Part shown: in pieces, positions 1-64,000 of the stretch
How positions within the stretch are numbered: the stretch's first letter is position 1
Layout: each line of letters begins with the position of its first letter
NCBI GenBank assembly: GCA_023381615.1
Contig: JAMCQL010000014.1
Location: forward strand, 16,569-80,568
Source: Bacteroidota bacterium
GTDB lineage: Bacteria > Bacteroidota > Ignavibacteria > Kryptoniales > JAKASW01
Direction: 5' to 3'
Length of the DNA stretch: 64,000 nt
Position numbers and translations under genes: made by a program
Notes under the pieces: model-generated
Database searches by the model: none
Seen by the model: only the letters and a program-made list of their open reading frames with translations
Told to the model about the DNA's origin: nothing

Positions 1-606
1 CCGGTCGGAATTATAAGCGGAAGGAAATTAGATGAGCTTAAAAAGTTTGTCGGAGTGAGAGGAGTTTTCTACTCTGGAAATCACGGAGTGGAAATCAAAG
101 GGCCGGGACTGAAATTTGTTGAACCAAATTCCGCAAAGTCGGTCGGATACATTACATCTCTTTCAAGACAAATCGAGCGTGTGCTGAGACCGTATGGAGC
201 ACTCATCGAGTCGAAAAAATACTCCGTGTCTGTTCACTACCGAACGGTTAAACCGCACCTTGTGCAAAAACTGTTGTTCGATCTCGATGCGCTCGTTCGC
301 CAGCCGCTCAAGGAAGGGAAGGTCAAGCTTCTGCGCGGGAAAAAAGTAGTGGAAGTAAAGGCGCCTGTTGATTGGAACAAGGGGAAAGCCTTAGAATTAA
401 TTTTGAGAAAAATTGGAAAGCGTGGAAAGCCGATCTTCTTTGGAGATGACTTGACGGACGAGTTCGGTTTCGAGAAAGTGAATGCGCTTGGTGGTATAAG
501 CGTGTTTGTGGGAAGACTGCGGCGAACGACCGCGGCAAAATATCGGATCGATTCGCCTGCCGCGTTGGTTGGAGAATTAGCGAAGTTCCTGTTCCTTTTG
601 AGTTGA
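1..606 (+). CDS. otsB: trehalose-6-phosphate phosphatase (OtsB-like HAD hydrolase), 5' end outside window
   Basis: The frame is open from nt 1 (PVGIISGRKLDELKKF...) into ORF 55..606. The GNHG...WNKG...FFGDDLTDE pattern is typical of trehalose phosphatases. Confidence 0.75.
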   Translation, partial: PVGIISGRKLDELKKFVGVRGVFYSGNHGVEIKGPGLKFVEPNSAKSVGYITSLSRQIERVLRPYGALIESKKYSVSVHYRTVKPHLVQKLLFDLDALVRQPLKEGKVKLLRGKKVVEVKAPVDWNKGKALELILRKIGKRGKPIFFGDDLTDEFGFEKVNALGGISVFVGRLRRTTAAKYRIDSPAALVGELAKFLFLLS

Positions 607-708
607 GACAATCTCGATTGCAGAGTCCGAGAAGCAGGCTTCGGGAATGCCAAAACTTTTCCGTTCGAGCCTGACATAGGTTCTTGTATTTCGAAAGCTA
701 CCCATACG

Positions 709-1020
709 TCAAAAGGTTGACTCGTCCGCACAGCCGTGTCCGTGAATAAAAAGGTTACAGCGATTGCGATTTAACAGATGTTCCCGACCAAGTCTCGACT
801 GTTCGGGCGCGAGTGCGATATTGAGCTGCGGTAACTGTTTCATATCTTCCAATTTGGCAGATGTAATCACGTGAGTTAGAACGAAAGGTCGTGCACCTTT
901 TGTTATAGGAGTTTTTAAGTGGTAAGTGGACCCACTTTTAATATCAGCATCGTTCCAGACCTTTGAAAGGATTGGAATCTTGCTAATATATTGGGAAAAA
1001 CTCACGGCTGCTGAGAACAT
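709..1020 (-). CDS. hypothetical protein, possibly the 3' remnant of a gene truncated by MITE/IS insertion
   Basis: This is only the part of ORF 709..1527 that lies outside the MITE (first Met at 1020). No family recognised. Confidence 0.2.
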   Translation of the reverse strand: MFSAAVSFSQYISKIPILSKVWNDADIKSGSTYHLKTPITKGARPFVLTHVITSAKLEDMKQLPQLNIALAPEQSRLGREHLLNRNRCNLFIHGHGCADESTF

Positions 1021-1042
1021 TCCTCTTACTGTATCGAGGGTT

Positions 1043-1238
1043 ACGACGAGTTTACCCAAAATGCCATGAGATTTGAGAATTTGGTCTTGACCTCCCCTTA
1101 GTCCCCTCCTTGACAAGGAGGGGATAAAGGGGTGGTTGATTCGTGATGATCTTAGTAGGCTTATCTTACAACTTGAGTTAGATCCTATGTCGATTTCCAC
1201 GAGGTCCTGTCGATCGTAATCAAAATGGGTAAACTCGT
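1043..1238. mobile_element. 196-bp MITE, copy 1
   Basis: Identical by eye to 43761..43956. The termini ACGACGAGTTTACCCA... and ...TGGGTAAACTCGT form 13-15 bp inverted repeats. A perfect 8-bp direct repeat CGAGGGTT flanks it directly (1035..1042 and 1239..1246). It has a central hairpin CCCCTCCTTGACAAGGAGGGG and no coding capacity. Confidence 0.8.
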
Positions 1239-1244
1239 CGAGGG

Positions 1245-2790
1245 TTCCTGAGTTTCCCACGTTGTTGAGGGAATGTTGAAAAGCCTTGAAATGGAGGTAA
1301 ATTTTGGGTAAACCAGGATGTGAAACCGCACTACGAGAGAATACGGAAAGTGAAGACGGCTTCTGGAAGTACAGCCGTACAGGTAGGATGGTACGTTGGG
1401 AAACGGTTTCATGTGACAAAGCATATTGGTTCAGCTCGCGAGACAGAGAAGGTCGTGGAATTAGTGAGGATGGGGGAAGAATATATTCGTTCGCATTCTC
1501 GGCAAGTAGAACTGAACTTCGACCCACATTCGGAAGAAATCTTATTTAAAAGAGGGATTACTGTTGCCAAGAGCACGCTTTCGGAAGCATACTCTTATCT
1601 GGGTGAGGTATATGAGAAGATCGGCTTTAGGCAACTGAGAAGCGCTGTCCTCAAAGATTTCGCCATTGTTCGAGTATTGGAGCCATCTTCTAAAGCAAGG
1701 TCAGTCTTGCTATTGAAGAAATATTTTGACATCGACTATAAAAAGACAACAGTCTTTAGGCATCTTGATGAATTGGTGGATCTGAAGGATGAAGCAGTCC
1801 GGGTCGCCATAGAATATGCGAGGGAGCATTTGCAATTTGATTTCACCCTTATCTTTTATGATGTCACGACGTTGTACTTTGAGAGTTTTAGCGAAGACGA
1901 GTTAAGACGGAATGGGTTTTCCAAGGACAATAAAATCAATCAGCCGCAAATTCTCATCGGCTTGGTTGTCGATAGAACGGGGTTCCCCATTTACTACGAC
2001 ATGTTCGCCGGGAATACGTTTGAAGGAAAAACAATTATTCCGGTCATCATGGCTCTGAAAGAGCGGTACCAGATAGAGAAGTGTACCATCGTTGCCGATG
2101 CTGGGATGCTTTCTGAAAAGAATTTGGAAGAGCTTCAGAAGAACCGCCTTGATTACATAGTTGGTGCGCGGATAGGCAACATGAACCCTGAGGAGGCGAG
2201 GCGCATTGCAAATCAACTTGAGAAGACAGATAAGAGGATCATTAAATCTGACACTGTACTCTATGAATATTCCGCGGCGAGAGCAAAGAAAGACAAAGCA
2301 GATAATGATAAAGCGATTGCGAAAGCAGAGTACTACCTGAAGCACCCTTCGAGGGTGTTGAAGCGATCTAAGTTTTTAGCAAGCAGCGGAGAGAGGGACT
2401 TTGCTCTTGATGAGAAACTTATCGAGAAACACAGGTTGCTCGAAGGAATAAAGGGATACAGAACCAACATTACCGACGTGCCACCGGATGTTTTGATTGC
2501 TCGCTACAGAGATCTGTGGAAAATCGAGCAATCATTCAGAATAGCAAAATCTGATCTGGGAGAACGACCAATCTACCACCGTATGGAGAGACCGATTAAA
2601 TATCATCTCCTGATTGTCTTTGTCGCACTTTGCATGACACGCGTCATCGAGAAAGAAAAAGGAACATCCATTAACCATATCGTAAGCGAACTCAAGGACA
2701 AATGGACAATTACTCTAAATGATGAAATATCAGGCAATTCCCTTAACATCACCCTCGATAAAAAACCGCACTAAATGGGAAACTCGGGAA
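1245..2790 (+). mobile_element. insertion sequence, IS4 superfamily (IS1634-like), about 1.55 kb
   Basis: Terminal inverted repeats TTCCTGAGTTTCCCA (1245..1259) and TGGGAAACTCGGGAA (2776..2790) are 14/15 complementary. They enclose a single transposase ORF. I found no clear target duplication. Confidence 0.8.
1320..2774 (+). CDS. DDE transposase, IS4/IS1634 group
   Basis: 484 aa with a GTG start. The C-terminal signature YRDLWKIEQSFRIAK (Y-x3-W-x-I-E-x2-F-x3-K) and DAGM... acidic motifs match IS4-superfamily transposases. Confidence 0.85.
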   Translation: MKPHYERIRKVKTASGSTAVQVGWYVGKRFHVTKHIGSARETEKVVELVRMGEEYIRSHSRQVELNFDPHSEEILFKRGITVAKSTLSEAYSYLGEVYEKIGFRQLRSAVLKDFAIVRVLEPSSKARSVLLLKKYFDIDYKKTTVFRHLDELVDLKDEAVRVAIEYAREHLQFDFTLIFYDVTTLYFESFSEDELRRNGFSKDNKINQPQILIGLVVDRTGFPIYYDMFAGNTFEGKTIIPVIMALKERYQIEKCTIVADAGMLSEKNLEELQKNRLDYIVGARIGNMNPEEARRIANQLEKTDKRIIKSDTVLYEYSAARAKKDKADNDKAIAKAEYYLKHPSRVLKRSKFLASSGERDFALDEKLIEKHRLLEGIKGYRTNITDVPPDVLIARYRDLWKIEQSFRIAKSDLGERPIYHRMERPIKYHLLIVFVALCMTRVIEKEKGTSINHIVSELKDKWTITLNDEISGNSLNITLDKKPH

Positions 2791-2880
2791 AGAACATTAC
2801 TCAAAGAAAAATCTGAAAGCAAACTACAACATTGCAAAGAAAGGAATATAATTATGACTGGTTCAAAGAACATTAATCAA

Positions 2881-2959
2881 ATGCCGCCTTTGCCGCCTTC
2901 GGCATGCCGTAAGCGGCAGCGGCATCCCGCACTCCAAATTCAATAATGTTGAGCGGGAG
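2881..2959 (-). repeat. hairpin repeat family TCCCGCTCA..ATTATT..TGCGGGATGCCGC, reverse-orientation copy
   Basis: The reverse complement reads CTCCCGCTCAACATTATTGAATTTGGAGTGCGGGATGCCGC...GGCAT. Related copies lie at 40358..40406 and 41800..41876. Confidence 0.6.
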
Positions 2960-2994
2960 AAAAATCTGAAAGCATTGATAGGGATTTAGCAATT

Positions 2995-3027
2995 AAAAAG
3001 TCCCCCGATAAAATCGGGGGACTTTTT
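2995..3027 (-). terminator. symmetric (bidirectional) Rho-independent terminator downstream of groEL
   Basis: AAAAAGTCCCCCGAT-AAA-ATCGGGGGACTTTTT forms a 15-bp perfect stem with A/T runs on both sides, 31 nt after the groEL stop. Confidence 0.8.
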
Positions 3028-3057
3028 CGTATACACGGATTTATTTGTCTGACTGAA

Positions 3058-4698
<1,641 letters not shown>

Positions 4699-4702
4699 TC
4701 AT

Positions 4703-4987
4703 TTAGATAATTGCAAAGATGTCGCTTTCGCGCATGATGAGGTACTCTTCACCGTCGTAGTTAACTTCGGTGCCCGAATACTTTCCGTATAAAATTTTGT
4801 CTCCGACCTTCACATCGATCGGAATCTTCTTTCCATCGTCCGTGACTCTTCCGGGTCCAACGGCGACAATTTCGCCTTGCTGCGGACGTTCCTTTGCCGT
4901 GTCCGGAACGAAAAGTCCGCCTTTGGTTTTGTCGTCTGCCGGCAACGGCTTGACAACAACACGATCTGCCAACGGCTTAATCTTCAT
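4703..4987 (-). CDS. groS: co-chaperonin GroES (Cpn10)
   Basis: 94 aa, [14 protein letters not shown]...[14 protein letters not shown], located 19 nt upstream of groEL. Confidence 0.97.
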
Positions 4988-5036
4988 TTGTTAATCCTCC
5001 TTTTTATTTAATACTCATTAAGGATTTGATTCTCTT

Positions 5037-5063
5037 TTAGCACTTAGTCTGTGCGATTGCTAA
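5037..5063 (-). promoter_or_regulatory. CIRCE (HrcA operator) upstream of groES
   Basis: TTAGCACTT-N9-GATTGCTAA against consensus TTAGCACTC-N9-GAGTGCTAA, 50 nt upstream of the groES start. Confidence 0.7.
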
Positions 5064-5087
5064 TTTAGTTTCGGGGACTCTAAAAAT

Positions 5088-5114
5088 CAAGCACTCTCTA
5101 ACCAAGAGTGCCAA
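5088..5114 (-). promoter_or_regulatory. second, more degenerate CIRCE-like inverted repeat
   Basis: CAAGCACTC-N9-GAGTGCCAA. The core AGCACTC/GAGTGC arms are perfect and the outer positions diverge. Confidence 0.5.
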
Positions 5115-5400
5115 CAGTCCATCGAGAATTGTAGGGAACCTGCCTTCGTTCACTGATTTCTTCGCAAATATCACGGAAAGTTGCCTCTTTGCTTTGCGGA
5201 AAAATGACCTGAGGGCCTAAACTTGCACTTTCAGATAGCAGATTTTTCCTGATTAACTTCGGCACGTCCGTTGCCCTTAATTCATTGCCCGGATGCCAAA
5301 AGCATCCGACCTGCAGCGAAGTTTCTACCGAAAAACTCAGAAAACTTCGGATGCTTGGAATTTTGAAGACCAACAAGATTTGAAGAAAAGGAGAAGTCCG

Positions 5401-5655
5401 ATGCGAGATCAACCGAATGTGAGTCAAATCGCTGAAGTGCGATTCTACGTCACGGAAGACTGCAACGGATGCGGCGTGTGTAAGAGCATGGCTCCTGACT
5501 TCTTCGATTTTTCAGAATACGCCTACTACTATTTCCTCGTCCGCCAGCCGCAGAACGAATTAGAAATCAGTCTTTTGCGAGATGTTGCGGCAGTCTGTAC
5601 CGTCGATGCGATTCGCGAAACACAGAGAACAAATACTCATATAGAAGAAGGATGA
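5401..5655 (+). CDS. small ferredoxin (single 4Fe-4S-type Cys motif)
   Basis: Contains the CNGCGVCKSMAP motif. I chose the ATG at 5401, which follows AAAAGGAGAAG, rather than the upstream ORF start at 5293. Confidence 0.55.
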   Translation: MRDQPNVSQIAEVRFYVTEDCNGCGVCKSMAPDFFDFSEYAYYYFLVRQPQNELEISLLRDVAAVCTVDAIRETQRTNTHIEEG

Positions 5656-5664
5656 AAGGATCGA

Positions 5665-6540
5665 ATGATGTTTGAGATACTCAACAAGGAAGTACTCGCA
5701 CGTGGAATTACAAAATTCCTCATCAAGGCTCCCTTCGTTGCCCGAAAGCACAAAGCGGGGAACTTCGTGATTATCCGAGTGAACGACCATGGAGAACGAA
5801 TTCCACTTACGATTGTCGATTCTGATGCGAAGAATGGCACCATTACTATTATTGCCCAGACTATTGGCAAGACCACGAAACTTCTGAGCATGCAAAATGC
5901 GGGCGGGTTTCTTCTTGATGTCGCGGGACCGTTAGGCAATCCGACTCCGATCCATAATTACGGAACGGTAGTCTGCATAGGCGGCGGCGTGGGAACGGCG
6001 GAAGTTTATCCGATCGCAAAAGCGTTGAAGAACGCGGGAAACAAACTGATAACGATTGTCGGCGCGAGGTCAAAAGACCTTGTCATACTTGAAAATGAGT
6101 TGAGAGAAATTTCCGATGAATTTTTTGTAACCACAGACGACGGCTCCTACGGGATGAAAGGGCTTGTCACCAATGCACTCGACCAATATCTGAAAAAGGA
6201 TCCGAGCGTGAAGTCGGTTTATGCAATCGGTCCTATTATAATGATGAAAGCTGTTTCGGATTTCACAAAGCCGATCGGAATTAAGACGTATGTGAGTTTG
6301 AATCCGATCATGATGGATGGAACAGGAATGTGCGGCGCATGCAGAGTCACAATAGGTTCGGAAACAAAGTTTGCTTGTGTGGACGGCCCGGAATTCGAGG
6401 GACATCTGGTTGACTTTGATGAGTTGATGACGCGAAACAGGAGCTACATGGATCTGGAAAAACTTTCTCTTGAGAATTTCGAAAAAGAAATTTCGGAGCA
6501 CGAATGCAAAGCAGTCGCGAAGGAGGCAGCCAATGCCTAA
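5665..6540 (+). CDS. FAD/NAD(P)-binding ferredoxin-NADP reductase-like subunit (NfnA/SudB/GltD-partner type)
   Basis: 291 aa. Has RIPLTIVD, GGGVGTAEVYPIAKAL and a C-terminal CGACRV [2Fe-2S]-type motif. It overlaps the downstream GltD-like gene. Confidence 0.75.
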   Translation: MMFEILNKEVLARGITKFLIKAPFVARKHKAGNFVIIRVNDHGERIPLTIVDSDAKNGTITIIAQTIGKTTKLLSMQNAGGFLLDVAGPLGNPTPIHNYGTVVCIGGGVGTAEVYPIAKALKNAGNKLITIVGARSKDLVILENELREISDEFFVTTDDGSYGMKGLVTNALDQYLKKDPSVKSVYAIGPIIMMKAVSDFTKPIGIKTYVSLNPIMMDGTGMCGACRVTIGSETKFACVDGPEFEGHLVDFDELMTRNRSYMDLEKLSLENFEKEISEHECKAVAKEAANA

Positions 6541-7987
6541 TACGCTGAAGCCATCGGAACGTTTAAAGATCCCGAGACAAAATCCATTGGAGCAGGACCC
6601 CGAAGTGCGGCGGCGCAACTTCGAAGAAGTGTCTCTGGGTTTTAACGAAGACCTCGTTTTGCAGGAAGCGCTTCGCTGCATAGATTGCAAAGAGCCGCTT
6701 TGCATAGAAGGATGTCCTGTCCGTATAGACATTCCGGCATTTATAAAACTGGTCGTTGATAAAGACTATTTGGGCGCAGCTCAAAAAATAAAAGAGAAAG
6801 ATTATCTCCCGGCTATCACCGGCAGAGTTTGTCCTCAAGAGAGTCAGTGCGAAGCAGTTTGTCCAATTGGCAAGAAGCATTTGCCGGTTGCTATCGGGAA
6901 GATCGAACGCTTCGTTGCTGATTACGAGCGATTGCACAACATGTTTAATGGATCCGTGGTCGAGCAGAAGCGTAAAGAAAGAGTCGCGATTGTCGGCTCG
7001 GGACCTTCGGGCTTGACGTGCGCTGCTGAACTCGCAAAACTCGGTTACAACGTCACCATTTTTGAAGCGCTCCATGCTGCCGGCGGAGTGCTGCGGTACG
7101 GGATTCCGGAATTCCGATTGCCCAAGTCGATTCTCGATGCTGAAATAGAAAACGTCAAGAAATTAGGTGTCGAACTTGTTCCGAACTTCATCATTGGCAG
7201 GACTGCAACTGTCGATGAGTTGATGGATGAACTTGGGTTTGAAGCTGTCTTTCTTGGAACAGGAGCAGGGACACCGACCTTCCTGAACATTCCCGGCGAG
7301 AATTTCCCCGGTGTTTATTCGGCAAGCGAGTTTCTGACAAGGGTAAATTTCATGAAGGGATACAGGTTCCCTGAATATGACACGCCGGTGAAACTTGGAC
7401 GAAGGGTAGCTGTCGTAGGCGGCGGCGATACAGCAATGGATGCCGTTCGCACCGCAATGCGGCTTGGCCCGGACAAGGCGTATCTCATTTACCGAAGAAG
7501 CAAAGAAGAGATGCCCGCCCGTGACGAAGAGGTGCATCATGCAGAACAAGAAGGAATTGAGTTCCATGTGCTGACGAATCCTGTTCGCATAATTGCCGGA
7601 GAAAATAAATGGGTTAAAGCTATCGAATGTGTGAAGATGGAGCTTGGCGAACCCGATGCCGACGGCCGCAGGAGACCTATTCCGATTTCAAACTCGAATT
7701 TTATCATGGATGTCGACACGGTCATAATTGCGGTTGGCCAACGCCCGAATCCTATCTTGCAGGCGACGACACCCGGTTTAAATATGTCGAAACGTGGGAC
7801 CGTCGTTGTCGACGGGAACGGTCAGACAAGCCGCGAAGGAGTTTTTGCCGGCGGCGACCTCTCGCGAGGCGGCGCAACAGTGATCCTGGCGATGGAAGAT
7901 GGCCAGCGGTCGGCCGCTGCCATACATGATTATTTGAAAGTCAAAGGTCAAAAGGCAAAAGCCAAAGAGCAGAGCATTCCAATTTGA
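6533..7987 (+). CDS. glutamate synthase small-subunit-like NADPH oxidoreductase (NfnB/GltD family)
   Basis: Has Cys clusters CIDCKEPLCIEGCP and CPQESQCEAVCP, then VAIVGSGPSGLTCA and VAVVGGGDTAMD dinucleotide folds. The ATG at 6533 follows AAGGAGG. Confidence 0.8.
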   Translation: MPNTLKPSERLKIPRQNPLEQDPEVRRRNFEEVSLGFNEDLVLQEALRCIDCKEPLCIEGCPVRIDIPAFIKLVVDKDYLGAAQKIKEKDYLPAITGRVCPQESQCEAVCPIGKKHLPVAIGKIERFVADYERLHNMFNGSVVEQKRKERVAIVGSGPSGLTCAAELAKLGYNVTIFEALHAAGGVLRYGIPEFRLPKSILDAEIENVKKLGVELVPNFIIGRTATVDELMDELGFEAVFLGTGAGTPTFLNIPGENFPGVYSASEFLTRVNFMKGYRFPEYDTPVKLGRRVAVVGGGDTAMDAVRTAMRLGPDKAYLIYRRSKEEMPARDEEVHHAEQEGIEFHVLTNPVRIIAGENKWVKAIECVKMELGEPDADGRRRPIPISNSNFIMDVDTVIIAVGQRPNPILQATTPGLNMSKRGTVVVDGNGQTSREGVFAGGDLSRGGATVILAMEDGQRSAAAIHDYLKVKGQKAKAKEQSIPI

Positions 7988-8010
7988 ATTTTGACTTTTG
8001 AGGTTGAAAT

Positions 8011-9129
8011 ATGAACATTGGCATTCCCAACGAGTTATTGAAACATGAGAACCGCGTTTCGCTTACTCCCGCGGCAGTCGCTGCTTTGACGCAGCTTGGA
8101 CACACGATCTTTGTCGAGTCGCAAGCGGGGAAGTCGAGCCGGTTCGGCGACGAGGTCTATCGCAATGCCGGTGCCACGGTCGTTTATTCGAAGGACGAAG
8201 TCTTCCGGCGGTGCGAACTTATCTGTGGAGTCGAGCCTCCAACAATGGACGAAATCGGAATGATGGAGTCGGGGCAAACGACTTTCAGTTTTCTGAATCT
8301 TCCAGTGGCGCGTCCGCAGTTTATCGAAGCGATTATTCGGAAAAAAATAAATACGGTTGGTTACGAGCTGATCGAAAGCGACGATGGTGATCGTCCGGTT
8401 TTCCACTCGATGAGTGAGATAGCGGGACAGCTCTCAGTTTTCATCGCCGCACGTTATTTGGAAACAGGAGATCATGGACGCGGTATAATTCTCGGCGGTA
8501 TAGCGGGGGTCGCTCCTGCCGCGGTGGTAATCATTGGTGCAGGTGTTGTCGGGACGGAGGCTGCGCGGACAGCAGCTGGACTTGGTGCACAGGTGATTGT
8601 TCTCGATACAGACCTCCGGCGTTTGAGAAATGTCGATCGTTTGTTGTTGAAGCGAGTTTCCACGGCGCTTGCGACGCCGGTCAATATAAGAAAAAGCGTT
8701 ACTTATGCCGATGTTCTTGTCGGCGCAGTTTTTATAAGAGGAGAGCGCTCGCCAAATGTCGTAACCGAAGACATGGTGAAGTCGATGAAGCCCGGCGCGG
8801 TTATAATTGACATCTCGATCGATCAGGGAGGCTGCGTCGAAACAAGCCGTCCGACTACTCTACAAGACCCGGCCTATGTTCTCCACGACGTGATTCATTA
8901 TTGCGTTCCAAATATAACGGGAACGGTTGCGAGAACAGCTACGTACGCTCTGACGAACTCGATTCTCCCGTTCGTGATCGAGATCGCGCAGAAAGGAATC
9001 GTCCAAGCCTTGCGAGAAGACAAAGGTCTTGCAAAGGGCGTGTGCAGCTTCAATGGTTTCTGCACGCAAGAAATGGTCACTACAATTTTCGGTAAGAAAT
9101 TTTCATCAATCGAAAGCTTACTGAGTTAA
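8011..9129 (+). CDS. ald: alanine dehydrogenase
   Basis: 372 aa. Starts MNIGIPNELLKHENRVSLTPAAV and has the VIIGAGVVGTEAARTA NAD fold. Confidence 0.85.
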   Translation: MNIGIPNELLKHENRVSLTPAAVAALTQLGHTIFVESQAGKSSRFGDEVYRNAGATVVYSKDEVFRRCELICGVEPPTMDEIGMMESGQTTFSFLNLPVARPQFIEAIIRKKINTVGYELIESDDGDRPVFHSMSEIAGQLSVFIAARYLETGDHGRGIILGGIAGVAPAAVVIIGAGVVGTEAARTAAGLGAQVIVLDTDLRRLRNVDRLLLKRVSTALATPVNIRKSVTYADVLVGAVFIRGERSPNVVTEDMVKSMKPGAVIIDISIDQGGCVETSRPTTLQDPAYVLHDVIHYCVPNITGTVARTATYALTNSILPFVIEIAQKGIVQALREDKGLAKGVCSFNGFCTQEMVTTIFGKKFSSIESLLS

Positions 9130-10442
9130 TGGCTTGGATAGATACATATAAAAGCAAAATTGCATCTGCAGATGAAGCGGTAAGACTGATTCAGTCGGGA
9201 GACACCGTTTACATTCATCCCGGCTGCGCGGTGCCTGAAGTTCTCGTCGATGCAATGGTGGAACGCGCAAATGAACTTCACAATTGCGAAGTCCTTCATA
9301 TCCTTTCTCTTGGGAAAGCGATGTATGCTAGGCCGGAAATGGCGCCGCATTTTAGGCATACTGCGCTTTTCATCGGAAAGAACACACGTAATGCCGTCAA
9401 CGAAGGACGAGCGGATTTCGTGCCGGTTTTCCTTTCGGAGATACCTCAGCTTTTTTACTCTGGCGAGATGAAGATAGACGTGGCGCTGATTCACGTGTCT
9501 CCTCCGGATGAACACGGCTTCTGCAGCTTTGGAGTTGGAATAGAAACGACAAAAGCCGCAACCGAAGTTGCGCGCGTTGTGATAGCGCAAGTCAATCCGA
9601 ACATGCCGCGCACTTTGGGAGACAGCTTCATTCACGTCAGTAAGATTCACAAAGTCGTCGAGACTGACGTCCCGATCATGGAGCTTCCCCAGGTTGAGCC
9701 GGACACATCGGAGGAAGAACTCGAAGTTTACAAAAAGATCGGTCAGAATATCGCCGACCTGATAGAGAACGGTTCAACGCTTCAAATGGGCATAGGTAAA
9801 ATTCCGGATGCTGTCCTGATGTCGCTTGGAGGCAAGAAAGACCTCGGTATTCACTCCGAAATGTTTTCCGACGGCGTGATAAAACTTGTTGAGAGCGGCG
9901 TCATCACGAACGAAAAGAAGTCGCTGCACCCCGGAAAGATAGTCGCAAGCTTTGTGCTTGGAAGCAGGAAACTTTTCAATTTCATTCACAATAATCCGAT
10001 AGCGGAGTTCCATCCTTCGCAGTACGTCAACGATCCATTTATAATCAGTCAGAACAAAAAAATGGTCGCGATAAACTCCGCGCTCCAGATCGATCTGACG
10101 GGGCAGGTTTGCGCGGATTCCATCGGATATAATTTCTACAGCGGCTTTGGTGGTCAGGTTGACTTTATTCGCGGAGCCGCGAGATCGGAAGGAGGAAAAC
10201 CTATCATGGCGCTCCCTTCAACGGCGAGAGGCAGCACCGTCTCGAGAATCGCAGTTCATTTGGCTGAGGGCGCAGGAGTTACGACCTCCCGCGGAGATGT
10301 TCATTACGTCGCGACGGAATATGGCGTTGTGAATCTGCACGGCAAGAAAGTCAGCGAGAGGGTGAAATCGTTAATCAGTGTTGCGCATCCGAAATTTAGA
10401 GATGAGCTCACACATTTCGCAAAGCAAAGGTGCTGGATATGA
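9129..10442 (+). CDS. acetyl-CoA hydrolase/transferase family protein (4-hydroxybutyrate CoA-transferase-like)
   Basis: 437 aa. Has LQMGIGKIPDAV...SEMFSDG and GFGGQVDFIRGA motifs. Its start overlaps the ald stop. Confidence 0.8.
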   Translation: MAWIDTYKSKIASADEAVRLIQSGDTVYIHPGCAVPEVLVDAMVERANELHNCEVLHILSLGKAMYARPEMAPHFRHTALFIGKNTRNAVNEGRADFVPVFLSEIPQLFYSGEMKIDVALIHVSPPDEHGFCSFGVGIETTKAATEVARVVIAQVNPNMPRTLGDSFIHVSKIHKVVETDVPIMELPQVEPDTSEEELEVYKKIGQNIADLIENGSTLQMGIGKIPDAVLMSLGGKKDLGIHSEMFSDGVIKLVESGVITNEKKSLHPGKIVASFVLGSRKLFNFIHNNPIAEFHPSQYVNDPFIISQNKKMVAINSALQIDLTGQVCADSIGYNFYSGFGGQVDFIRGAARSEGGKPIMALPSTARGSTVSRIAVHLAEGAGVTTSRGDVHYVATEYGVVNLHGKKVSERVKSLISVAHPKFRDELTHFAKQRCWI

Positions 10443-10578
10443 AATCTTCAGAACCACAAGTAGAGTTCTGTGAACATCGAACAAGTAACTTCAGTTTTTC
10501 TTTTTGGAGTAAAGGCTCAAAAATTTTTTGCCTAAAACCTACTCCTGTTGGTGTAGATTTTATAAATAGGAGGTTGCG

Positions 10579-11013
10579 ATGACAACGGGGAAACTCTTGA
10601 AGATTGGGGAAGTTGCAAAGCGGTTAGGTGTTGCAGTGTCAACGGTACGAAAGTATGAGGCTGCTGGAATTGTCTTGCCCGTCCGTACGGCAGGCAAACA
10701 CAGGCTTTTCTCGGAAGATGACATTTACTGGTTGGGATGCGTGCGAGATTTGATCACACGTAAAGGCATGACTTTAGAGGCGATCAGAAGAATGGTTTCC
10801 ATGGTGCCCTGCTGGGAAATGCGAAAGTGTCCGATGGAAGAAAGGCTAAAGTGTCCTGCATATACGAATGATTCGGCACCTTGTTGGCTGCTCCACGGCA
10901 CTAGATTCGATTGTTCGACTGCGGATTGTCGGACTTGCGTTGTTTACAAAAGCGTTACTCACTGTGAAAATCTTAAAGTACTTCTTACTGAACTTGTTTA
11001 CTCGAAGGACTAG
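10579..11013 (+). CDS. MerR-family regulator with a duplicated P-C-W Cys-rich C-terminal module
   Basis: N-terminal HTH is IGEVAKRLGVAVSTVRKYE. The C-terminus reads VPCWEMRKCPMEERLKCPAYTNDSAPCWLLHGTRFDCSTADCRTCVVYK. The start is preceded by AGGAGG. Confidence 0.8.
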   Translation: MTTGKLLKIGEVAKRLGVAVSTVRKYEAAGIVLPVRTAGKHRLFSEDDIYWLGCVRDLITRKGMTLEAIRRMVSMVPCWEMRKCPMEERLKCPAYTNDSAPCWLLHGTRFDCSTADCRTCVVYKSVTHCENLKVLLTELVYSKD

Positions 11014-11015
11014 GA

Positions 11016-12020
11016 ATGCAAAAAGTAATCACATTAATATTTTTCTTTCTTACACTCTTGGTTAGTGCTTCTGCCGGCATTTATCAAGCTCAGAAGTTTC
11101 CACTTGGCGTTGACAACACTCAGCGCTGCTTGAGATGTCATGGGATGCACAATTTCACTTATGTTGATAGCTCTAAGACTTTAGTTAATCTCACTGTTGA
11201 TTCGACAATTTTCTTCTCATCCGTTCACGGAAAACTCCAATGCCAGTCGTGTCATCCCGGAATAACTGAGTATCCTCACAATCTTTTGGCGGCAGGAAAA
11301 ACGACTTGCGCTTCCGAGTGCCACGCAACGAAAGAAGGCAAACCTTACGATCACAAAACCGTCTACGAAACTTTCTTACACAGTGTTCACGGAAAAAGTC
11401 TTACCGGTAAGGATCCGGACGCACCGACTTGTCTAACGTGTCACGGAGGAAGTGCACACGTGGTGCAGCCTGTCAAAAAGGTGATGAAGGTGGACGAGAA
11501 GATGGCACTGTGCGTTTCGTGTCACAGCAATCGTGAGATGATGGTCAAGCACAAGGTCGATCCTAATGCTGTTAGCTCGTATGAAAGAAGTTTCCATTGG
11601 AAAGCGATCCATTATGGATATGACAAGACTGCGGTTTGCGAAAATTGTCATACGAGCCACTCGGTTCTGCCGCCTGAGAACCCGTATTCCACAGTGAACA
11701 CGGCAAATCTTGAAAAGACTTGCGGACAGACCAATTGTCATCCGGGTGCAAAAATGAACTTTGCTATGTCAAATGCAAACCACCTCGAGTTTATGGTGGA
11801 AAAGAAACCAGTCCTTCGATACGAGGAGAAATTTTTTTATGTCTTGACGGACGGCACTTTAATGATGCTTGCGGTAGGAATTGTGCTTGATGTTCAGCGG
11901 AAATTTGGCTGGATCTTTTTGATCAAGAGATTGTTCGTTTGGCTTGATAGAAAGACAGACCAGCTTGGGAACATGATCGTGAAAGTCTTGAAATTCATAA
12001 AAAAAGTATTAGTGGATTGA
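11016..12020 (+). CDS. membrane-anchored multihaem c-type cytochrome
   Basis: Has a signal/anchor sequence and five CXXCH motifs (CLRCH, CQSCH, CLTCH, CVSCH, CENCH). It also has CASECH and CGQTNCH variants and a C-terminal hydrophobic helix. Confidence 0.8.
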   Translation: MQKVITLIFFFLTLLVSASAGIYQAQKFPLGVDNTQRCLRCHGMHNFTYVDSSKTLVNLTVDSTIFFSSVHGKLQCQSCHPGITEYPHNLLAAGKTTCASECHATKEGKPYDHKTVYETFLHSVHGKSLTGKDPDAPTCLTCHGGSAHVVQPVKKVMKVDEKMALCVSCHSNREMMVKHKVDPNAVSSYERSFHWKAIHYGYDKTAVCENCHTSHSVLPPENPYSTVNTANLEKTCGQTNCHPGAKMNFAMSNANHLEFMVEKKPVLRYEEKFFYVLTDGTLMMLAVGIVLDVQRKFGWIFLIKRLFVWLDRKTDQLGNMIVKVLKFIKKVLVD

Positions 12021-12028
12021 GGTTCACC

Positions 12029-12799
12029 ATGAAAGAAAACAAACAAAAAGAGAATCAAGAATACTTTGTAAGATTAAACTTATTCCAGAGAATTCAGCAC
12101 TGGATGCTGCTAGGCAGTTTTATCCTTCTCGCTGTCACCGGACTTCCAATGAGGTTCCCGGATGTCCGATGGCTTGGATTTGTCTATCGTCTTGTCGGCG
12201 GGTTGGAAGTAGCCCGAACAATTCACCGGATTGCAGCCGTGATTATGATTGTTGGTGGGCTTATTCATTTAGGCTACATACTCTATTTACTCAAGAAGAA
12301 CAACTTCAAAATCCTTAAGGCTTGGCCCATGATACCTACATGGAAAGATGCGGTCGACTGGTGGAAGACGTCGCTTTACTATTTTGGGTTGAGGGACAGT
12401 CTTCCTCAGTATGATCGTTTCAATTTCCGTGAGAAGTTCGATTACTTTGCTGTGTTCTGGGGATTGCCGGTTATGATGCTTTCCGGATTAGTTCTCTGGT
12501 TCCCAGTCTTTTTTGGAAACCATCTTCCAAATCTTGCGATTGACATTGCATATATCGCCCACAGCGATGAGGCAATTCTCGCAATCTCGGCAATTGTACT
12601 CTGGCATTTTTACAACGTGCATTACGATCCCGACAAGTTTCCAATGAGCTGGATATGGTGGCACGGTAAGATCTCAAAAGAAGAAATAAAAAAAGAACAC
12701 CCACTTGAGTATCAAAGACTTATTTTGTCTGATATTGCCGACAACTCAATCAGCAACAAGCAATCCTTAGAAATAAATCCAAAACAAAACAAAAGATGA
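12029..12799 (+). CDS. integral-membrane b-type cytochrome subunit (FdhC/PhsC/hydrogenase cyt b-like)
   Basis: Multiple TM helices carry conserved His residues (RIQHWMLL, TIHRIAAV, IAHSDEA, LWHFYNVH). I chose the ATG at 12029 after GAGG; a TTG at 12017 is also possible. Confidence 0.65.
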   Translation: MKENKQKENQEYFVRLNLFQRIQHWMLLGSFILLAVTGLPMRFPDVRWLGFVYRLVGGLEVARTIHRIAAVIMIVGGLIHLGYILYLLKKNNFKILKAWPMIPTWKDAVDWWKTSLYYFGLRDSLPQYDRFNFREKFDYFAVFWGLPVMMLSGLVLWFPVFFGNHLPNLAIDIAYIAHSDEAILAISAIVLWHFYNVHYDPDKFPMSWIWWHGKISKEEIKKEHPLEYQRLILSDIADNSISNKQSLEINPKQNKR

Positions 12800-12843
12800 T
12801 TACTTATTCAAAAAAACTCTTTCAATTGGAGGTTAGTTACGCA

Positions 12844-14862
12844 ATGTCTTCCTCAAAAAAGAAACGCTGGATAATTCGAATAGCTGGACTGGTAATAGTC
12901 CTTGCGCTGTTCGTGTACTTTGATTGGTCGAACCTGCTAAACCTGATTGTCCCTTACAATGTACGCACCGGTGAAGTTGACTATTCATCACATCCGGTTA
13001 GTAATGCTCAGTTTGAACAAATAGCGCAATCTCTCCTTAATTCAAAATTTGATTACCAGACGATTGATTCGTCGGCGTTGTCAAACTCTGTATATAAACA
13101 GGTTGCACGGACTCTCGCTGAAAATCACCTTCCCTCGTTATACCAAAAAATCGGCTTGAACCACATTGACTATTTTCGTAAAGCCGGCATTCGAGAATAT
13201 GACGGCCCAAAAACTTGCTTGAAATGTCATTCGACAATCCAGGTAAAGAACAGCCACGGCAGTTATGACAAGGTAAGTCTGAAAGAAGACGTTCTTTCGA
13301 GCGTTCATTTCAGGCTGAACATGTGGCATGGTTTCAGCACTGTTGGTTTTGACGGCAGACCGGTTAAAGATATTCCCTTGGGAAAGATCGACCGTGCTTG
13401 TGGAATACCGGGAAGTTTTACGTGGGTGGCATGGGCTGCCTTAGTTAAAACAAAAAACGGGGAAACCAGAAGCGATGGATGCGGCCAGTGCCATATTGGC
13501 GGAAATTACGGTCCGCCTACCGGAACTATGCTGCCGGGTTACAAGCCGACTGATGATGAATTCAATTCTATAGATTGCCTGATTTGTCACTCGCAGTCAT
13601 ACGACATGAATCAGCTTTATGTTGTCAAAGATCCGAATGGCAAACTCCGTTGGCATCAGGATAGAAGTCTTGAAGCTGCAATGTCAGTTACAAAGCCGAC
13701 GAACAACACTTGCTTGCGATGTCATCAACATAATTTCGGCGGCGACCTCTATCCGGGAAATGTTGCAGCACATGAACTTGGGTATAAAAATCCTCGACTT
13801 CTTCACCCGGGCGCAAAGAGAGGTACGCCATTTGGCATCGAGGATGTTCACTATAGAGCTGGTGTTCAATGTCTCGATTGCCACGAAGCCCACGGACACA
13901 AGATCGCGCGCGGCGATATGGGGACCGACCTGATCGACAACGATCTACCCGGCGTCAAGGTAAGCTGCACAAAGTGTCACGGGGACTCTCCGCACATTCA
14001 GAATCCCGTTACCCGCGCATTCTTGAATGCTCACACCGATAAGATTGCTTGCGAGACTTGCCACATCCCAAGCCTGCGGCCAGAAAACGTTGTGCTGCGA
14101 GACTGGGCAGATCCGGTATTCAGCGATGAGGAGCAACTTTACGTTTACCGTGACGTGCTTCGTTCGGGCGCTCCTGATACAGCGATCGTTTATAAGTGGT
14201 GGAACGGCTGGGGAACGTTCATGGCAGGTGCTCTCGGAGATAATCCGAATGGACTTCATACTTACTATGCCTTCACCACTCATCCCGATTCAGCGTTCAA
14301 GAACTTCAACTATAAGGCATACTACGACAGCGTGCTGAGACCTGTTGCCGATCTTGGCAAGTCGAAGATCTATCCGTTCAAGAGATTCAATGCCAAGATG
14401 TACGAGGATATGGACAATCAGGGGCCTTTCGGCGGAATGATCCTTCCATTCGACTACCCAACTTATTATGAAACGGGCGACGCAAAAAAATCAGTCGAAG
14501 TGGCGCTTCAGCAGCCGATCATGAAAGAACTCTACGGTTCAATGTTCAAGTACTATATTATGGACGACTACATGCATTACATGGACATCGAGAAAGGCTG
14601 GACGATTCCATTTACGAACAACATTGAAGCGAAGTGGATGAGACAGGATGCAACCCTTATGTTGAACCATTACATCAGAAAGAGTCAAGCTCTACAGTGT
14701 CAGCAGTGTCATGCTCCTGTAGGAAAGGGAATCATGCCTTTTGAAGAATTAGGTTATCCGCCGGCTCGCGTGAAGGACCTTAGAAATCTTCCGGAGCTTA
14801 AGTTCGTTCTTCCGCTTGAAAAAGCTGAGCAGTTGCGAAATGCAAAGGTGACTGCCAAGTAG
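12844..14862 (+). CDS. octahaem c-type cytochrome, N-terminally anchored
   Basis: Eight CXXCH motifs (CLKCH, CGQCH, CLICH, CLRCH, CLDCH, CTKCH, CETCH, CQQCH). The ATG at 12844 follows GGAGG. TM helix WIIRIAGLVIVLALFVYF. Confidence 0.8.
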   Translation: MSSSKKKRWIIRIAGLVIVLALFVYFDWSNLLNLIVPYNVRTGEVDYSSHPVSNAQFEQIAQSLLNSKFDYQTIDSSALSNSVYKQVARTLAENHLPSLYQKIGLNHIDYFRKAGIREYDGPKTCLKCHSTIQVKNSHGSYDKVSLKEDVLSSVHFRLNMWHGFSTVGFDGRPVKDIPLGKIDRACGIPGSFTWVAWAALVKTKNGETRSDGCGQCHIGGNYGPPTGTMLPGYKPTDDEFNSIDCLICHSQSYDMNQLYVVKDPNGKLRWHQDRSLEAAMSVTKPTNNTCLRCHQHNFGGDLYPGNVAAHELGYKNPRLLHPGAKRGTPFGIEDVHYRAGVQCLDCHEAHGHKIARGDMGTDLIDNDLPGVKVSCTKCHGDSPHIQNPVTRAFLNAHTDKIACETCHIPSLRPENVVLRDWADPVFSDEEQLYVYRDVLRSGAPDTAIVYKWWNGWGTFMAGALGDNPNGLHTYYAFTTHPDSAFKNFNYKAYYDSVLRPVADLGKSKIYPFKRFNAKMYEDMDNQGPFGGMILPFDYPTYYETGDAKKSVEVALQQPIMKELYGSMFKYYIMDDYMHYMDIEKGWTIPFTNNIEAKWMRQDATLMLNHYIRKSQALQCQQCHAPVGKGIMPFEELGYPPARVKDLRNLPELKFVLPLEKAEQLRNAKVTAK

Positions 14863-14882
14863 AAATAAAATTCAGTAAGATC

Positions 14883-14923
14883 AAAAAAAGCGGCGTGGAG
14901 CTAACCTTCATGCCGCTTTTTTT
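14883..14923 (+). terminator. Rho-independent terminator of the cytochrome operon
   Basis: AAAAAAAGCGGC...GCCGCTTTTTTT stem-loop with a T-run, 21 nt after the stop. Confidence 0.8.
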
Positions 14924-15455
14924 GTTTTGATGGGTCGTGAGTTTATACTGTTTTTCCAAGCGCCAAACATCAGTAGAGTCCGATTCTCAATCGGACGCTA
15001 TTTCCCCCTCACTCCAGCACTTAGAAACGTTCGTTAGCTTTTACTTGGGTTGTCCCAAAAGGTCTGAAAATGTCGTTGCAGGATGTCCCGATTTTTCCGA
15101 ATTTATAGCGAGCTTCGCGCTAGGATCTCGTCTCAGCGAGCCTGTTGCCTTTAGATTTGTAATCGGGCTCTACATATTTTGTCTTGGGACAAACCGCACC
15201 AGCCGAATTTGGTAAATCGCCACGTTCTGAAGCTTACATATCTCGTGTCATAGTGATCGTCCGAAAGAGGGAGATCGCCGGTTGGAGAATATATCTAACT
15301 AATTGTCATTCCAAGAGTCATACAACCGCTTCTCTTTCTCTTGCTTCCGCCCTAACCGCACCATCAATTTGGTTTGGCACGACTGTTGATGCTACATTAG
15401 CGAATGTAGGTTATATGTAGCAGATATTGTAGAAAACATCAAAAGAAAGATCAGT

Positions 15456-15932
15456 ATGCAGACAGACTTGGGAGTTTACGATCCGGTCTTGACAATTGGG
15501 ACAGTTGCGAAGATGCTTGATATTGCGGTTCAGACGATAAGGATGTACGAGCAGGAGGGGCTGATTATAGCCTACAAGACTGAGGGCGGGCACCGGATGT
15601 ATTCGCTGCATGATGTGGAAAGACTTCGATGCATCAGGAAGATGATTACGGAGCATGGGCTGAACATCAACGGGATTAGGAAAATGATGTCTCTAGTTCC
15701 TTGTTGGGGCTTCAAAGGAGGACTGGATGATGAATGCAGACAATGTCCTGTGTACTATGACGCCGAAGGCCCATGCTGGGCGCAAAAGAATGTCGGGTCA
15801 AAGTGCCGGCTGGCAGATTGCAGATCTTGCCCCGTCTACAGAATTGAGTTTAACTGCACTACAATAAAGGAAGTCGTTTTTGGACATAAAAGAGATATAA
15901 AACCACTTTCAAATCAAGAACAAAAAAAGTAA
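15456..15932 (+). CDS. MerR-family regulator, paralog with the same P-C-W Cys-rich module
   Basis: HTH is IGTVAKMLDIAVQTIRMYE. The C-terminus reads VPCWGFKGGLDDECRQCPVYYDAEGPCWAQKNVGSKCRLADCRSCPVYR and aligns without gaps to 10579..11013. Confidence 0.8.
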   Translation: MQTDLGVYDPVLTIGTVAKMLDIAVQTIRMYEQEGLIIAYKTEGGHRMYSLHDVERLRCIRKMITEHGLNINGIRKMMSLVPCWGFKGGLDDECRQCPVYYDAEGPCWAQKNVGSKCRLADCRSCPVYRIEFNCTTIKEVVFGHKRDIKPLSNQEQKK

Positions 15933-15943
15933 ATGAGGAAATT

Positions 15944-17182
15944 ATGAAAAAACTTGTGATTCTCGGAGCGGGCACAGCAGGAACCATCATGCTCAACAAA
16001 TTGTCTGCTGCGCTTGACAAAAAGGAATGGCAAATAACGATTGTGGATCAAAACGAGACGCACTATTATCAGCCAGGCTTTCTCTTCATACCCTTTGGAA
16101 TTTATACGCGAGACGATGTTATCAAACCGAGGCGCGACTTCTTTCCGTCCGGCACTGAAGTCATCATTTCTCCTATCGAGTTAATTCTCCCGGCGGAAAA
16201 TAAAGTCAAACTTGCCAACGGGAAAGTTCTTAACTATGATTACTTGATAATTGCGACCGGCACCCAGATCCGTCCCGAAGAGCTGGATGGCTTGACAGGT
16301 GACGGATGGAGACAAAACATTTTCGACTTCTACACGGTTGATGGTGCTGTGGCGCTGAGCAACTTTTTGAAATACTGGAAAGGCGGCAAGATGGTGCTAA
16401 ACATCGTGGAGATGCCGATAAAGTGTCCGGTCGCACCTCTTGAATTCGTATTCCTGGCTGATTGGTGGTTTACTGAACAAGGGATCCGGGACAAAGTTGA
16501 GATCGAGTATGTAACACCATTGCCAGGTGCATTCACAAAGCCGATCGCATCAAAGTTTCTCGGCCAGTTTCTTGAAAAGAAAAATATCAATTTGACCACC
16601 GATTTTAGTACAGGCAAAGTTGACAGCGGAAACAATAAAATCGTTTCATGGGACGGGAAAGAGATTTCCTACGATCTGTTGGTTACGATTCCGACCAACA
16701 TGGGTTCAGATCTGATTGCACGTTCCGGCATGGGAGACGATTTGAATTACGTCCCGACAGATCCCAAAACGCTCCAGTCAAAGAATTACGAAAACGTTTT
16801 TGTGATTGGCGACGCGGTCGACTTGCCTACATCGAAAGCAGGTTCGGTTGCGCACTTCGAAGCCGAGATACTTTTCGAAAATTTCCTGAGAAAGATTGAA
16901 GGACGGAAACTTGAACCCAAATTCGATGGGCATGCCAACTGCTTCATAGAGTCCGGGTTTGGGAAGGGGATTCTGATCGATTTCAATTATGATGTTGAGC
17001 CTCTGCCGGGCAAGTTTCCTCTTCCGGGCATCGGCCCGTTCTCGCTCCTTCAGGAGACGCGCATGAATCATTGGGGGAAAATGACGTTCCGCTCAGTTTA
17101 TTGGAATCTCCTTTTGAAAGGCGCGGAATTACCTGTTGAATCCCAAATGAACATGGCAGGAAAAATGAGGATGCAGCAATGA
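15944..17182 (+). CDS. FAD-dependent pyridine-nucleotide-disulfide oxidoreductase, sulfide:quinone oxidoreductase-like
   Basis: 412 aa. Has the N-terminal KKLVILGAGTAGT Rossmann motif and VFVIGDAVDLPTSKAG. Confidence 0.7.
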   Translation: MKKLVILGAGTAGTIMLNKLSAALDKKEWQITIVDQNETHYYQPGFLFIPFGIYTRDDVIKPRRDFFPSGTEVIISPIELILPAENKVKLANGKVLNYDYLIIATGTQIRPEELDGLTGDGWRQNIFDFYTVDGAVALSNFLKYWKGGKMVLNIVEMPIKCPVAPLEFVFLADWWFTEQGIRDKVEIEYVTPLPGAFTKPIASKFLGQFLEKKNINLTTDFSTGKVDSGNNKIVSWDGKEISYDLLVTIPTNMGSDLIARSGMGDDLNYVPTDPKTLQSKNYENVFVIGDAVDLPTSKAGSVAHFEAEILFENFLRKIEGRKLEPKFDGHANCFIESGFGKGILIDFNYDVEPLPGKFPLPGIGPFSLLQETRMNHWGKMTFRSVYWNLLLKGAELPVESQMNMAGKMRMQQ

Positions 17183-17898
17183 GCACAGAGTTAATCGAAC
17201 AGCAGTTGGCGGATATTCAGCAAAAGCTGAATTTTATCAGTGAGGAAATGCAGGAATATCGCGCACGTCAACGCGAGTTGCAGGAGTTCAAGAACGATTT
17301 CACACTGATTGCCAAAGATGTTTTCCAGGCAGCGTCGGAAGAACTCGAGGAGGTGGGGAATCACTTTGACACGGCAGACATTCTTCACCTGTTCAAGAAG
17401 CTGCTGAGAAACGTCAGGAATTTGAACAAGATGCTGGATCAGATGGAGAGCGCACAAGATCTCTTCCGCGATGCAGGGCCGCTTGGGAAGATAGTGTTCG
17501 ATGAACTTCTGCATAAACTTGATGAGATGGATAAGAGAGGATACTTCGATTTCCTTCATGAGGCAGGAAAGTTAGTTGACCAGGTCGTTACTTCCTTCAG
17601 TCACGAAGATGTGCGCCTGTTGAGGGAAAACGTCGTTTCCATTCTTTTGACCGTCAAGACCATAACTCAACCAGAAATGTTAGCACTTACGAACAATGCT
17701 GTCGGATTCTTCAAAAAGATGAATGCCGATGTAAGAGAGAATGTTTCTTTCTTTGAGCTTCTGAAAATACTCAGAGACCCGCAAACGAGGCGGGGGATTG
17801 TCTTCATGCTGGAGTTCGTAAGGAAAATGGCGAGCTCCAATGGAGGAACGACTCAAGGGCACATTACAAGCAGTAACTTATTAACCAAAGGAGAATAA
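17179..17898 (+). CDS. DUF1641-like protein (usual partner of SQR-like flavoproteins)
   Basis: 239 aa, helical. The C-terminal LLKILRDPQTRRGIVFMLEFVRKM resembles the DUF1641 signature. It overlaps the upstream gene by 4 nt. Confidence 0.5.
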   Translation: MSTELIEQQLADIQQKLNFISEEMQEYRARQRELQEFKNDFTLIAKDVFQAASEELEEVGNHFDTADILHLFKKLLRNVRNLNKMLDQMESAQDLFRDAGPLGKIVFDELLHKLDEMDKRGYFDFLHEAGKLVDQVVTSFSHEDVRLLRENVVSILLTVKTITQPEMLALTNNAVGFFKKMNADVRENVSFFELLKILRDPQTRRGIVFMLEFVRKMASSNGGTTQGHITSSNLLTKGE

Positions 17899-17900
17899 CC

Positions 17901-18218
17901 ATGGCAATGAAAAATCTGGCGGGAAAAACCGTCGAAGTAAATGATGAAGGCTTTTTGGCAAATCCGAATGATTGGACAGAAGATATGGCGCCAGAGCTGG
18001 CAAAGGAAGAAGGGATAAATACCCTGACCGAACAGCATTTGAAAGTTATACGATTTATGAGACAGGACTACAAAGAGAAAGGACAGATCCCAACGATAAG
18101 GCGCATTAAGAATGCAAGTGGAGTTGGCGTGCAGGATCTTTACGCTCTTTTTCCTGAGGGTCCTGCAAAAAAGGCAGCAAAGATTGCCGGACTTGGTAAA
18201 CCGGTCGGCTGCGTGTGA
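17901..18218 (+). CDS. TusE/DsrC-family sulfur-relay protein (single C-terminal Cys)
   Basis: 105 aa ending ...GLGKPVGCV. Only the penultimate Cys is present, and the second DsrC Cys about 10 residues upstream is absent. Confidence 0.75.
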   Translation: MAMKNLAGKTVEVNDEGFLANPNDWTEDMAPELAKEEGINTLTEQHLKVIRFMRQDYKEKGQIPTIRRIKNASGVGVQDLYALFPEGPAKKAAKIAGLGKPVGCV

Positions 18219-18272
18219 ACTATTCTTTGAAATTTCTAACAAAAATTTATTTATCGGAAAGGAAACTTTAAA

Positions 18273-18743
18273 ATGGCTGAAGAAAAGATCAAAAAAGTCT
18301 CCATTGTTGTTTCTAAAGGATCGCTTGAAGGAATCTATCCCGGTTTGATCATGGCAAATGGGGCAAGGATGGAGGGAATGGAAGCCAACCTGTTCTTCAC
18401 TTTCTTTGGGTTGGAAGCGGTTTTGAAGAACAAGATGGACAAAATAAAAGTCGCAACGGTTGGCAATCCTGCGATGCATCTTCCATCATTGCTAGGCATA
18501 ATTCCCGGGATGTCGGCATTTGCCACTTCCAAGATGAAAAAGGAAATGGAGAAGTTAGACATACCACCTGTCGGAGAATTCATAGAGATGATCCACGATG
18601 CTGGCGCTAAGCTTTACGCATGTAAAGCAACGGTGGAGATGTTTCATCTCACGAAAGATGATTTCTGCGGACAAGTAGAGGCAATTATTCCGGTTGGGAA
18701 ATTTTATGAAGTCTCCGCTGGCGGACAGATAATTTTTACATAA
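18273..18743 (+). CDS. DsrE/DsrF-like (COG2210-type) sulfur-transfer family protein
   Basis: 156 aa. Has KVSIVVSKGSLEG...FFTFFGL...LYACKATVEMF. Confidence 0.65.
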   Translation: MAEEKIKKVSIVVSKGSLEGIYPGLIMANGARMEGMEANLFFTFFGLEAVLKNKMDKIKVATVGNPAMHLPSLLGIIPGMSAFATSKMKKEMEKLDIPPVGEFIEMIHDAGAKLYACKATVEMFHLTKDDFCGQVEAIIPVGKFYEVSAGGQIIFT

Positions 18744-18772
18744 CTGTCAAACGAATACTCAAGTGAAAACAA

Positions 18773-18813
18773 GAAGGCGATGCGGTAATTCCACATCGCC
18801 TTCTCTGTGTTTT
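18773..18813 (+). terminator. Rho-independent terminator of the sulfur operon
   Basis: GAAGGCGATG-N11-CATCGCCTTC followed by TCTGTGTTTT. Confidence 0.75.
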
Positions 18814-19111
18814 AGCTGGACATAGAAACCCCACCGTCTTTTCCCAAAGGACTCGTGCGGAGACGGTGTTTATGTACAAATGGCTTTGTCTGTTTATCGA
18901 CCCTTACTGTCCTCCCCGCAAAGTCGGGACGGGGCTTCTCCCCCTTGTCAAGGGGGAGAAAAAGAGGGGGTTGTCCACGGGATCTCCGCTTACGGAGTCT
19001 TCGACCTGCGGAAAAGAAAGCCGCCGCCTACGGCGGTGGTCGTTTACCTTTCGCTCTATTCTTACAGAATTAGCAGCCGCCAGCCATTTCGATATTATCC
19101 ACATAAGTTTA

Positions 19112-21382
19112 CTATCCGGGGAAACTGTCTGACCCAATGCTTACTTTAAAAATGAAACTCCTCGGAGTTCCCCAAGCCGCGCCGCTGAAGAACGAACCTT
19201 TCAGCAGATATTGGTGGTTGAGAATGTTATTTACATAAAGTTCCGGCTTTATGCTGAAATTATTCCAATAAAAAGTTTTGCCGAGTGAGCCGTCGAATAT
19301 GAGATGCGGATTCACGTGTCCATTGACTGTGCCGTTTGCCAAGCCGCTTCCATAGCTCCCGACCATGCTTGCGAAGTAACCGCTCTTGTCGTAGTTGACT
19401 CCGAGAGAATATGTGATTCTCTGATCATGGTCGAGGTCGAATGCGGTTGTCGGCGGAAGGGCGGGCAGGAAACCTCCGGTTGTTGTTCCCACACCTTGCG
19501 CGTGGCTGACAGCGAGATTGAAGTAACCGGTTAGCGGTCCTTCAGGATGGTAATCGATTCCAAGTTCAGCGCCGCGCACAAAAATTTCCTGAATATTGAC
19601 TGCTGTTTGGAGATTCGTGCCGGGGATTGTGTTGTCATCCATCCCGGGATTTTCTTCGGTGTAATAGCCGACGAGTTTTGTCGAAATTGAATTTGTAAAC
19701 GAGTGAGTAATACCCGCTTCGAAGTAATTCCCCCTGACGGCTTTCGTCGGCTGCGAGACCGTGCCCGTGGCGCCGGTGATTTGTCGCAGCTGCTCGATGA
19801 GTACCGGCACGAAAAGCCGTCCGTAGTAAACATAAGCTGTTGTTGACAAATCGGGTATGTAGGTGAGTTTTACTTTCGGCGAAACCTGCGATTCGCTTCC
19901 GATGCCTTTAGCATAATGCAAATCGTATCTGACTCCTGCGTCAACCTGGAAAATCGGAAGAGGCTGGTAAACTGTTTGGACGTAACTGCCGAAGTCGTAC
20001 CCCTGTAGAGCCTCGATTGACTGGGGTCCAACTATGTTGCCATTGAATGTAGAAAAGTTTTCGTTGCCGCTTGTCCAGTAGTTTGAAGCGCCAACTTTGA
20101 ACGACAAATTGTCTTTTACCGGCAAAGACACATCAGACTTTATTCCGTAAACATTAAATTTTCGATCTTCTTTAATGTTATAGGCGGTAGTCGTGTCTCC
20201 AGAAAAGAAGAATGATGGAACGTCATTTGTCCCCGGCGTGTATGTTGAAGTCCCCTGTCTGTGAGTTACTGCAATGAATAGTTCACCCGAATTTGCATCG
20301 TCTCCAAAACCATGCCTGTAGATAAGATTTTGGAAGCCGCCGTTCTGTTGCTGATTGTCGTTCATTGTAATCCCACCCGTCGAATCGTATGGAACTTGAA
20401 ATTTAGAATTACTGAAGTCGAGGTCGAGCGCAAGAATATCGTTCGGGGAAAAGATGTACTGAACTTTGCCAAGACCGTACAAATCCTGACCGTGGTCGTG
20501 AAAAATATCAGGCATCGGTGTATCAATCCTTCTGTCGGTGACTTTCCTTGAGCCGGCGAAAAAGTAAGCGAAGTTTCCCGTGTGCGCATTAAACGAAAGC
20601 GACTGTCCTGACGAGTTGAAACTGCCGAGATAGCCGGAAGCATTTGCATGGAGTTTTGTAGCAGGTATTTTTGTTTTCACGTCAATAACAGCGAGCGCGT
20701 CTCCGTACTCGGCCGGGAGATCGCCGACACGGAATGTGATGCGGTCGACGACACGCGGATCAAAGAGTTCCGTCATTCCTTCGCTTTGTGTCTCGGGAAT
20801 TGGGACGCCATCCACGTAGTATGAATATTCGGCATGTTGTCCGCGAATGTGGACTTCGCCGGTCGGAGCCTGCACAGCACCCGGGATGTTTTGCTGAATG
20901 ATGGTGGAGGGGAGGCTTGTTGGCGCAGCGTGATATGTGTTCTCCTGGAAGAGCAGAGCGTTTGTTATGATGTCAAGTTTCTCCCTGTGCGCCTTATTCT
21001 GTGAATTTGCCGTCACCGTAACCCCTTCAAGCGTAATGTCGCTCGCTTCCAAAGCGAAATTCAATTCATTACGGCCTAACGCGAGGTCTGTATTTGTTTG
21101 TGATTTCTTGAATCCGACGATATATGCGACGATTGTGTATCGTCCCGGGATCAGGTTTCTTATTTCGTAATTGCCTAACTCGTCTGCGATTGTCCCGGTT
21201 ACAACGTCATTTCCTCTCATCACTGCAACTTCGGCATAAGCGATTGGGTGCCCGTCGGCTTTCTCAGTAATTTTCCCGCTAATTGACGCCCTATCGGATT
21301 TTTCCGGCACAGGCGCTTGTGAAAATGCTGTGACTTGAAAAGCTGTGAAAATGATTATTGATATAACGATGCTCCTCAGCAT
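19112..21382 (-). CDS. TonB-dependent receptor with N-terminal carboxypeptidase-regulatory-like domain
   Basis: 756 aa. Has a signal peptide and a CarbopepD_reg-like segment (GKITEK..GHPIAYAEVAV..GRYTIVAYIVGF), then a plug and a long Gly/Tyr/Asn-rich barrel. Confidence 0.8.
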   Translation of the reverse strand: MLRSIVISIIIFTAFQVTAFSQAPVPEKSDRASISGKITEKADGHPIAYAEVAVMRGNDVVTGTIADELGNYEIRNLIPGRYTIVAYIVGFKKSQTNTDLALGRNELNFALEASDITLEGVTVTANSQNKAHREKLDIITNALLFQENTYHAAPTSLPSTIIQQNIPGAVQAPTGEVHIRGQHAEYSYYVDGVPIPETQSEGMTELFDPRVVDRITFRVGDLPAEYGDALAVIDVKTKIPATKLHANASGYLGSFNSSGQSLSFNAHTGNFAYFFAGSRKVTDRRIDTPMPDIFHDHGQDLYGLGKVQYIFSPNDILALDLDFSNSKFQVPYDSTGGITMNDNQQQNGGFQNLIYRHGFGDDANSGELFIAVTHRQGTSTYTPGTNDVPSFFFSGDTTTAYNIKEDRKFNVYGIKSDVSLPVKDNLSFKVGASNYWTSGNENFSTFNGNIVGPQSIEALQGYDFGSYVQTVYQPLPIFQVDAGVRYDLHYAKGIGSESQVSPKVKLTYIPDLSTTAYVYYGRLFVPVLIEQLRQITGATGTVSQPTKAVRGNYFEAGITHSFTNSISTKLVGYYTEENPGMDDNTIPGTNLQTAVNIQEIFVRGAELGIDYHPEGPLTGYFNLAVSHAQGVGTTTGGFLPALPPTTAFDLDHDQRITYSLGVNYDKSGYFASMVGSYGSGLANGTVNGHVNPHLIFDGSLGKTFYWNNFSIKPELYVNNILNHQYLLKGSFFSGAAWGTPRSFIFKVSIGSDSFPG

Positions 21383-21441
21383 TTATAATTCTCCTTTTGG
21401 AATTTCGTGAAAACTTGACTATTGGGAAATTGGGCTTCGAA

Positions 21442-21771
21442 TTATGCTTGAGGAGGCGCGCGAGTGGATTGCTTTGGCGCTGGCTCGAAAGAGTGATAAG
21501 GTAGGTCGCTTATCCGTATTAGGTGAAAATTCTTCGGTGTAGAAAAATGTAAGTTGGAAAGTACGGGGCTTGTTGTCGATTGCGCAAAGTTATGGGCGGG
21601 GCAAACGAAGTTGTCGTCATTGACGGCGCCGCCCGCCGCATTGTCCGTCGGCGTGATGAACCGCCTTGAACTCAGTGGGACGTAGTCTTTGTGAGCAAGT
21701 GCGAAAGTCGCACTGATCATAAAATAGACTAGGGCTACAAATATTGCTGTTTTTCTGCGCTCTTTAAGCAA
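21442..21771 (-). CDS. hypothetical small secreted or membrane protein upstream of the TonB-dependent receptor
   Basis: 109 aa with an N-terminal hydrophobic helix. No family recognised. Confidence 0.3.
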   Translation of the reverse strand: MLKERRKTAIFVALVYFMISATFALAHKDYVPLSSRRFITPTDNAAGGAVNDDNFVCPAHNFAQSTTSPVLSNLHFSTPKNFHLIRISDLPYHSFEPAPKQSTRAPPQA

Positions 21772-21896
21772 TTGTCCCGTTTTCTCTGTCGTTATGATCT
21801 GTCATCGATGCAAAAGTATTAGACGCAAAACGCAGCGCATTAGTTCCCGATTTTTAGATTGAATCATTCTCATAACGCAAAGCCGGCTTTGTCGGA

Positions 21897-23042
21897 TCAG
21901 ATACTTTCAATCGCCTGTTTCAGATCTGATATCAAATCATCCGCGTCTTCGACTCCGACGGATAGTCGTATGAGCGTGTCTTCCAGACCGGATTGAAGCC
22001 TGACTTCGCGTGGTAAAGAGGAATGCGTCATCGAAGCCGGATGCTCGATAAGAGATTCGACGCCGCCTAAACTTTCTGCGAGGGTAAAAATCTTCGTAAG
22101 CGTTGTCAGCTTCTTTGCGGCACTCATGTCATCGTTCTTAAGTGTGAATGAAACCATTCCGCCGAAGTCGCTCATCTGCCTCTTCGCGATTTCGTAATTT
22201 GGATGAGTCTTGAAGCCCGGAAAATTTACATGCTTGACTTTCGGATGAGCAGCAAGAAATTCCGCAACTGCCGTGGCGTTCTCGCAATGTCTCTGCATTC
22301 TTAGATGCAAAGTCTTGGTGCCGCGGAGCGCGAGGAAGCAGTCGAATGGTCCAGGAACCGCGCCGCTCGATTTTTGGATGAAATAAAGTTTCTCGGCGAT
22401 CGCGTCGTCGTTGGTAATCGCGGCTCCTAAAATTACATCAGAATGTCCGCCGATATATTTCGTCGCGCTGTGTACCACGATGTCTGCACCCAACGCGAGC
22501 GGTCTCTGTAAGTACGGCGTCGCAAATGTGTTATCGACAACCGACAAAGCGCCAATTTGTTTTGCCAACTTTGTTACGCTTTCTATATCGACGATCCTGA
22601 GCAGCGGGTTTGTCGGTGTTTCTATCCAAATCATCTTTGTGTTCGACTTCAAAGCCTCCTTTACATTCTCGATATTGCTCATGTCGATAAAGTCGAAGCT
22701 AAGACCAAACTGCTCGAAGACCTTCACGAAGATCCTGTAAGTTCCGCCGTAGAGATCATTTCCCGCGACAACGTGATCTCCCGATTTCAGGAGTTTCACG
22801 ACCGCGTCGATCGCCCCCATCCCGGATGAGAAGGCTGCACAATATTTCGCCCCTTCAAGCGCGGCTAAGTTTTTTTCGAGGGCGGTTCGAGTCGGATTTC
22901 CCGCCCGTGAATAATCGTAGCCTTTGTGTACCGTCGGCTCTGATTGAGCGAATGTTGATGTCTGGTAGATTGGCGTCATTATTGCGCCGGTCGCGCTGTC
23001 GGGTTTCTGCCCTGCGTGGATGGCTAACGTAGCAAACTTCAT
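21897..23042 (-). CDS. cystathionine gamma-lyase/gamma-synthase family PLP enzyme
   Basis: 381 aa. Has MKFATLAIHAGQ and the SATKYIGGHSD PLP-lysine motif. Confidence 0.85.
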   Translation of the reverse strand: MKFATLAIHAGQKPDSATGAIMTPIYQTSTFAQSEPTVHKGYDYSRAGNPTRTALEKNLAALEGAKYCAAFSSGMGAIDAVVKLLKSGDHVVAGNDLYGGTYRIFVKVFEQFGLSFDFIDMSNIENVKEALKSNTKMIWIETPTNPLLRIVDIESVTKLAKQIGALSVVDNTFATPYLQRPLALGADIVVHSATKYIGGHSDVILGAAITNDDAIAEKLYFIQKSSGAVPGPFDCFLALRGTKTLHLRMQRHCENATAVAEFLAAHPKVKHVNFPGFKTHPNYEIAKRQMSDFGGMVSFTLKNDDMSAAKKLTTLTKIFTLAESLGGVESLIEHPASMTHSSLPREVRLQSGLEDTLIRLSVGVEDADDLISDLKQAIESI

Positions 23043-24490
23043 TATCTCTCCGTGCTTTCAGTTGAATTTTCGGTTATGGCGTAAATCAAATCTGATTTTG
23101 AAATTATATCGAGCGAGCTGTCTTCATGCTTGACGATAACTGCCGGACTTTCTTTGTCGAGCATCTTGTACAAGTTCTCGATTGATATTTTCTCGTTGAC
23201 GACAGGAAAGGGTTTGTCAAGGAATTCTTTGACTTTGTGTTCACGCAGTGTTGGATTGGACACCAGCGTCGAAAGGACTCTGTTCTCTGTCAAGCTTCCG
23301 ACAACTTGTCCGTTTTCAATAACGGGCAATTGGGAGATATCATTTTCCTGCATCAGCTTGATTGCCTGCATCAAAGTTGCCTCTGTGCCGACGCTGATTA
23401 GAACTCGTTTCCCTCGCTTGCCGTGTGTTATGTCTCCGGCGGACAATTTGAGTTTAGGCTCAAGATACTGATTATCTTTCATCCAAGTGTCGTTGTAAAG
23501 TTTCGAGAGGTATCTTGAACCGTGGTCGGGAATAATTACGACGATGATGTCGTTCTCCGTGAGGTCGTTAGCAATCTTCAAAGCCGCATAAGTGGCAGTT
23601 CCGGCCGATCCACCTGCAAATACTCCTTCTTTCCTGGCGAGCTGTCGCGTGACTAAGAATGAATCTTTGTCGGAAACCGCGATTACCTCGTCGATATTTG
23701 TGAAGTCCATTATTTTTGGCATTGAGTCCTGCCCGATTCCTTCTACTTTGTAAGGATGGCTTTCCGGAAGTTTTCTCGTCTTGAAATAGTCTGCGTAAAT
23801 ACTTCCTTCGGGGTCCACGCCGATGACTTTTATGCTTGGATTTTTCTCCTTCAAGTATTTAGCCGCGCCGACAATTGTTCCGCCAGTTCCAATGCCGCAG
23901 ACGAAATGTGTGATCTTACCTTCGGTTTGTTCCCAAACCTCTGGACCGGTTGTTTCGTAGTGCGCCTGCGGGTTGCTCGGATTGTCGTATTGGTTTGGGA
24001 AGTATGAATTTGGGATTTCTTCGTTGAGTCGGTGCGCGACAGAATGGTAACTCCGTGGATCATCAGGTTCGACGGCGGTCGGAGTGACGATTACCTCAGC
24101 TCCAAAGGCGCGAAGCAGGTCGATTTTTTCCTGGCTCATCTTGTCAGGCATTGTAAAAATACATTTGTAACCTTTCATGGCCGCCGCGAGCGCCAATCCC
24201 ATTCCGGTATTTCCGGAAGTTCCTTCGATGATTGTTCCGCCCGGTTTTATAAGCCCTCTTCGTTCGGCGTCTTCGATCATTGTCAAACCGATTCTGTCTT
24301 TGATCGAACCGCCCGGATTCAGGTTTTCCATCTTTGCGAGTAAAATTGGTTTGATGCCCGGAGCGACGCGCGTGAGCCGAAGCATTGGTGTATTACCAAT
24401 AATTTCAAGTATAGAATTGTACCACATCTGTGTCACCGGATCTCTTTTTATGTATGAATGTTTACCGAATGATTGGGAATCGACAGTCAT
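23042..24490 (-). CDS. cystathionine beta-synthase (PLP domain plus C-terminal CBS pair)
   Basis: Has GNTPMLRL, NPGGSIKDR and GTSGNTGMGLA, then a CBS-domain tail. The start is uncertain: GTG at 24559, ATG at 24490 or ATG at 24427. It overlaps the downstream lyase gene by 1 nt. Confidence 0.85.
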   Translation of the reverse strand: MTVDSQSFGKHSYIKRDPVTQMWYNSILEIIGNTPMLRLTRVAPGIKPILLAKMENLNPGGSIKDRIGLTMIEDAERRGLIKPGGTIIEGTSGNTGMGLALAAAMKGYKCIFTMPDKMSQEKIDLLRAFGAEVIVTPTAVEPDDPRSYHSVAHRLNEEIPNSYFPNQYDNPSNPQAHYETTGPEVWEQTEGKITHFVCGIGTGGTIVGAAKYLKEKNPSIKVIGVDPEGSIYADYFKTRKLPESHPYKVEGIGQDSMPKIMDFTNIDEVIAVSDKDSFLVTRQLARKEGVFAGGSAGTATYAALKIANDLTENDIIVVIIPDHGSRYLSKLYNDTWMKDNQYLEPKLKLSAGDITHGKRGKRVLISVGTEATLMQAIKLMQENDISQLPVIENGQVVGSLTENRVLSTLVSNPTLREHKVKEFLDKPFPVVNEKISIENLYKMLDKESPAVIVKHEDSSLDIISKSDLIYAITENSTESTER

Positions 24491-24875
24491 CTCATTGCGT
24501 GCTGACCTGTTTTCAAGATGGGAAAAATGCTCCAAAAAAACAACGACTGAAAAGCTCACTATCTCATCTCAACTTTTCCAGCGTCATTTTCCAAATCCAC
24601 GTGAAAGCCGGGGGATATTCGCGATGCCTATCGCGGTATTTGCAAGTGCGGAAAAGGAAGCCAACTCGTTGAAACGAAAGGCGGCCAACCGGATATCGCA
24701 CGCAACTCTTGCAGCTATGGTGAAAAGCATTCGCATAGAACGACGTGTTAAGACGCATTTGGATTTCCCAATCCGATATTGAACGCTAAGGATAAGGTTT
24801 ATAAATTTTTTGTTATGAAGTACTTATCAGTTGTGAGATGAGGAGATGAGAATACCATTTTTCTATCGTGAACGA

Positions 24876-25841
24876 ATGAACGTTAAGAAAATCCTGCAGA
24901 GAAGCAGAGTTAGACGATCCTTCTTGAAGATCGTGACCGCTGCAATTCTTTTGCTCTCGGGGACGTCGAGACCTGCTTCTGCCTGTGCATGTGGTTGCGG
25001 TGTGTTCAATGTAGGCACCAGATGGATGATGATTACGGGGACCGGCTTACGCGTATTCTTTCAGTATTCCTATATGGATCAAAATAGGAATTGGTCGCGA
25101 TTGAGTTTGGCTGAATCCAGCTTTAACAATGACAAAGAGATAAGGACAAGTTTCTATACGCTCGGCTTTCAATATATGTTCGATAGGGATTGGGGAATCA
25201 TGGGGCAGTTTCCTTATTGGGACCGTTATTTTAACACCATAGATAATTTTGGCGCCCCCGTTTCTGTTGACCATAAAGCTATCGGCGATGTTCGTTTGCT
25301 TGGGATGTACACCGGTTTTTCCCCAGACATGTCGAAGGCTCTCCTTTTCGGGGTGAAGCTTCCGACAGGACCAACGAATCTTTCTATCATGGACAGAGAC
25401 ACGCAGATAGGAACAGGAACTACCGACCTCCTTCTGGGCGGATACCATGCGGCACAGTTAGATTACTGGGGATGGTACTTACAAATCATGTGGAGACATG
25501 CGCTGAATACTTATCAAGACTATCGGCCCGGCGACAGCTATAATATGGCACTCGGTTTCCACTATGATTCCTTTTTGCAGGATTCTTCGGGCGAGGACAA
25601 ATACAAATTTACACCTATCGTCCAACTGATTGCTTCAATAAGAAATCGAGACAGTGGGGCAAACTCGGATCCGTCTAACACCGGTTTCCAAAGATTATAT
25701 GTGGCGCCCGGTTTTGAGATTGATCTGAAAAATAATTGGCAGCTTTACGGTGAGGTTCAAGTCCCAGTATACACCCTTGTAAACGGTTATCAGCTTGTCG
25801 CGCTCTTACTTTTCAACGCGAGCATCAGTTATCATTTCTGA
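24876..25841 (+). CDS. outer-membrane beta-barrel protein (MetA-pathway/transporter-like) with N-terminal CACGCG motif
   Basis: Has a signal peptide, then ASACACGCGVFNVG and alternating beta-strand patterns. The C-terminus is ...SISYHF. Confidence 0.55.
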   Translation: MNVKKILQRSRVRRSFLKIVTAAILLLSGTSRPASACACGCGVFNVGTRWMMITGTGLRVFFQYSYMDQNRNWSRLSLAESSFNNDKEIRTSFYTLGFQYMFDRDWGIMGQFPYWDRYFNTIDNFGAPVSVDHKAIGDVRLLGMYTGFSPDMSKALLFGVKLPTGPTNLSIMDRDTQIGTGTTDLLLGGYHAAQLDYWGWYLQIMWRHALNTYQDYRPGDSYNMALGFHYDSFLQDSSGEDKYKFTPIVQLIASIRNRDSGANSDPSNTGFQRLYVAPGFEIDLKNNWQLYGEVQVPVYTLVNGYQLVALLLFNASISYHF

Positions 25842-25922
25842 GTTCTAAGACATTGAACCTCGATGCGGCGAGAGGTTCTGTGTGTTACAGCGTCGGAGGA
25901 TTTACTTGTTTGTTCGAAGCGA

Positions 25923-26987
25923 TCACACGAACCGTTGTTCGGGCTCGAAGCCGGCGTTTTTTATCGCGCGAGTGATATGACTTAAGCTGAATCCGGAAAA
26001 ATGTTTCGTACCTGCCGCGCTTACCACGTTCTCTTCGATCATCAGGCTTCCGAAATCGTCTGCTCCGAATCGAAGGCCAATCTGCGCAATTTTCAAACCT
26101 TGTGTAACCCAGCTTACTTGAATCGAATCAATGTTGTCGAGCATGAGTCTGGAAATTGCGAGTGTCTTCAGGTAATCGAACGCTGATGATTTCTCTCGAA
26201 GGTTATCGTGATTCTCAGCGAGTTCGGTATTCCTCGGTTGAAATGTCCAAGGAATAAATGCCGTGAAGCCGCCCGTGATATCCTGAAGCTCACGTACGAC
26301 GATCATATGTTGGAGTCTGTCTTCGTAACTTTCTACATGTCCGAACATCATCGTGGCTGTTGACTTCAGTCCCAACTTGTGAGCTTCGTGCATCACACCG
26401 AGCCATTCGTCGGAGGTACACTTTTTGGGTGCTATCTTATCCCGAACGGAATCAACAAGAATTTCTGCGCCGCCTCCGGGAATTGAATCGAGTCCCGCCT
26501 CTATCAAGCGCTTGATTACATCTCGTGTTTTTAGTCCGCTTTGTTCCGCGATGAAGACGACTTCTTCGGGGGAGAGGGCATGGAGCCAGATCTTGTAATT
26601 TGACTTGATGAATCTGAAAGTATCTTCGTAATAATCGAGTCCGAGTTCCGGATTCAAACCGCCTTGAAGAAGAATCCTCGAGCCGCCGAGGTCTATTGTC
26701 TCCTGAATTTTCCTGCCGAGCTCATCGTACGAAAGCGTGTAGCTCTTTTTCTCGTCGCCGACCTTCGCGTAAAATGCACAAAAAGTACATTCGGTAACGC
26801 AGACGTTTGTATAGTTTATATTCCTGTCTATTATATATGTAACGATCGGCTTTGGATGTTTTTTCCGGCGCACGTATTCCGCCATCATGCCGATGGTCAG
26901 GAGATCGTTGGATCCAAACAATTCCATCCCGTCTTCAAGCGTGAGACGTTTACTATCACGAACTTTATCGAAAATTTGTTTTAACAT
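25923..26987 (-). CDS. radical-SAM menaquinone (futalosine pathway) enzyme, MqnC/MqnE family
   Basis: 354 aa. Has NINYTNVCVTECTFCAF (CX5CX2C) and the GGLNPELGLDYYE and IPGGGAEIL motifs of the CofH/MqnC/MqnE group. Confidence 0.8.
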   Translation of the reverse strand: MLKQIFDKVRDSKRLTLEDGMELFGSNDLLTIGMMAEYVRRKKHPKPIVTYIIDRNINYTNVCVTECTFCAFYAKVGDEKKSYTLSYDELGRKIQETIDLGGSRILLQGGLNPELGLDYYEDTFRFIKSNYKIWLHALSPEEVVFIAEQSGLKTRDVIKRLIEAGLDSIPGGGAEILVDSVRDKIAPKKCTSDEWLGVMHEAHKLGLKSTATMMFGHVESYEDRLQHMIVVRELQDITGGFTAFIPWTFQPRNTELAENHDNLREKSSAFDYLKTLAISRLMLDNIDSIQVSWVTQGLKIAQIGLRFGADDFGSLMIEENVVSAAGTKHFSGFSLSHITRAIKNAGFEPEQRFV

Positions 26988-27310
26988 TTTCTGAGCTTTT
27001 TAACAAAAATCGCAAAAAAATGACGAAGAAACAACGTAAGTGTTCTGGCTCAATACAAAAGGTGTACATGCCCCGCGACGGGACGCCACGGCGGATGAAA
27101 ATGCGGCACGTGACCGTCACTTTTATGTCAGATTGTCAGTGCATTGCAATATTGACACAAGTGACGGTCACCTTCACATTAAACATACAAGGTTGAATAA
27201 GGCTGGAGTGCCCTGTGGCAGAACATTTGGCATTTTCGAGGGAGGGAGTATTAACATTGTGAAGCGGGTATTGCGTTTCCATTTTCAAACGAAGGACCGT
27301 AAAATTATTT

Positions 27311-27339
27311 GTAGAATCCGATTCGGAATCGGATTCTAC
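27311..27339 (-). terminator. hairpin terminator downstream of the cytochrome-porin gene
   Basis: GTAGAATCCGAT-TCGGA-ATCGGATTCTAC forms a 12-bp perfect stem. On the minus strand it is followed by AAATAATTTT. Confidence 0.55.
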
Positions 27340-27393
27340 GGAGACATTTGGCTCCGACGGCGACCATCGGAGCGAGAAGACGGAATTCTCAAG

Positions 27394-28653
27394 TCAAAAA
27401 TCAAAGTCTACAAGCACCGTAAAAAGATTATCCTTGGTCGGGTTTGTTGTTCCTATTTCTCTATATGTATACTCTCCATGAAGCGCAACATTGAACGCTG
27501 TCCAGTCGCCAAGATAATACCTCACAAGTGCGGAGTACGCATTGATAGACCTTCCGTTATCATAAGATGGCGGCGTAACCCAGTTGTAAAGCACAGAGGC
27601 TATAAGTCTATTGTTCATCAGCGCTGCCCAATCAAGCTCTACAAACCCACCTGAATATCGATAATCTTTTGTAGGATCCAAAGTGTTAAGAGCCTTGTCA
27701 TCATTACCACCCATGACAAGTACTTCGAGATTTAATGTTGACCAGTTAAGGCTGACATCCCCGCCAAGTTTGTAAAACGGCTTGTTACCACTGCCATTCG
27801 TCTCGCCGGTTGGTGCAACAACGCTGCCTGGAAGAACGGTAGGCTGCCATCCATAATAACCAAATACGCCTATCCTCTGGCCGGCGCTCTGCCCATCACC
27901 TTTGCCAATTATCTGAACAAGGTTAAGGTATACGTCTTTATAGTTACTGTTATCAGGATTGCCGCCATTGCCGTTAACGACACCAAGTCCATACTTAAAG
28001 CCGCTCTTGAAATGTCCTGTTGCCTCAACACCCATCTGATTATCGGAAAACAGATAGCTGTTTGCTGGTGTGGTGAACGTGTAAACCTCGTAAGGCTCCA
28101 TGATATAAAATGAGCGGTGTGAACTGAACACCTGATAAGCGGGTTCAAACCTGCCTATCCTGAGATTAAGAGCATTCTGGACAATGTTGCTGAATACAAT
28201 ATTTGCTGATTCCATTGAGCCTAACTGCGATGGGTTGGCACCATTGTTAGGGCCAGCGTAGTCTCCTGCGGGCTCGTCAATTCTCGGTGTATAGATAAGC
28301 AGGAATGAGATATTTTTGTGAAGTACGCCCGCTGCAAGCAGATCAAGCCCGTAGACATTAAAGCCTGATGTAGCACCCTGTTTTGAATCATATACAGAAA
28401 ACCCTACCGGTGTTCGCATTGATATAGGTGGTGGTATTTCAAAGACGTTCTTTTCATACCCTTCTTGTCCAGGGATTTGATACCCGTTATCTCTGAACCT
28501 CTGGCCAAAATCATTTAACTTTGGAAACGCCGTATGGCACATTGTGCAAGTGAAGCCATACTTTCTTGCAAATGCCGGTATGGCATGAGCCGTTTCCGGC
28601 ACTAAAAAAGACAGAGCAATAAATGCTAATATCAAAACATAAAGTTTTTTCAT
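27394..28653 (-). CDS. fused monohaem cytochrome c / outer-membrane beta-barrel protein (Cyc2-like architecture)
   Basis: Signal peptide, then FARKYGFTCTMCHTAFPKLNDFG (single CXXCH followed by P-x-L). About 370 aa of barrel-like sequence follows, ending ...VLVDFDF. Confidence 0.7.
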   Translation of the reverse strand: MKKLYVLILAFIALSFLVPETAHAIPAFARKYGFTCTMCHTAFPKLNDFGQRFRDNGYQIPGQEGYEKNVFEIPPPISMRTPVGFSVYDSKQGATSGFNVYGLDLLAAGVLHKNISFLLIYTPRIDEPAGDYAGPNNGANPSQLGSMESANIVFSNIVQNALNLRIGRFEPAYQVFSSHRSFYIMEPYEVYTFTTPANSYLFSDNQMGVEATGHFKSGFKYGLGVVNGNGGNPDNSNYKDVYLNLVQIIGKGDGQSAGQRIGVFGYYGWQPTVLPGSVVAPTGETNGSGNKPFYKLGGDVSLNWSTLNLEVLVMGGNDDKALNTLDPTKDYRYSGGFVELDWAALMNNRLIASVLYNWVTPPSYDNGRSINAYSALVRYYLGDWTAFNVALHGEYTYREIGTTNPTKDNLFTVLVDFDF

Positions 28654-28664
28654 GGCAACCTCCG

Positions 28665-29747
28665 TTATTTAGGCAATTCAGAAACAGGGATGGGTTTCAC
28701 GTGGGCGACTTCCGGATTGTTGCTTGTTAATGCAACGCGCATAAATGCGACCAGAGCCTTGACCTCTTCCTTTGACAGCCCAAGCGGCACGATCAAGGGA
28801 TCAAGATTGGGATCATCATCGCCTCCACCTCTGTTGTAAAGATCAACCACTGTCTCAAGTGTTTTTTCTGAACCATCGTGCATGTAAGGTGGGCGCAGTC
28901 CTGCATCCCTTACAGTTGGGGTTTTAAATGCACCCATGTCTGCTGGATTATGCGTTACATCGTATCTGCCATTATCAACCTTTGATGGCCCTGTTTGCAC
29001 AACACCAAGATTATGGAATCTCCCATCACTGAAGTCGGGTCCCCAATGACATGCTGTGCAGTGTCCTTTGCCATTGAAGATTGCCATACCCTGTTTTTCA
29101 AGAGGTGTAAGAGCCTTTCTATCACCTCTAATGTACCTATCAAATGGTGAATCTGTTGTAACGACAGTGCGTTCAAATGCTGCAATAGCTTGCACAACCT
29201 GAGCTATTGTAATAGGCGTTGTCCCAAACACCTGCTTAAACTCTTCGACGTAACCTGGAATGCCATTAAGTGTTTCAACCACATTATCAAGTGTATTGCC
29301 CATCTCAACCGGATTTTGCATAGGACCTTCTGCCTGCTCTTCAAGACTGGCAGCTCTTCCATCCCAGAATTGCAGAGGGTTATATGCAGCATTTGAAACA
29401 GGTGGGGCTCTGCGAGGGCCTTTCTGTCCATGAATACCCGTGCTTGTTGGACCTGCATCGGACCAGCCCATAGCTGGGTCATGGCAAGTTTGACAGCTCA
29501 CCGTATTGTCTTTTGATAAACGGGTATCAAAGTAAAGCTGCTTGCCAAGCTGTACCTTCATGCTTGTTTGCGGGTTATCAGGCGGAACAGGAACCGGAGG
29601 GAGATTACCGATTCTCTGTGGACCAAGGGAATGCACATTAATAGTCGTAATATTCGGAAGAACTTGCTGCTTGGGACTCCCCTGTGCAATTAAACTTGAA
29701 GGAGCTATGAGTACCGCAAGCATCAGAAAATACTTTGCACGTTTCAT
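28665..29747 (-). CDS. di-haem cytochrome c peroxidase (CCP/MauG family)
   Basis: 360 aa with a signal peptide. Has CQTCHDP and CTACHWGP haem motifs, and PTVRDAGLRPPYMHDG. Confidence 0.85.
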   Translation of the reverse strand: MKRAKYFLMLAVLIAPSSLIAQGSPKQQVLPNITTINVHSLGPQRIGNLPPVPVPPDNPQTSMKVQLGKQLYFDTRLSKDNTVSCQTCHDPAMGWSDAGPTSTGIHGQKGPRRAPPVSNAAYNPLQFWDGRAASLEEQAEGPMQNPVEMGNTLDNVVETLNGIPGYVEEFKQVFGTTPITIAQVVQAIAAFERTVVTTDSPFDRYIRGDRKALTPLEKQGMAIFNGKGHCTACHWGPDFSDGRFHNLGVVQTGPSKVDNGRYDVTHNPADMGAFKTPTVRDAGLRPPYMHDGSEKTLETVVDLYNRGGGDDDPNLDPLIVPLGLSKEEVKALVAFMRVALTSNNPEVAHVKPIPVSELPK

Positions 29748-29823
29748 CGAAGCCTCCTATTTTAATGTTAGGCGAATTTAGATAGTAGTTTTGTAAAATG
29801 CAACTTGCAAAAAGTATTTTTGG

Positions 29824-29943
29824 GTAATCCGTCAGTGATGAGGGTAAGTTACAACCTTGCGAAGGTTCGAAACCATCGCAAGGTTCTATTCTCTCGGGAC
29901 GGCGAGGTGTCTTGTCCTAACCACACCGTCACTGACGGATTAC
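29824..29943. repeat. 120-nt element bounded by perfect 15-bp inverted repeats
   Basis: GTAATCCGTCAGTGA (29824..29838) pairs with TCACTGACGGATTAC (29929..29943). Inside lies the AACCTTGCGAAGGTT-CGA-AACCATCGCAAGGTT hairpin. Confidence 0.6.
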
Positions 29944-30017
29944 GAACGGCATGTTGAAGATTTTTGCAACTTCCGCCGCTAACTGTTAAATTTTCACGCA
30001 AAAAACCTTTTGAAAAG

Positions 30018-30995
30018 ATGAGAGCTTTAATCCCTGTCGCAGGGGTGGGAACACGTCTGCGTCCGCACACTTACACATTGCCGAAAGTCTTACTCAACGT
30101 CGGCGGCAAACCGATCGTCGGGCATATTGTAGATAAACTTTCCAACATTGGAATAAGAAATATTTCTGTTGTCGTCGGGTACATGGGAGATATGGTGGAA
30201 GAATATCTCCAAACCAATTACAAAGCAAATTTCAAATTCATTTATCAGGAAGAGAGACTCGGTCTCGGTCATGCAACTTATGTTGCGCTTTCCCAAGACG
30301 GCAATGACGAGCCGCTTCTTATCATTCTGGGCGATACCGTTTTTGACGTTGACCTTTCGCCGCTTTTGAAGAGTGAGTTTTCAAGTATCGGTGTTAAAAG
30401 GGTTGAAGACCCAAGAAGATTCGGCGTTGCCGAGACGGCGGGCGACAAAGTGACAAAGCTGATAGAGAAGCCCGATCATCCGACTTCAAACCTTGCCGTC
30501 GTTGGTTTGTATTATATAAAATCGCCGAAGAAACTTCTTGCGGCACTTCAGGAACTCATTGACAAGAACATAAAAACTAAAGGGGAGTATCAACTCACCG
30601 ACGCGCTTCAGATGATGCTAGATCGCGGCGAGGTGATAACATTTTTTGAGATCGATGGCTGGTACGATTGCGGCAAGCCCGAGACACTTCTTGCTACGAA
30701 TCGTTACTTATTGAAAAAGACCAAACATTTCAAGAAGCGCGATGACGTGGTTATCATCCCTCCCGTTTACATAGCCGACTCAGCGAAGATATCAAACTCA
30801 GTAATCGGTCCGAACGCAACAATCGATTCTGATGTAACAGTAGTCGACTCATTGATTCGTGATTCAATAATCGGCTCCGGCGCTTCAATACAGAACGCGC
30901 TTCTTGAGGGATCGATAGTCGGACAGAACGCACAACTTAAAGGAAGTTTCAAACGCGTCAACGCGGGCGATTCTACCGAGATAGACTTTTCATAA
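30018..30995 (+). CDS. sugar-1-phosphate nucleotidyltransferase with C-terminal left-handed beta-helix
   Basis: Starts MRALIPVAGVGTRLRP..LPKVLL and has hexapeptide-like repeats at the C-terminus. I chose the ATG at 30018. Confidence 0.8.
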   Translation: MRALIPVAGVGTRLRPHTYTLPKVLLNVGGKPIVGHIVDKLSNIGIRNISVVVGYMGDMVEEYLQTNYKANFKFIYQEERLGLGHATYVALSQDGNDEPLLIILGDTVFDVDLSPLLKSEFSSIGVKRVEDPRRFGVAETAGDKVTKLIEKPDHPTSNLAVVGLYYIKSPKKLLAALQELIDKNIKTKGEYQLTDALQMMLDRGEVITFFEIDGWYDCGKPETLLATNRYLLKKTKHFKKRDDVVIIPPVYIADSAKISNSVIGPNATIDSDVTVVDSLIRDSIIGSGASIQNALLEGSIVGQNAQLKGSFKRVNAGDSTEIDFS

Positions 30996-31013
30996 CAAAT
31001 TACTGGAGAAGAA

Positions 31014-32192
31014 ATGTACAAGCTATTCACATCGGAATCAGTCACTGAAGGGCATCCTGACAAGATTTGCGATCAGATTTCCGATGCAGTGCTAGATGCA
31101 CATTTAGCAATCGAACCAAACTCGAGGGTTGCCTGTGAAACGTACGTAACGACGGGACTCGTGGTTATTGGCGGCGAAGTAACAACCACCGAAAAAGCTA
31201 AGGCGAAGATAGATGTTGCCGACATTGCCCGCGGAGTCATAGAGCGAATCGGTTATACAGACAGTAGTTATAAGTTTGACGCGTACTCCTGTGGTGTTAT
31301 CAATGTCATGCACTCCCAATCAGGGGACATAAGTCGCGGCGTCGAGCGCGGCGGTGCGGGCGACCAGGGGATGATGTTCGGTTACGCCTGCTCGCAGACG
31401 GAAGAATACATGCCTCTTCCGATTGCACTTGCGCATAGAATTACTCGCAGACTTGCCGAAGTTAGAAAGATGAAAAATTCTCCCATGCCTTATCTGCGTC
31501 CTGATGGGAAGAGCCAGGTTACGATTGCCTACCACGATGGCGGCAAGGTAACGGTGGAGACGGTTGTTGTTTCGACTCAGCACGATCCCGAACCCAAGGG
31601 AAAGACCGAGAGTCAGTGGCAGAAAAAAATCTCCGATGATGTGAAGAAGTATATCGTAAAGAATGCCGTTTCAGAAAAGTGGCTTACGAAGGACACGAAA
31701 TATTACATCAACCCGACGGGAAGATTTGAGATCGGCGGTCCGCACGGAGACACGGGACTGACAGGCAGGAAGATTATCGTCGATACTTACGGCGGATATG
31801 CTCCACACGGCGGCGGCTCATTTTCCGGAAAAGATCCGTCCAAAGTCGACCGAAGTGCCGCCTATGCCGCGCGTTATCTTGCAAAAAACATCGTCGCTGC
31901 AGGTTTGGCAGATGAGTGCATGATCCAACTTGCATACGCGATCGGAGTTGCAAAACCGGTTTCGGTTTTGGTCGACACCCGCGGAACTTCAAAGTTCTCT
32001 TCTGATTCCGATCTGGCAAAGACGGTGAGCAAAGTTATGGATCTCACTCCGGGTGGTATCACAAAGCATCTCAATCTTCGCCGGCCAATCTTCGAGAAGA
32101 CCGCTGCTTACGGACATTTCGGCAGAGATGACAAGGATTTCACCTGGGAAAAACTGGACCTTGTGAAAACTCTGCAGAGTGAAGTGAAATAA
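31014..32192 (+). CDS. metK: S-adenosylmethionine synthetase
   Basis: Has [32 protein letters not shown] and [16 protein letters not shown]. Confidence 0.97.
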
Positions 32193-32241
32193 TTCTAGTT
32201 TAAATTGTCAATCTCAATTAATTCTTTGGAGAAGTTTCTAG

Positions 32242-33522
32242 ATGAATGAAGTAAAAGGATTATACAAAGTGCGGGACATTTCTCTCGCTGATGAAGGCAA
32301 GAAAAGGATCGCATGGGCGGAATCGAGAATGCCTGTGTTAATGGCGTTAAAAGAAAAATACAGCGCATCAAAACCGTTCAAGGGTTACAAGATCGCCGGA
32401 TGCCTTCATGTTACAAAGGAGACGGCTGTTCTTGTGAAGACGTTTGCTGCTTGCGGCGCGCAGGTAAGCTGGAGCGGATGCAACCCGCTTTCGACTCAGG
32501 ACTCGGTTGCCGCGGCACTCGCCTCCGAAGACATTTCAATCTTCGCATGGCACGGAATGTCAGTGAAGGAATTTTACTGGGCAATCGACGAAACGATAAA
32601 GATGAAGCCGAATCTGACGCTCGATGACGGCGCAGATTTGATTTTCACTTTGCACAAGAAATATCCCGAGCTTGCCGAAAGCACGATCATCGGCGGGACG
32701 GAAGAGACAACGACAGGTGTTCACAGGCTCCGCGCGATGGCAGACGACGGTGCGTTGAAGTATCCGGTCATTGCAGTGAACGACGCTGAGACGAAATGGG
32801 ATTTTGACAACGTTTACGGAACGGGGCAATCGACGCTCGATGGAATCCTGCGTGCGACAAGCGTGCTCCTCGCGGGAAAAAACATCGTCGTTGCCGGTTT
32901 CGGCCACTGCGGCAAAGGCGTTGCGATGCGCGCAAAGGGACTCGGCGCGAACGTTATAGTCACTGAAGTGAAACCGACAGCTGCTCTCAAAGCAACTCTC
33001 GAAGGATTCAGAGTCATGACGATGGACGAAGCGGCAAAGGTCGGAGACATTTTTGTGACGGCAACCGGCGTGAAAGATATTGTGGTCGACCGGCACTTTG
33101 AAAAGCTCAAAGACGGAGCGATCGTCTGCAATACCGGACACTACGATTGCGAGCTTAACCTCGATCATCTGAAAAACATCACGAAGAAGGTTCAGGAGAT
33201 CCGGCCGAACAACGAGGAGTATCTTCTGAAAGATGGCAGGCGCATCTACGTGTTGGCGCAGGGAAGGCTTGTCAACCTCGCCGCGGCAGAAGGACATCCT
33301 TCCGAAGTGATGGACATGTCGTTCGCGAATCAATTTATGTCGCAGCTTAAACTTGCCGAGCTTTACAGGAAGGGCAAGAAGCTTGACAATAAAGTCCACG
33401 ATATTCCCGCTGAGCAGGACCAGGAAATCGCAAGGGTGAAATTGAAAACGATGGGAATCAAGATCGACAAGTTGACTCCGGAGCAGGTGAAGTATCAGAC
33501 CGATTATAGCTCCGGAACGTAA
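32242..33522 (+). CDS. ahcY: adenosylhomocysteinase
   Basis: 426 aa. Has CLHVTKETAVL, DDGADL, VAGFGHCGKGVA and GRLVNLAAAEGHPSEVMD. Confidence 0.95.
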   Translation: MNEVKGLYKVRDISLADEGKKRIAWAESRMPVLMALKEKYSASKPFKGYKIAGCLHVTKETAVLVKTFAACGAQVSWSGCNPLSTQDSVAAALASEDISIFAWHGMSVKEFYWAIDETIKMKPNLTLDDGADLIFTLHKKYPELAESTIIGGTEETTTGVHRLRAMADDGALKYPVIAVNDAETKWDFDNVYGTGQSTLDGILRATSVLLAGKNIVVAGFGHCGKGVAMRAKGLGANVIVTEVKPTAALKATLEGFRVMTMDEAAKVGDIFVTATGVKDIVVDRHFEKLKDGAIVCNTGHYDCELNLDHLKNITKKVQEIRPNNEEYLLKDGRRIYVLAQGRLVNLAAAEGHPSEVMDMSFANQFMSQLKLAELYRKGKKLDNKVHDIPAEQDQEIARVKLKTMGIKIDKLTPEQVKYQTDYSSGT

Positions 33523-33537
33523 AACCATACTCTGGCT

Positions 33538-33579
33538 AACCTTGTCAAGGTTGAAAACGCTCTTAACCTTGACAAGGTT
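33538..33579. repeat. REP-like palindrome pair (CCTTGWCAAGG family), probable ahcY terminator
   Basis: AACCTTGTCAAGGTT-GAAAACGCTCTT-AACCTTGACAAGGTT, then TTTG, 16 nt after the ahcY stop. Confidence 0.7.
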
Positions 33580-33686
33580 TTGAATGAGGCTGTTCCTGTA
33601 TGCGGGACAGTCTATTGCTTTTAAAGCGTCTTCCAAGACTTGCTCTCGGGAGACGATAGTCTTTAACACTTTGTCAGGGAGGCAAA

Positions 33687-35018
33687 ATGAAAACTTTATT
33701 TGTGTTATTCTCGGTTCTTTTTTTCGCGGAGGTTTCATTAGCTCAGATGGACGAGAATTGGATCAAACAGGCGGCTGTTGATCGGCTTCTTCGGTACGTC
33801 AAGATCGACACGCAATCTAAGGAAGAAGTAGATCGTGTGCCAAGCACGGAAAAGCAATTCGATCTTGCACGGATACTTTTGAAGGAGCTGCAGGACATTG
33901 GGCTGAAAGATGCACGGCTTGACGAAGAGTACTGCTATGTCTATGCGACTTTACCTTCAAATCTTTCCGAGGAGGAAGCTGCGAAGGTCCCCGTGATTGG
34001 GTTCATAGCGCATGTAGATGCCTCGCCTTCGGTCAGCGATGCTAACGTGAATCCTATCATTCACAAAAACTATCAGGGTGGAGACATCGTCCTTCCGAAC
34101 GACACAACGCAAGTAATCACCGTGAAGAACAATCCGAACCTCCTGAACAACATAGGCAGTGATATTATTACCACCGACGGGACGACTTTGCTTGCGGCAG
34201 ACGATAAGGCCGGTATTGCCGAAATCATGACCGCTGTAGAGTACCTGCTGAAACATCCTCAGATAAAACACGGGACGATCAAGATAGCATTTACTCCTGA
34301 TGAGGAAGTCGGACACGGACCGAAGTATTTCGATGTCAAAGGATGGGGCGCAAAGTACGCTTATACGATTGACGGCGGCCAGCGCGGTGAACTTAGTGAT
34401 GAAACATTTAATGCTAATACTGCCATAGTGACTTTCAACGGCAAGAATACGCATCCTGGTTACGCGAAAGGGATCATGGTAAATTCGTTATATGCGGCGT
34501 CTTATTTCATCTCATTATTTCCGGAGAATATGAAACCTGAGACAACATCCGGCAGAGAAGGTTATCTTCATCCGTACGATCTTACCGGCAATGAGGAGCA
34601 GACTCGTCTGAAGATTCTTATCCGCGATTTCGAAATGAGCGGAATGGAAGCTAAGGCGAAGATACTTGAGAATATGAAAGAGAAAACCCTCGGGGAGTTT
34701 CCAAAGGTCAAGATAGACTTAAACATCACCGAAAGTTATCGCAACATGAACTCGATCCTCAGCAAATATTCTGAGGTCACGAAGTTTGCGGAAGAGGCAA
34801 TGAAACAGGCGGATGTTAGGCCGGTCAATCTGCCGATACGGGGTGGAACCGACGGTTCGAAGTTGACATTCATGGGATTGCCGACTCCTAATATTTTTGC
34901 GGGAGAGGAGAATCCGCACGGAAAGCAGGAATGGGTCTCCGATAAGTCGATGGTGAAGGCCGTAGAGACTATCGTGAACCTCTCAAACATCTGGGCGGAA
35001 AAAGATGCCGGGAAATAA
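33687..35018 (+). CDS. pepT: peptidase T (M20B tripeptide aminopeptidase)
   Basis: 443 aa with a signal-like N-terminus. Has VKIDTQS, GFIAHVDASP, DDKAGIAEIM and FTPDEEVGHG. Confidence 0.85.
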   Translation: MKTLFVLFSVLFFAEVSLAQMDENWIKQAAVDRLLRYVKIDTQSKEEVDRVPSTEKQFDLARILLKELQDIGLKDARLDEEYCYVYATLPSNLSEEEAAKVPVIGFIAHVDASPSVSDANVNPIIHKNYQGGDIVLPNDTTQVITVKNNPNLLNNIGSDIITTDGTTLLAADDKAGIAEIMTAVEYLLKHPQIKHGTIKIAFTPDEEVGHGPKYFDVKGWGAKYAYTIDGGQRGELSDETFNANTAIVTFNGKNTHPGYAKGIMVNSLYAASYFISLFPENMKPETTSGREGYLHPYDLTGNEEQTRLKILIRDFEMSGMEAKAKILENMKEKTLGEFPKVKIDLNITESYRNMNSILSKYSEVTKFAEEAMKQADVRPVNLPIRGGTDGSKLTFMGLPTPNIFAGEENPHGKQEWVSDKSMVKAVETIVNLSNIWAEKDAGK

Positions 35019-35022
35019 TGCT

Positions 35023-35133
35023 AACCTTGACAAGGTTGAAAAGCTTCTTACCTTGACAAGGTTCGTCAAGCAATGCTGCCTGTCTCTGCCGCCACCAACC
35101 TTGTCAATGGTAAGAAGAAACCTTGACAAGGTT
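35023..35133. repeat. cluster of four REP-like palindromes (CCTTGWCAAGG family)
   Basis: AACCTTGACAAGGTT (35023), ACCTTGACAAGGTT (35050), AACCTTGTCAATGGT (35097) and AACCTTGACAAGGTT (35119). The first pair has the same GAAAAnnnTCTT spacer as 33538..33579. Confidence 0.75.
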
Positions 35134-35146
35134 TATAGAAGAACAA

Positions 35147-35965
35147 ATGGACATAACCCAAATCGATTCATTATCGCTACCTGAGCTTAAACCTTACCGT
35201 ACAATGCGGCGAACGCTGGAGCATCGCGCGAAAGGAATTTTCGTTGCGGAAAGTGAGAAGGTTGTCCGGCGTCTTCTCGAGAGCGACCTGAAAGTTGTGT
35301 CGATCCTCCTGACGAGAGGGTGGCTTAATATTTATGAAAATTTGCTTGAGAACAGGCAAATTGAAAACGGAATTTTTGTAGGCGAGAAAAGTTTGCTTGA
35401 GCAAATTGTCGGCTGCGGTTTGCATCAGGGGATAATGGCAATCGGAAGAGTGCCGGCATCAGTTGCTATTTTTGATTTACTGAATAAATTTCCCAATCCC
35501 CGCTTGCTTGTTGCATCGGATGGAATAGCGAACTCGGAAAACATGGGGGTAATTGTCAGGAACTGTGCCGCGTTTGGCGTGCAAGCGCTTATCGCCGGTG
35601 AGACTTCATGCGATCCGTATTTGCGGCGCTCCGTCAGGAATTCCATGGGAACGATTTTTAAATTGCCAATCGCTAGCGCAGAGAAGCTTTCGATTGTCCT
35701 AAAGAGATTGCGGGACGAATTTTCATTTCAAATTGTTGCGGCACATCCACAGAGTGGTTCGAAGGACATTGCGGATGCTGATTTTAGTAAAGATATTTGC
35801 ATCGTTTTTGGAGGCGAAGGTAAGGGGATTTCGGAAGAAATTCTGGATGAATGCAGCATTCGCGTCAGAATTCCGATGCAGAACGATGTTGATTCAATAA
35901 ATGTGGCGAGTTCGGTTGGCGTAGTTTTGTACGAGACAATTCGTCAACGGGGAATGGGCGTTTGA
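35147..35965 (+). CDS. TrmH/SpoU-family RNA 2'-O-methyltransferase
   Basis: Has NSENMGVIVRNCAAFG and the C-terminal SINVASSVGVVLYE knot motif. I chose the ATG at 35147 because the listed start at 35123 lies inside the repeat cluster. Confidence 0.75.
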   Translation: MDITQIDSLSLPELKPYRTMRRTLEHRAKGIFVAESEKVVRRLLESDLKVVSILLTRGWLNIYENLLENRQIENGIFVGEKSLLEQIVGCGLHQGIMAIGRVPASVAIFDLLNKFPNPRLLVASDGIANSENMGVIVRNCAAFGVQALIAGETSCDPYLRRSVRNSMGTIFKLPIASAEKLSIVLKRLRDEFSFQIVAAHPQSGSKDIADADFSKDICIVFGGEGKGISEEILDECSIRVRIPMQNDVDSINVASSVGVVLYETIRQRGMGV

Positions 35966-36082
35966 TGATTGATGCGGAAAGTTGAAATTGCCGGCCGATG
36001 TCTTTGCAATTCAGTGAAAGATTTACAGAGTGTTGCGTCATGGCACCATTGTAAATAGATTATACGTGAGAGGTGATAAAAT

Positions 36083-36340
36083 ATGTGCTTAGGAGTTCCA
36101 GGAAAAGTTGTTCGAATTGACGAGAATCCGCTCGGGATGACAATGGGAAAGGTGAACTTCGGCGGGATATCAAAAGATGTTTGCCTTGCTTATGTGCCTG
36201 AGGCGAAGGTCGGGGACTACGTCATCGTTCACGTCGGCTTTGCAATAAGTAAGCTCGACGAAAATGAGGCAAAGCAGGTTTTTGAATATCTTGAGCAGAT
36301 GGGAGACCTGAAGGAAATAAAAGGCTCCGGGCAGACTTAA
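36083..36340 (+). CDS. hypC: hydrogenase maturation chaperone HypC
   Basis: Starts MCLGVPGKVV and has GDYVIVHVGFA. Confidence 0.9.
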   Translation: MCLGVPGKVVRIDENPLGMTMGKVNFGGISKDVCLAYVPEAKVGDYVIVHVGFAISKLDENEAKQVFEYLEQMGDLKEIKGSGQT

Positions 36341-36455
36341 TAGTATGTCGCCTGTAAATGCCCGAGATTTGATTTTTAGATCCGAGGAATTTCTTCCCGC
36401 GTGGTTCGTTGGAGAGGTCGTTCTGTCGTTGTGGATGGAATCGGAGAATTAGAGT

Positions 36456-36818
36456 ATGCACGAACTTTCAATAGCTGAGAGCATCGTCGATATAGTCAGA
36501 GAAAATCTTGCCGCCAATGGCTCGGGCGCAGTAAAGAGCGTAAGAGTCAGAGTCGGCGAACTTGCGGGCGTCGTTCCTGATTCGCTGGATTTTTGTTTCA
36601 TTGCAATCACTAACGGAACTCCGCTCGAGGGCGCCAAGCTTGAAATTGAGAAGACGAATATCGTGGCGCATTGTCAGGATTGCGGAGTTGATTCAAAAGT
36701 TGAAGGACTTGTGTTCCAATGTCCCGTATGCACGAGTACAAATATTCAAGTTGTTTCAGGAAATGAATTGCAAGTCGTCGAGATCGAAATCGACGATGAA
36801 AAGATAATAGACCACTGA
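36456..36818 (+). CDS. hypA: hydrogenase nickel-insertion protein HypA
   Basis: Starts MHELSIAESIV and has the CQDCG...CPVC zinc motif. Confidence 0.9.
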   Translation: MHELSIAESIVDIVRENLAANGSGAVKSVRVRVGELAGVVPDSLDFCFIAITNGTPLEGAKLEIEKTNIVAHCQDCGVDSKVEGLVFQCPVCTSTNIQVVSGNELQVVEIEIDDEKIIDH

Positions 36819-36820
36819 TA

Positions 36821-36905
36821 ACACGGATGACACTGATTTACACAGATAAAATGAATGAGGATGAAACAATCCGTGAAGATCCGTGTAATCAGTGTAATCT
36901 GTGTG
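36821..36905. repeat. opposed 9-bp tandem arrays (ACACNGATN x3 facing ATCNGTGTA x3-4) in the hypA-hypB spacer
   Basis: ACACGGATG ACACTGATT TACACAGAT occupies 36821..36847. ATCCGTGAAG ATCCGTGTA ATCAGTGTA ATCTGTGTG occupies 36869..36905. The arrays are mutually complementary. Confidence 0.6.
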
Positions 36906-36957
36906 CTATCATTTCTTACCAGTATTGTTCCCGATTGTCTGTATTAGGAGAGTCGAA

Positions 36958-37623
36958 ATGAGTGTCGTAACGATTGAACGAAAAGTTTTGCAGAAGAACG
37001 ACGAGTTAGCACAGCAAAACAGGTCTCTTTTTGCACAAAATGGCGTCTTTGTGATAAATCTCGTCAGTTCGCCCGGTTCCGGAAAGACAAGCCTTCTTGA
37101 GAGAACGCTCGATCATTTGAATGGCAAGATCAATGTTGCCGTCGTCGAGGGGGATGTGCAGACGGATTTGGATGCTCAGCGAGTTGCGAAGTTTGGTGTG
37201 CCGGTCGTCCAGATCGTAACAAACGGCGCTTGCCACCTTGAGGCAAAGCTCGTTCAGGATGCAATCGCGAACATCGATTTGAAAGGTGTCGAGCTGCTTG
37301 TTATAGAGAACGTGGGCAATCTCGTTTGTCCGGCAGGATACGATCTCGGCGAGGCGATGAAAGTCGTCATCGCAAGCACGACTGAAGGGGACGACAAGCC
37401 GTTGAAATATCCGGCGATGTTCCGCAACGCTTCGGTCTTGATCATAAATAAGATCGATCTTGTCCCGTATGTAAACTGCAATCTTGAAGTCCTTAAGAAA
37501 AATGCTTTCCAGATCAATCCGAACCTGACAGTCTTCGAGACTTCGTGCACCATCCCGACAGGTGTCGGGACCGGTATTGTGGAGTGGTCGAACTGGCTTT
37601 TGAATAAAACCAGAAACTCTTGA
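36958..37623 (+). CDS. hypB: hydrogenase nickel-incorporation GTPase HypB
   Basis: Has SSPGSGKTSLL (P-loop), ENVGNLVCP and INKIDL. The ATG at 36958 follows AGGAGAG. Confidence 0.9.
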   Translation: MSVVTIERKVLQKNDELAQQNRSLFAQNGVFVINLVSSPGSGKTSLLERTLDHLNGKINVAVVEGDVQTDLDAQRVAKFGVPVVQIVTNGACHLEAKLVQDAIANIDLKGVELLVIENVGNLVCPAGYDLGEAMKVVIASTTEGDDKPLKYPAMFRNASVLIINKIDLVPYVNCNLEVLKKNAFQINPNLTVFETSCTIPTGVGTGIVEWSNWLLNKTRNS

Positions 37624-40139
37624 AAAGTCGGCTTCATATTGCCTTGCGCGGTGCAGTGCAAGGTGTTGGATTCAGGCCTTTTGTTTATCGACTTGCTGTG
37701 GAAATGGGACTCAACGGTTGGGTCCTCAATTCATCTCAGGGAGTCTTTATTGAGATTGAGGGCGAGAAGAATCTACTCGACATTTTCCTATCCAGACTCG
37801 AAAAGGAAAAACCGCCGCGTTCATATATTCAGGGAATGGAATTTTCGTTTCTCGACGTTATCGGTTTTACGAAGTTTGAAATAAGAGAGAGCAGTTCGAA
37901 CGGCGAGAAGAGCGCGATTGTTTTGCCTGATATCGCGACATGTCCCGACTGTGCAAGCGAAATTCTTGACCCGAGCAACAGACGGTATTTGTATCCATTT
38001 ACAAATTGCACGAACTGCGGTCCGCGTTTCAGCATAATCAGAGCTCTTCCTTACGATAGGTCGAATACCACGATGCAGAAATTCGAGATGTGCGAGAAGT
38101 GCAGGGAAGAATATAATAATCCGCTCGACAGGCGATTCCATGCGCAGCCGAACGCGTGTCCGAAGTGTGGGCCGCACATCGAGCTTTGGGATAAGAGTGG
38201 CGGCATTTTGTCGATGCGCCGCGATGCGCTTCTTCATGCCGCTGACTCACTCCGGCGTGGTAAAATTGTTGCGCTGAAAGGGATCGGCGGATTCCAGCTG
38301 ATTGTCGACGCAAGAAATGAAGAGGCAGTAAAACTCCTGCGTACCCGGAAGCATCGTGAGGAGAAACCGTTCGCGCTGATGTATCCATCACTAGAATACT
38401 TGAAACGTCATTGTGAAATATCTGAGGTAGAGGAAAGATTGCTTTTATCACCGGAGGCACCGATTGTATTGCTGAGGAGAAAGAAGATAACCTTGTCAAA
38501 GAGCAAGCTACCCTTGCGAAGGTTTCCAGAGACGGATAACCCCAACAGCTTTCATGAGTGTGGAACCTTCGCAAGGTTAAAGGCATCGGATATCGCCGAT
38601 TCCGTGGCGCCTCGGAATCCCTATCTCGGAGCTATGCTGCCTTATACACCGCTCCATCTTATCTTGATGTGTGAGCTTGGATTCCCGGTGGTCGCAACAA
38701 GCGGAAATATTTCTGACGAACCGATTTGTATCGATGAGCACGAGGCGCTGGAAAAGCTGCGGGACATCGCCGATTTGTTCTTGGTTCACGACAGGCCGAT
38801 TGAAAGGCATGTAGATGATTCCGTCGTTCGCATCATGATGGAGCGCGTCCAGATGGTTCGCCGCGCCCGCGGTTATGCGCCGTTTCCGATTGAACTTGAT
38901 GGAGAGAACCATGCGTCGGTGCTTGCAGTCGGTGGGCATTTGAAGAACACAATTGCAATCAATTCGGGAAATAACATTTTTGTGAGTCAGCATATCGGCG
39001 ATCTGTCGACCGAAGAAGCGTTTAAGGCTTTTGAAAAAGTGACTCGCGATTTTCAGAAGCTGTACGAAATCTCACCTCAAGTGATCGCGCACGACATCCA
39101 TCCGGATTATCTCTCGACGCAGTTTGCTCGTGCAGCAATCAGCAGTCAGCAATCAGCGGTCAGCATCCAGCATCACTTTGCTCATGTCGCCTCTTGCATG
39201 GCGGAGAATAAGTTGAATGGGCAAGTGCTTGGAGTTTCCTGGGACGGTACCGGCTACGGTGAAGTCGAAGATCCCCCGAAGGGGCAGGCCGTTCGCGGGA
39301 ACGGGACAGTCTGGGGCGGAGAATTTCTCCTGACAGACGGCGGCGATTATAAACGTGTTGCGACATTTAGATCATTTCGCTTGCCGGGGAATTCGGCGTC
39401 TGTGAAAGAGCCGCGGCGGACAGCGCTCGGAGTTCTTTATGAAATCTTTGGCGAAAAATTGTTCGGGATGACGGAGATGCCGCCTGTCAATGCATTCGAG
39501 GAACAGTCACTGCCAATCTTGAAGAAAATGCTTGAAACTGGTTTGAATTCTCCGACAACGACAAGCGCGGGAAGATTATTTGATGCCGTTTCCTCGATCA
39601 TCGGGCTTCGACAAGTTGTGAATTTCGAAGGACAGGGCGCGATGGAACTTGAGTTTGCCGCGGATGGAACGGAGTCGGATGATTGTTACGATTTTGACGT
39701 TACAGGAAACAGGAGAAAGGAGACAGGAGACAGGACAGGATACGAACCTTCATTCATCGTAAATTGGGAACCGATGGTCAAAGAGATTCTTGATGATAAA
39801 TCGAGGGGTATGCCGGTCGGCTTGATAGCTGCTAAGTTTCATAATACTCTCGCGGCGATTATTGTCGATGTTGCGAAACGAGTCGGCGAAGAAAGGGTCG
39901 TCATTAGTGGCGGATGTTTCCAGAACAGATATCTTACGGAGCGAACGATTTGGCTCTTGAGCGGGAATGGTTTCAAACCTTACTGGCACCAACGAATACC
40001 GCCAAACGACGGAGGGATTTCGCTGGGACAGCTGTTTGTGGCGTTAAGGAAGGAAAAAAGGAGGCAGGAGACGAAAGGCAAAGTGGAAGAATGGAATTGT
40101 GGAGGAATGGAATTGTGGAAGAATGGAATATCTGAGTAA
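37620..40139 (+). CDS. hypF: carbamoyltransferase HypF, about 90 aa longer than typical because of repeat-derived inserts
   Basis: Has the acylphosphatase domain (RGAVQGVGFRPFVY), CPDC..CTNCGPRF..CEKC..CPKCGP zinc fingers, YrdC-like and Kae1-like parts (VQHHFAH, GGCFQN). TTG start overlaps the hypB stop. Confidence 0.9.
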   Translation: MKSRLHIALRGAVQGVGFRPFVYRLAVEMGLNGWVLNSSQGVFIEIEGEKNLLDIFLSRLEKEKPPRSYIQGMEFSFLDVIGFTKFEIRESSSNGEKSAIVLPDIATCPDCASEILDPSNRRYLYPFTNCTNCGPRFSIIRALPYDRSNTTMQKFEMCEKCREEYNNPLDRRFHAQPNACPKCGPHIELWDKSGGILSMRRDALLHAADSLRRGKIVALKGIGGFQLIVDARNEEAVKLLRTRKHREEKPFALMYPSLEYLKRHCEISEVEERLLLSPEAPIVLLRRKKITLSKSKLPLRRFPETDNPNSFHECGTFARLKASDIADSVAPRNPYLGAMLPYTPLHLILMCELGFPVVATSGNISDEPICIDEHEALEKLRDIADLFLVHDRPIERHVDDSVVRIMMERVQMVRRARGYAPFPIELDGENHASVLAVGGHLKNTIAINSGNNIFVSQHIGDLSTEEAFKAFEKVTRDFQKLYEISPQVIAHDIHPDYLSTQFARAAISSQQSAVSIQHHFAHVASCMAENKLNGQVLGVSWDGTGYGEVEDPPKGQAVRGNGTVWGGEFLLTDGGDYKRVATFRSFRLPGNSASVKEPRRTALGVLYEIFGEKLFGMTEMPPVNAFEEQSLPILKKMLETGLNSPTTTSAGRLFDAVSSIIGLRQVVNFEGQGAMELEFAADGTESDDCYDFDVTGNRRKETGDRTGYEPSFIVNWEPMVKEILDDKSRGMPVGLIAAKFHNTLAAIIVDVAKRVGEERVVISGGCFQNRYLTERTIWLLSGNGFKPYWHQRIPPNDGGISLGQLFVALRKEKRRQETKGKVEEWNCGGMELWKNGISE
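38489..38578 (+). repeat. REP-like palindrome element (CCTTGCGAAGG variant) embedded in-frame in hypF
   Basis: AACCTTGTCAAAG...ACCCTTGCGAAGGTT...AACCTTCGCAAGGTT. It is 90 nt (30 codons) and encodes ...TLSKSKLPLRRFPETDNPNSFHECGTFARL... Confidence 0.7.
39137..39171 (+). repeat. heptanucleotide tandem array NNTCAGC x5 inside hypF
   Basis: AATCAGC AGTCAGC AATCAGC GGTCAGC ATCCAGC. Confidence 0.75.
39703..39737 (+). repeat. heptanucleotide tandem array CAGGAGA x5 inside hypF
   Basis: CAGGAAA CAGGAGA AAGGAGA CAGGAGA CAGGACA. Confidence 0.75.
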
Positions 40140-40152
40140 TGGAATTGTGTCT
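40089..40152 (+). repeat. 16-bp tandem repeat x4 spanning the hypF stop codon
   Basis: GAATGGAATTGTGGAG GAATGGAATTGTGGAA GAATGGAATATCTGAG TAATGGAATTGTGTCT. Degenerate AATGGAAT copies continue to about 40540. Confidence 0.8.
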
Positions 40153-40357
40153 CGAAATTGAGCCGGCCTTGAGTCCCGTTAGGGACGAAATGTTTGTAGT
40201 TAAGGGAAGGAAGTCAAGGCAGCCCCGCAGGGGCGACATGTGCGTGGACGAATGGAATAATGAAAAGCGAAGGCGGGATGCGGAACCAGAAGTTAGGAGC
40301 AAGATGCAAGAAAGAAAAAACAGGGGCAAGAAGGCAGAAGGGAATAATGGAAAAATG

Positions 40358-40406
40358 TCCCGCTCAATTATTCTATACGAGAGTGCGGGATCCCGCAGAG
40401 CGGGAG
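40358..40406 (+). repeat. hairpin repeat family TCCCGCTCA..ATTATT..TGCGGGATSCCGC, copy in hypF-hypD spacer
   Basis: TCCCGCTCAATTATTCTATACGAGAGTGCGGGATCCCGCAGAGCGGGAG. Confidence 0.6.
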
Positions 40407-40557
40407 AATAATGGAATACTGGATAATTTCCGAGAATGAAAGAAGCCAGAGCAGGAAAGAAGAGCGAGTGTCAAGCCCTCCTCTCCCTCGCGGGAGAGGA
40501 AAGAGGTGAGGGCGAAATGGAATGGTGGAATACAAGAAATTAGAAGTGATAAGTTAG

Positions 40558-41661
40558 ATGAAATACATAGACGAATATAGAGATGCAGAGACGGCGAAGA
40601 AATACGCCGAGATGATTCACAAGATCACGACTCGTGAGTGGACTATGATGGAAATATGCGGTGGGCAGACACATGCAATCGTGAAGTTCGGCATCGATTT
40701 TCTTCTCCCGAAAGAAATTACACTTGTTCACGGGCCGGGCTGTCCCGTTTGTGTCACGCCGCTAGAGATAATCGACAAGGCGATTGTCATCGCAAGCCGT
40801 CCCGATGTCATCTTCACATCGTTCGGAGATATGCTTCGCGTTCCCGGCTCGAAAAAAGATTTGCTCACTGTCAAGTCCGAAGGCGGCGACGTTCGAATAG
40901 TATATTCTCCGCTCGATGCGCTTAAGGTGGCACAGCAAAACCCGAACAAGAAAGTTGTGTTCTTCGCAGTGGGATTTGAAACGACCGCTCCGGCGAACGC
41001 GATGGCTGTCTGGCAGGCGAGGGAATTAGGCGTAAAGAATTTTTCGGCGCTTGCTTCGCACGTTCTTGTTCCGCCGGCGATGGTGGCGATATTGTCTTCG
41101 CCTTCTCATCTTGTCCAAGCTTTTCTTGCAGCCGGGCATGTTTGCACGGTGATGGGATACGAAGACTATTTCCCGATTGCGGGAAAATACAAAGCGCCGA
41201 TCATCGTAACGGGTTTCGAGCCGGTGGATATTCTGCAGGGAATTTATATGGCAGTTAAGCAGCTTGAAGAAGGGAGAGTCGACGTCGAGAATCAATATGC
41301 GCGTGCGGTTCGAAGAGAAGGAAATATTCCCGCGAAGAAGTTGCTCGCAGATGTATTCGAGGTCATTGACAGGAAGTGGCGCGGCATTGGAATAATTCCG
41401 CAGAGCGGCTGGGGATTGAAACCGGAATTTGCGGACCACGATGCAGAGAAAATCTTCGACGTTGGTGGAATCGAGACTCAGGAATCGCCTCTCTGCATCG
41501 CGGGAGAAATTTTGCAGGGGCTGAAGAAGCCGCATGAGTGCACTGCCTTCGGAACGCTTTGCAAGCCCGAGCATCCGTTAGGTGCGCCGATGGTGTCGTC
41601 GGAAGGAGCGTGTGCGGCGTATTTCGCCTATGGAAGGTATAGGGAGGCCGATGGACGTTGA
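40558..41661 (+). CDS. hypD: hydrogenase maturation protein HypD
   Basis: Has [27 protein letters not shown] and FFAVGFETT. Confidence 0.93.
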
Positions 41662-41799
41662 GCATTTCGCTGGACTAAATTCGAAACTCGAAAAACTAAA
41701 TCCTAAACAAATCCGAAATCCTAAATCGGAAATTCCGAATTGCGAAATCCTTTGTTTTGGATTTTTGTCATTCGAATTTGTCCCGTCAAAAACTATTTA

Positions 41800-41876
41800 T
41801 CCCGCTCATTATTACCAGAAAAGGAATATGCGGGATGCCGCAAGGCGGCATATGTCGGGATGCCGAAAAGCGGCAT
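41800..41876 (+). repeat. hairpin repeat family TCCCGCTCA..ATTATT..TGCGGGATGCCGC, copy in hypD-hypE spacer
   Basis: TCCCGCTCATTATTACCAGAAAAGGAATATGCGGGATGCCGCAAGGCGGCATATGTCGGGATGCCGAAAAGCGGCAT. Confidence 0.6.
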
Positions 41877-41924
41877 TTAGAGTTTCGGATTTCTGAACGA
41901 CGTTAGTCAACAAAGGAAGAGGTT

Positions 41925-42992
41925 ATGTCAAGTTACCGGCAATTAGACCTTAGAAGCGGCTTCGCCTGTCCGATTCCGAAGTCGGACTATACAAACATCC
42001 TCCTCGCACACGGCAGCGGCGGAAAACTCACTCACCAGCTAATCGAGAAAATGTTCGTGCCTCAATTTCAAAACGAACTTCTTGAGCCGCTCCACGATGG
42101 CGCAGTATTTACTGCTGGAAACAAACGGTTCGCATTCTCGACCGATTCATTTGTCGTCAGTCCGATCTTCTTTCCGGGCGGAGACATAGGTGAGCTCGCA
42201 ATAAACGGAACCGTAAACGACATTGCGATGTGCGGAGCGAAGCCGTTGTATTTGTCATCGGCGTTCATCATTGAAGAAGGTCTTCCAATTGACGATCTGT
42301 GGCGAGTTGTGCTCTCCATGCAAGAAGCGGCCAAGCGGGCTGGAGTTCTGCTTGTTACCGGCGATACGAAAGTCGTGGACCGCGGAAAAGGGGACAAGAT
42401 TTTTATCAACACTTCCGGCATCGGGATAATTGAGGATGGCGTCGACATAAGTCCGAAGCGGATAAAAGTCGGCGACAAGATAATTGTGAACGGCGAAATC
42501 GCGGTGCACGGAATTGCGATAATGTCCGTCCGCGAGGGATTAGAATTCGAGACTCAGATCAAAAGCGACACCGCGCCGTTGAATGGACTCGTCGAGGAAA
42601 TGCTGAAGGCAAGCAAAAACATACACGTTATGCGCGACCCGACCCGCGGTGGAGTTGCAACGACACTGAACGAATTGGCCGAGCAGTCGAACCTCGGAAT
42701 TCTTGTCAATGAAGAAAGCATCCCTGTATCGGATGACGTCAAAGGAGCGTGTGAGATCCTCGGCTTAGATCCGCTTTACATTGCCAACGAAGGAAAGCTC
42801 CTCGCGTTTGTTTCGCCTGAAGATGCAGACAAAGTCTTGGATACAATGCGGAGACATCCGCTTGGCAAAGGCTCGGTCATAATCGGAGAAGTTGTCGACC
42901 GGTATCCGGGCACGGTGGTCATGAAAAGCAAAATCGGCGGGACGAGAGTCGTTGACATGTTGACAGGCGAACAGCTTCCAAGGATCTGTTAG
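41925..42992 (+). CDS. hypE: hydrogenase maturation protein HypE
   Basis: AIR-synthase-like fold (AHGSGG, VTGDTKVV, MRDPTRGG) and the C-terminal PRIC motif. Confidence 0.93.
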   Translation: MSSYRQLDLRSGFACPIPKSDYTNILLAHGSGGKLTHQLIEKMFVPQFQNELLEPLHDGAVFTAGNKRFAFSTDSFVVSPIFFPGGDIGELAINGTVNDIAMCGAKPLYLSSAFIIEEGLPIDDLWRVVLSMQEAAKRAGVLLVTGDTKVVDRGKGDKIFINTSGIGIIEDGVDISPKRIKVGDKIIVNGEIAVHGIAIMSVREGLEFETQIKSDTAPLNGLVEEMLKASKNIHVMRDPTRGGVATTLNELAEQSNLGILVNEESIPVSDDVKGACEILGLDPLYIANEGKLLAFVSPEDADKVLDTMRRHPLGKGSVIIGEVVDRYPGTVVMKSKIGGTRVVDMLTGEQLPRIC

Positions 42993-43020
42993 ACCGTTGA
43001 ACACGCCGGATATAAGAAAG

Positions 43021-43051
43021 GGGCGCTCAGTTGGACGCCCATTTCTTTTTT
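43021..43051 (+). terminator. Rho-independent terminator after hypE
   Basis: GGGCG-N10-CGCCC followed by ATTTCTTTTTT. Confidence 0.6.
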
Positions 43052-43096
43052 GTTTCAATGAAAAAATTGCTAATATTTTTTGCCTGTTGGCCGCGG

Positions 43097-43203
43097 TTCT
43101 TTGATTCCGAGGTTGTATGCCATGAAAGCCAGCACATCCGCAGCTTGCGCGATGCGCTTGTCTGTCGGCATGTAGTTGTGGCTCGTCTTTGTCTCGACTC
43201 GAA
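43097..43203 (-). pseudogene. orphan duplicate of the prolyl-oligopeptidase 3' end (left copy of a 107-bp direct repeat)
   Basis: Base-for-base identical to 44048..44154. In frame it encodes ...ETKTSHNYMPTDKRIAQAADVLAFMAYNLGIKE, then its own tail PRPTGKKY and a stop. Confidence 0.8.
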
Positions 43204-43243
43204 CTAATGCACGGTTTCCTTGCGCAAATCAGACCTCGGCGCA

Positions 43244-43498
43244 TCACTTATACACATCTTTTCTATGCTTGATTCTGTAGATCAGGATTTCTTTACCCTT
43301 ATCAGAGATTTCATATAGGATGCGATAATTGCCCGCGCGAATTCTATATCCGTCAGTGCCTGTAAGCTTCTGTACGCCAATCGGCCGTGGCTCTTCAGAA
43401 AGGTTTTGTATCCGGGATGAAATGTGTAAGACTTCCTTATCGGGAAGCGAATCCAGATCTTTTTGCGCTGATGGCTTAACGATTATCTCGTATGCCAC
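43244..43498 (-). CDS. RelE/ParE-family type II toxin
   Basis: 84 aa, MAYEIIVKPSAQKDLDSLP...YRIRAGNYRILYEI...ILIYRIKHRKDVY. Confidence 0.8.
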   Translation of the reverse strand: MAYEIIVKPSAQKDLDSLPDKEVLHISSRIQNLSEEPRPIGVQKLTGTDGYRIRAGNYRILYEISDKGKEILIYRIKHRKDVYK

Positions 43499-43691
43499 GC
43501 TTGCTCAAGTATCCGATCAAGGTTAGATCTTTCCCTTTTACAGTCTTTGCGCTCTCCAAATCATACTTGTCTTCAAGCAATTCAACCAGTTCACCAAAGG
43601 TCGGACTCTTCTTCAACTGTTCCCATTCCTTCCTCGGAATGCGAATATCATCTTTCCTTTGCTGCAACCGCGCTCTTCGATTGGCTAACAT
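43476..43691 (-). CDS. putative cognate antitoxin
   Basis: 71 aa. The ATG at 43691 follows GAGGTG. It overlaps the toxin start by 23 nt. Family not recognised. Confidence 0.55.
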   Translation of the reverse strand: MLANRRARLQQRKDDIRIPRKEWEQLKKSPTFGELVELLEDKYDLESAKTVKGKDLTLIGYLSKRGIRDNR

Positions 43692-43760
43692 TGTATCACC
43701 TCTGTAAAAATCTCTTCTGAATAAGTTAAGGCAATTTTCTGGGACGGTCAACAGGAAGCG

Positions 43761-43956
43761 ACGACGAGTTTACCCAAAATGCCATGAGATTTGAGAATTT
43801 GGTCTTGACCTCCCCTTAGTCCCCTCCTTGACAAGGAGGGGATAAAGGGGTGGTTGATTCGTGATGATCTTAGTAGGCTTATCTTACAACTTGAGTTAGA
43901 TCCTATGTCGATTTCCACGAGGTCCTGTCGATCGTAATCAAAATGGGTAAACTCGT
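43761..43956. mobile_element. 196-bp MITE, copy 2
   Basis: Identical by eye to 1043..1238. GAAGCG is repeated on both flanks (43755..43760 and 43958..43963, the right copy offset by 1 nt). Confidence 0.8.
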
Positions 43957-44029
43957 TGAAGCGACCGATCAGCCATCGAATTTCAGCCACTGTCTGACTG
44001 CTGAAAGCTGACAGCTGATCGCGCCTTTT

Positions 44030-46315
44030 TTACTTTCCCGCCGGTGCTTCTTTGATTCCGAGGTTGTATGCCATGAAAGCCAGCACATCCGCAGCTTGCG
44101 CGATGCGCTTGTCTGTCGGCATGTAGTTGTGGCTCGTCTTTGTCTCGACTCGAATCAGCACCGGGTTATCACAAGCCTGATCGTGCTGCATCTCGGCGAT
44201 GAATTTGTATGAGTGGCTCGGCACGACCCTGTCATCGTGATCGGCGGTCGTGACAATTGTCGGAGGATAACATGTACCAGGCTTGATGTTCTGCACCGGT
44301 GAATATTTGATAAGATACTGGAAATCAGTTGAGTCATCCGATGAACCGTACTCAGGAACCCAACCTACTCCCGCGGAAAATTTCTGGTAACGAAGCATGT
44401 CCATGACTCCCGCGCCGGCGTATGCTGCTCCGTAAAGGTCGGGGCGCTGTGTCTCTACAGCACCGATAAGAAGTCCGCCATTCGAATATCCCTCGATGCC
44501 GAGCTTCGGTGTCGATGTGTATTTTTCTTTTATCAGGTATTCGGCAGCGGCAATGAAATCGTCGAACACGTTCTGCTTTTTGCTCAGCATCCCAGCGTGA
44601 TGCCACGCTTCGCCATATTCGCCGCCGCCTCGTAAGTTTGCCACCGCATAAATGCCGCCCATCTCAAGCCAGGCGGCGGTCGTAGGACTGAATGACGGCG
44701 TGATGCTGATATTGAATCCGCCGTAGGCATAAAGGAGTGTCGGGTTCTCCCCGTCGAGCTTCAATCCCTTTTTCATCGTAATAAACATCGGAATTCGAGT
44801 GCCATCTTTGGAGTGATAAAACACTTGCTTTGTCTCATAATTGTTTGGACTAAAGTCTACATGCGGCGGTTGGAATTCCGTGCTCTTTCCTGTCTTGTCC
44901 CGACGAAGGTCGGGATCCTTCGGAAAGTCATAATGGAACACTGTTGTTGGATAGAGAAATGACGTGAAAGCGTAGAATAGCTCCGGTGTGTCGTAACGGC
45001 CGCTCATTCCTCCTACTGTGCCAAGTCCGGGTAGCTTCAGTTTTCCTTCGGCTTTTCCTTTGAGCGAGTAGAATGACACTTCGCTCTTCGCATCGACGAG
45101 ACGCATGACAACAACCCGTCCGCCCGCGAGGAGCGACTGCTCAATCACATTCTTCGATTCAGGAACGACTGTCTTCCAATTTTTCGGATCGGGATGGTTT
45201 ATATCGAATGACACCATGCGACGGTTCGGTGCATCAAGAGTTGTCTGCATATAAAGTGTCGTCCCGACATTTCCAATCGGATAGTATTCGGCGTCGTCTT
45301 TTTCAAATAACGGAGTGACAGGCGATGAAAGGTCGGGATTTCCCGGGTCTTTCAGATCGACATAATAGACTTTGTTTTTGGACTCCGTCCCTTTATTCAG
45401 GATTATGAAAAGGTACCGCCCATCTTCCGTTACTCCACCGCCAACGTACCAGCCGGGATAGTCTTTCAGGTCATAGAAAAGTTTATCGTCGCTCTGTGGA
45501 GTTCCGAGTTTGTGGTAGTAAAGCTCCTGTCCGACAGCCTCGGACATCAGAGCCTCACCCTTCTTTGGCTCCGGGAATCTCGAATAGAAGAATCCGCGGT
45601 TGTCGTTCGTCCACGCGATTCCTGAGAATTTTACCCAATGAACCGTGTCGGCGAGATCTTTTCCGGTCGCAAGGTCGCGGACATGAAGCTCCTCCCAATC
45701 CGCTCCGCCTTGAGAAAGTCCATAGCATAGATATTTCCCATTCGGCGAGGCCTCATAGCTTAGAAGCGCAATCGAGCCGTCGGGCGAGAGCTTGTTCGGA
45801 TCGAGGATCATCCTTGGTTTGCCCGCCAAAGACTTCTGGACGTAAACCGGGCTTTGGTTCTGCAATCCGGAGTTCTTGCTGTAGAAGAGTTCCCCCGACC
45901 GGGTCGGGGTCGGCACTCCGACCTTCTCGTAGTTCCAGAGCTTTGTGATTCTTTTATTGATCCACTTTCGGACGGGAATCTTGCCTAAGTAATCGAAGGT
46001 GACTTTGTTTTCCGCTTCGACCCACGTTTCCACTTCAGGACTGTTTTGATTCTCCATCCATTGATATGGGGCGGGGACTTTCGTTCCGAAATAATTGTCA
46101 ACGATAGTATCCCTGCGTGCGACCGGATAAGTCAAGGATTGGCCTTTGACGGTGAGCGGTAAAATAATCATAGCGACAAGAATGAATAATTCGAAGTTAA
46201 GCGCGGTCCGAGTTCCCAGGAAAGATGGAATGTTTCCCTTCCTCGTTCGTCTCGATTGATAAATAGGAATAGCGAAGATCAGCAGAATGCTGAAGAGTAT
46301 TAAGAGCGCTGACAT
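44030..46315 (-). CDS. prolyl oligopeptidase (S9A serine peptidase)
   Basis: N-terminal beta-propeller and a C-terminal hydrolase with GYSNGGLL (nucleophile Ser), ...TADHDDRV... and TKTSHNY. The true start may be an internal Met before the signal-like MIILPLTVKG. Confidence 0.9.
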   Translation of the reverse strand: MSALLILFSILLIFAIPIYQSRRTRKGNIPSFLGTRTALNFELFILVAMIILPLTVKGQSLTYPVARRDTIVDNYFGTKVPAPYQWMENQNSPEVETWVEAENKVTFDYLGKIPVRKWINKRITKLWNYEKVGVPTPTRSGELFYSKNSGLQNQSPVYVQKSLAGKPRMILDPNKLSPDGSIALLSYEASPNGKYLCYGLSQGGADWEELHVRDLATGKDLADTVHWVKFSGIAWTNDNRGFFYSRFPEPKKGEALMSEAVGQELYYHKLGTPQSDDKLFYDLKDYPGWYVGGGVTEDGRYLFIILNKGTESKNKVYYVDLKDPGNPDLSSPVTPLFEKDDAEYYPIGNVGTTLYMQTTLDAPNRRMVSFDINHPDPKNWKTVVPESKNVIEQSLLAGGRVVVMRLVDAKSEVSFYSLKGKAEGKLKLPGLGTVGGMSGRYDTPELFYAFTSFLYPTTVFHYDFPKDPDLRRDKTGKSTEFQPPHVDFSPNNYETKQVFYHSKDGTRIPMFITMKKGLKLDGENPTLLYAYGGFNISITPSFSPTTAAWLEMGGIYAVANLRGGGEYGEAWHHAGMLSKKQNVFDDFIAAAEYLIKEKYTSTPKLGIEGYSNGGLLIGAVETQRPDLYGAAYAGAGVMDMLRYQKFSAGVGWVPEYGSSDDSTDFQYLIKYSPVQNIKPGTCYPPTIVTTADHDDRVVPSHSYKFIAEMQHDQACDNPVLIRVETKTSHNYMPTDKRIAQAADVLAFMAYNLGIKEAPAGK

Positions 46316-46572
46316 TGTTCCTCCTTTTTCTTGTTTTCAAACTTGATGCTGCCGTTTATTTAGAAAATTTCATTGATGGATTACCGTTTTCAAACATCGG
46401 GGAGAAATTCTTGATGATTGAATTGAAGTGTATGCTTTCGATCATTGTTATAAATATCGCAGGAGTGGGCTGAGGTTGCAAGTGGAGTCGGCAGATTAGT
46501 ATTTCTCGATAACGTTTGATTTATTGAATGTGCATAGATACCTTATTCGAGAAGTATAGAGGAGGAAAGTAT

Positions 46573-46995
46573 ATGGCAGACTCAATTCAGTCAAAATCGG
46601 AAGATATCGGCAAGTTGATTCTCCGCATTACGATAGGCGGACTTTTACTTTTCCACGGAATATTCAAACTCATACACGGCGTCGAGTGGATGAAAGGTCC
46701 CCTCAGCGCGTTTTACTTGCCGGGCTTTCTTGCCTACGGTGTCTATATTGCAGAAGTGATCGCGCCTGTTCTTATCATTGTCGGTTTCTGGACTCGTCCC
46801 GCGGCACTTATTATTGCGTTCGATTTGTTCATGGCGATCGTGCTCGTCGGGAGACAGGCTATTTTTACAGTCAAGCAAGCCGGAGGCGGATGGGGAATCG
46901 AGCTGGAAGCATTCTTCCTTCTCGGTTCGTTTGTCCTCTTCTTTTTAGGTGCGGGGAAATACAGTATCACAAAAGGACAGGGCAAGTGGAATTGA
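46573..46995 (+). CDS. DoxX-family membrane protein
   Basis: Has GKLILRITIGGLLLFHGIFKL and four TM segments. The ATG at 46573 follows GGAGGA. Confidence 0.7.
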   Translation: MADSIQSKSEDIGKLILRITIGGLLLFHGIFKLIHGVEWMKGPLSAFYLPGFLAYGVYIAEVIAPVLIIVGFWTRPAALIIAFDLFMAIVLVGRQAIFTVKQAGGGWGIELEAFFLLGSFVLFFLGAGKYSITKGQGKWN

Positions 46996-47089
46996 AAGCG
47001 AGAATCTTTAGTTCATTCACTGCGTAGTATTTTCTGCGTAAAAATTTTTCCTACATATATCGGAATATATTTTGGTGAGGGAAGTTACC

Positions 47090-47851
47090 ATGAAGACTGG
47101 CGATAAGATTAAAGAAGAAGTAAAAGAGAAATACAGCGAGGTTGCCAAGGGAAATTTAAAAGCAATCAAAAGTATATCGGGTTCATGCTGCGGTGGAGAC
47201 AAAGTTGTTGTAGATATGGCGCTTAAGTATGGCGATGCAGATAGAGATGCAATTCCCGATGGGGCTGACCTCGGTCTTGGCTGTGGAACACCAACTGCTT
47301 TTGCGGACATAAAAGAAGGGATGACCGTGCTTGATCTTGGCTCCGGTGCTGGCATTGATTGCTTCATCGCGTCAAAATACGTCGGCTCTGCTGGAAAAGT
47401 CATCGGCGTCGATATGACCGAGGCAATGATCCGGAAAGCCAACGAGAACAAAGCAAAGGTAAATGCTGCGAACGTTGAGTTTCGACTTGGCGAAATCGAA
47501 TCGCTTCCGGTGGAGAATAATGCGGTGGATAGAGTCATCAGCAATTGTGTCATCAATCTTGTGCCCGACAAGGAAGTTGCCTTTAGAGAGATACATCGGG
47601 TGTTGAAACTCGGCGGCAAGTTCACGGTTTCCGATATCGTTGTGGACGGAGAAATATCGGACGAAGAACGGCGCGACGCTTCTTTGTGGGCAGGATGCAT
47701 AAGCGGTGCGATGGATAGGAAAGATTACCTTGCAGTTATCGAGAAAGTTGGATTTAAAAACGTGCAAGTGACCTCCGAGAAAAAGTACGATTACAAACTG
47801 AGTGGTGGAGGTGGACTTTATTCCATAACTGTTGTTGCCGCGAAGGAATAG
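47090..47851 (+). CDS. SAM-dependent methyltransferase, arsenite methyltransferase (ArsM)-like
   Basis: Has SCCGG, GLGCGTP, VLDLGSGAGID, ISNCVINL and AGCISGA, a Cys pattern like ArsM. Confidence 0.7.
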   Translation: MKTGDKIKEEVKEKYSEVAKGNLKAIKSISGSCCGGDKVVVDMALKYGDADRDAIPDGADLGLGCGTPTAFADIKEGMTVLDLGSGAGIDCFIASKYVGSAGKVIGVDMTEAMIRKANENKAKVNAANVEFRLGEIESLPVENNAVDRVISNCVINLVPDKEVAFREIHRVLKLGGKFTVSDIVVDGEISDEERRDASLWAGCISGAMDRKDYLAVIEKVGFKNVQVTSEKKYDYKLSGGGGLYSITVVAAKE

Positions 47852-48382
47852 AGACCGATACTTTCTCGTCTAACCTTTCCGGGGGAGGATTTTGAACGAC
47901 CATTTTTATTGCGGGCACAACTTATTTTCTTAGGGCGCTTCGTAAAAGCCATCGTGGTCTTTGTGTTTACATTCTTTTTTGTTTGTGGCTACGCCGCTTT
48001 AGGGAAACGCCCGACACAGTCTGCCCGTCCGTATGATGAATGGCGTGCATTGGGTTGACACTATGCCAATTTGAGACTAATTTACGGCTGTAGCCATTCC
48101 TCTGCCGATAGTCGGTGGCGCACTTTTTCAACCGGATGCGGTGGATTGAGTCGGCCTGAATCATGTTATCTAAGTACCTTTTGTTAAGTTCGAGGGATGC
48201 TCGAGCTCCATTCTACAGACTTCTAATACCTCATTTTTTGCCGTCCGTCCATGATTGACGGACGGATATTCCGGCTGAAATAGCCTCGACTCTTCCGAGC
48301 CGGTTTTGCCGGATCATTTTCCGAGAAATGGTTGACTGAATTAGACGTAGATCTTATTAACGATTTGACAAGGGAGGTTATC

Positions 48383-48847
48383 ATGACACTCGAGAAATTG
48401 AAAGAATATTTAGACGGTCATGCGGTCAAGTACGTTGTTATCAGCCACTCACCGGCCTATACCTCGCAGGAAATTGCCCACTTTGCGCATATTCCGGCAA
48501 AACAACTGGCGAAGACAGTTATCGTGAGGATTGACGGAAAGTTGTGTATGGCGGTTCTGCCGGCCTCTTACAAAGTTGACCTGCATCTTCTCCGAGAAGT
48601 TACTGGGGCCAAAAAAGTTGAACTTGCCACGGAAGATGAATTTGCCGGCATGTTTCATGGATGTGAGGTCGGGGCGATGGCACCATTCGGAAACATTTAC
48701 GGAATGGATGTATATGTTTCGCATCTCTTGACAGCGCAGGAAGAGATTGCATTTAACGCCTGCTCGCACCGGGAACTTGTGAAAATGGCATTCGCAGACT
48801 ACGCGAAGTTGGTACAGCCGAAGATCATGGAGTTTGCTGAACTTTAG
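48383..48847 (+). CDS. YbaK/EbsC-type aminoacyl-tRNA deacylase domain protein
   Basis: Has AKTVIVRIDGKLCMAVLPASYKVDL..L and GAMAPFGN. The ATG at 48383 follows AGGGAGG. Confidence 0.65.
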   Translation: MTLEKLKEYLDGHAVKYVVISHSPAYTSQEIAHFAHIPAKQLAKTVIVRIDGKLCMAVLPASYKVDLHLLREVTGAKKVELATEDEFAGMFHGCEVGAMAPFGNIYGMDVYVSHLLTAQEEIAFNACSHRELVKMAFADYAKLVQPKIMEFAEL

Positions 48848-49065
48848 TTGGCTGAGTGCACTGCCATTTTTTTGTTTTGATCGGTTGTAAGGAAATGGGA
48901 CGCTCCCCGGCGTCAGAGTGAGTGTCCGTCAATTCCAAAGGGGAGACATATTCTTGCAGATTTCCCGGGATGGAATTCGTCAGGGAATAGTTTGCACAGA
49001 TTTTATTATCTTTCCAGAGAATTAATGACAATTCGGTTCAGTGCTGAATTACATGAAACAAATAA

Positions 49066-49860
49066 ATGGACAAACTGAATATGAAAATTCCAATTTATCA
49101 GATCGACGCTTTTACCGAAGAAAGATTTCACGGCAATCCCGCGGCGGTTTGTATTCTTGAAAACTGGCTGCCCGATGAATTGATGCAGCACATTGCCGCC
49201 GAGAACAACCTCGCGGAGACAGCTTTCGTCGTCCCAAAGGGCGATGCTTTCGAACTCAGATGGTTTACTCCGAAGATCGAAATAGACCTTTGCGGTCATG
49301 CGACGTTAGCGACTGCCTATGCTTATAAGGAGCATCTGAACTATCAGTCCGACGAAATCACTTTCAAAACGAAAAGCGGGATTCTTAAGGTCATTTATGG
49401 AGGCGATTTCATGTCGATGATCTTTCCGAGGAGACCGGGGGAGCCTTGTAGTGTGCCGGACAACCTTATCAATGGAATAAACGCGAAACCCGCGGAAGTC
49501 CTGAAATCGAGGGACTATCTGGTCATTCTCAACAATGAGGACGAGATCAGGAACTTGAAACCTGACTTCGAGAAATTGAAAACATTAGATTGTCTTGGTG
49601 TCATCGTAACTGCGAAGGGATGGGATGTCGATTTTGTGTCGCGTTTCTTTGCACCGAATGCAGGAGTTCCCGAAGACCCGGTGACCGGCTCGTCCCACTC
49701 AACGTTGATTCCGTACTGGTCAAAAAAATTGGGAAAGAACAAACTGACCGCACTTCAACTATCGGAAAGAGGTGGAAAGCTTTTCTGTGAAGACCTTGGC
49801 GACAAAGTGAAGATCGCCGGAAAGGCTGTTACATACTTGGTGGGAGAGATTAGTGTTTAG
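49066..49860 (+). CDS. PhzF-family isomerase
   Basis: Has IYQIDAFT...GNPAAV, ETAF, FTP..EIDLCGHATLA and PVTGSSH. Confidence 0.85.
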   Translation: MDKLNMKIPIYQIDAFTEERFHGNPAAVCILENWLPDELMQHIAAENNLAETAFVVPKGDAFELRWFTPKIEIDLCGHATLATAYAYKEHLNYQSDEITFKTKSGILKVIYGGDFMSMIFPRRPGEPCSVPDNLINGINAKPAEVLKSRDYLVILNNEDEIRNLKPDFEKLKTLDCLGVIVTAKGWDVDFVSRFFAPNAGVPEDPVTGSSHSTLIPYWSKKLGKNKLTALQLSERGGKLFCEDLGDKVKIAGKAVTYLVGEISV

Positions 49861-50195
49861 TACGGCGTAGAAATCCACCGCCTAAGGCAGTGGTAATGGA
49901 CGAATGGCTTTGCCGGTCGAACTCTCCCCTTCGCTCCCCCTCTCTTTGCGAAAGAGAGGGGGACGGGGGGTGAGTTAGGATGCAGGACTACATGAAGGAA
50001 ATCCAGCTCATCGTTTTCTACGAAGCCACCGCCTTTGGCGGTGGTCGTTCACTACGGGAGGCGCTCGTGAAGAGTCCAAAGAAACCGAGTGTCCGGACAG
50101 TTCATAGGGAATTATTTAAGCATCCCTCTGGTTTCCATGCTCCGGTACTGAGCGTCAAGAACATCCCCCGACGAAGATCGTCGGAGGGAGTAAAT

Positions 50196-50332
50196 AATCT
50201 TGGTCCTGTGAACATTGCATTAACTGGGAGCAAGAAAAAGACAAAGACATTTGCAGCAAATGTTACTGGGGAAATCCAGAAAACTATTTACACATTGCAT
50301 TACGCACAGCTCGACGCCTCGATATTCTATAA
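50196..50332 (+). pseudogene. relic 3' end (about 44 codons plus stop) of an HNH endonuclease gene
   Basis: 50196..50307 is identical to 51815..51926 inside the intact HNH gene. Similarity continues with 3 mismatches to 50328. The relic keeps the frame (..CEHCINWEQEKDKDICSKCYWGNPENYLHIALRTARRLDIL) and ends at its own TAA. Confidence 0.75.
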
Positions 50333-50418
50333 TCGCCTTTCTCCTCCTACCTCACGTCAGACACTTTGAGAAAGTCGCTTGCGTTATGTATTATAATACA
50401 TGATAAGGTTGATGTAAG

Positions 50419-51333
50419 ATGAGAACTCCTCATCCTATACCGTATCAAGGAAGCAAACGAAATCTTGCACCCAAGATTTTGTCCTTTATTCCCTCCGATA
50501 TTCAGACATTGTTTGAGCCTTTTGCCGGGTCAGCCGCAGTGTCTATAGCAGCCGCTCTCAGGAAAAAAAGCAAGCTCTTTCATCTTAACGACATAAACAA
50601 ACCGCTCATGGATTTATGGGAATTGATTATTAAAAAACCTGAGGTAATTGTCAAGCAATATGCCAAACTCTGGCATGATCAAAAGGGGAACGAAAGAGAG
50701 TTTTATGACAGGGTGAGAGAGAAGTTCAATAAAACACGAAGGCCGGACTTTCTCTTATACCTTCTTGCGCGATGTGTCAAAGCTGCTATACGGTATAACT
50801 TTGATGGAGAGTTTAACCAAAGTCCGGATAATCGACGGCTTGGACGGCATCCATCCTTGATGAAGCAAGATATCTTGGCTGCATCATATTTACTTAAGAA
50901 TCGCTCAACTCTTACTTGCCAGGATTATAGGGAAGTTCTAAGTCGAGCGAAAAAGCACGACCTCATATATATGGACCCGCCGTATCAAGGTACTTTTGCA
51001 AGCGGCGGATTCCGCTACTTTAAAGATTTGGAGTTCGAAACTTTCGTGTCTTCTTTATATGATCTCACGAGCAGAGACATCCCATTCATCCTAAGCTATG
51101 ATGGACGTACTGAGGACAAAACCTTTGGTAAACCCTTGCCACAGGATCTAGGGTTAAAGAAGATAGAGATTAAAGCCGGCAGATCTTCTCAAGCAACCCT
51201 GTTAGGACGTAATCACTTCACGTATGAATCTCTATATTTATCAAAAGCTTTAATAGTTAAACTAAGGATAGATTCAAAAGAAATCACGGATCACAAATCT
51301 ATTCAACAGACAGAGATGTTTAGCTCCTACTAA
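50419..51333 (+). CDS. Dam-like (D12 class, alpha-type) N6-adenine DNA methyltransferase
   Basis: Has PYQGSKRNLAPKI, FEPFAGSAAVS (SAM motif) and IYMDPPYQG (DPPY). Confidence 0.85.
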   Translation: MRTPHPIPYQGSKRNLAPKILSFIPSDIQTLFEPFAGSAAVSIAAALRKKSKLFHLNDINKPLMDLWELIIKKPEVIVKQYAKLWHDQKGNEREFYDRVREKFNKTRRPDFLLYLLARCVKAAIRYNFDGEFNQSPDNRRLGRHPSLMKQDILAASYLLKNRSTLTCQDYREVLSRAKKHDLIYMDPPYQGTFASGGFRYFKDLEFETFVSSLYDLTSRDIPFILSYDGRTEDKTFGKPLPQDLGLKKIEIKAGRSSQATLLGRNHFTYESLYLSKALIVKLRIDSKEITDHKSIQQTEMFSSY

Positions 51334-52062
51334 ATGAAAAAGCAAAACCCGCCGAAACAATTTCTGAAGATGGCTCGGACAATTACGAACAAGAGGGCGA
51401 AAATTGTCATAGAGCACATTTTGAAGCATGGCTTCATAACAACTGAAGATTTAGAAACCAAATATGGCTATAACCATCCACCTCGTGCTGCACGAGATGT
51501 CCGTGAAGCCGGCATTCCTCTTGAAACATTCAAGGTCAAGGATAGGAAAGGTAGATCAATCGCGGCGTATAGATTTGGGGACTTTTCCAAAATCCAGAAG
51601 AACAAACTTAGTGGCAGGGCAGTCTTTTCAAAGGAATTCAAAGAAGAACTTTTCAAGATGCAGAGTGGCAGGTGTGCAATATGCAATGGCACCTTTGAAA
51701 CTCGGTACCTTCAGATAGACCACAGGGTTCCGTATGAAGTTGCTGGAGATAAAGCTTCGACAAAAAAAGAGACTTCGGAGTTCATGCTGCTCTGTGCCTC
51801 ATGCAACAGAGCAAAATCTTGGTCCTGTGAACATTGCATTAACTGGGAGCAAGAAAAAGACAAAGACATTTGCAGCAAATGTTACTGGGGAAATCCAGAA
51901 AACTATTTACACATTGCATTACGCACGGTTCGGCGCCTCGATATTCTCTGGGAAGAAAACGAAATCAAGAGTTATGATAGGCTTAGAACTCTGGCAGAAC
52001 AAGAAAAGACACCTCTACCCGATTTTGTGAAGAAAACCTTGGAGAAACAATTCAAAAACTAA
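51334..52062 (+). CDS. HNH-family restriction endonuclease candidate
   Basis: Starts 1 nt after the methyltransferase stop. Has CAICNG...LQIDHRVPY...LLCASCNRAKS (HNH) plus CEHC...CSKC zinc-ribbon-like Cys pairs. Confidence 0.75.
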   Translation: MKKQNPPKQFLKMARTITNKRAKIVIEHILKHGFITTEDLETKYGYNHPPRAARDVREAGIPLETFKVKDRKGRSIAAYRFGDFSKIQKNKLSGRAVFSKEFKEELFKMQSGRCAICNGTFETRYLQIDHRVPYEVAGDKASTKKETSEFMLLCASCNRAKSWSCEHCINWEQEKDKDICSKCYWGNPENYLHIALRTVRRLDILWEENEIKSYDRLRTLAEQEKTPLPDFVKKTLEKQFKN

Positions 52063-52191
52063 GAACAAACTTCAGGCAACCCTTTGGATTTCTACATATA
52101 AGTCTTAAAGAAAGAAGAAAAATTAAGTGGTAACGGTGCCAATGCCGGCTAACAATTTCGTCAAGCTCCAACTTACTCAAATGGGCTTCAC

Positions 52192-52341
52192 ATGTTACAC
52201 ATCTTAGCCTTCCTTTTTCCGCCTCACGCAGTCCTTCTCTGCGGGAAGCTGATTAATCTTTTTTGCCAGGCGAAAAGGTTGTTCTCTAAATCGAATCGAG
52301 AATCAGGCTATCAATTACTTCTGAAATTTTGTACATTTTAA
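52192..52341 (+). pseudogene. truncated, diverged 5' copy of the YqaE/Pmp3-like gene
   Basis: MLHILAFLFPPHAVLLCGKLI compared with MLYLLAFFLPPLAVFLCGKPI at 54415. About 80% nt identity over about 65 nt, followed by unrelated sequence. Confidence 0.5.
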
Positions 52342-52348
52342 CCAAGTC

Positions 52349-53707
52349 ATGGCTACACACCACAAGATCATAATTGGCGATTCAAGAAGGATGGCGGAAA
52401 TTCCCGATGAGTCCGTCCATCTTGTCATAACATCGCCGCCGTACTGGCAGCTCAAAGACTATGGCAGCGAGAATCAGATAGGTTTTCATGATTCTTACGA
52501 GAGTTATATCAACAATCTCAATCTGGTCTGGAAAGAATGTTTCCGCGTACTTCACAAAGGATGTCGGTTGTGTGTCAATATCGGTGACCAGTTTGCCCGT
52601 TCTGTGTATTATGGACGATACAAAGTGATTCCTATCAGAACTGAAATTATTAAGTTCTGTGAAGCTCTCGGAATGGATTATATGGGTGCCATCATCTGGC
52701 AGAAAGTCACCACAACGAACACCACTGGTGGCGCAACCATAATGGGCTCCTTCCCCTACCCACGAAATGGAATTCTCAAGATCGACTATGAGTTCATTCT
52801 GATTTTCAAGAAGTTAGGCGACCCGCCGAAGGTAAGCAAGGAGGTGAAGGATCTCTCCAAGCTCACCACTGAGGAATGGAACACTTACTTTGCCGGACAT
52901 TGGAATTTTGGCGGTGAAAAGCAGGACAGACACCTTGCAATGTTTCCAGAGGAGCTCCCCCGCCGACTGATTCGGATGTTTTCCTTTGTTGATGACACCG
53001 TCCTTGATCCCTTTCTTGGCAGCGGAACGACATCGCTTGCCGCAAAGAATCTGAATCGAAACTCGGTTGGGTACGAGATAAACAAAGAGTTCATATCAGT
53101 AATCAAACACAAGTTGGGTGGACATCAGACAGACATTCACGGAACGGAATACGAATTCGTAACTCAGGGACCTAAGGACATCAATTATGACGCCGAAATA
53201 AAACTGCTTCCGTATGTCTTTCGAGATCCTCACAGGCTTGACAAAAAAGTCGATCCTAGAAAACTACAGTTCGGTTCAAAGATAGATAAGAACGGAAGTC
53301 TGAGAAGAGAGGAACTGTTTGAGGTTAGGTACGTCGAATCCGTCAAAACCATAGTATTGGAAAACGACTTGAAGGTAAACCTAATCGGAATTGATCCTTA
53401 TCCTCCAGGGTATAGAATCCTTGGGGAAGATGTTAATAGCGAAGGTCAGAAATTTCTCGAAGAAAAATTCCGTCATAGCAAAGTTTATCTGAGATTTGAT
53501 AAAGAAAAATATGACGGAGACGGAAATCTATTTTGTTATGTGTATCTAGAGAACAGAACCTTCATTAATGCGCATCTGCTAAAGAACGGGTTCGCAAGAG
53601 TCGACACCAAACTTGAGTTCGCCCACAATGCGAAATTTCTCGGCTTAGTTAGAGAGCGCGACGTTGTAATTCGAGAACTATTTAAGAAACAGAGGCTTGC
53701 CTATTAA
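52349..53707 (+). CDS. beta-class N4-cytosine/N6-adenine DNA methyltransferase fused to a degenerate staphylococcal-nuclease-like domain
   Basis: VHLVITSPPYW (motif IV) precedes VLDPFLGSGTTSLAA (motif I). The C-terminal about 130 aa has an SNase-fold pattern (NLIGIDP..., DGDGNLFCYVYLENRTFINAHLLKNGFARV). Confidence 0.85.
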   Translation: MATHHKIIIGDSRRMAEIPDESVHLVITSPPYWQLKDYGSENQIGFHDSYESYINNLNLVWKECFRVLHKGCRLCVNIGDQFARSVYYGRYKVIPIRTEIIKFCEALGMDYMGAIIWQKVTTTNTTGGATIMGSFPYPRNGILKIDYEFILIFKKLGDPPKVSKEVKDLSKLTTEEWNTYFAGHWNFGGEKQDRHLAMFPEELPRRLIRMFSFVDDTVLDPFLGSGTTSLAAKNLNRNSVGYEINKEFISVIKHKLGGHQTDIHGTEYEFVTQGPKDINYDAEIKLLPYVFRDPHRLDKKVDPRKLQFGSKIDKNGSLRREELFEVRYVESVKTIVLENDLKVNLIGIDPYPPGYRILGEDVNSEGQKFLEEKFRHSKVYLRFDKEKYDGDGNLFCYVYLENRTFINAHLLKNGFARVDTKLEFAHNAKFLGLVRERDVVIRELFKKQRLAY

Positions 53708-54389
53708 ACATTACTCCAAAGACTTCGGGAAGAAAGAGAAAGTCCTAAACTATACCTGTCAGGCATACCAGCTTTCGAGACCCAACAAAGTCGGTGCAGT
53801 TATGGCATTGATTAGAGAGTGCCAGCCACGGACTATTGAGGAATGGGAGAGATGGTATTTTGAAAACGCTTTCACAGAAGGGAGGCATCCATCAAAGATC
53901 ACGAAAGAGGGCTTAGAAGAACTCGGTGAGCGACTGTATACGAAAATAAAAGAAATTGTCATCCCAGAATGGTTAGAGGCATTCAATCGACTGACGCAGC
54001 AAGATTGTGCTGACTACATATACAATCTTACTATCAACAGAACATACGATGGATTTCTTCGGGAGAAATCTGTTGTTGAAGATAACTTGGCCAAAAGATT
54101 TCCAGAGGTACGATTTGAACCGAGTGATCCAGAACTTGATCATGCAGGCGATATCGATTATCTCGGCTGGGTAGGCGAGAAGGCGTTCGGTATCCAAATC
54201 AAGCCGGTGACAGCAAAGGCAAATTTTGGCAACTACTCTGTCAGCGAGAGAATGAAAGCGAGCTTCGAAGAATTTACAGAAAACTTCGCTGGAAAGGTCT
54301 TTATCATCTTCAGCCTTGATGGTGAAATCGGTAATGCGGAAGTGCTTGGGCAAATTGAGGATGAGATCCAGCGGCTTCGAACTTTATAA
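53697..54389 (+). CDS. putative Type II restriction endonuclease (PD-(D/E)XK-like)
   Basis: Overlaps the methyltransferase stop. HAGDIDYLGWVGEKAFGIQIKP fits D-x(n)-(E/Q)-x-K. The start is either TTG at 53697 or a downstream in-frame ATG (M-A-L-I-R-E...). I have only a weak memory of similarity to MjaI-type enzymes. Confidence 0.5.
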   Translation: MPIKHYSKDFGKKEKVLNYTCQAYQLSRPNKVGAVMALIRECQPRTIEEWERWYFENAFTEGRHPSKITKEGLEELGERLYTKIKEIVIPEWLEAFNRLTQQDCADYIYNLTINRTYDGFLREKSVVEDNLAKRFPEVRFEPSDPELDHAGDIDYLGWVGEKAFGIQIKPVTAKANFGNYSVSERMKASFEEFTENFAGKVFIIFSLDGEIGNAEVLGQIEDEIQRLRTL

Positions 54390-54414
54390 ATGTCGTTGCA
54401 GTGCACCAACATCC

Positions 54415-54621
54415 ATGTTATACCTTTTAGCCTTTTTTCTTCCGCCTCTCGCAGTCTTTCTCTGCGGTAAGCCGATTCAAGCGGCGGTGAATATCTTTCT
54501 GTGCATCTTTCTGCTGTGGATTCCGGGGGTTATGCATTCGCTGATGGTTGTGCACGATCATTATGCTGATAAACGGACAAAGAAAATTATTAAGGCAATA
54601 AAGGCTGGCAATAGAGTCTGA
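54415..54621 (+). CDS. YqaE/Pmp3 (UPF0057)-family small membrane protein
   Basis: LLAFFLPPLAVFLCGK...FLLWIPGVMHSLMVV. I chose the ATG at 54415. Confidence 0.7.
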   Translation: MLYLLAFFLPPLAVFLCGKPIQAAVNIFLCIFLLWIPGVMHSLMVVHDHYADKRTKKIIKAIKAGNRV

Positions 54622-54842
54622 TTTCTACTGCGATTTTCCACTTTCCGAGTTGTCCGCTCTTCTTCCTTTAGGATTCAGTCCAATGGTATTAAATTCTTAC
54701 GGTTTTGTCGAGCGGACTCGCGGCGAAAATTGTTGTCATAGTTCGTAATGAGTTCGTTATCATAAGAGGTTCTTTCGAAGCGGCTGTCGAGCCGTATTAC
54801 AAATAAGCAATACATTCTACTCATAAACGAAGGACGAATATC

Positions 54843-57800
54843 ATGAAACAGACATCATCCCTTCTTTTCAAACTGTCGGCTTTTCTATTTGTCACGATTG
54901 CGATCCTCTTGATCGCATCTTATGGGATGGCCGGCGCTCAGACTGTCCCCGAGCAGACTTATTCCGATATGCATTGGAGACTTGTCGGCCCTTATCGCGC
55001 GGGCTGGGCGACAATGGCTGTCGGCGTTGCGAATGAGCCGAACACATTTTACTTCGGTGCAGCCGGCGGCGGTGTGTGGAAGACTATCGATGCCGGACGT
55101 ACATGGCAGCCGCTTATGCAGCACGAGTCAGCTTCTTCTGTTGGCGCTATTGACGTCGCGCCTTCCGATCCGAATGTCATTTATGTCGGCACCGGTCAAG
55201 TGGCGCTGCGCTACGACATACTCTCCGGTGACGGCGTGTACCGTTCGAGTGACGGCGGAAAAACCTGGACGAACGTCGGATTGAAAGAGACGCACCACAT
55301 CGGCCGCATCTTGATCGATCCGCAGAATCCAGATCGGGTTTTAGTTGCGGCGCTTGGACATGTCTTCGGTCCGAATTCGGAGCGCGGAGTCTATCTAACC
55401 AATGACGGCGGCAAGAGCTGGCAGAAGGTTCTCTTTGTGGATGACAGCACAGGCGCGGTTGATCTTGCATTTGATCCTCTGCATCCTTCGGTTGTCTACG
55501 CCGCGCTTTGGCAGATGCGAATGCACCCGTGGCTCGATTACTTCTATCCGCAAACTGGCGCCGGTTCCGGAATTTACAAAAGCGAAGACGGCGGCGAACA
55601 CTGGACACGTCTTACTGGCGGCGGTCTTCCTGACGGCCAATTGGGCCGCATCGGGCTTGGAGTCGCGCGCGGCAGCAGAGGACAAATTGTTTATGCAACT
55701 ATTATCGCATCTAAAGGCGAGAGCGGGTTGTATAAGTCCAATGACGGCGGCAAGAGTTGGCAATTCGTTAACAATGATCAAGGGCTTGCTAACTCATACT
55801 TCAGCCGAGTCACCGTCGATCCGAATAATGCTGATATTGTCTACGTCATGGATCGTTCAATACATCGTTCGGATGATGGAGGAAAACATTTCAGTATGTT
55901 CAAGGGCGCGCCGGGCGGCGACGATTACCATTTCCTTTGGATAAATCCTTCGAACACCAAATACATGATCACGGCTTCCGACCAGGGGTGTGTGGTCAGC
56001 GTTGACAGCGGAAAGTCATGGTCAAGCTGGTACAATCAACCGACAGGGCAATTCTATCACATAGCAGTCGACGATCAATTTCCTTACAAAATTTACAGTG
56101 GACAGCAGGATAACGGCACAGTTGGGATATTGAGCCGCGGTCCGTATGGAGTCATCGAAGATCGCGACTGGCATCCGGTCGGCGGAGATGAACGTGATTA
56201 CGATGTTCCAAAGCCTGGTAATCCGAATCTCGTCTTTGGAAGCGGACTCGGCGGCCATGTCTCGCGCTTCGACAATGTGACGCGACAGGTTGCGGAAATT
56301 TCCCCGTGGCCGGTCTCAAGTTACGGCGCACGGCAAGACGACTGTTCGCTACCGTTACACATGGATCACTCCGCTTGCCTTCTCACAAATCGGGAACCAT
56401 GCGCTGTATTTGGGTAACCAATTTCTGTTCAAGTCAACAGACGATGGCGACCACTGGCAGAAAATAAGTCCCGATCTCAGCGGCAAAATTGCGGGCGCAA
56501 AGGATTATACATATCCCGATCAGACTCAAGCACGCGCCGCCGGTTACGGAGTAATTTTCAGCATAGCACCGTCTCCGGTGTCCGAAGGAGTGATCTGGGT
56601 CGGTACCGATGACGGTCTTATTCAGCTCACGACCGACGGCGGAAAACATTGGAAAAATGTAACGCCAAGTACGGTGCCGATGTGGGCGCGGGTTGATGCG
56701 ATTGATCCATCTCCGTTTTCTATTCATGCCGCTTATGTTGCCATGAACACACACCGGCTCGGTTATTCCAAACCTTTAATTCTCAAGACGACCAACGATG
56801 GACGGACGTGGCAGACTATCACAAATGGGATTCTGGCTGATGAGTTTGTGAACGTAGTTAGGACCGATCCCGTGAAAAAGGGCTTGTTGTATGCCGGTAC
56901 AAACCGCAGCGTGTATGTTTCGTTTGATGATGGAGAAAACTGGCAGCCGCTTACGTTGAACTTTCCCACAACGTGTGTGAACGATCTTGTGGTGCATGAC
57001 GGCGATCTCGTTGCTGGTACACAGGGCAGAGCAATCTGGATTCTGGACGACGTTGAGCCGCTGCGTGAGACTACTGCGAAGTTAGCTTCTGAGTCCGTAC
57101 ATCTTTTCCATCTCGCGGATGCGTGGCGCGTGCGAGCCGACGAAAACAAGGATACGCCATGGCCGCCCGAAACAGCGCTCGGACAGAACCCGCCGACTGG
57201 AGCGATAGTTGATTACTGGCTGAAGGATAATGTGCAAGGTCCGGTGACTCTGACAATCCGCGACTCAAAAGGAAATATTGTCCGGAAATTCTCAAGCCAA
57301 GAGGAGCAGGAGAATCTGCCGGCGCACAGGTACTTCCAAAAAGGATGGATCCATCCGGAAGAACAGCTTGCCGCAACGGCAGGTATGCATCGCTTCGTCT
57401 GGGGTTTACGCTATCCTCGACCGTCCGCTTTGCGGTATGAGTATTCGATTGCGGCTGTCTGGACCGAAGGAACACCGCTCGATCCGGAAGGGCCGCTCGT
57501 GCTGCCCGGCAAATATACTGCTGCACTCACCGTCGCTGGAAAAGATTACAGCCAGCCTTTCGTTGTAAAACTTGATCCGCGCGTTCACGTAAGTGAAAAC
57601 GCTTTACAGGCACAGCTTAAGTTGGCAAAGTCAATCGACGCTGCGATTGAACAGGCGGTGTCCGCGCACAATACGATCAACGACGTCCTGAAAGAGAAAA
57701 AGGGAAGTATTCCAACAGCGACAGCCGACACGCTTTTTGCCCTGGCGGATCGCGGGCAGCCAAGTCTCGCATCCGTTGCCGGTGTCTTGACGGGATTGGA

Positions 57801-57936
57801 AACCGCTGTTCAAGGTGCAGATGCAGCACCGGCTCAGGGCGAAAGTGATGTGTATTCTCATTACCGGAAGGAGCTCGATGGACTTCTCGCGCGCTGGCAT
57901 GCGGTGGAGGCTTCGATGACAAAGAGTGGTAAGTAA
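54843..57936 (+). pseudogene. BNR/Asp-box (sortilin/VPS10-like) repeat protein, interrupted by a frameshift near 56.32 kb
   Basis: ORFs 54843..56417 and 56290..57936 overlap in different frames and together form one protein of about 1030 aa. At least 10 S-x-D-x-G-x-x-W boxes are present (SDGGKTW, NDGGKSW, TDGGKHW, ...). Confidence 0.7.
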
Positions 57937-58177
57937 AGCTCAAGCGAGATTGGCGCCCTGAGAATTGGAAACTCCGGATGAGTTTGATCGAATGTAGGTC
58001 ATGCTCATCCGGGACTTTCCCAGCCATGTTGTGGTTTCGCGAAAAGGGAGAATGAAGTGCATCTGGCTTCTGTATTGTAAAGAGTTGCCTCGGTTGTTAA
58101 ATTATCAAACAACAGCGTGGATTTTGGAGTTAAATGCTGGCAAGATATTCATCCGAACTAAAACTTAGGTAATTACT

Positions 58178-58567
58178 GTGGTCGTTACACTTTGCAAGGC
58201 GAAGATTCATAGAGCAAGAGTGACTCAGGCGGAGCTTTATTACGAAGGGAGCCTGACGGTGGACACTGAACTTCTGAAGGCGTCTGGGATTCTCCCTTAC
58301 GAAAAAGTTCAAGTGGTAAATGTCAACAACGGAGCACGGTTCGAGACTTACATAATTCCCGGCAAAGCGAAGTCAGGAATAATTTGTCTGAACGGACCCG
58401 CCGCAAGGTTAGGTACCGTCGGGGATGAAGTCGTTATAATCTCTTATGCAGAGTTCGAGGAGTCGGAGGCTAAGGGCTATGAACCGATAGTTGTCCTCGT
58501 CGATCAGAAAAATAAGATTAAAAGAATTATTAAAGGTCATTTGGAAGAACCAACGGACTTGAAATAG
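58178..58567 (+). CDS. panD: aspartate 1-decarboxylase
   Basis: Has CKAKIHRARVTQAELYYEGSLTVD (the self-processing G-S site) and a GTG start. Confidence 0.9.
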   Translation: MVVTLCKAKIHRARVTQAELYYEGSLTVDTELLKASGILPYEKVQVVNVNNGARFETYIIPGKAKSGIICLNGPAARLGTVGDEVVIISYAEFEESEAKGYEPIVVLVDQKNKIKRIIKGHLEEPTDLK

Positions 58568-58571
58568 AATC

Positions 58572-59342
58572 ATGCATACAACCCCCTTTCAGACAGTAAT
58601 CCTCGCTGCCGGCAAAGGAAAAAGGATGAAGAATCCTGATTTGCCCAAGGTCATGTATAAAGTTAATGGCAAACCAATGGTCGACCATGTGGTCGAACTG
58701 GCGCATAAGCTTGGGAGCCTCTCGGTCATTGCCATTGTTGGTTTCAAGCGCGAGGTCGTGATCGACCATCTGCGGGAAGCTTTTGGCAATGAAGTCACAT
58801 TTGCCGTCCAGGAAGAGCAGCTCGGTACCGGACACGCGGTTATGCAGATCGAGCAGATGCTGAAGGACTTCAACGGAGACGTTCTTGTCCTTTCCGGCGA
58901 TGTGCCGCTGCTGACAGAGAAGACGATGCGGCAGCTTTTGAAAAAGCACCAGGAAAGCGGCGCGGTGATGACCGTCCTGACCGCCAAAATTAACGACCCG
59001 ACCGGCTATGGCAGGATCATCCGTCTTTCCGATGGTCACGTCGATAGGATAGCCGAGGAAAAGGATGCCGCGCCGGAAGAAAAGAAAATCGACGAGATAA
59101 ATTCGGGGATTTACGTTTTCAAGTGCAAGGAGCTGTTCGACGCACTTCATCACTTAAGCCCGGAAAATGCCCAGCACGAGTATTACCTGACGGATGTTCT
59201 CGGCTACTTTGCCCATCACGGAATGAGGGTCAGCGCAGTTCTAGCAAAGCATTTCGACGAAATCAGAGGCGTGAATACCGTAGACCAGCTCTCGGAGGCC
59301 GAAAAAGCTCTCCAGACGAATAATGAGGTCTTTGGGAGCTAA
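58572..59342 (+). CDS. nucleotidyltransferase, GlmU N-terminal-domain-like (no hexapeptide domain)
   Basis: Has VILAAGKGKRMK, LPKV, EQLGTGHAV and LSGDVPL. Confidence 0.8.
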   Translation: MHTTPFQTVILAAGKGKRMKNPDLPKVMYKVNGKPMVDHVVELAHKLGSLSVIAIVGFKREVVIDHLREAFGNEVTFAVQEEQLGTGHAVMQIEQMLKDFNGDVLVLSGDVPLLTEKTMRQLLKKHQESGAVMTVLTAKINDPTGYGRIIRLSDGHVDRIAEEKDAAPEEKKIDEINSGIYVFKCKELFDALHHLSPENAQHEYYLTDVLGYFAHHGMRVSAVLAKHFDEIRGVNTVDQLSEAEKALQTNNEVFGS

Positions 59343-59343
59343 G

Positions 59344-59526
59344 ATGACAAGCGCCGAACAAAAGAAGCTGATTGAAGAGCTGAAATACAAGACTTCCAAG
59401 ATGGTGCCCAAAGACAAGTACGATTATGAAATGTTCGTAAAGCGGGACAAGGATGACGAAGATCTCGATTCTCTGTCCATGAAGAGGCTCCGAGAATTGC
59501 ACGCCAAATATTCGGGGAAAAAGTAA
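59344..59526 (+). CDS. small hypothetical charged protein
   Basis: 60 aa, Lys/Glu/Asp-rich, starting immediately after the upstream stop. No family recognised. Confidence 0.35.
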   Translation: MTSAEQKKLIEELKYKTSKMVPKDKYDYEMFVKRDKDDEDLDSLSMKRLRELHAKYSGKK

Positions 59527-59879
59527 AAGTTGCTCAAAGGCTTGGAGTAGCTCGCATGCACCGCCAAGTCATTTCCTGCCGCTCTTAACCACAACAACAA
59601 AACTTTCGCATGGCCTTGATGTGCGAATCCGACCCGTTTTCGAGGGTGCCTGTGACATTCAACAAACTCAGCCAAAAAAATGTTTGGTGAATTCTAATTT
59701 TGGAAGCAAATTTATAGTAGCAAATGCTCGGTGAACGGGCAATGAAATCGTCGACAGACCTTTATGGACTGTCTTTCGTTGGGGCCGGATTTCTGATAAC
59801 CTTCTGCGGCACCAAAGAAATTTGCTTGGATTAATATCCGGGCATAGAGCGTTGAGCATCGTTAACTAATAATGGAGGA

Positions 59880-60605
59880 ATGATGAAAGGACCCAGAATT
59901 CGAGGTCTGATTATCAGAATCGTTGCATTGGTGGTAGTTGGAATCGCAATCGTCGTTACCAGCGAATCGGACGCTGCCCGCTACTCATATGACAGCACCG
60001 TAATCCCTGAGAATTCCATACCAAAACTTGACCGCCAAACTTACATTTTCTTAACCGAATATGGCAAACAGCTTCAGGACTTGAGTTACACTTATGGTGT
60101 GGATTGGCGGCTGGCATTGGCTGTCTTAAGGCAGGAGTCGGCCTTCAATCCCGAGGCAACCTCTTACAAAGGCGCCGAAGGATTTATGCAGTTGATGCCC
60201 GAAACCGGACTTTGGCTTGCGTCCTTGCATAATGTCGAGGATATTTCCAGTCCTGTCGCGAATATCCAACTCGGCGTAATCCATTTAAGAGATATGCTGA
60301 GGGACTTTCCTGAAGCAGAAGGAGAAAACCGGCTTGAACTCGCCGTCGCGGCTTACAACTCTGGTTTATCGCGTGTTCAGGATGCACAGGCTGTCGCTGA
60401 ATTTCTCGGTGATAATCCAAACACATGGCCATCAGTCAAATCTGCTCTTCCGCTGTTGTCCAAAAGATTTGCGCCTCTTCAGAAGCACATTTGGAGAACG
60501 GGAAGACCAACCTCGGGATACTTTGGTGGATATGACCAAACTTTAGTCTACGTTGAAAATGTGATGCACTATTACAATATTTATCAGAATGTTTTGCACA
60601 GGTAA
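59880..60605 (+). CDS. lytic transglycosylase (SLT domain)
   Basis: Has an N-terminal anchor and the catalytic region QESAFNPEATSYKGAEGFMQLMPETG. Preceded by GGAGG. Confidence 0.8.
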   Translation: MMKGPRIRGLIIRIVALVVVGIAIVVTSESDAARYSYDSTVIPENSIPKLDRQTYIFLTEYGKQLQDLSYTYGVDWRLALAVLRQESAFNPEATSYKGAEGFMQLMPETGLWLASLHNVEDISSPVANIQLGVIHLRDMLRDFPEAEGENRLELAVAAYNSGLSRVQDAQAVAEFLGDNPNTWPSVKSALPLLSKRFAPLQKHIWRTGRPTSGYFGGYDQTLVYVENVMHYYNIYQNVLHR

Positions 60606-61333
60606 TGAAAACTGAATCTACTTTTCTCGGGCGGCAACCCCGACTTGTGGGGGTCGCCGCCTTTTTTTGTTTCATATTAATTTCAACTCCGGCTTTTGTT
60701 TATGCTCAACCGCCCAAGTGGGATGTGAGTATTTTCAGGAGCATCAACAACTCCCGCTCAAGTTTCCTCGATGCGACAGTTGGTGGTAATGACAATGCTG
60801 TCTTACCGATCGCTATTGGGACTCCGCTCGTCTTCGCCGGCGTCGGTCTGGCTGAAAAAGATGCTTACACTTTCGACACGGGCGCAATGGTCGGATTTTC
60901 CGAAGCTTTAGCTTATGTTTTGTATTACCCTATTAAGAACTTTATTGTGAAGCGTGAGCGGCCTTACGTTGCACTTAGCGGAGTCCACACGATGCATCTC
61001 GACAGCGCCGACAAATATTCGATGCCTTCAGGACATACCACCGCCGCATTTGCGATCGCGACGGCGCTGACTCTCCGTTATCCCAAGCCATATGTTTATA
61101 TTCCCGCGTATGCGTGGGCGGCTTTCGTCGGATACGGAAGAATGTACCTCGGTCTGCATTATCCCAGTGATGTGCTTGCGGGAGCGATACTTGGAAGCGC
61201 ATCGGCAATAGCAATTCATCTCATCAGCCCGGAAATCACAAAGCTGCGCGAGAAAATTCTTGGAGACAAATTGGGAATACAATTAAGTGCGTCTCCGGTT
61301 CCGGCACTCGTGAATTTGAGAATCGATTTCTGA
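60605..61333 (+). CDS. PAP2-family phosphatase
   Basis: Has KRERP, PSGHT and GLHYPSDVLAGA, the three PAP2 motifs. Confidence 0.8.
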   Translation: MKTESTFLGRQPRLVGVAAFFCFILISTPAFVYAQPPKWDVSIFRSINNSRSSFLDATVGGNDNAVLPIAIGTPLVFAGVGLAEKDAYTFDTGAMVGFSEALAYVLYYPIKNFIVKRERPYVALSGVHTMHLDSADKYSMPSGHTTAAFAIATALTLRYPKPYVYIPAYAWAAFVGYGRMYLGLHYPSDVLAGAILGSASAIAIHLISPEITKLREKILGDKLGIQLSASPVPALVNLRIDF

Positions 61334-61338
61334 CAAGC

Positions 61339-62283
61339 ATGTCCTCGCAACGTCCGGATAAAATAAAAATTTTTCTCGGATATATTCTGATCTGCCTAAT
61401 CTGGGGAACGACCTGGCTTGCTATCAAAGTATCAATTTTCTCTCTTCCTCCGTTTTTCAGCGCCGGTCTGAGATTCACCCTTGCCTCGGTTTTGATTCTA
61501 GTCGTTCTGAAATTTCGCAAATACAAGTATCATTTTGATTTCAAACAGACAATCTTCCTTTTACTCGTTGGGCTTGGGTCATTCAGCGTTCCTTACGGTT
61601 TGGTTTACTGGGCTGAGGGAAGGATAACCTCAGGACTCACCGCCGTAACGTTCGCGGTTATGCCTTTCTTTGCGGCGATTCTATCCAAGTTCTTTTTGAA
61701 GACAAATGACCTGTCATTCTGGAAAGTTTTCGGGATATTGCTGGGATTTAGCGGACTCATTGTAATCTTCTGGGGGGATTTGAATGTGGGATCCATCGAT
61801 ACCGCCGAGGGAATTCTTGCCGTGGTTGTGAGTTCGTTCTTCAATGCGCTTGTTGCAGTGAACGTCAAGAAATACGGCAAGGACATCGATCCGATTTTTA
61901 TAAACCTGATTCCGATGGCTTTGGGCGCAGTTACCCTCCTTTTGACAAGCGTCTTCATCGAAAGCTGGAGCAGTCTGAAATTTGATCTGCCGACGATTAC
62001 GGCAATTCTGTACCTTGCGGTGTTTGGCTCGGTCGTCGCATTTGCAATTTACTTTTACCTTCTCAAGCACATCAGTGTTGTGCTTCTCTCAATGACTTCA
62101 TTCATCACGCCTGTCCTCGCGATATTTTCTGGCGCAGTTTTTCTCAGCGAGAAATTTCCTTCCGGTACACTCATCGGAGCAGGCTTGATCTTGATGGGCA
62201 TACTCTTCATTAATCTCTACGGCGAGCGTGAAGTGAAATTGGAGGAGCAGACAAAAGAGAGCGGAGAAATCTCAACTAAGTGA
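61339..62283 (+). CDS. EamA/DMT-family transporter
   Basis: About 10 TM helices and duplicated EamA-like halves. Confidence 0.8.
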   Translation: MSSQRPDKIKIFLGYILICLIWGTTWLAIKVSIFSLPPFFSAGLRFTLASVLILVVLKFRKYKYHFDFKQTIFLLLVGLGSFSVPYGLVYWAEGRITSGLTAVTFAVMPFFAAILSKFFLKTNDLSFWKVFGILLGFSGLIVIFWGDLNVGSIDTAEGILAVVVSSFFNALVAVNVKKYGKDIDPIFINLIPMALGAVTLLLTSVFIESWSSLKFDLPTITAILYLAVFGSVVAFAIYFYLLKHISVVLLSMTSFITPVLAIFSGAVFLSEKFPSGTLIGAGLILMGILFINLYGEREVKLEEQTKESGEISTK

Positions 62284-64000
62284 AAAGCTTTACCGTTTTC
62301 ACATTAATCCTTATTTTTGCCGGATCGTCTTTCGCTCAAGAAAAGTATTCCGGAAAAAACGAAAAGAGCAGCTATCGCAGCCAACAGGTTCTGAAGACGA
62401 ACTATGTCGGTCGGCATTCTTACGATGTGCTTAATTATAAGCTTTTCATGGACTGGTATAACGTCCTTGCCGGGCAGTCACTTAGGTATAATGGGATCAT
62501 GCAGGTTACCTTTCGTCCGGATCTTGTTAGCCCTCTCGATTCGATAAGGCTCGACAACGATCCGCTTCATTTGCGTGTCGATTCGGCTTTTGCCAACGGA
62601 CAGAACCTGCCGCTCAACGGCTCCAATGGAAAGCTGACCGTTTTTCTGGATAAGCCGTATTCATCAGGCGATACCGGCGTGGTGACACTGTATTACCATG
62701 TGAACAATCCGGGGACGGCAAACTCCGATCAGCAAAAGGGATTTTACTTGTACTATGCCGGAGAGCAGCCTACAGCCGGATACACCGTTCCGCACACGGT
62801 GGCTTACACGATGAGTGAGCCGAGCGATGCACGGTATTGGATGCCGTGTTATGACGATCCCTCGGATAAGGCGCTCAGCGAAATTTCCGTCAGAGTCCCG
62901 AAAGGTTTTGTGGCAGCATCAAATGGTACGCTTGTAAACACGACAGACAACCACGATGGAAGCGCGACTTTCAATTGGGCGGAAGGCTATCCTATCGCAA
63001 CATATCTCATGTGCGCCACGGCGGCGCAATTTTCTGTTGTACAAAGTAATTATGTCAAGAGCAGCGGCGTTTCAATGCCGGTGCAATACTATGTTTATCC
63101 TGAAGATTCTTCCGCGGCTGTTTCAAACCCTGAGTGCAACATTGACAGCGTTGTCTCGATGATAAAGTTCTACGCGTCCATTTACGGTGAATATCCGTTT
63201 GAGAAATATGGTATGACAGGGATAGAGCCGTTCAAATATGGCGGCATGGAGCATCAAACGATCACTACATTGAACCGAAGATATGAGTTCAGCAGGAGAG
63301 TGGTTGCACATGAACTTGCTCATCAGTGGTGGGGCGACATGGTCACGTTGGGAACATGGAACGACATTTGGCTCAACGAAAGTTTCGCTACATATTCCGA
63401 AGCGATGCAGTTACAGCACTTAAGTCCGTCGGAATTTGAAAATGAAATGCAGAGTTATGCCAGTGGGTATTTTTTGGAGGACAGCACTATCAGGTATCCG
63501 ATATACGCTCCGCCTCCGGGCTACCTTTTTGGTTTGGCGGAATATTACAAAGGAGCGTGGGTTCTCCACATGCTGAGAAATACCGTAGGGGATTCGACAT
63601 TCTTCGCAATATTCAAAAATTATCGTTCCGATTTTGAATACGGGAATGCCGTTACTTCTGATTTCATAAATGTTGTGAACCAGACCTCGCGCACTGACAT
63701 GAATTGGTTCTTCAACGAGTGGATTTACGGGCAGGGTTACCCGGTTTACAGCTACACTTATCGGACATCCGGCAATTCATTGATATTCTATTTGAAGCAA
63801 GAACAGACTAACGCGCCCATTTTTAAAATGCCTGTCCAGTTTGCGGTTTACTGGGGAGGAAAGCAGGCGATTTTTTCCTTCGTCGATTCATTGCAATTGC
63901 AAACCGCCACGTTCTCCTATCTGTCCCCAATTGATTCGCTTGAATTCGATCCAAACAATTTAATTCTAAAGAAGACAGTTGCTTGGGGCGACTCAACAAT
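62280..64000 (+). CDS. M1-family aminopeptidase, 3' end outside window
   Basis: The frame is open from the GTG at 62280 to the window end, so it is not in the ORF track (no stop). Signal peptide VKSFTVFTLILIFAGSSFA. GGMEHQT and VAHELAHQWWGD...WLNESF give the HEXXH-E zinc site. Confidence 0.85.
   Translation, partial: MKSFTVFTLILIFAGSSFAQEKYSGKNEKSSYRSQQVLKTNYVGRHSYDVLNYKLFMDWYNVLAGQSLRYNGIMQVTFRPDLVSPLDSIRLDNDPLHLRVDSAFANGQNLPLNGSNGKLTVFLDKPYSSGDTGVVTLYYHVNNPGTANSDQQKGFYLYYAGEQPTAGYTVPHTVAYTMSEPSDARYWMPCYDDPSDKALSEISVRVPKGFVAASNGTLVNTTDNHDGSATFNWAEGYPIATYLMCATAAQFSVVQSNYVKSSGVSMPVQYYVYPEDSSAAVSNPECNIDSVVSMIKFYASIYGEYPFEKYGMTGIEPFKYGGMEHQTITTLNRRYEFSRRVVAHELAHQWWGDMVTLGTWNDIWLNESFATYSEAMQLQHLSPSEFENEMQSYASGYFLEDSTIRYPIYAPPPGYLFGLAEYYKGAWVLHMLRNTVGDSTFFAIFKNYRSDFEYGNAVTSDFINVVNQTSRTDMNWFFNEWIYGQGYPVYSYTYRTSGNSLIFYLKQEQTNAPIFKMPVQFAVYWGGKQAIFSFVDSLQLQTATFSYLSPIDSLEFDPNNLILKKTVAWGDST

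What the first reader, a model, noticed from the sequence alone, without database searches (positions are those of the whole stretch)
38489..38578. REP-like palindromic element inserted in-frame into hypF
A 90-nt segment (30 codons) in the YrdC-to-Kae1 linker of HypF carries three members of the intergenic palindrome family: AACCTTGTCAAAG, ACCCTTGCGAAGGTT and AACCTTCGCAAGGTT. The last two are mutually complementary across a 39-nt loop.

The same CG-variant pair occurs intergenically at 29853..29885. The encoded peptide (TLSKSKLPLRRFPETDNPNSFHECGTFARL) interrupts the otherwise conserved ...PIVLLRR / ...APRNPYLGAMLPYTPLH region.

A selfish repeat tolerated as a protein insertion, which may also form an mRNA hairpin inside an essential maturation gene, is unusual.
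Basis: partly seen in the sequence, partly recalled or inferred. Interest (0 to 1): 0.6.

Follow-up and report, generated by a model that had tools for sequence, protein, structure and literature searches.

The report
Palindromic repeat doublet inside hypF
A short hairpin-forming repeat, normally found between genes, sits in frame in a floppy loop of the hydrogenase-maturation enzyme HypF; it has survived there across several related genera, but this is a new example of a known phenomenon, not a new kind of system.

Summary
hypF (37620-40139, +) carries a decayed arm (38489-38501) and two 15-nt arms (38510-38524, 38564-38578). The two full arms are 14/15 complementary across 39 nt. Copies of the same AACCTT-NNN-AAGGTT family lie between genes at 29853, 33538, 35023 and 35097 (8 matches against 0.03 expected).

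The site is not the YrdC-Kae1 linker. It is a disordered loop inside the YrdC-like domain, absent from solved HypF structures.

The insert is not strain-specific. Orthologues at 64-70% amino-acid identity carry the same arms at the same codon position, two of them with the same 54-nt spacing. The arms are about 87% identical between lineages, while neighbouring third codon positions are 41% identical. Three arm-to-arm base pairs show compensatory changes. The highest-scoring other relatives (70-74% identity) lack the insert.

In other phyla the same loop, and three other HypF loops, hold 7-nt tandem repeats or GC-rich palindromes, so these are permissive sites that collect repeat DNA.

Best reading: a REPIN-like palindromic doublet tolerated in frame. 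The closest precedents are intragenic REPs and Rickettsia palindromic elements. No GTAG/CGTC tag was found and no RAYT gene lies in the window. A specific function for the hairpin is not excluded. Interest is moderate.

The parts
37620..40139 (+). hypF coding sequence (839 aa, TTG start overlapping the hypB stop). Host gene of the element.
   Evidence: All five HypF Pfam domains score above their cut-offs. E = 3.7e-196 to HypF structure 3vth. The window sequence carries every invariant column of the 97-sequence alignment.
38489..38501 (+). Decayed extra arm AACCTTGTCAAAG (GTC type). It sits directly after the RRKK codons, where L019, L020 and L023 have their 5' arm.
38510..38524 (+). 5' arm ACCCTTGCGAAGGTT (CG variant), read as P-L-R-R-F.
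38525..38563 (+). 39-nt spacer, the loop of the hairpin, encoding PETDNPNSFHECG. It is poorly conserved: 46-49% identity to the L019 and L020 spacers.
38564..38578 (+). 3' arm AACCTTCGCAAGGTT, read as T-F-A-R-L. It pairs with 38510-38524.
29853..29885 (+). Intergenic compact doublet (15+3+15, 'cga' spacer, CG variant) between divergent genes. It is nested inside a larger inverted repeat, 29823-29838 / 29929-29943.
   Evidence: (z = -6.4).
33538..33579 (+). Intergenic doublet (15+12+15, GTC/GAC variant), 16 nt after the ahcY stop codon and just upstream of the conserved terminator at 33587-33613.
   Evidence: z = -6.3.
35023..35063 (+). Intergenic doublet (GAC/GAC), 5 nt after the stop codon of the M20 peptidase gene.
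35097..35133 (+). Intergenic doublet (decayed GTC arm plus GAC arm) just upstream of the SpoU methylase gene.

Best explanation
The segment is one copy of a short palindromic repeat family. The unit of that family is a doublet: two inverted 15-nt modules, AACCTT-NNN-AAGGTT, separated by a spacer of 3, 12 or about 39 nt. The two modules pair with each other to form a hairpin of up to 15 bp. This is the architecture of REP doublets (REPINs).

Shown. Most copies lie in transcribed intergenic DNA just after stop codons. One copy sits in hypF. It is tolerated there for three reasons. Its length is a multiple of three. The frame in use is open, reading T/P-L-x-R-L/F for each arm. And it lands in a disordered loop of the YrdC-like domain that varies in length in HypF generally, so the enzyme simply carries a 30-residue longer loop.

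Inferred. The extended doublet entered this loop once, before the window lineage separated from the L019 and L020 lineages. It was later lost or decayed in many relatives. The arms have been kept, or refreshed, at the nucleotide level. Either there is a constraint on the hairpin and its sequence that applies to every family member (as for REPINs recognised by a dedicated protein), or the arms are repaired by gene conversion or re-insertion from other copies. That would explain why the CG and TA variants do not follow the HypF tree.

No benefit to HypF itself is required. The mRNA hairpin is a by-product that ribosomes must unwind.
For: - Family membership and excess over chance.
- Doublet architecture: intergenic spacers of 3 and 12 nt; in hypF, 39 nt (window, L019, L020), 33 nt (L023) and 3 nt (L024, L022).
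- Arm-to-arm pairing is what is kept. On 11 doublets, 92% of cells pair and 3 pairs show changes on both sides (9 cells), with 0 of 500 shuffles as high. The alternative of each 15-mer folding on itself shows no covariation.
- In L020 a C>G change in the 5' arm is matched by G>C in the 3' arm. This keeps the long helix but breaks each arm's own palindrome.
- All four extended hypF copies fold into this helix, with z from -3.4 to -4.3.
- Nucleotide-level conservation: arms 80% identical between five lineages, 87% without the centre triplet. Flanking, strongly conserved hypF codons are 72% identical, third positions 41%. Window spacer versus L019 and L020 spacers is 46-49%.
- Same codon register in all lineages, and the same 54-nt arm spacing in window, L019 and L020.
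- Permissive site: AlphaFold model has mean pLDDT 86.5, but 39-53 across residues 291-320 with no secondary structure. The loop is the most length-variable site among 97 HypFs: median 8 aa, maximum 35, window 30.
- Intergenic copies lie between stop codon and terminator, as REPs do (PMC3733652).
- The compact hypF insert of L024 is 28/33 identical by hand count to the window's intergenic element at 29853, including the 'cga' spacer (sequences). This indicates a defined unit reused in different contexts.
- Precedent: intragenic REPs and RPEs (PMC3733652, PMC10969869); compensatory changes and long persistence in REPINs (PMC3116915).
Against: - No GTAG or CGTC tag flanks the arms (sequences). 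Most described REPs have one (PMC3733652).
- No RAYT/Y1 transposase was found among the 42 window ORFs scanned.
- All 11 arms in the window lie within 9 kb (29853-38578) and none in the other 55 kb. Genome-wide dispersal is therefore unproven.
- In L019, L023 and L024 the hypF copy is the only family member found in 5-22 kb of flanks. That fits a site-specific conserved element as well as a dispersed one.
- No target-site duplication or other footprint of insertion was seen.
- The HypF tree used to infer losses is a crude neighbour-joining tree.
Confidence: 0.68

Rival explanations
1. The hairpin in hypF is a selected cis-acting RNA or single-stranded DNA structure with a role in the hyp operon. 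Possible roles are a barrier to 3'-5' decay, a processing site that uncouples hypCAB from the hypF-DE message, or a ribosome pause between folding of parts of the YrdC-like domain. Under this reading it is conserved for that reason, not as a passenger.
For: - Arm nucleotides are far better conserved than synonymous sites across lineages.
- Compensatory changes keep the helix.
- In L019, L023 and L024 the hypF copy is the only family member in the sampled flanks.
- Strong predicted folding in four lineages.
Against: - The highest-scoring other relatives and most HypFs lack it.
- It is decayed in L021, L022 and L025.
- The same module occurs after unrelated genes (ahcY, M20 peptidase).
- No Rfam family matches.
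- The outer arm sequence is identical at unrelated loci, which points to a family-wide constraint and not a hypF-specific one.
Confidence: 0.15
2. The 15-bp palindromes are operators for a dimeric DNA-binding protein that controls the local metK-ahcY-...-hyp gene cluster. The hypF copies are intragenic operators.
For: - All arms in the window cluster within 9 kb of syntenic genes.
- The half-sites AACCTT/AAGGTT are invariant between loci and species.
- One pair lies in a divergent promoter region.
Against: - The centre triplets of paired arms are mutually complementary (GTC with GAC, GCG with CGC) in all but one of the doublets (the GAC/GAC pair at 35023-35063; two decayed doublets are only partly complementary). 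L020 has a mirrored C>G / G>C change. An operator model does not predict either.
- Most copies sit immediately after stop codons, not at promoters.
- Centre-to-centre spacings of 18, 22, 26, 27, 48 and 54 bp show no helical phasing.
Confidence: 0.07
3. This is an ordinary, ancestrally variable linker. The palindromes arose in place by slippage or duplication, or by chance, as the 7-nt repeats at this loop do in other phyla. No repeat family is involved.
For: - The loop is length-variable across HypFs.
- In other lineages it holds locally generated heptanucleotide tandem repeats.
Against: - Identical 15-mers occur at four intergenic places in the same window.
- The same 33-nt unit is found intergenically here and inside hypF in L024.
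- Chance expectation is 0.03.
Confidence: 0.05

Closest known systems
REPINs (REP doublets forming hairpins; Bertels & Rainey 2011, PMC3116915)
   Same: Two short conserved palindromic modules in inverted orientation, separated by a less conserved spacer and forming a long hairpin. Compensatory changes occur across the hairpin. Singlets look like decayed doublets. Copies are mostly extragenic and close to the 3' ends of ORFs. The family persists over long evolutionary times.
   Different: The modules here are only 15 nt. Spacers are 3-39 nt, against 71 or 110 nt between conserved 16-mers in Pseudomonas. There is no GTAG/CGTC tag. No RAYT was found in the 64-kb window. Copy number and dispersal across the genome are unknown, and one copy is inside a gene.
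Intragenic REPs (Di Nocera et al. 2013, PMC3733652)
   Same: REP singles and dimers lie entirely within ORFs of known proteins and add short peptides. In Xanthomonas recB, different REPs sit at about the same site in two species, which parallels the same-site, different-variant pattern in hypF.
   Different: Those families carry GTAG or CGTC tags and were found mostly in replication and repair genes. hypF and this host clade (named Kryptoniota/Kryptobacter or Bacteroidota in public records) did not turn up in the passages read or in the literature searches.
Rickettsia palindromic elements (RPEs; Ogata et al. 2000, as reviewed in PMC10969869)
   Same: A palindromic repeat inserted in frame into a conserved metabolic gene, compatible with protein fold and function, and retained across species.
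   Different: RPEs are about 100-150 bp, encode a conserved peptide, and hit dozens of unrelated genes per genome. Here the unit is 33-90 nt and the peptide is not conserved apart from the translated arms. Only hypF is affected among the roughly 52 window ORFs.
Short tandem heptanucleotide repeats in bacterial genomes (for example those discussed in PMC4692102 and PMC4679880)
   Same: HypF loops in other phyla, and two further loops of the window's own HypF, hold 7-nt tandem arrays. This shows that the same permissive loops collect whichever repeat class a genome has.
   Different: Those are direct tandem repeats made by slippage, not inverted doublets. They do not explain the element at 38489-38578.

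Membership tests
REP / REPIN elements | A short palindromic module present in many copies, far above chance | tested here: met
   8 hits against 0.03 expected. There are 11 arms at five places in the window.
REP / REPIN elements | Inverted doublets whose two modules pair into a hairpin, with conserved arms and a variable spacer | tested here: met
   92% of cells paired, 3 covarying pairs, 0 of 500 shuffles as high. RNAalifold finds the same helix. z from -3.4 to -6.4. Spacer identity 46-72%.
REP / REPIN elements | Mostly extragenic, close to the 3' ends of ORFs, and transcribed | tested here: met
   Copies lie 16 nt and 5 nt after stop codons, and before the terminator at 33587-33613. The hypF copy is the exception.
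REP / REPIN elements | GTAG or CGTC tetranucleotide tag at one end of the module (PMC3733652) | tested here: not met
   The arms are AACCTT...AAGGTT. The flanks read gttac, ggct, tgct and aagct, with no GTAG or CGTC.
REP / REPIN elements | Associated RAYT (Y1 / IS200-like) transposase gene flanked by the repeats | tested here: inconclusive
   No Y1_Tnp hit among the 42 ORFs of at least 100 aa scanned. The remaining large ORFs are the annotated metK-ahcY-hyp genes. Only 64 kb of the genome is available.
REP / REPIN elements | Genome-wide dispersal in tens to hundreds of copies | tested here: inconclusive
   All arms lie within 29853-38578 and none in the other 55 kb. Relatives show 0-1 extra copies in 5-22 kb of flanks. 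No whole genome could be read.
Rickettsia palindromic elements (RPE) | In-frame insertion into a conserved protein-coding gene without loss of the reading frame | tested here: met
   90 nt, open in the frame used. All HypF domains are intact.
Rickettsia palindromic elements (RPE) | Element of about 100-150 bp encoding a conserved peptide, inserted in many unrelated genes | tested here: not met
   The unit is 33-90 nt. Only the translated arms are conserved. No other ORF in the window carries a copy.
MITE | Terminal inverted repeats plus flanking target-site duplication | tested here: not met
   The arms could serve as terminal inverted repeats, but the flanks (GATA | AAGG in hypF, different at each locus) show no direct duplication.
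HypF carbamoyltransferase (host gene) | Acylphosphatase, two HypF zinc fingers, YrdC-like domain and Kae1-like domains | tested here: met
   PF00708, PF07503 (two matches), PF01300, PF17788 and PF22521 all score above their cut-offs. E = 3.7e-196 to 3vth.

The most novel reading that the evidence does not exclude
The hairpin is not a passenger. Four surface loops of HypF, above all the YrdC-domain loop at aa 291-322, would be places where structure-forming or slippage-prone DNA is positively retained across phyla. This includes the palindromic doublet in this clade, and 7-nt arrays and GC-rich palindromes elsewhere. These sequences would act on expression of the hyp operon, through mRNA processing or stability or ribosome pausing at the hairpin, or through ON/OFF frame switching at the 7-nt arrays. 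Hydrogenase maturation would then be tunable or phase-variable in environmental bacteria.
Probability: 0.1. Interest if true: 0.7.

Novelty: new member of a known kind. Interest (0 to 1): 0.4.

Why it matters
This is a clean natural case of a REPIN-like hairpin living inside a conserved enzyme gene long enough for synonymous sites to saturate. Its arms are still kept at the nucleotide level, with compensatory changes. That makes it useful for asking what maintains such repeats: a recognition protein, the hairpin itself, or gene conversion.

It adds an undescribed palindrome family in a poorly studied clade of the FCB group. It also flags HypF's variable loops as permissive sites that collect repeat DNA, which is relevant for annotation, for protein engineering of HypF, and for interpreting odd low-complexity inserts in metagenomic proteins. 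It does not change what is known about hydrogenase maturation.

Tried and rejected
- Rfam scan of the whole window: no family reached its gathering score.
- Exact scans of IMG/VR for the TA and CG doublets: 0 hits each.
- Literature search for the core sequence: only unrelated eukaryotic primers and aptamers. Nothing relevant on Kryptonia repeats, and no listed paper mentions hypF together with repeats or phase variation.
- The genome-contig scan returned only short-loop relatives. The metagenome scan returned mostly distant hypFs.
- RAYT search in the window: none found.
- Test for frameshifted hypF at the loop, as a sign of phase variation: none among 105 loci. The two multi-frame cases lie elsewhere or contain Ns.
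- G-U versus A-C mismatch bias, hand-counted from alignment A3, to decide sense RNA versus DNA: 4 against 4, uninformative.
- The consensus scan does not list the doublets as terminators. A separate terminator follows the doublet at 33538.
- The 12-aa window-specific insert at 39261-39302 contains small palindromes but folds no better than shuffles (z = -1.0).
- A peptide search for other in-frame copies was not run, because a 14-aa query cannot reach significance in a database of 5.8 billion proteins.
Full report
**1. What is in the sequence**

The ORF at 37620-40139 (+) encodes an 839-aa HypF. All five Pfam domains are present: acylphosphatase, two HypF zinc fingers, YrdC/Sua5-like, and the two Kae1-like subdomains. 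It matches the solved HypF 3vth at E = 3.7e-196.

Between PIVLLRRKK and SDIADSVAPRNPYLG it carries about 30 residues that 3vth, 4g9i and 3tsp lack. The DNA there reads as follows:
- AACCTTGTCAAAG at 38489-38501
- ACCCTTGCGAAGGTT at 38510-38524
- a 39-nt spacer at 38525-38563
- AACCTTCGCAAGGTT at 38564-38578

The last two 15-mers are reverse complements at 14 of 15 positions. The same module occurs between genes at 29853/29871, 33538/33565, 35023/35049 and 35097/35119. AACCTTSSSAAGGTT with up to 1 mismatch gives 8 hits against 0.03 expected.

An independent assembly of the same species (L018) has the identical insert. The observation therefore stands. The peptide actually starts one base later than stated, at 38490.

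**2. Where it sits in the protein**

It is not in the YrdC-to-Kae1 linker. Pfam's YrdC domain spans aa 211-415. An AlphaFold model built on a 97-sequence alignment has mean pLDDT 86.5 and pTM 0.87. In that model, residues 291-320 are the only long low-confidence stretch (block means 53, 48, 39). They have no secondary structure and lie between strands 282-287 and 335-339.

Among 97 HypFs this loop is the most length-variable site: median 8 aa, maximum 35, window 30. Three other variable sites follow, at aa 696-709, 508-512 and 429-432.

**3. The unit is an inverted doublet**

- The intergenic copies are pairs: 15+3+15 at 29853, 15+12+15 at 33538 and 15+11+15 at 35023.
- The asymmetric centre triplets of the two arms are complementary to each other. 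GTC pairs with GAC, and GCG pairs with CGC.
- On 11 doublets from the window and relatives, the arm-to-arm helix is 92% paired. Three pairs show changes on both sides (9 cells), and 0 of 500 shuffles score as high.
- The alternative, in which each 15-mer folds on itself, shows no covariation.
- RNA folding gives the arm-to-arm helix with z = -6.3 and -6.4 for two intergenic copies. For the hypF copies of the window, L019, L020 and L023, z runs from -3.4 to -4.3.

**4. Relatives**

The best hits are named Candidatus Kryptobacter / Kryptoniota, Bacteroidota or Ignavibacteriae in public records. Gene order is syntenic: NTP-transferase, metK, ahcY, M20 peptidase, SpoU, hypC, hypA, hypB, hypF, hypD, hypE.

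At the same codon position of hypF the relatives carry the following:

| Locus | Sequence at the site |
|---|---|
| L019 | AACCTTGTCAAGGCT, 39 nt, AACCTTGACAAGGTT |
| L020 | AACGTTGTCAAGGTT, 39 nt, AACCTTGACAACGTT |
| L023 | AACCTTGTCAAGGTT, 33 nt, AACCTTGACGAGGTT |
| L024 | compact form: GACCATACGGAGGTT, cga, AACCTTCGCAAGGTT |
| L022 | decayed compact form |
| L021, L025 | decayed extended forms |

- Arm spacing in the window, L019 and L020 is the same, 54 nt start to start. All arms are read in the same frame.
- In L020, a C>G change in one arm is mirrored by G>C in the other. This keeps the long helix but breaks each arm's own palindrome.
- Between five lineages the arms are 80% identical, or 87% without the centre triplet. 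The flanking, strongly conserved hypF codons are 72% identical, with third positions at 41%.
- The window spacer is 46-49% identical to the spacers of L019 and L020.
- The arms are therefore held at the nucleotide level while the encoded loop peptide drifts.

**5. Distribution on the tree**

The highest-scoring relatives after the same-species hit (P0002-P0005, P0008; loci L001-L003; 70-74% identity) have a short loop without the element. A rough neighbour-joining tree places element-bearing hypFs in two subclades, separated by many short-loop sequences.

The CG variant (window, L024) and the TA variant (L019, L020, L023) do not follow that tree. Both variants coexist within single genomes, in the window and in L020.

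Downstream of ahcY, the window has the TA doublet with a 12-nt spacer. L020 has the CG doublet with a 3-nt spacer at the orthologous place, before the same conserved terminator. L021 has none there.

The compact hypF insert of L024 is 28/33 identical by hand count to the window's intergenic element at 29853, including the 'cga' spacer.

My reading is inference, not demonstration. I propose an old insertion of the extended doublet, later losses and decay, and arm replacement by gene conversion or re-insertion from other copies.

**6. The loop collects repeats in other phyla too**

In more distant hypFs the same loop holds other kinds of repeat:
- 7-nt tandem arrays: (CAACTCT)x4 in L031, (ATTTCAR)x4 in L037, (AAATTGG)x4 in L041 and (AAACTCA)x4 in L027
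- inverted arrays of 8-mers in L045
- a GC-rich REP-like palindrome in L029

Across 105 hypF loci plus the window, 7-nt arrays map to the four variable loops. They are about three times denser inside hypF than in the flanks, 0.08 against 0.025 per kb. They also occur in neighbouring intergenic DNA. No frameshifted hypF was seen at the loop.

This supports a simple rule. HypF's permissive loops accumulate whichever repeat class a genome carries.

**7. Comparison with known systems**

The architecture and behaviour match REPINs (PMC3116915): an inverted doublet, conserved arms, a variable spacer, compensatory changes, a position just after stop codons, and long persistence.

In-frame REPs, including different REPs at about the same site of recB in two Xanthomonas species, and the RPEs of Rickettsia, are documented precedents (PMC3733652, PMC10969869).

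Features that were not met or remain open:
- No GTAG or CGTC tag.
- No RAYT among the 42 window ORFs scanned.
- No target-site duplication.
- All arms in the window lie within 9 kb.
- Nothing matches in Rfam.

I therefore say it works like a REPIN but do not claim proven membership. I file it as a new member of a known kind: palindromic repeats tolerated in frame.

**8. Verdict**

A dedicated function for the hairpin in hyp expression remains possible at about 15%. An operator reading is unlikely given the arm-to-arm covariation. Interest is moderate, at 0.4.

Noticed in passing
window 39134-39157 and 39702-39737: There are two heptanucleotide tandem arrays inside hypF itself: (AGCAATC)-like x3.4 encoding AISSQQSAV, and (GGAGACA)-like x5 encoding RRKETGDRTG. 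They sit at two of the other length-variable HypF loops. The same-species assembly L018 has identical copies.
   Followed up: partly
L027, L029, L031, L033, L037, L041, L045, L066 (hypF genes from other phyla): 7-nt tandem arrays, and 8-nt arrays in L045, occur at up to four HypF loops per gene (query aa about 300, 410-437, 504-526, 685-704). They are about three times denser in hypF than in the flanks. The unit length is not a multiple of three, so a change of one copy would shift the frame. No frameshifted alleles were seen.
   Followed up: partly
window 39261-39302: A 12-aa insert (EVEDPPKGQAVRGN region) lies in the Kae1-like domain. No other sequence among the 97 aligned HypFs has a longer insert at this site, where the median is 0. 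The DNA contains the small palindromes CCCC-CGAA-GGGG and CCGTTC-GCGG-GAACGG but does not fold better than shuffles.
   Followed up: partly
window 40050-40558: The hypF 3' end and the roughly 420-nt hypF-hypD spacer are repeat DNA. A 16-nt tandem repeat (GAAGAATGGAATTGTG, about x5, 40070-40149) forms the HypF C-terminal tail. GAATGGAAT-like motifs are scattered through the spacer. A GC-rich palindrome sits at 40476-40514 (CCCTCCTCTCCCTCGCGGGAGAGG...GGTGAGGGCG) and resembles the element inserted in the hypF loop of L029. The 90-aa ORF at 40139-40411 has no Pfam hit in L018.
   Followed up: partly
window 1043-1241 and 43761-43959: Two 99%-identical copies of a 199-nt MITE-like element have terminal inverted repeats (ACGACGAGTTTACCCA / TGGGTAAACTCGTCG). 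An internal 47-nt palindrome is centred on the same CCTTGACAAGG core as the hypF family. One copy lies next to an IS4-type DDE transposase gene (1320-2774).
   Followed up: partly
window 18937-18971: A third palindrome with the CCTTGTCAAGG core but different outer arms (TCTCCCCCTTGTCAAGGGGGAGA). The core occurs 8 times in 64 kb, which suggests something recognises or favours it beyond the 15-mer family.
   Followed up: no
window 29823-29943: The intergenic CG doublet at 29853-29885 is nested inside a larger inverted repeat (GGTAATCCGTCAGTGA / TCACTGACGGATTAC). Together they form a composite hairpin of about 120 nt in the divergent region between a cytochrome c peroxidase gene and the NTP-transferase gene.
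   Followed up: no
window 43097-43203 and 44048-44154: A 100%-identical 107-nt direct repeat brackets a 951-bp segment. The segment holds a ParE-like toxin/antitoxin pair and one MITE copy, next to the 3' end of a 761-aa ORF on the minus strand (44030-46315, not scanned). It looks like an insertion that duplicated its target.
   Followed up: no
window 50196-50328 and 51815-51947: A 98%-identical 133-nt direct repeat flanks a Dam-like D12 methyltransferase gene and an HNH-nuclease gene. A second restriction-modification pair lies at 52349-54389 (N6_N4 methylase plus MjaI-type endonuclease).
   Followed up: no
window 19018-19047, 49872-49901, 50023-50052, 57187-57216: Another small hairpin family (AAGCCRCCGCC-NNN-GGCGGTGGT...) occurs at four places in the window. 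I did not check where these copies lie relative to genes.
   Followed up: no

What the first reader, a model, noticed from the sequence alone, without database searches (positions are those of the whole stretch)
43097..44154. Toxin-antitoxin + MITE segment inserted with a perfect 107-bp duplication of the prolyl oligopeptidase 3' end
43097..43203 and 44048..44154 are identical direct repeats. They cover the last ~35 codons of the oligopeptidase gene.

The 844 bp between them carry a RelE/ParE toxin, its antitoxin, MITE copy 2 and a heptamer array. The intact gene uses the right copy and ends ...GIKEAPAGK. The orphan left copy keeps the frame and ends ...GIKEPRPTGKKY next to the hypE terminator, so it is probably the original 3' end.

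The duplication is far longer than a transposase-type target duplication. It resembles the 'insertion with long target duplication' I recall being described for mobile R-M units in Helicobacter.
Basis: partly seen in the sequence, partly recalled or inferred. Interest (0 to 1): 0.6.

Follow-up and report, generated by a model that had tools for sequence, protein, structure and literature searches.

The report
Toxin-antitoxin cassette flanked by duplicated gene end
A two-gene toxin-antitoxin cassette sits at the end of a peptidase gene between two identical 107-base copies of that gene's end. Relatives of the cassette in other bacteria often show the same layout, which suggests how such cassettes get into chromosomes.

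Summary
43097-43203 and 44048-44154 are identical 107-nt direct repeats of the 3' coding end of an S9 prolyl oligopeptidase (POP). Between them lie a RelE/ParE toxin, its antitoxin and a 195-bp MITE.

Eleven other contigs from independent assemblies span both copies, five from named MAG assemblies and six ENA k141 contigs, so the occupied structure is not an artefact. Three MAG contigs carry the empty site. There POP ends ...GIKEPRPTGKKY, 78 nt from convergent hypE, with one repeat copy. Their flanks match occupied contigs of the same lineage at every variable site. These need read-level confirmation.

The MITE arrived later: it has an 8-bp target duplication and is absent from an otherwise identical contig.

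The pattern recurs. Of 68 assessable relatives of this toxin, 13 are bracketed by direct repeats of 30-196 nt, against 1 of 151 shifted controls (p = 1e-6). About ten of these duplicate the 3' end of an ordinary neighbouring gene, and the inserts hold only the cassette.

This matches 'insertion with long target duplication', described for restriction-modification units. I found no report of it for toxin-antitoxin systems. How the duplication forms is unresolved.

The parts
41925..42992 (+). hypE (hydrogenase maturation), convergent neighbour of POP in the empty allele
   Evidence: Pfam AIRS and AIRS_C. In L091-L093 it lies 78 nt from the POP stop.
43021..43040 (.). Bidirectional terminator hairpin between hypE and the original POP end. 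In the occupied allele it lies downstream of the toxin gene.
   Evidence: Terminator-like site; T-run on the + strand read from the sequence.
43070..43096 (-). Original POP tail PRPTGKKY plus stop, now orphaned
   Evidence: In-frame translation. It is the C-terminus of the 764-aa POP P0003 of the empty-site contigs.
43097..43203 (-). Left (orphan) copy of the 107-nt direct repeat
   Evidence: 100% identical to 44048-44154. It carries a 1-nt deletion in lineage D contigs L002, L003 and L100.
43204..43243 (-). 40-nt spacer between the toxin stop and the orphan copy. The novel joint is at 43203/43204.
   Evidence: No homology to POP DNA upstream of the repeat.
43244..43498 (-). RelE/ParE-superfamily toxin, 84 aa
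   Evidence: PF05016, E = 4.5e-12. TIGR02385 RelE_StbE, E = 1.4e-5, below cut-off. Intact in all lineages.
43476..43694 (-). Antitoxin candidate, 72 aa, overlapping the toxin start by 23 nt
   Evidence: ORF. No Pfam or NCBIfam family. A small ORF is called or readable at this position in those relatives where gene calls or ORFs were inspected.
43695..43754 (-). Leader and putative promoter of the TA operon (-35-like TTGACC at 43751..43746 on the minus strand)
   Evidence: Read from the sequence. Inferred; the consensus scan did not call it.
43755..43965 (.). MITE (43763-43957, 195 bp, terminal inverted repeats GACGAGTTTACCC) with an 8-bp target duplication GAAGCGAC (43755-43762 and 43958-43965)
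   Evidence: 99% identical to 1043-1241. Absent, leaving a single GAAGCGAC, in L001, L086-L090, L193 and L194.
43966..44029 (-). Insert DNA downstream of the present POP stop. It forms an imperfect hairpin that includes the so-called heptamer array.
   Evidence: Fold dG -33.8 kcal/mol, z = -2.0. TRF 2.7 copies, score 31.
44030..44047 (-). Present POP tail APAGK plus stop, supplied by the insert side
   Evidence: Translation. Reads PPAGK in lineage D.
44048..44154 (-). Right copy of the 107-nt repeat, part of the intact POP gene
44030..46315 (-). Prolyl oligopeptidase (S9), 761 aa
   Evidence: Pfam E = 1e-116 and 2e-57. Orthologues 75-82% identical in other Candidatus Kryptoniota MAGs.

Best explanation
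A minimal type II toxin-antitoxin operon is inserted at the 3' end of the POP gene. It consists of a promoter region, an antitoxin and a RelE/ParE-family toxin, 641 bp before the MITE arrived. It carries no recombinase or transposase of its own. The insertion is accompanied by a long direct duplication of the target: 107 bp of POP coding sequence.

POP stays intact. It keeps one copy of its conserved last 35 codons and reads five further codons from the insert. The other copy, with the old tail and the old terminator, is left as an orphan next to hypE.

The two identical repeats are substrates for host homologous recombination. That recombination can delete the cassette precisely and restore the original gene. 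In reverse, it could re-insert an excised circle. The addictive toxin-antitoxin pair would be expected to penalise loss.

Shown: the structure, its reproducibility, the empty allele, the later arrival of the MITE, and the recurrence of the architecture in the toxin family.

Inferred: that the duplication arose at insertion, that the empty allele arises by recombination between the repeats, and that the cassette is addictive. The enzymology of the primary insertion is unknown.
For: **Occupied structure is real.** Eleven further contigs span both copies. Five come from named MAG assemblies and six are ENA contigs named k141: L001, L086-L090, L095, L099, L100, L193, L194. If k141 denotes the k-mer length, as in MEGAHIT naming, it exceeds the 107-nt repeat.

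**Empty allele.** L091-L093 have one repeat copy, POP ending PRPTGKKY, and hypE 78 nt away. They share all flank SNPs with occupied contigs L086-L090 of the same lineage.

**Coherent empty site.** A bidirectional terminator sits between hypE and the orphan end.

**Tolerated tail change.** POP tails after NLGIK(E) vary greatly between species.

**Sharp joint.** Homology stops abruptly at 43203/43204.

**Nothing but the cassette.** The insert holds only the TA genes plus a MITE that is absent elsewhere.

**Family-wide recurrence.** 13 of 68 relatives are bracketed by direct repeats of 30-196 nt. Reversed-sequence controls gave 0 of 136 and shifted controls 1 of 151 (Fisher p = 1.1e-6). About ten of the 13 duplicate the 3' end of a neighbouring ordinary gene: dUTPase, Omp85, a GGDEF regulator, YdjM, a TPR protein.
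- Inserts are 489-1136 nt with no shared end motif or terminal inverted repeat.
- No integrase or transposase family is among the 25 most frequent families in 149 flanking ORFs.

**Precedent.** R-M units insert with long, variable target duplications that often span a stop codon (PMC2853133).
Against: **Empty allele is thinly supported.** It is seen only in three short MAG contigs from one assembly series. An assembler can skip a repeat-bounded loop. No reads were available.

**Tails do not fit a simple duplication.** Perfect identity ends 27 nt before the old stop codon. The two tails differ (APAGK versus PRPTGKKY) yet are similar in register in lineage D (15 of 21 nt, p = 5e-5). A clean target duplication does not predict a perfect core next to a diverged tail. 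This suggests two alleles, or gene conversion between the copies.

**Some repeats are diverged.** Repeats in several relatives are only 81-90% identical. This means either old insertions or copies that differed from the start.

**Not every case is a target duplication.** The L139 repeat is a multi-copy intergenic repeat.

**Age of the cassette.** The cassette differs between lineages A and B about as much as the flanks do. No recent movement of the cassette into a new site is demonstrated in this species.
Confidence: 0.6

Rival explanations
1. **Hybrid-allele origin.** The cassette arrived together with a POP 3' end from another strain. It could have entered as a circle carrying a POP fragment that integrated by a single homologous crossover (Campbell type). 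Alternatively, linear DNA was anchored by homology in POP and joined illegitimately at its other end (homology-facilitated illegitimate recombination). On this view the two repeat copies derive from donor and recipient alleles rather than from one duplicated target.
For: - The tail after the right copy (APAGK; PPAGK in lineage D) resembles genuine POP tails of other species, such as EPAGKE, LPAGN and PPAGE.
- It is similar in register to the orphan tail in lineage D (15 of 21 nt).
- Repeats in relatives are often 81-90% identical, and in L185 both copies keep their own stop codons.
- Recombination is rife at this locus. Lineage D is a mosaic whose about 11%-diverged patch ends exactly at the left repeat.
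Against: - The two 107-nt copies are identical, although this stretch is only 71-90% identical between species and no more conserved than neighbouring POP DNA. The donor would have to be nearly the same strain, or conversion must have followed.
- The tail similarity in the window itself is not significant (10 of 21 nt, p = 0.1).
- No donor configuration (POP-APAGK followed by the cassette without an orphan copy) was found in any contig.
Confidence: 0.2
2. **Remnant of a decayed integrative element.** A larger element with an integrase once integrated into the 3' end of POP, bringing a replacement gene end. The repeats are attL and attR. Later deletions removed everything except the toxin-antitoxin pair, which resists loss.
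For: - The architecture is typical of elements that target gene 3' ends: an intact gene with a replaced tail and a displaced original end.
- L175 shows three stacked copies of a gene end, as tandem integrations would leave.
Against: - No contig of this species shows anything larger between the repeats.
- Inserts in 13 relatives are uniformly minimal. The downstream repeat starts within 7-54 nt of the toxin stop in nine of them and within 86-208 nt in the other four.
- The repeats are all different sequences with no common core.
- Flanking genes are housekeeping, and no integrase family is among the frequent neighbours.
Confidence: 0.1
3. **The cassette is native and the orphan was imported.** POP originally ended APAGK and was followed by the cassette. 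The hyp gene cluster arrived later from a donor in which hypE lay next to POP, carrying a fragment of the donor's POP end.
For: In other Candidatus Kryptoniota species hypE is not downstream of POP, whereas DoxX upstream is syntenic. The hyp-POP junction is therefore specific to this lineage.
Against: - The orphan copy is 100% identical to the resident gene over 107 nt.
- The empty allele forms a coherent convergent gene pair with a shared terminator.
- The same cassette-plus-orphan layout recurs at unrelated genes in relatives.
Confidence: 0.05
4. **Assembly artefact.** The duplication, or the insert, is a mis-join at a repeat.
For: Several contigs break in or next to the MITE or the repeat (L004, L005, L097, L098). 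L096 is a palindromic chimera.
Against: Eleven other contigs from different samples and pipelines traverse both copies. Six of them are named k141; if that denotes the k-mer length it exceeds the repeat.
Confidence: 0.02

Closest known systems
Insertion with long target duplication of restriction-modification units (Nobusato et al. 2000, Gene 259:99; Furuta, Abe and Kobayashi 2010, PMC2853133)
   Same: - An addiction-type gene pair with no mobility gene.
- Bracketing direct repeats of tens to hundreds of bp that are single-copy in an empty-site relative.
- Repeats that tend to span a gene's stop so the target gene survives.
- Variable repeat length from case to case.
   Different: - The cargo is a RelE/ParE toxin-antitoxin operon, not R-M genes.
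- Perfect identity stops 27 nt before the old stop codon, and the gene acquires a new five-residue tail.
- The double-strand-break rationale proposed for R-M enzymes does not obviously apply to an mRNA-interferase-type toxin.
- I found no report of this mode for TA systems. A 2020 review states that how TA systems integrate into genomes is unelucidated (PMC7167474).
Integrative elements that target the 3' end of protein-coding genes and supply a replacement end (for example phage 21 and e14 in icd of E. coli; cited from memory, not checked here)
   Same: A duplicated gene 3' end as flanking direct repeats, an intact gene using the element-proximal copy, and a displaced original end.
   Different: No integrase is present. 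The insert is only 641 bp plus the MITE. Relatives use many unrelated targets with no shared core.
Campbell-type (single-crossover) integration of circular DNA by homologous recombination
   Same: It produces exactly this product: insert flanked by a direct duplication of the homologous segment. It is reversed by recombination between the repeats.
   Different: It requires a circle that already carries a POP fragment. The origin of that first circle is unexplained.
Chromosomal type II TA modules found between housekeeping genes with strain-to-strain presence or absence (ccdO157 between folA and apaH; mazEF in relA-mazG; PMC7167474)
   Same: A solitary TA operon in an otherwise conserved neighbourhood, polymorphic within a species.
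   Different: For those loci no long flanking target duplication is described in the papers I could read.

Membership tests
Insertion with long target duplication (criteria of Furuta et al. 2010) | The insert contains the complete addiction module (there: both R and M genes) | tested here: met
   Toxin and antitoxin ORFs are both inside the insert and intact in all lineages. The module is TA, not R-M, so this is the criterion by analogy only.
Insertion with long target duplication (criteria of Furuta et al. 2010) | Insert shorter than 20 kb and without a mobility gene | tested here: met
   844 bp, or 641 bp without the MITE. Only TA ORFs have family hits. The MITE is non-coding and absent in other alleles.
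Insertion with long target duplication (criteria of Furuta et al. 2010) | Flanking direct repeat longer than 30 bp | tested here: met
   107 bp, 100% identical.
Insertion with long target duplication (criteria of Furuta et al. 2010) | An empty site in a related genome aligns with both flanks and holds one copy of the repeat | tested here: met
   L091-L093. Caveat: three short MAG contigs, with no read-level check.
Insertion with long target duplication (criteria of Furuta et al. 2010) | The repeat is not a multi-copy genomic repeat | tested here: inconclusive
   Only two copies in the 64-kb window. The whole genome was not available.
Type II toxin-antitoxin system, RelE/ParE superfamily | Toxin matches the family profile above its threshold | tested here: met
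   PF05016, 46.8 bits against a cut-off of 23. About 50% identical to annotated RelE-like toxins of actinophages.
Type II toxin-antitoxin system, RelE/ParE superfamily | Small antitoxin gene immediately upstream, translationally coupled | tested here: met
   72-aa ORF overlapping the toxin start by 23 nt. It has no recognised antitoxin family.
Type II toxin-antitoxin system, RelE/ParE superfamily | Toxicity and neutralisation by the antitoxin | not testable with these tools
   Needs expression experiments.
Site-specific integrative element (att sites at a gene 3' end) | Integrase or recombinase gene within the element | tested here: not met
   No such ORF between the repeats in any contig.
Site-specific integrative element (att sites at a gene 3' end) | Related elements share a common att core | tested here: not met
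   The thirteen bracketed relatives use unrelated repeats with no shared motif. The exception is loci with the same orthologous target gene.
MITE (non-autonomous transposable element) | Terminal inverted repeats, short target-site duplication, no ORF, several copies, empty site | tested here: met
   - Terminal inverted repeat GACGAGTTTACCC.
- 8-bp duplication GAAGCGAC.
- Second copy at 1043-1241, next to an IS1634-family transposase gene.
- Empty site in L001.

Integron gene cassette | Cassette bounded by attC recombination sites, next to an integron integrase or array | not tested
   The repeats here are POP coding sequence and the neighbours are housekeeping genes. No formal attC search was run.

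The most novel reading that the evidence does not exclude
This RelE/ParE toxin-antitoxin family could be a self-contained mobile cassette. On this reading it enters chromosomes at the ends of ordinary genes by creating long target duplications. It can then be excised and re-inserted by the host's own homologous recombination, without any dedicated recombinase. That would supply a general mechanism for the unexplained mobility of chromosomal toxin-antitoxin modules. It would also extend the 'selfish addiction module' life cycle proposed for restriction-modification systems.
Probability: 0.3. Interest if true: 0.75.

Novelty: new variant of a known kind. Interest (0 to 1): 0.55.

Why it matters
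How chromosomal toxin-antitoxin modules move and integrate is an acknowledged open question. A 2020 review says the mechanisms 'remain unelucidated to this day' (PMC7167474).

This locus offers a clean natural example with occupied and apparently empty alleles in one population. The survey indicates that about one in five relatives of the cassette carries the same signature: bracketing repeats that duplicate a neighbouring gene's end.

That links toxin-antitoxin modules to the 'insertion with long target duplication' known for restriction-modification units. It also yields concrete tests:
- excision and circle detection;
- recA dependence;
- surveys of empty sites across genomes.

For annotation it has a practical side. 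Such insertions leave orphan gene-end fragments and change the C-terminal tail of the host gene.

Tried and rejected
- **Homology beyond the repeat on the gene's 5' side.** The orphan reads FAQGNRALV against CDNPVLI in POP. This is not significant (p about 0.5).
- **The 107 nt as an island of nucleotide conservation.** Rejected. Identity between species is 71-90%, like neighbouring POP DNA.
- **Exact 43-mer scan of metagenome contigs** for further alleles or a circle junction. No hits.
- **Related species for the hypE-POP junction.** hypE is not downstream of POP in other Kryptoniota species, so only conspecific contigs were informative.
- **A second empty site, for relative L139.** All seven contexts were occupied, and its repeat turned out to be a multi-copy intergenic repeat.
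- **Plasmid origin.** No DNA match in PLSDB.
- **Shared terminal inverted repeats or end motifs** among the 13 bracketed inserts. None found.
- **Antitoxin family assignment.** No hit in Pfam or NCBIfam.
- **Heptamer array as a distinct feature.** Marginal.
- **Literature search for TA systems with long target duplication.** Nothing found. Pandey and Gerdes 2005 is not held.
Full report
**Observation**

The window holds two identical 107-nt direct repeats, 43097-43203 and 44048-44154. There are no other copies in the 64 kb.

The right copy encodes RVETKTSHNYMPTDKRIAQAADVLAFMAYNLGIKE, near the end of a 761-aa S9 prolyl oligopeptidase (POP; 44030..46315, minus strand; Pfam E = 1e-116 and 2e-57). 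POP then ends APAGK*.

The left copy is an orphan. It keeps the frame and ends PRPTGKKY*, about 30 nt from a hairpin (43021-43040) that can terminate transcription in both directions between it and convergent hypE (41925..42992).

Identity stops abruptly on the gene's 5' side. Nothing beyond 43203/43204 resembles POP (p about 0.5 against shuffles; identity to orthologues at background level).

**Contents of the 844-bp insert**

All features are on the minus strand.
- An 84-aa RelE/ParE-superfamily toxin, 43244..43498. It matches PF05016 at E = 4.5e-12 and RelE_StbE at E = 1.4e-5, just below cut-off. It is about 50% identical to annotated RelE-like toxins of actinophages.
- A 72-aa upstream ORF, 43476..43694, overlapping the toxin start by 23 nt. 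It has no known family.
- A short leader with a -35-like TTGACC. This was read from the sequence; the consensus scan did not call it.
- A 195-bp MITE, 43763-43957.
- 64 nt that fold into an imperfect hairpin (dG -33.8 kcal/mol, z = -2.0).

The 'heptamer array' is only 2.7 copies with TRF score 31.

**The MITE is a separate, later event**

- It is 99% identical to 1043-1241, which lies beside an IS1634-family transposase gene (1320..2774; E = 1.5e-86).
- It has terminal inverted repeats and an 8-bp target duplication, GAAGCGAC.
- It is missing, leaving one GAAGCGAC, from contig L001, which matches the window with a single mismatch over the stretch compared. It is also missing from L086-L090, L193 and L194.

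**Is the structure real?**

The organism is a Candidatus Kryptoniota MAG. The window probably comes from a 149.6-kb NCBI contig.

Eleven other contigs traverse both repeat copies:
- L001 (GCA_027400995.1);
- L086 (GCA_027401045.1);
- L087 (GCA_027401035.1);
- L088, L089, L090, L095, L099 and L100 (six ENA assemblies whose contig names begin k141);
- L193 (GCA_027339145.1);
- L194 (GCA_021791435.1).

 If k141 denotes the k-mer length, as in MEGAHIT naming, it exceeds the 107-nt repeat. The occupied arrangement is therefore not an assembly artefact.

**The empty site**

The 90%-identity protein cluster of POP contains a 764-aa variant, P0003, ending ...GIKEPRPTGKKY.

It is encoded on L091, L092 and L093 (GCA_027401105.1, GCA_027401005.1, GCA_027401055.1). 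There POP is followed after 78 nt by convergent hypE, with a single copy of the 107 nt. It shows that the orphan left copy is the original gene end.

These three contigs share every flank SNP with the occupied contigs L086-L090 (lineage B, about 2% from the window). Presence or absence therefore varies within one lineage.

Caveat: all three are short contigs from one MAG series, and a repeat-bounded loop can be skipped by an assembler. The same series also produced occupied contigs (L001, L086, L087), which argues against a systematic collapse. Reads are still needed.

**Direction of the polymorphism**

The lineage B cassette differs from the window's at about 10 of 557 positions, much like the flanks. 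Both gene products are intact in all lineages. The cassette is thus older than the split of these lineages.

The empty allele is most simply a precise deletion by recombination between the repeats, though an ancestral empty state is not excluded.

**Puzzles at the repeat's 3' edge**

POP tails after NLGIK(E) are hypervariable between species, and motifs such as PAGK or PTGQ recur.

In the window the two tails match at 10 of 21 positions in register (p = 0.1). In lineage D (L100) they match at 15 of 21 (p = 5e-5), reading PPAGK* and PPPVGKK.... The duplication may therefore originally have reached the stop codon, with the core since homogenised by gene conversion. Alternatively the two copies may stem from different alleles.

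Lineage D is a mosaic:
- a patch about 11% diverged (42303-43092) ends exactly at the left repeat;
- a second diverged patch (43979-47) abuts the right repeat;
- both 107-nt copies carry no substitutions.

I cannot fully explain this pattern.

**Generality**

The toxin's nearest relatives outside the species are 70-73% identical.

I fetched 80 metagenome loci encoding relatives plus three others. For each I asked whether DNA 150-900 nt upstream of the toxin shares a direct repeat with the 500 nt downstream.
- Of 68 assessable loci, 13 scored 17 or more, and 9 scored 24 or more.
- Reversed-sequence controls never exceeded 13 (0 of 136).
- Pseudo-cassettes shifted by 1.4-2 kb within the same loci reached 17 in 1 of 151 cases (Fisher p = 1.1e-6).

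With gaps allowed, the repeats are 30-196 nt long and 81-100% identical. The inserts are 489-1136 nt.

In about ten cases the repeat is the 3' end of an ordinary neighbouring gene:
- dUTPase (L185; 196 nt, both copies keeping a stop codon);
- Omp85/BamA (L114, L116, L134);
- a GGDEF response regulator (L142);
- YdjM (L138);
- a TPR protein (L175; three stacked copies);
- unnamed upstream ORFs in L154 and L157;
- POP in the window.

 The intact gene lies either upstream and co-oriented, or downstream and convergent.

Further properties of the bracketed inserts:
- They hold only the cassette.
- The downstream repeat starts within 7-54 nt of the toxin stop in nine of the 13 loci and within 86-208 nt in the rest.
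- No end motif or terminal inverted repeat is shared.
- Among 149 nearest flanking ORFs, the frequent families are housekeeping, and none of the 25 most frequent is an integrase or transposase.
- One case (L139) is instead a multi-copy intergenic repeat that also flanks a HipBA module. One (L101) duplicates a terminator hairpin.

**Comparison with what is known**

Nobusato et al. (2000) and Furuta et al. (2010; PMC2853133) described 'insertion with long target duplication' for restriction-modification units:
- no mobility gene;
- repeats from over 30 bp to about 400 bp;
- an empty site in a relative;
- repeats often spanning a start or stop codon so the target gene survives.

This locus meets those criteria except that the cargo is a toxin-antitoxin pair. 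A review of R-M and TA systems attributes this mode to R-M only (PMC3874152). A 2020 TA review says the way TA systems integrate is unelucidated (PMC7167474). My searches found no report of the pattern for TA systems.

**Mechanism**

I favour a recombinase-free insertion of a bare TA operon with a long duplication of the target, maintained and occasionally deleted through host homologous recombination (confidence 0.6).

Rivals, in order of weight:
- A hybrid-allele route, either Campbell-type integration of a circle carrying a POP fragment or homology-facilitated illegitimate recombination (0.2). It explains the tails better, but it needs a nearly identical donor or later conversion.
- A decayed integrase-borne element (0.1). 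It fits the gene-end replacement, but not the uniformly minimal inserts, the unrelated targets or the housekeeping neighbourhoods.
- Import of the hyp side together with the orphan (0.05).
- Assembly artefact (0.02). This remains open only for the empty allele.

**Verdict**

The locus is a new variant of a known kind of event. Its value lies in the population-level alleles and the family-wide recurrence, which make a mechanism for TA mobility testable.

Noticed in passing
window 50196-50328 and 51815-51947 (genes 50419..51333 and 51334..52062): A second long direct repeat (133 nt, 98%) brackets a Dam-family DNA methyltransferase gene and the 5' two-thirds of an adjacent HNH endonuclease gene. 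The upstream copy is a non-coding orphan of an internal part of the HNH gene. The whole R-M-like unit is absent from lineage B, where homology to L086 stops at 49865.
   Followed up: partly
window 1043-1241 and 1320-2774: MITE copy 1 lies directly beside an IS1634-family transposase gene (E = 1.5e-86). The DNA just upstream of that gene contains TTTTGGGTAAAC, like the MITE's terminal repeat, so the MITE probably derives from this IS.
   Followed up: partly
window 42303-43092 and 43979-44047, compared with L002, L003 and L100: Lineage D is a mosaic. An about 800-bp patch with about 11% divergence ends exactly at the left repeat, and a 69-nt patch with about 9% divergence abuts the right repeat. 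The repeats, the cassette, the MITE and the rest are nearly identical to the window. Unexplained.
   Followed up: partly
L100 (ERZ27233565 k141_782453), equivalent to window 43167 and 44091: Each repeat copy carries a different 1-nt deletion. The one in the orphan copy is shared by L002 and L003. The one in the functional copy would frameshift the last 22 codons of POP. It is either a real mutation or an assembly error.
   Followed up: no
window 46487-48362: DoxX and a SAM-dependent methyltransferase gene upstream of POP are replaced by about 290 nt in lineage B (L086), although DoxX-POP synteny is conserved in other Kryptoniota species.
   Followed up: no
window 41661-41925, compared with L086-L093: Lineage B has an extra gene of 127-132 aa (Pfam 23S_rRNA_IVP / bAvd-like four-helix bundle) between hypD and hypE. 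The window has 264 nt with short AAATCC-type repeats there.
   Followed up: no
window 40070-40149: A 16-nt tandem repeat (GGAATGGAATTGTGGA-like, about 5 copies) sits at the 3' end of hypF. Further degenerate copies occur up to about 40530.
   Followed up: no
L175 962-1893: Three copies of one gene's 3' end are stacked around a related TA cassette: the gene's own end, an orphan 12 nt downstream of it, and a third copy after the toxin. This suggests repeated events at one site.
   Followed up: no
L139 2454-2626 and 3301-3501; L189 6989-7131 and 8273-8394: In an Ignavibacteriaceae population, a repeat of about 170-190 nt flanks both a RelE-type cassette and a neighbouring HipBA module. The layout resembles an array of TA cassettes separated by a common repeat.
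   Followed up: partly
L096 (ERZ27233560 k141_1343593): A 1.5-kb contig folds back on itself: window 43958-44179, then 44285-44057 inverted. It looks like a palindromic assembly chimera at the right repeat.
   Followed up: no
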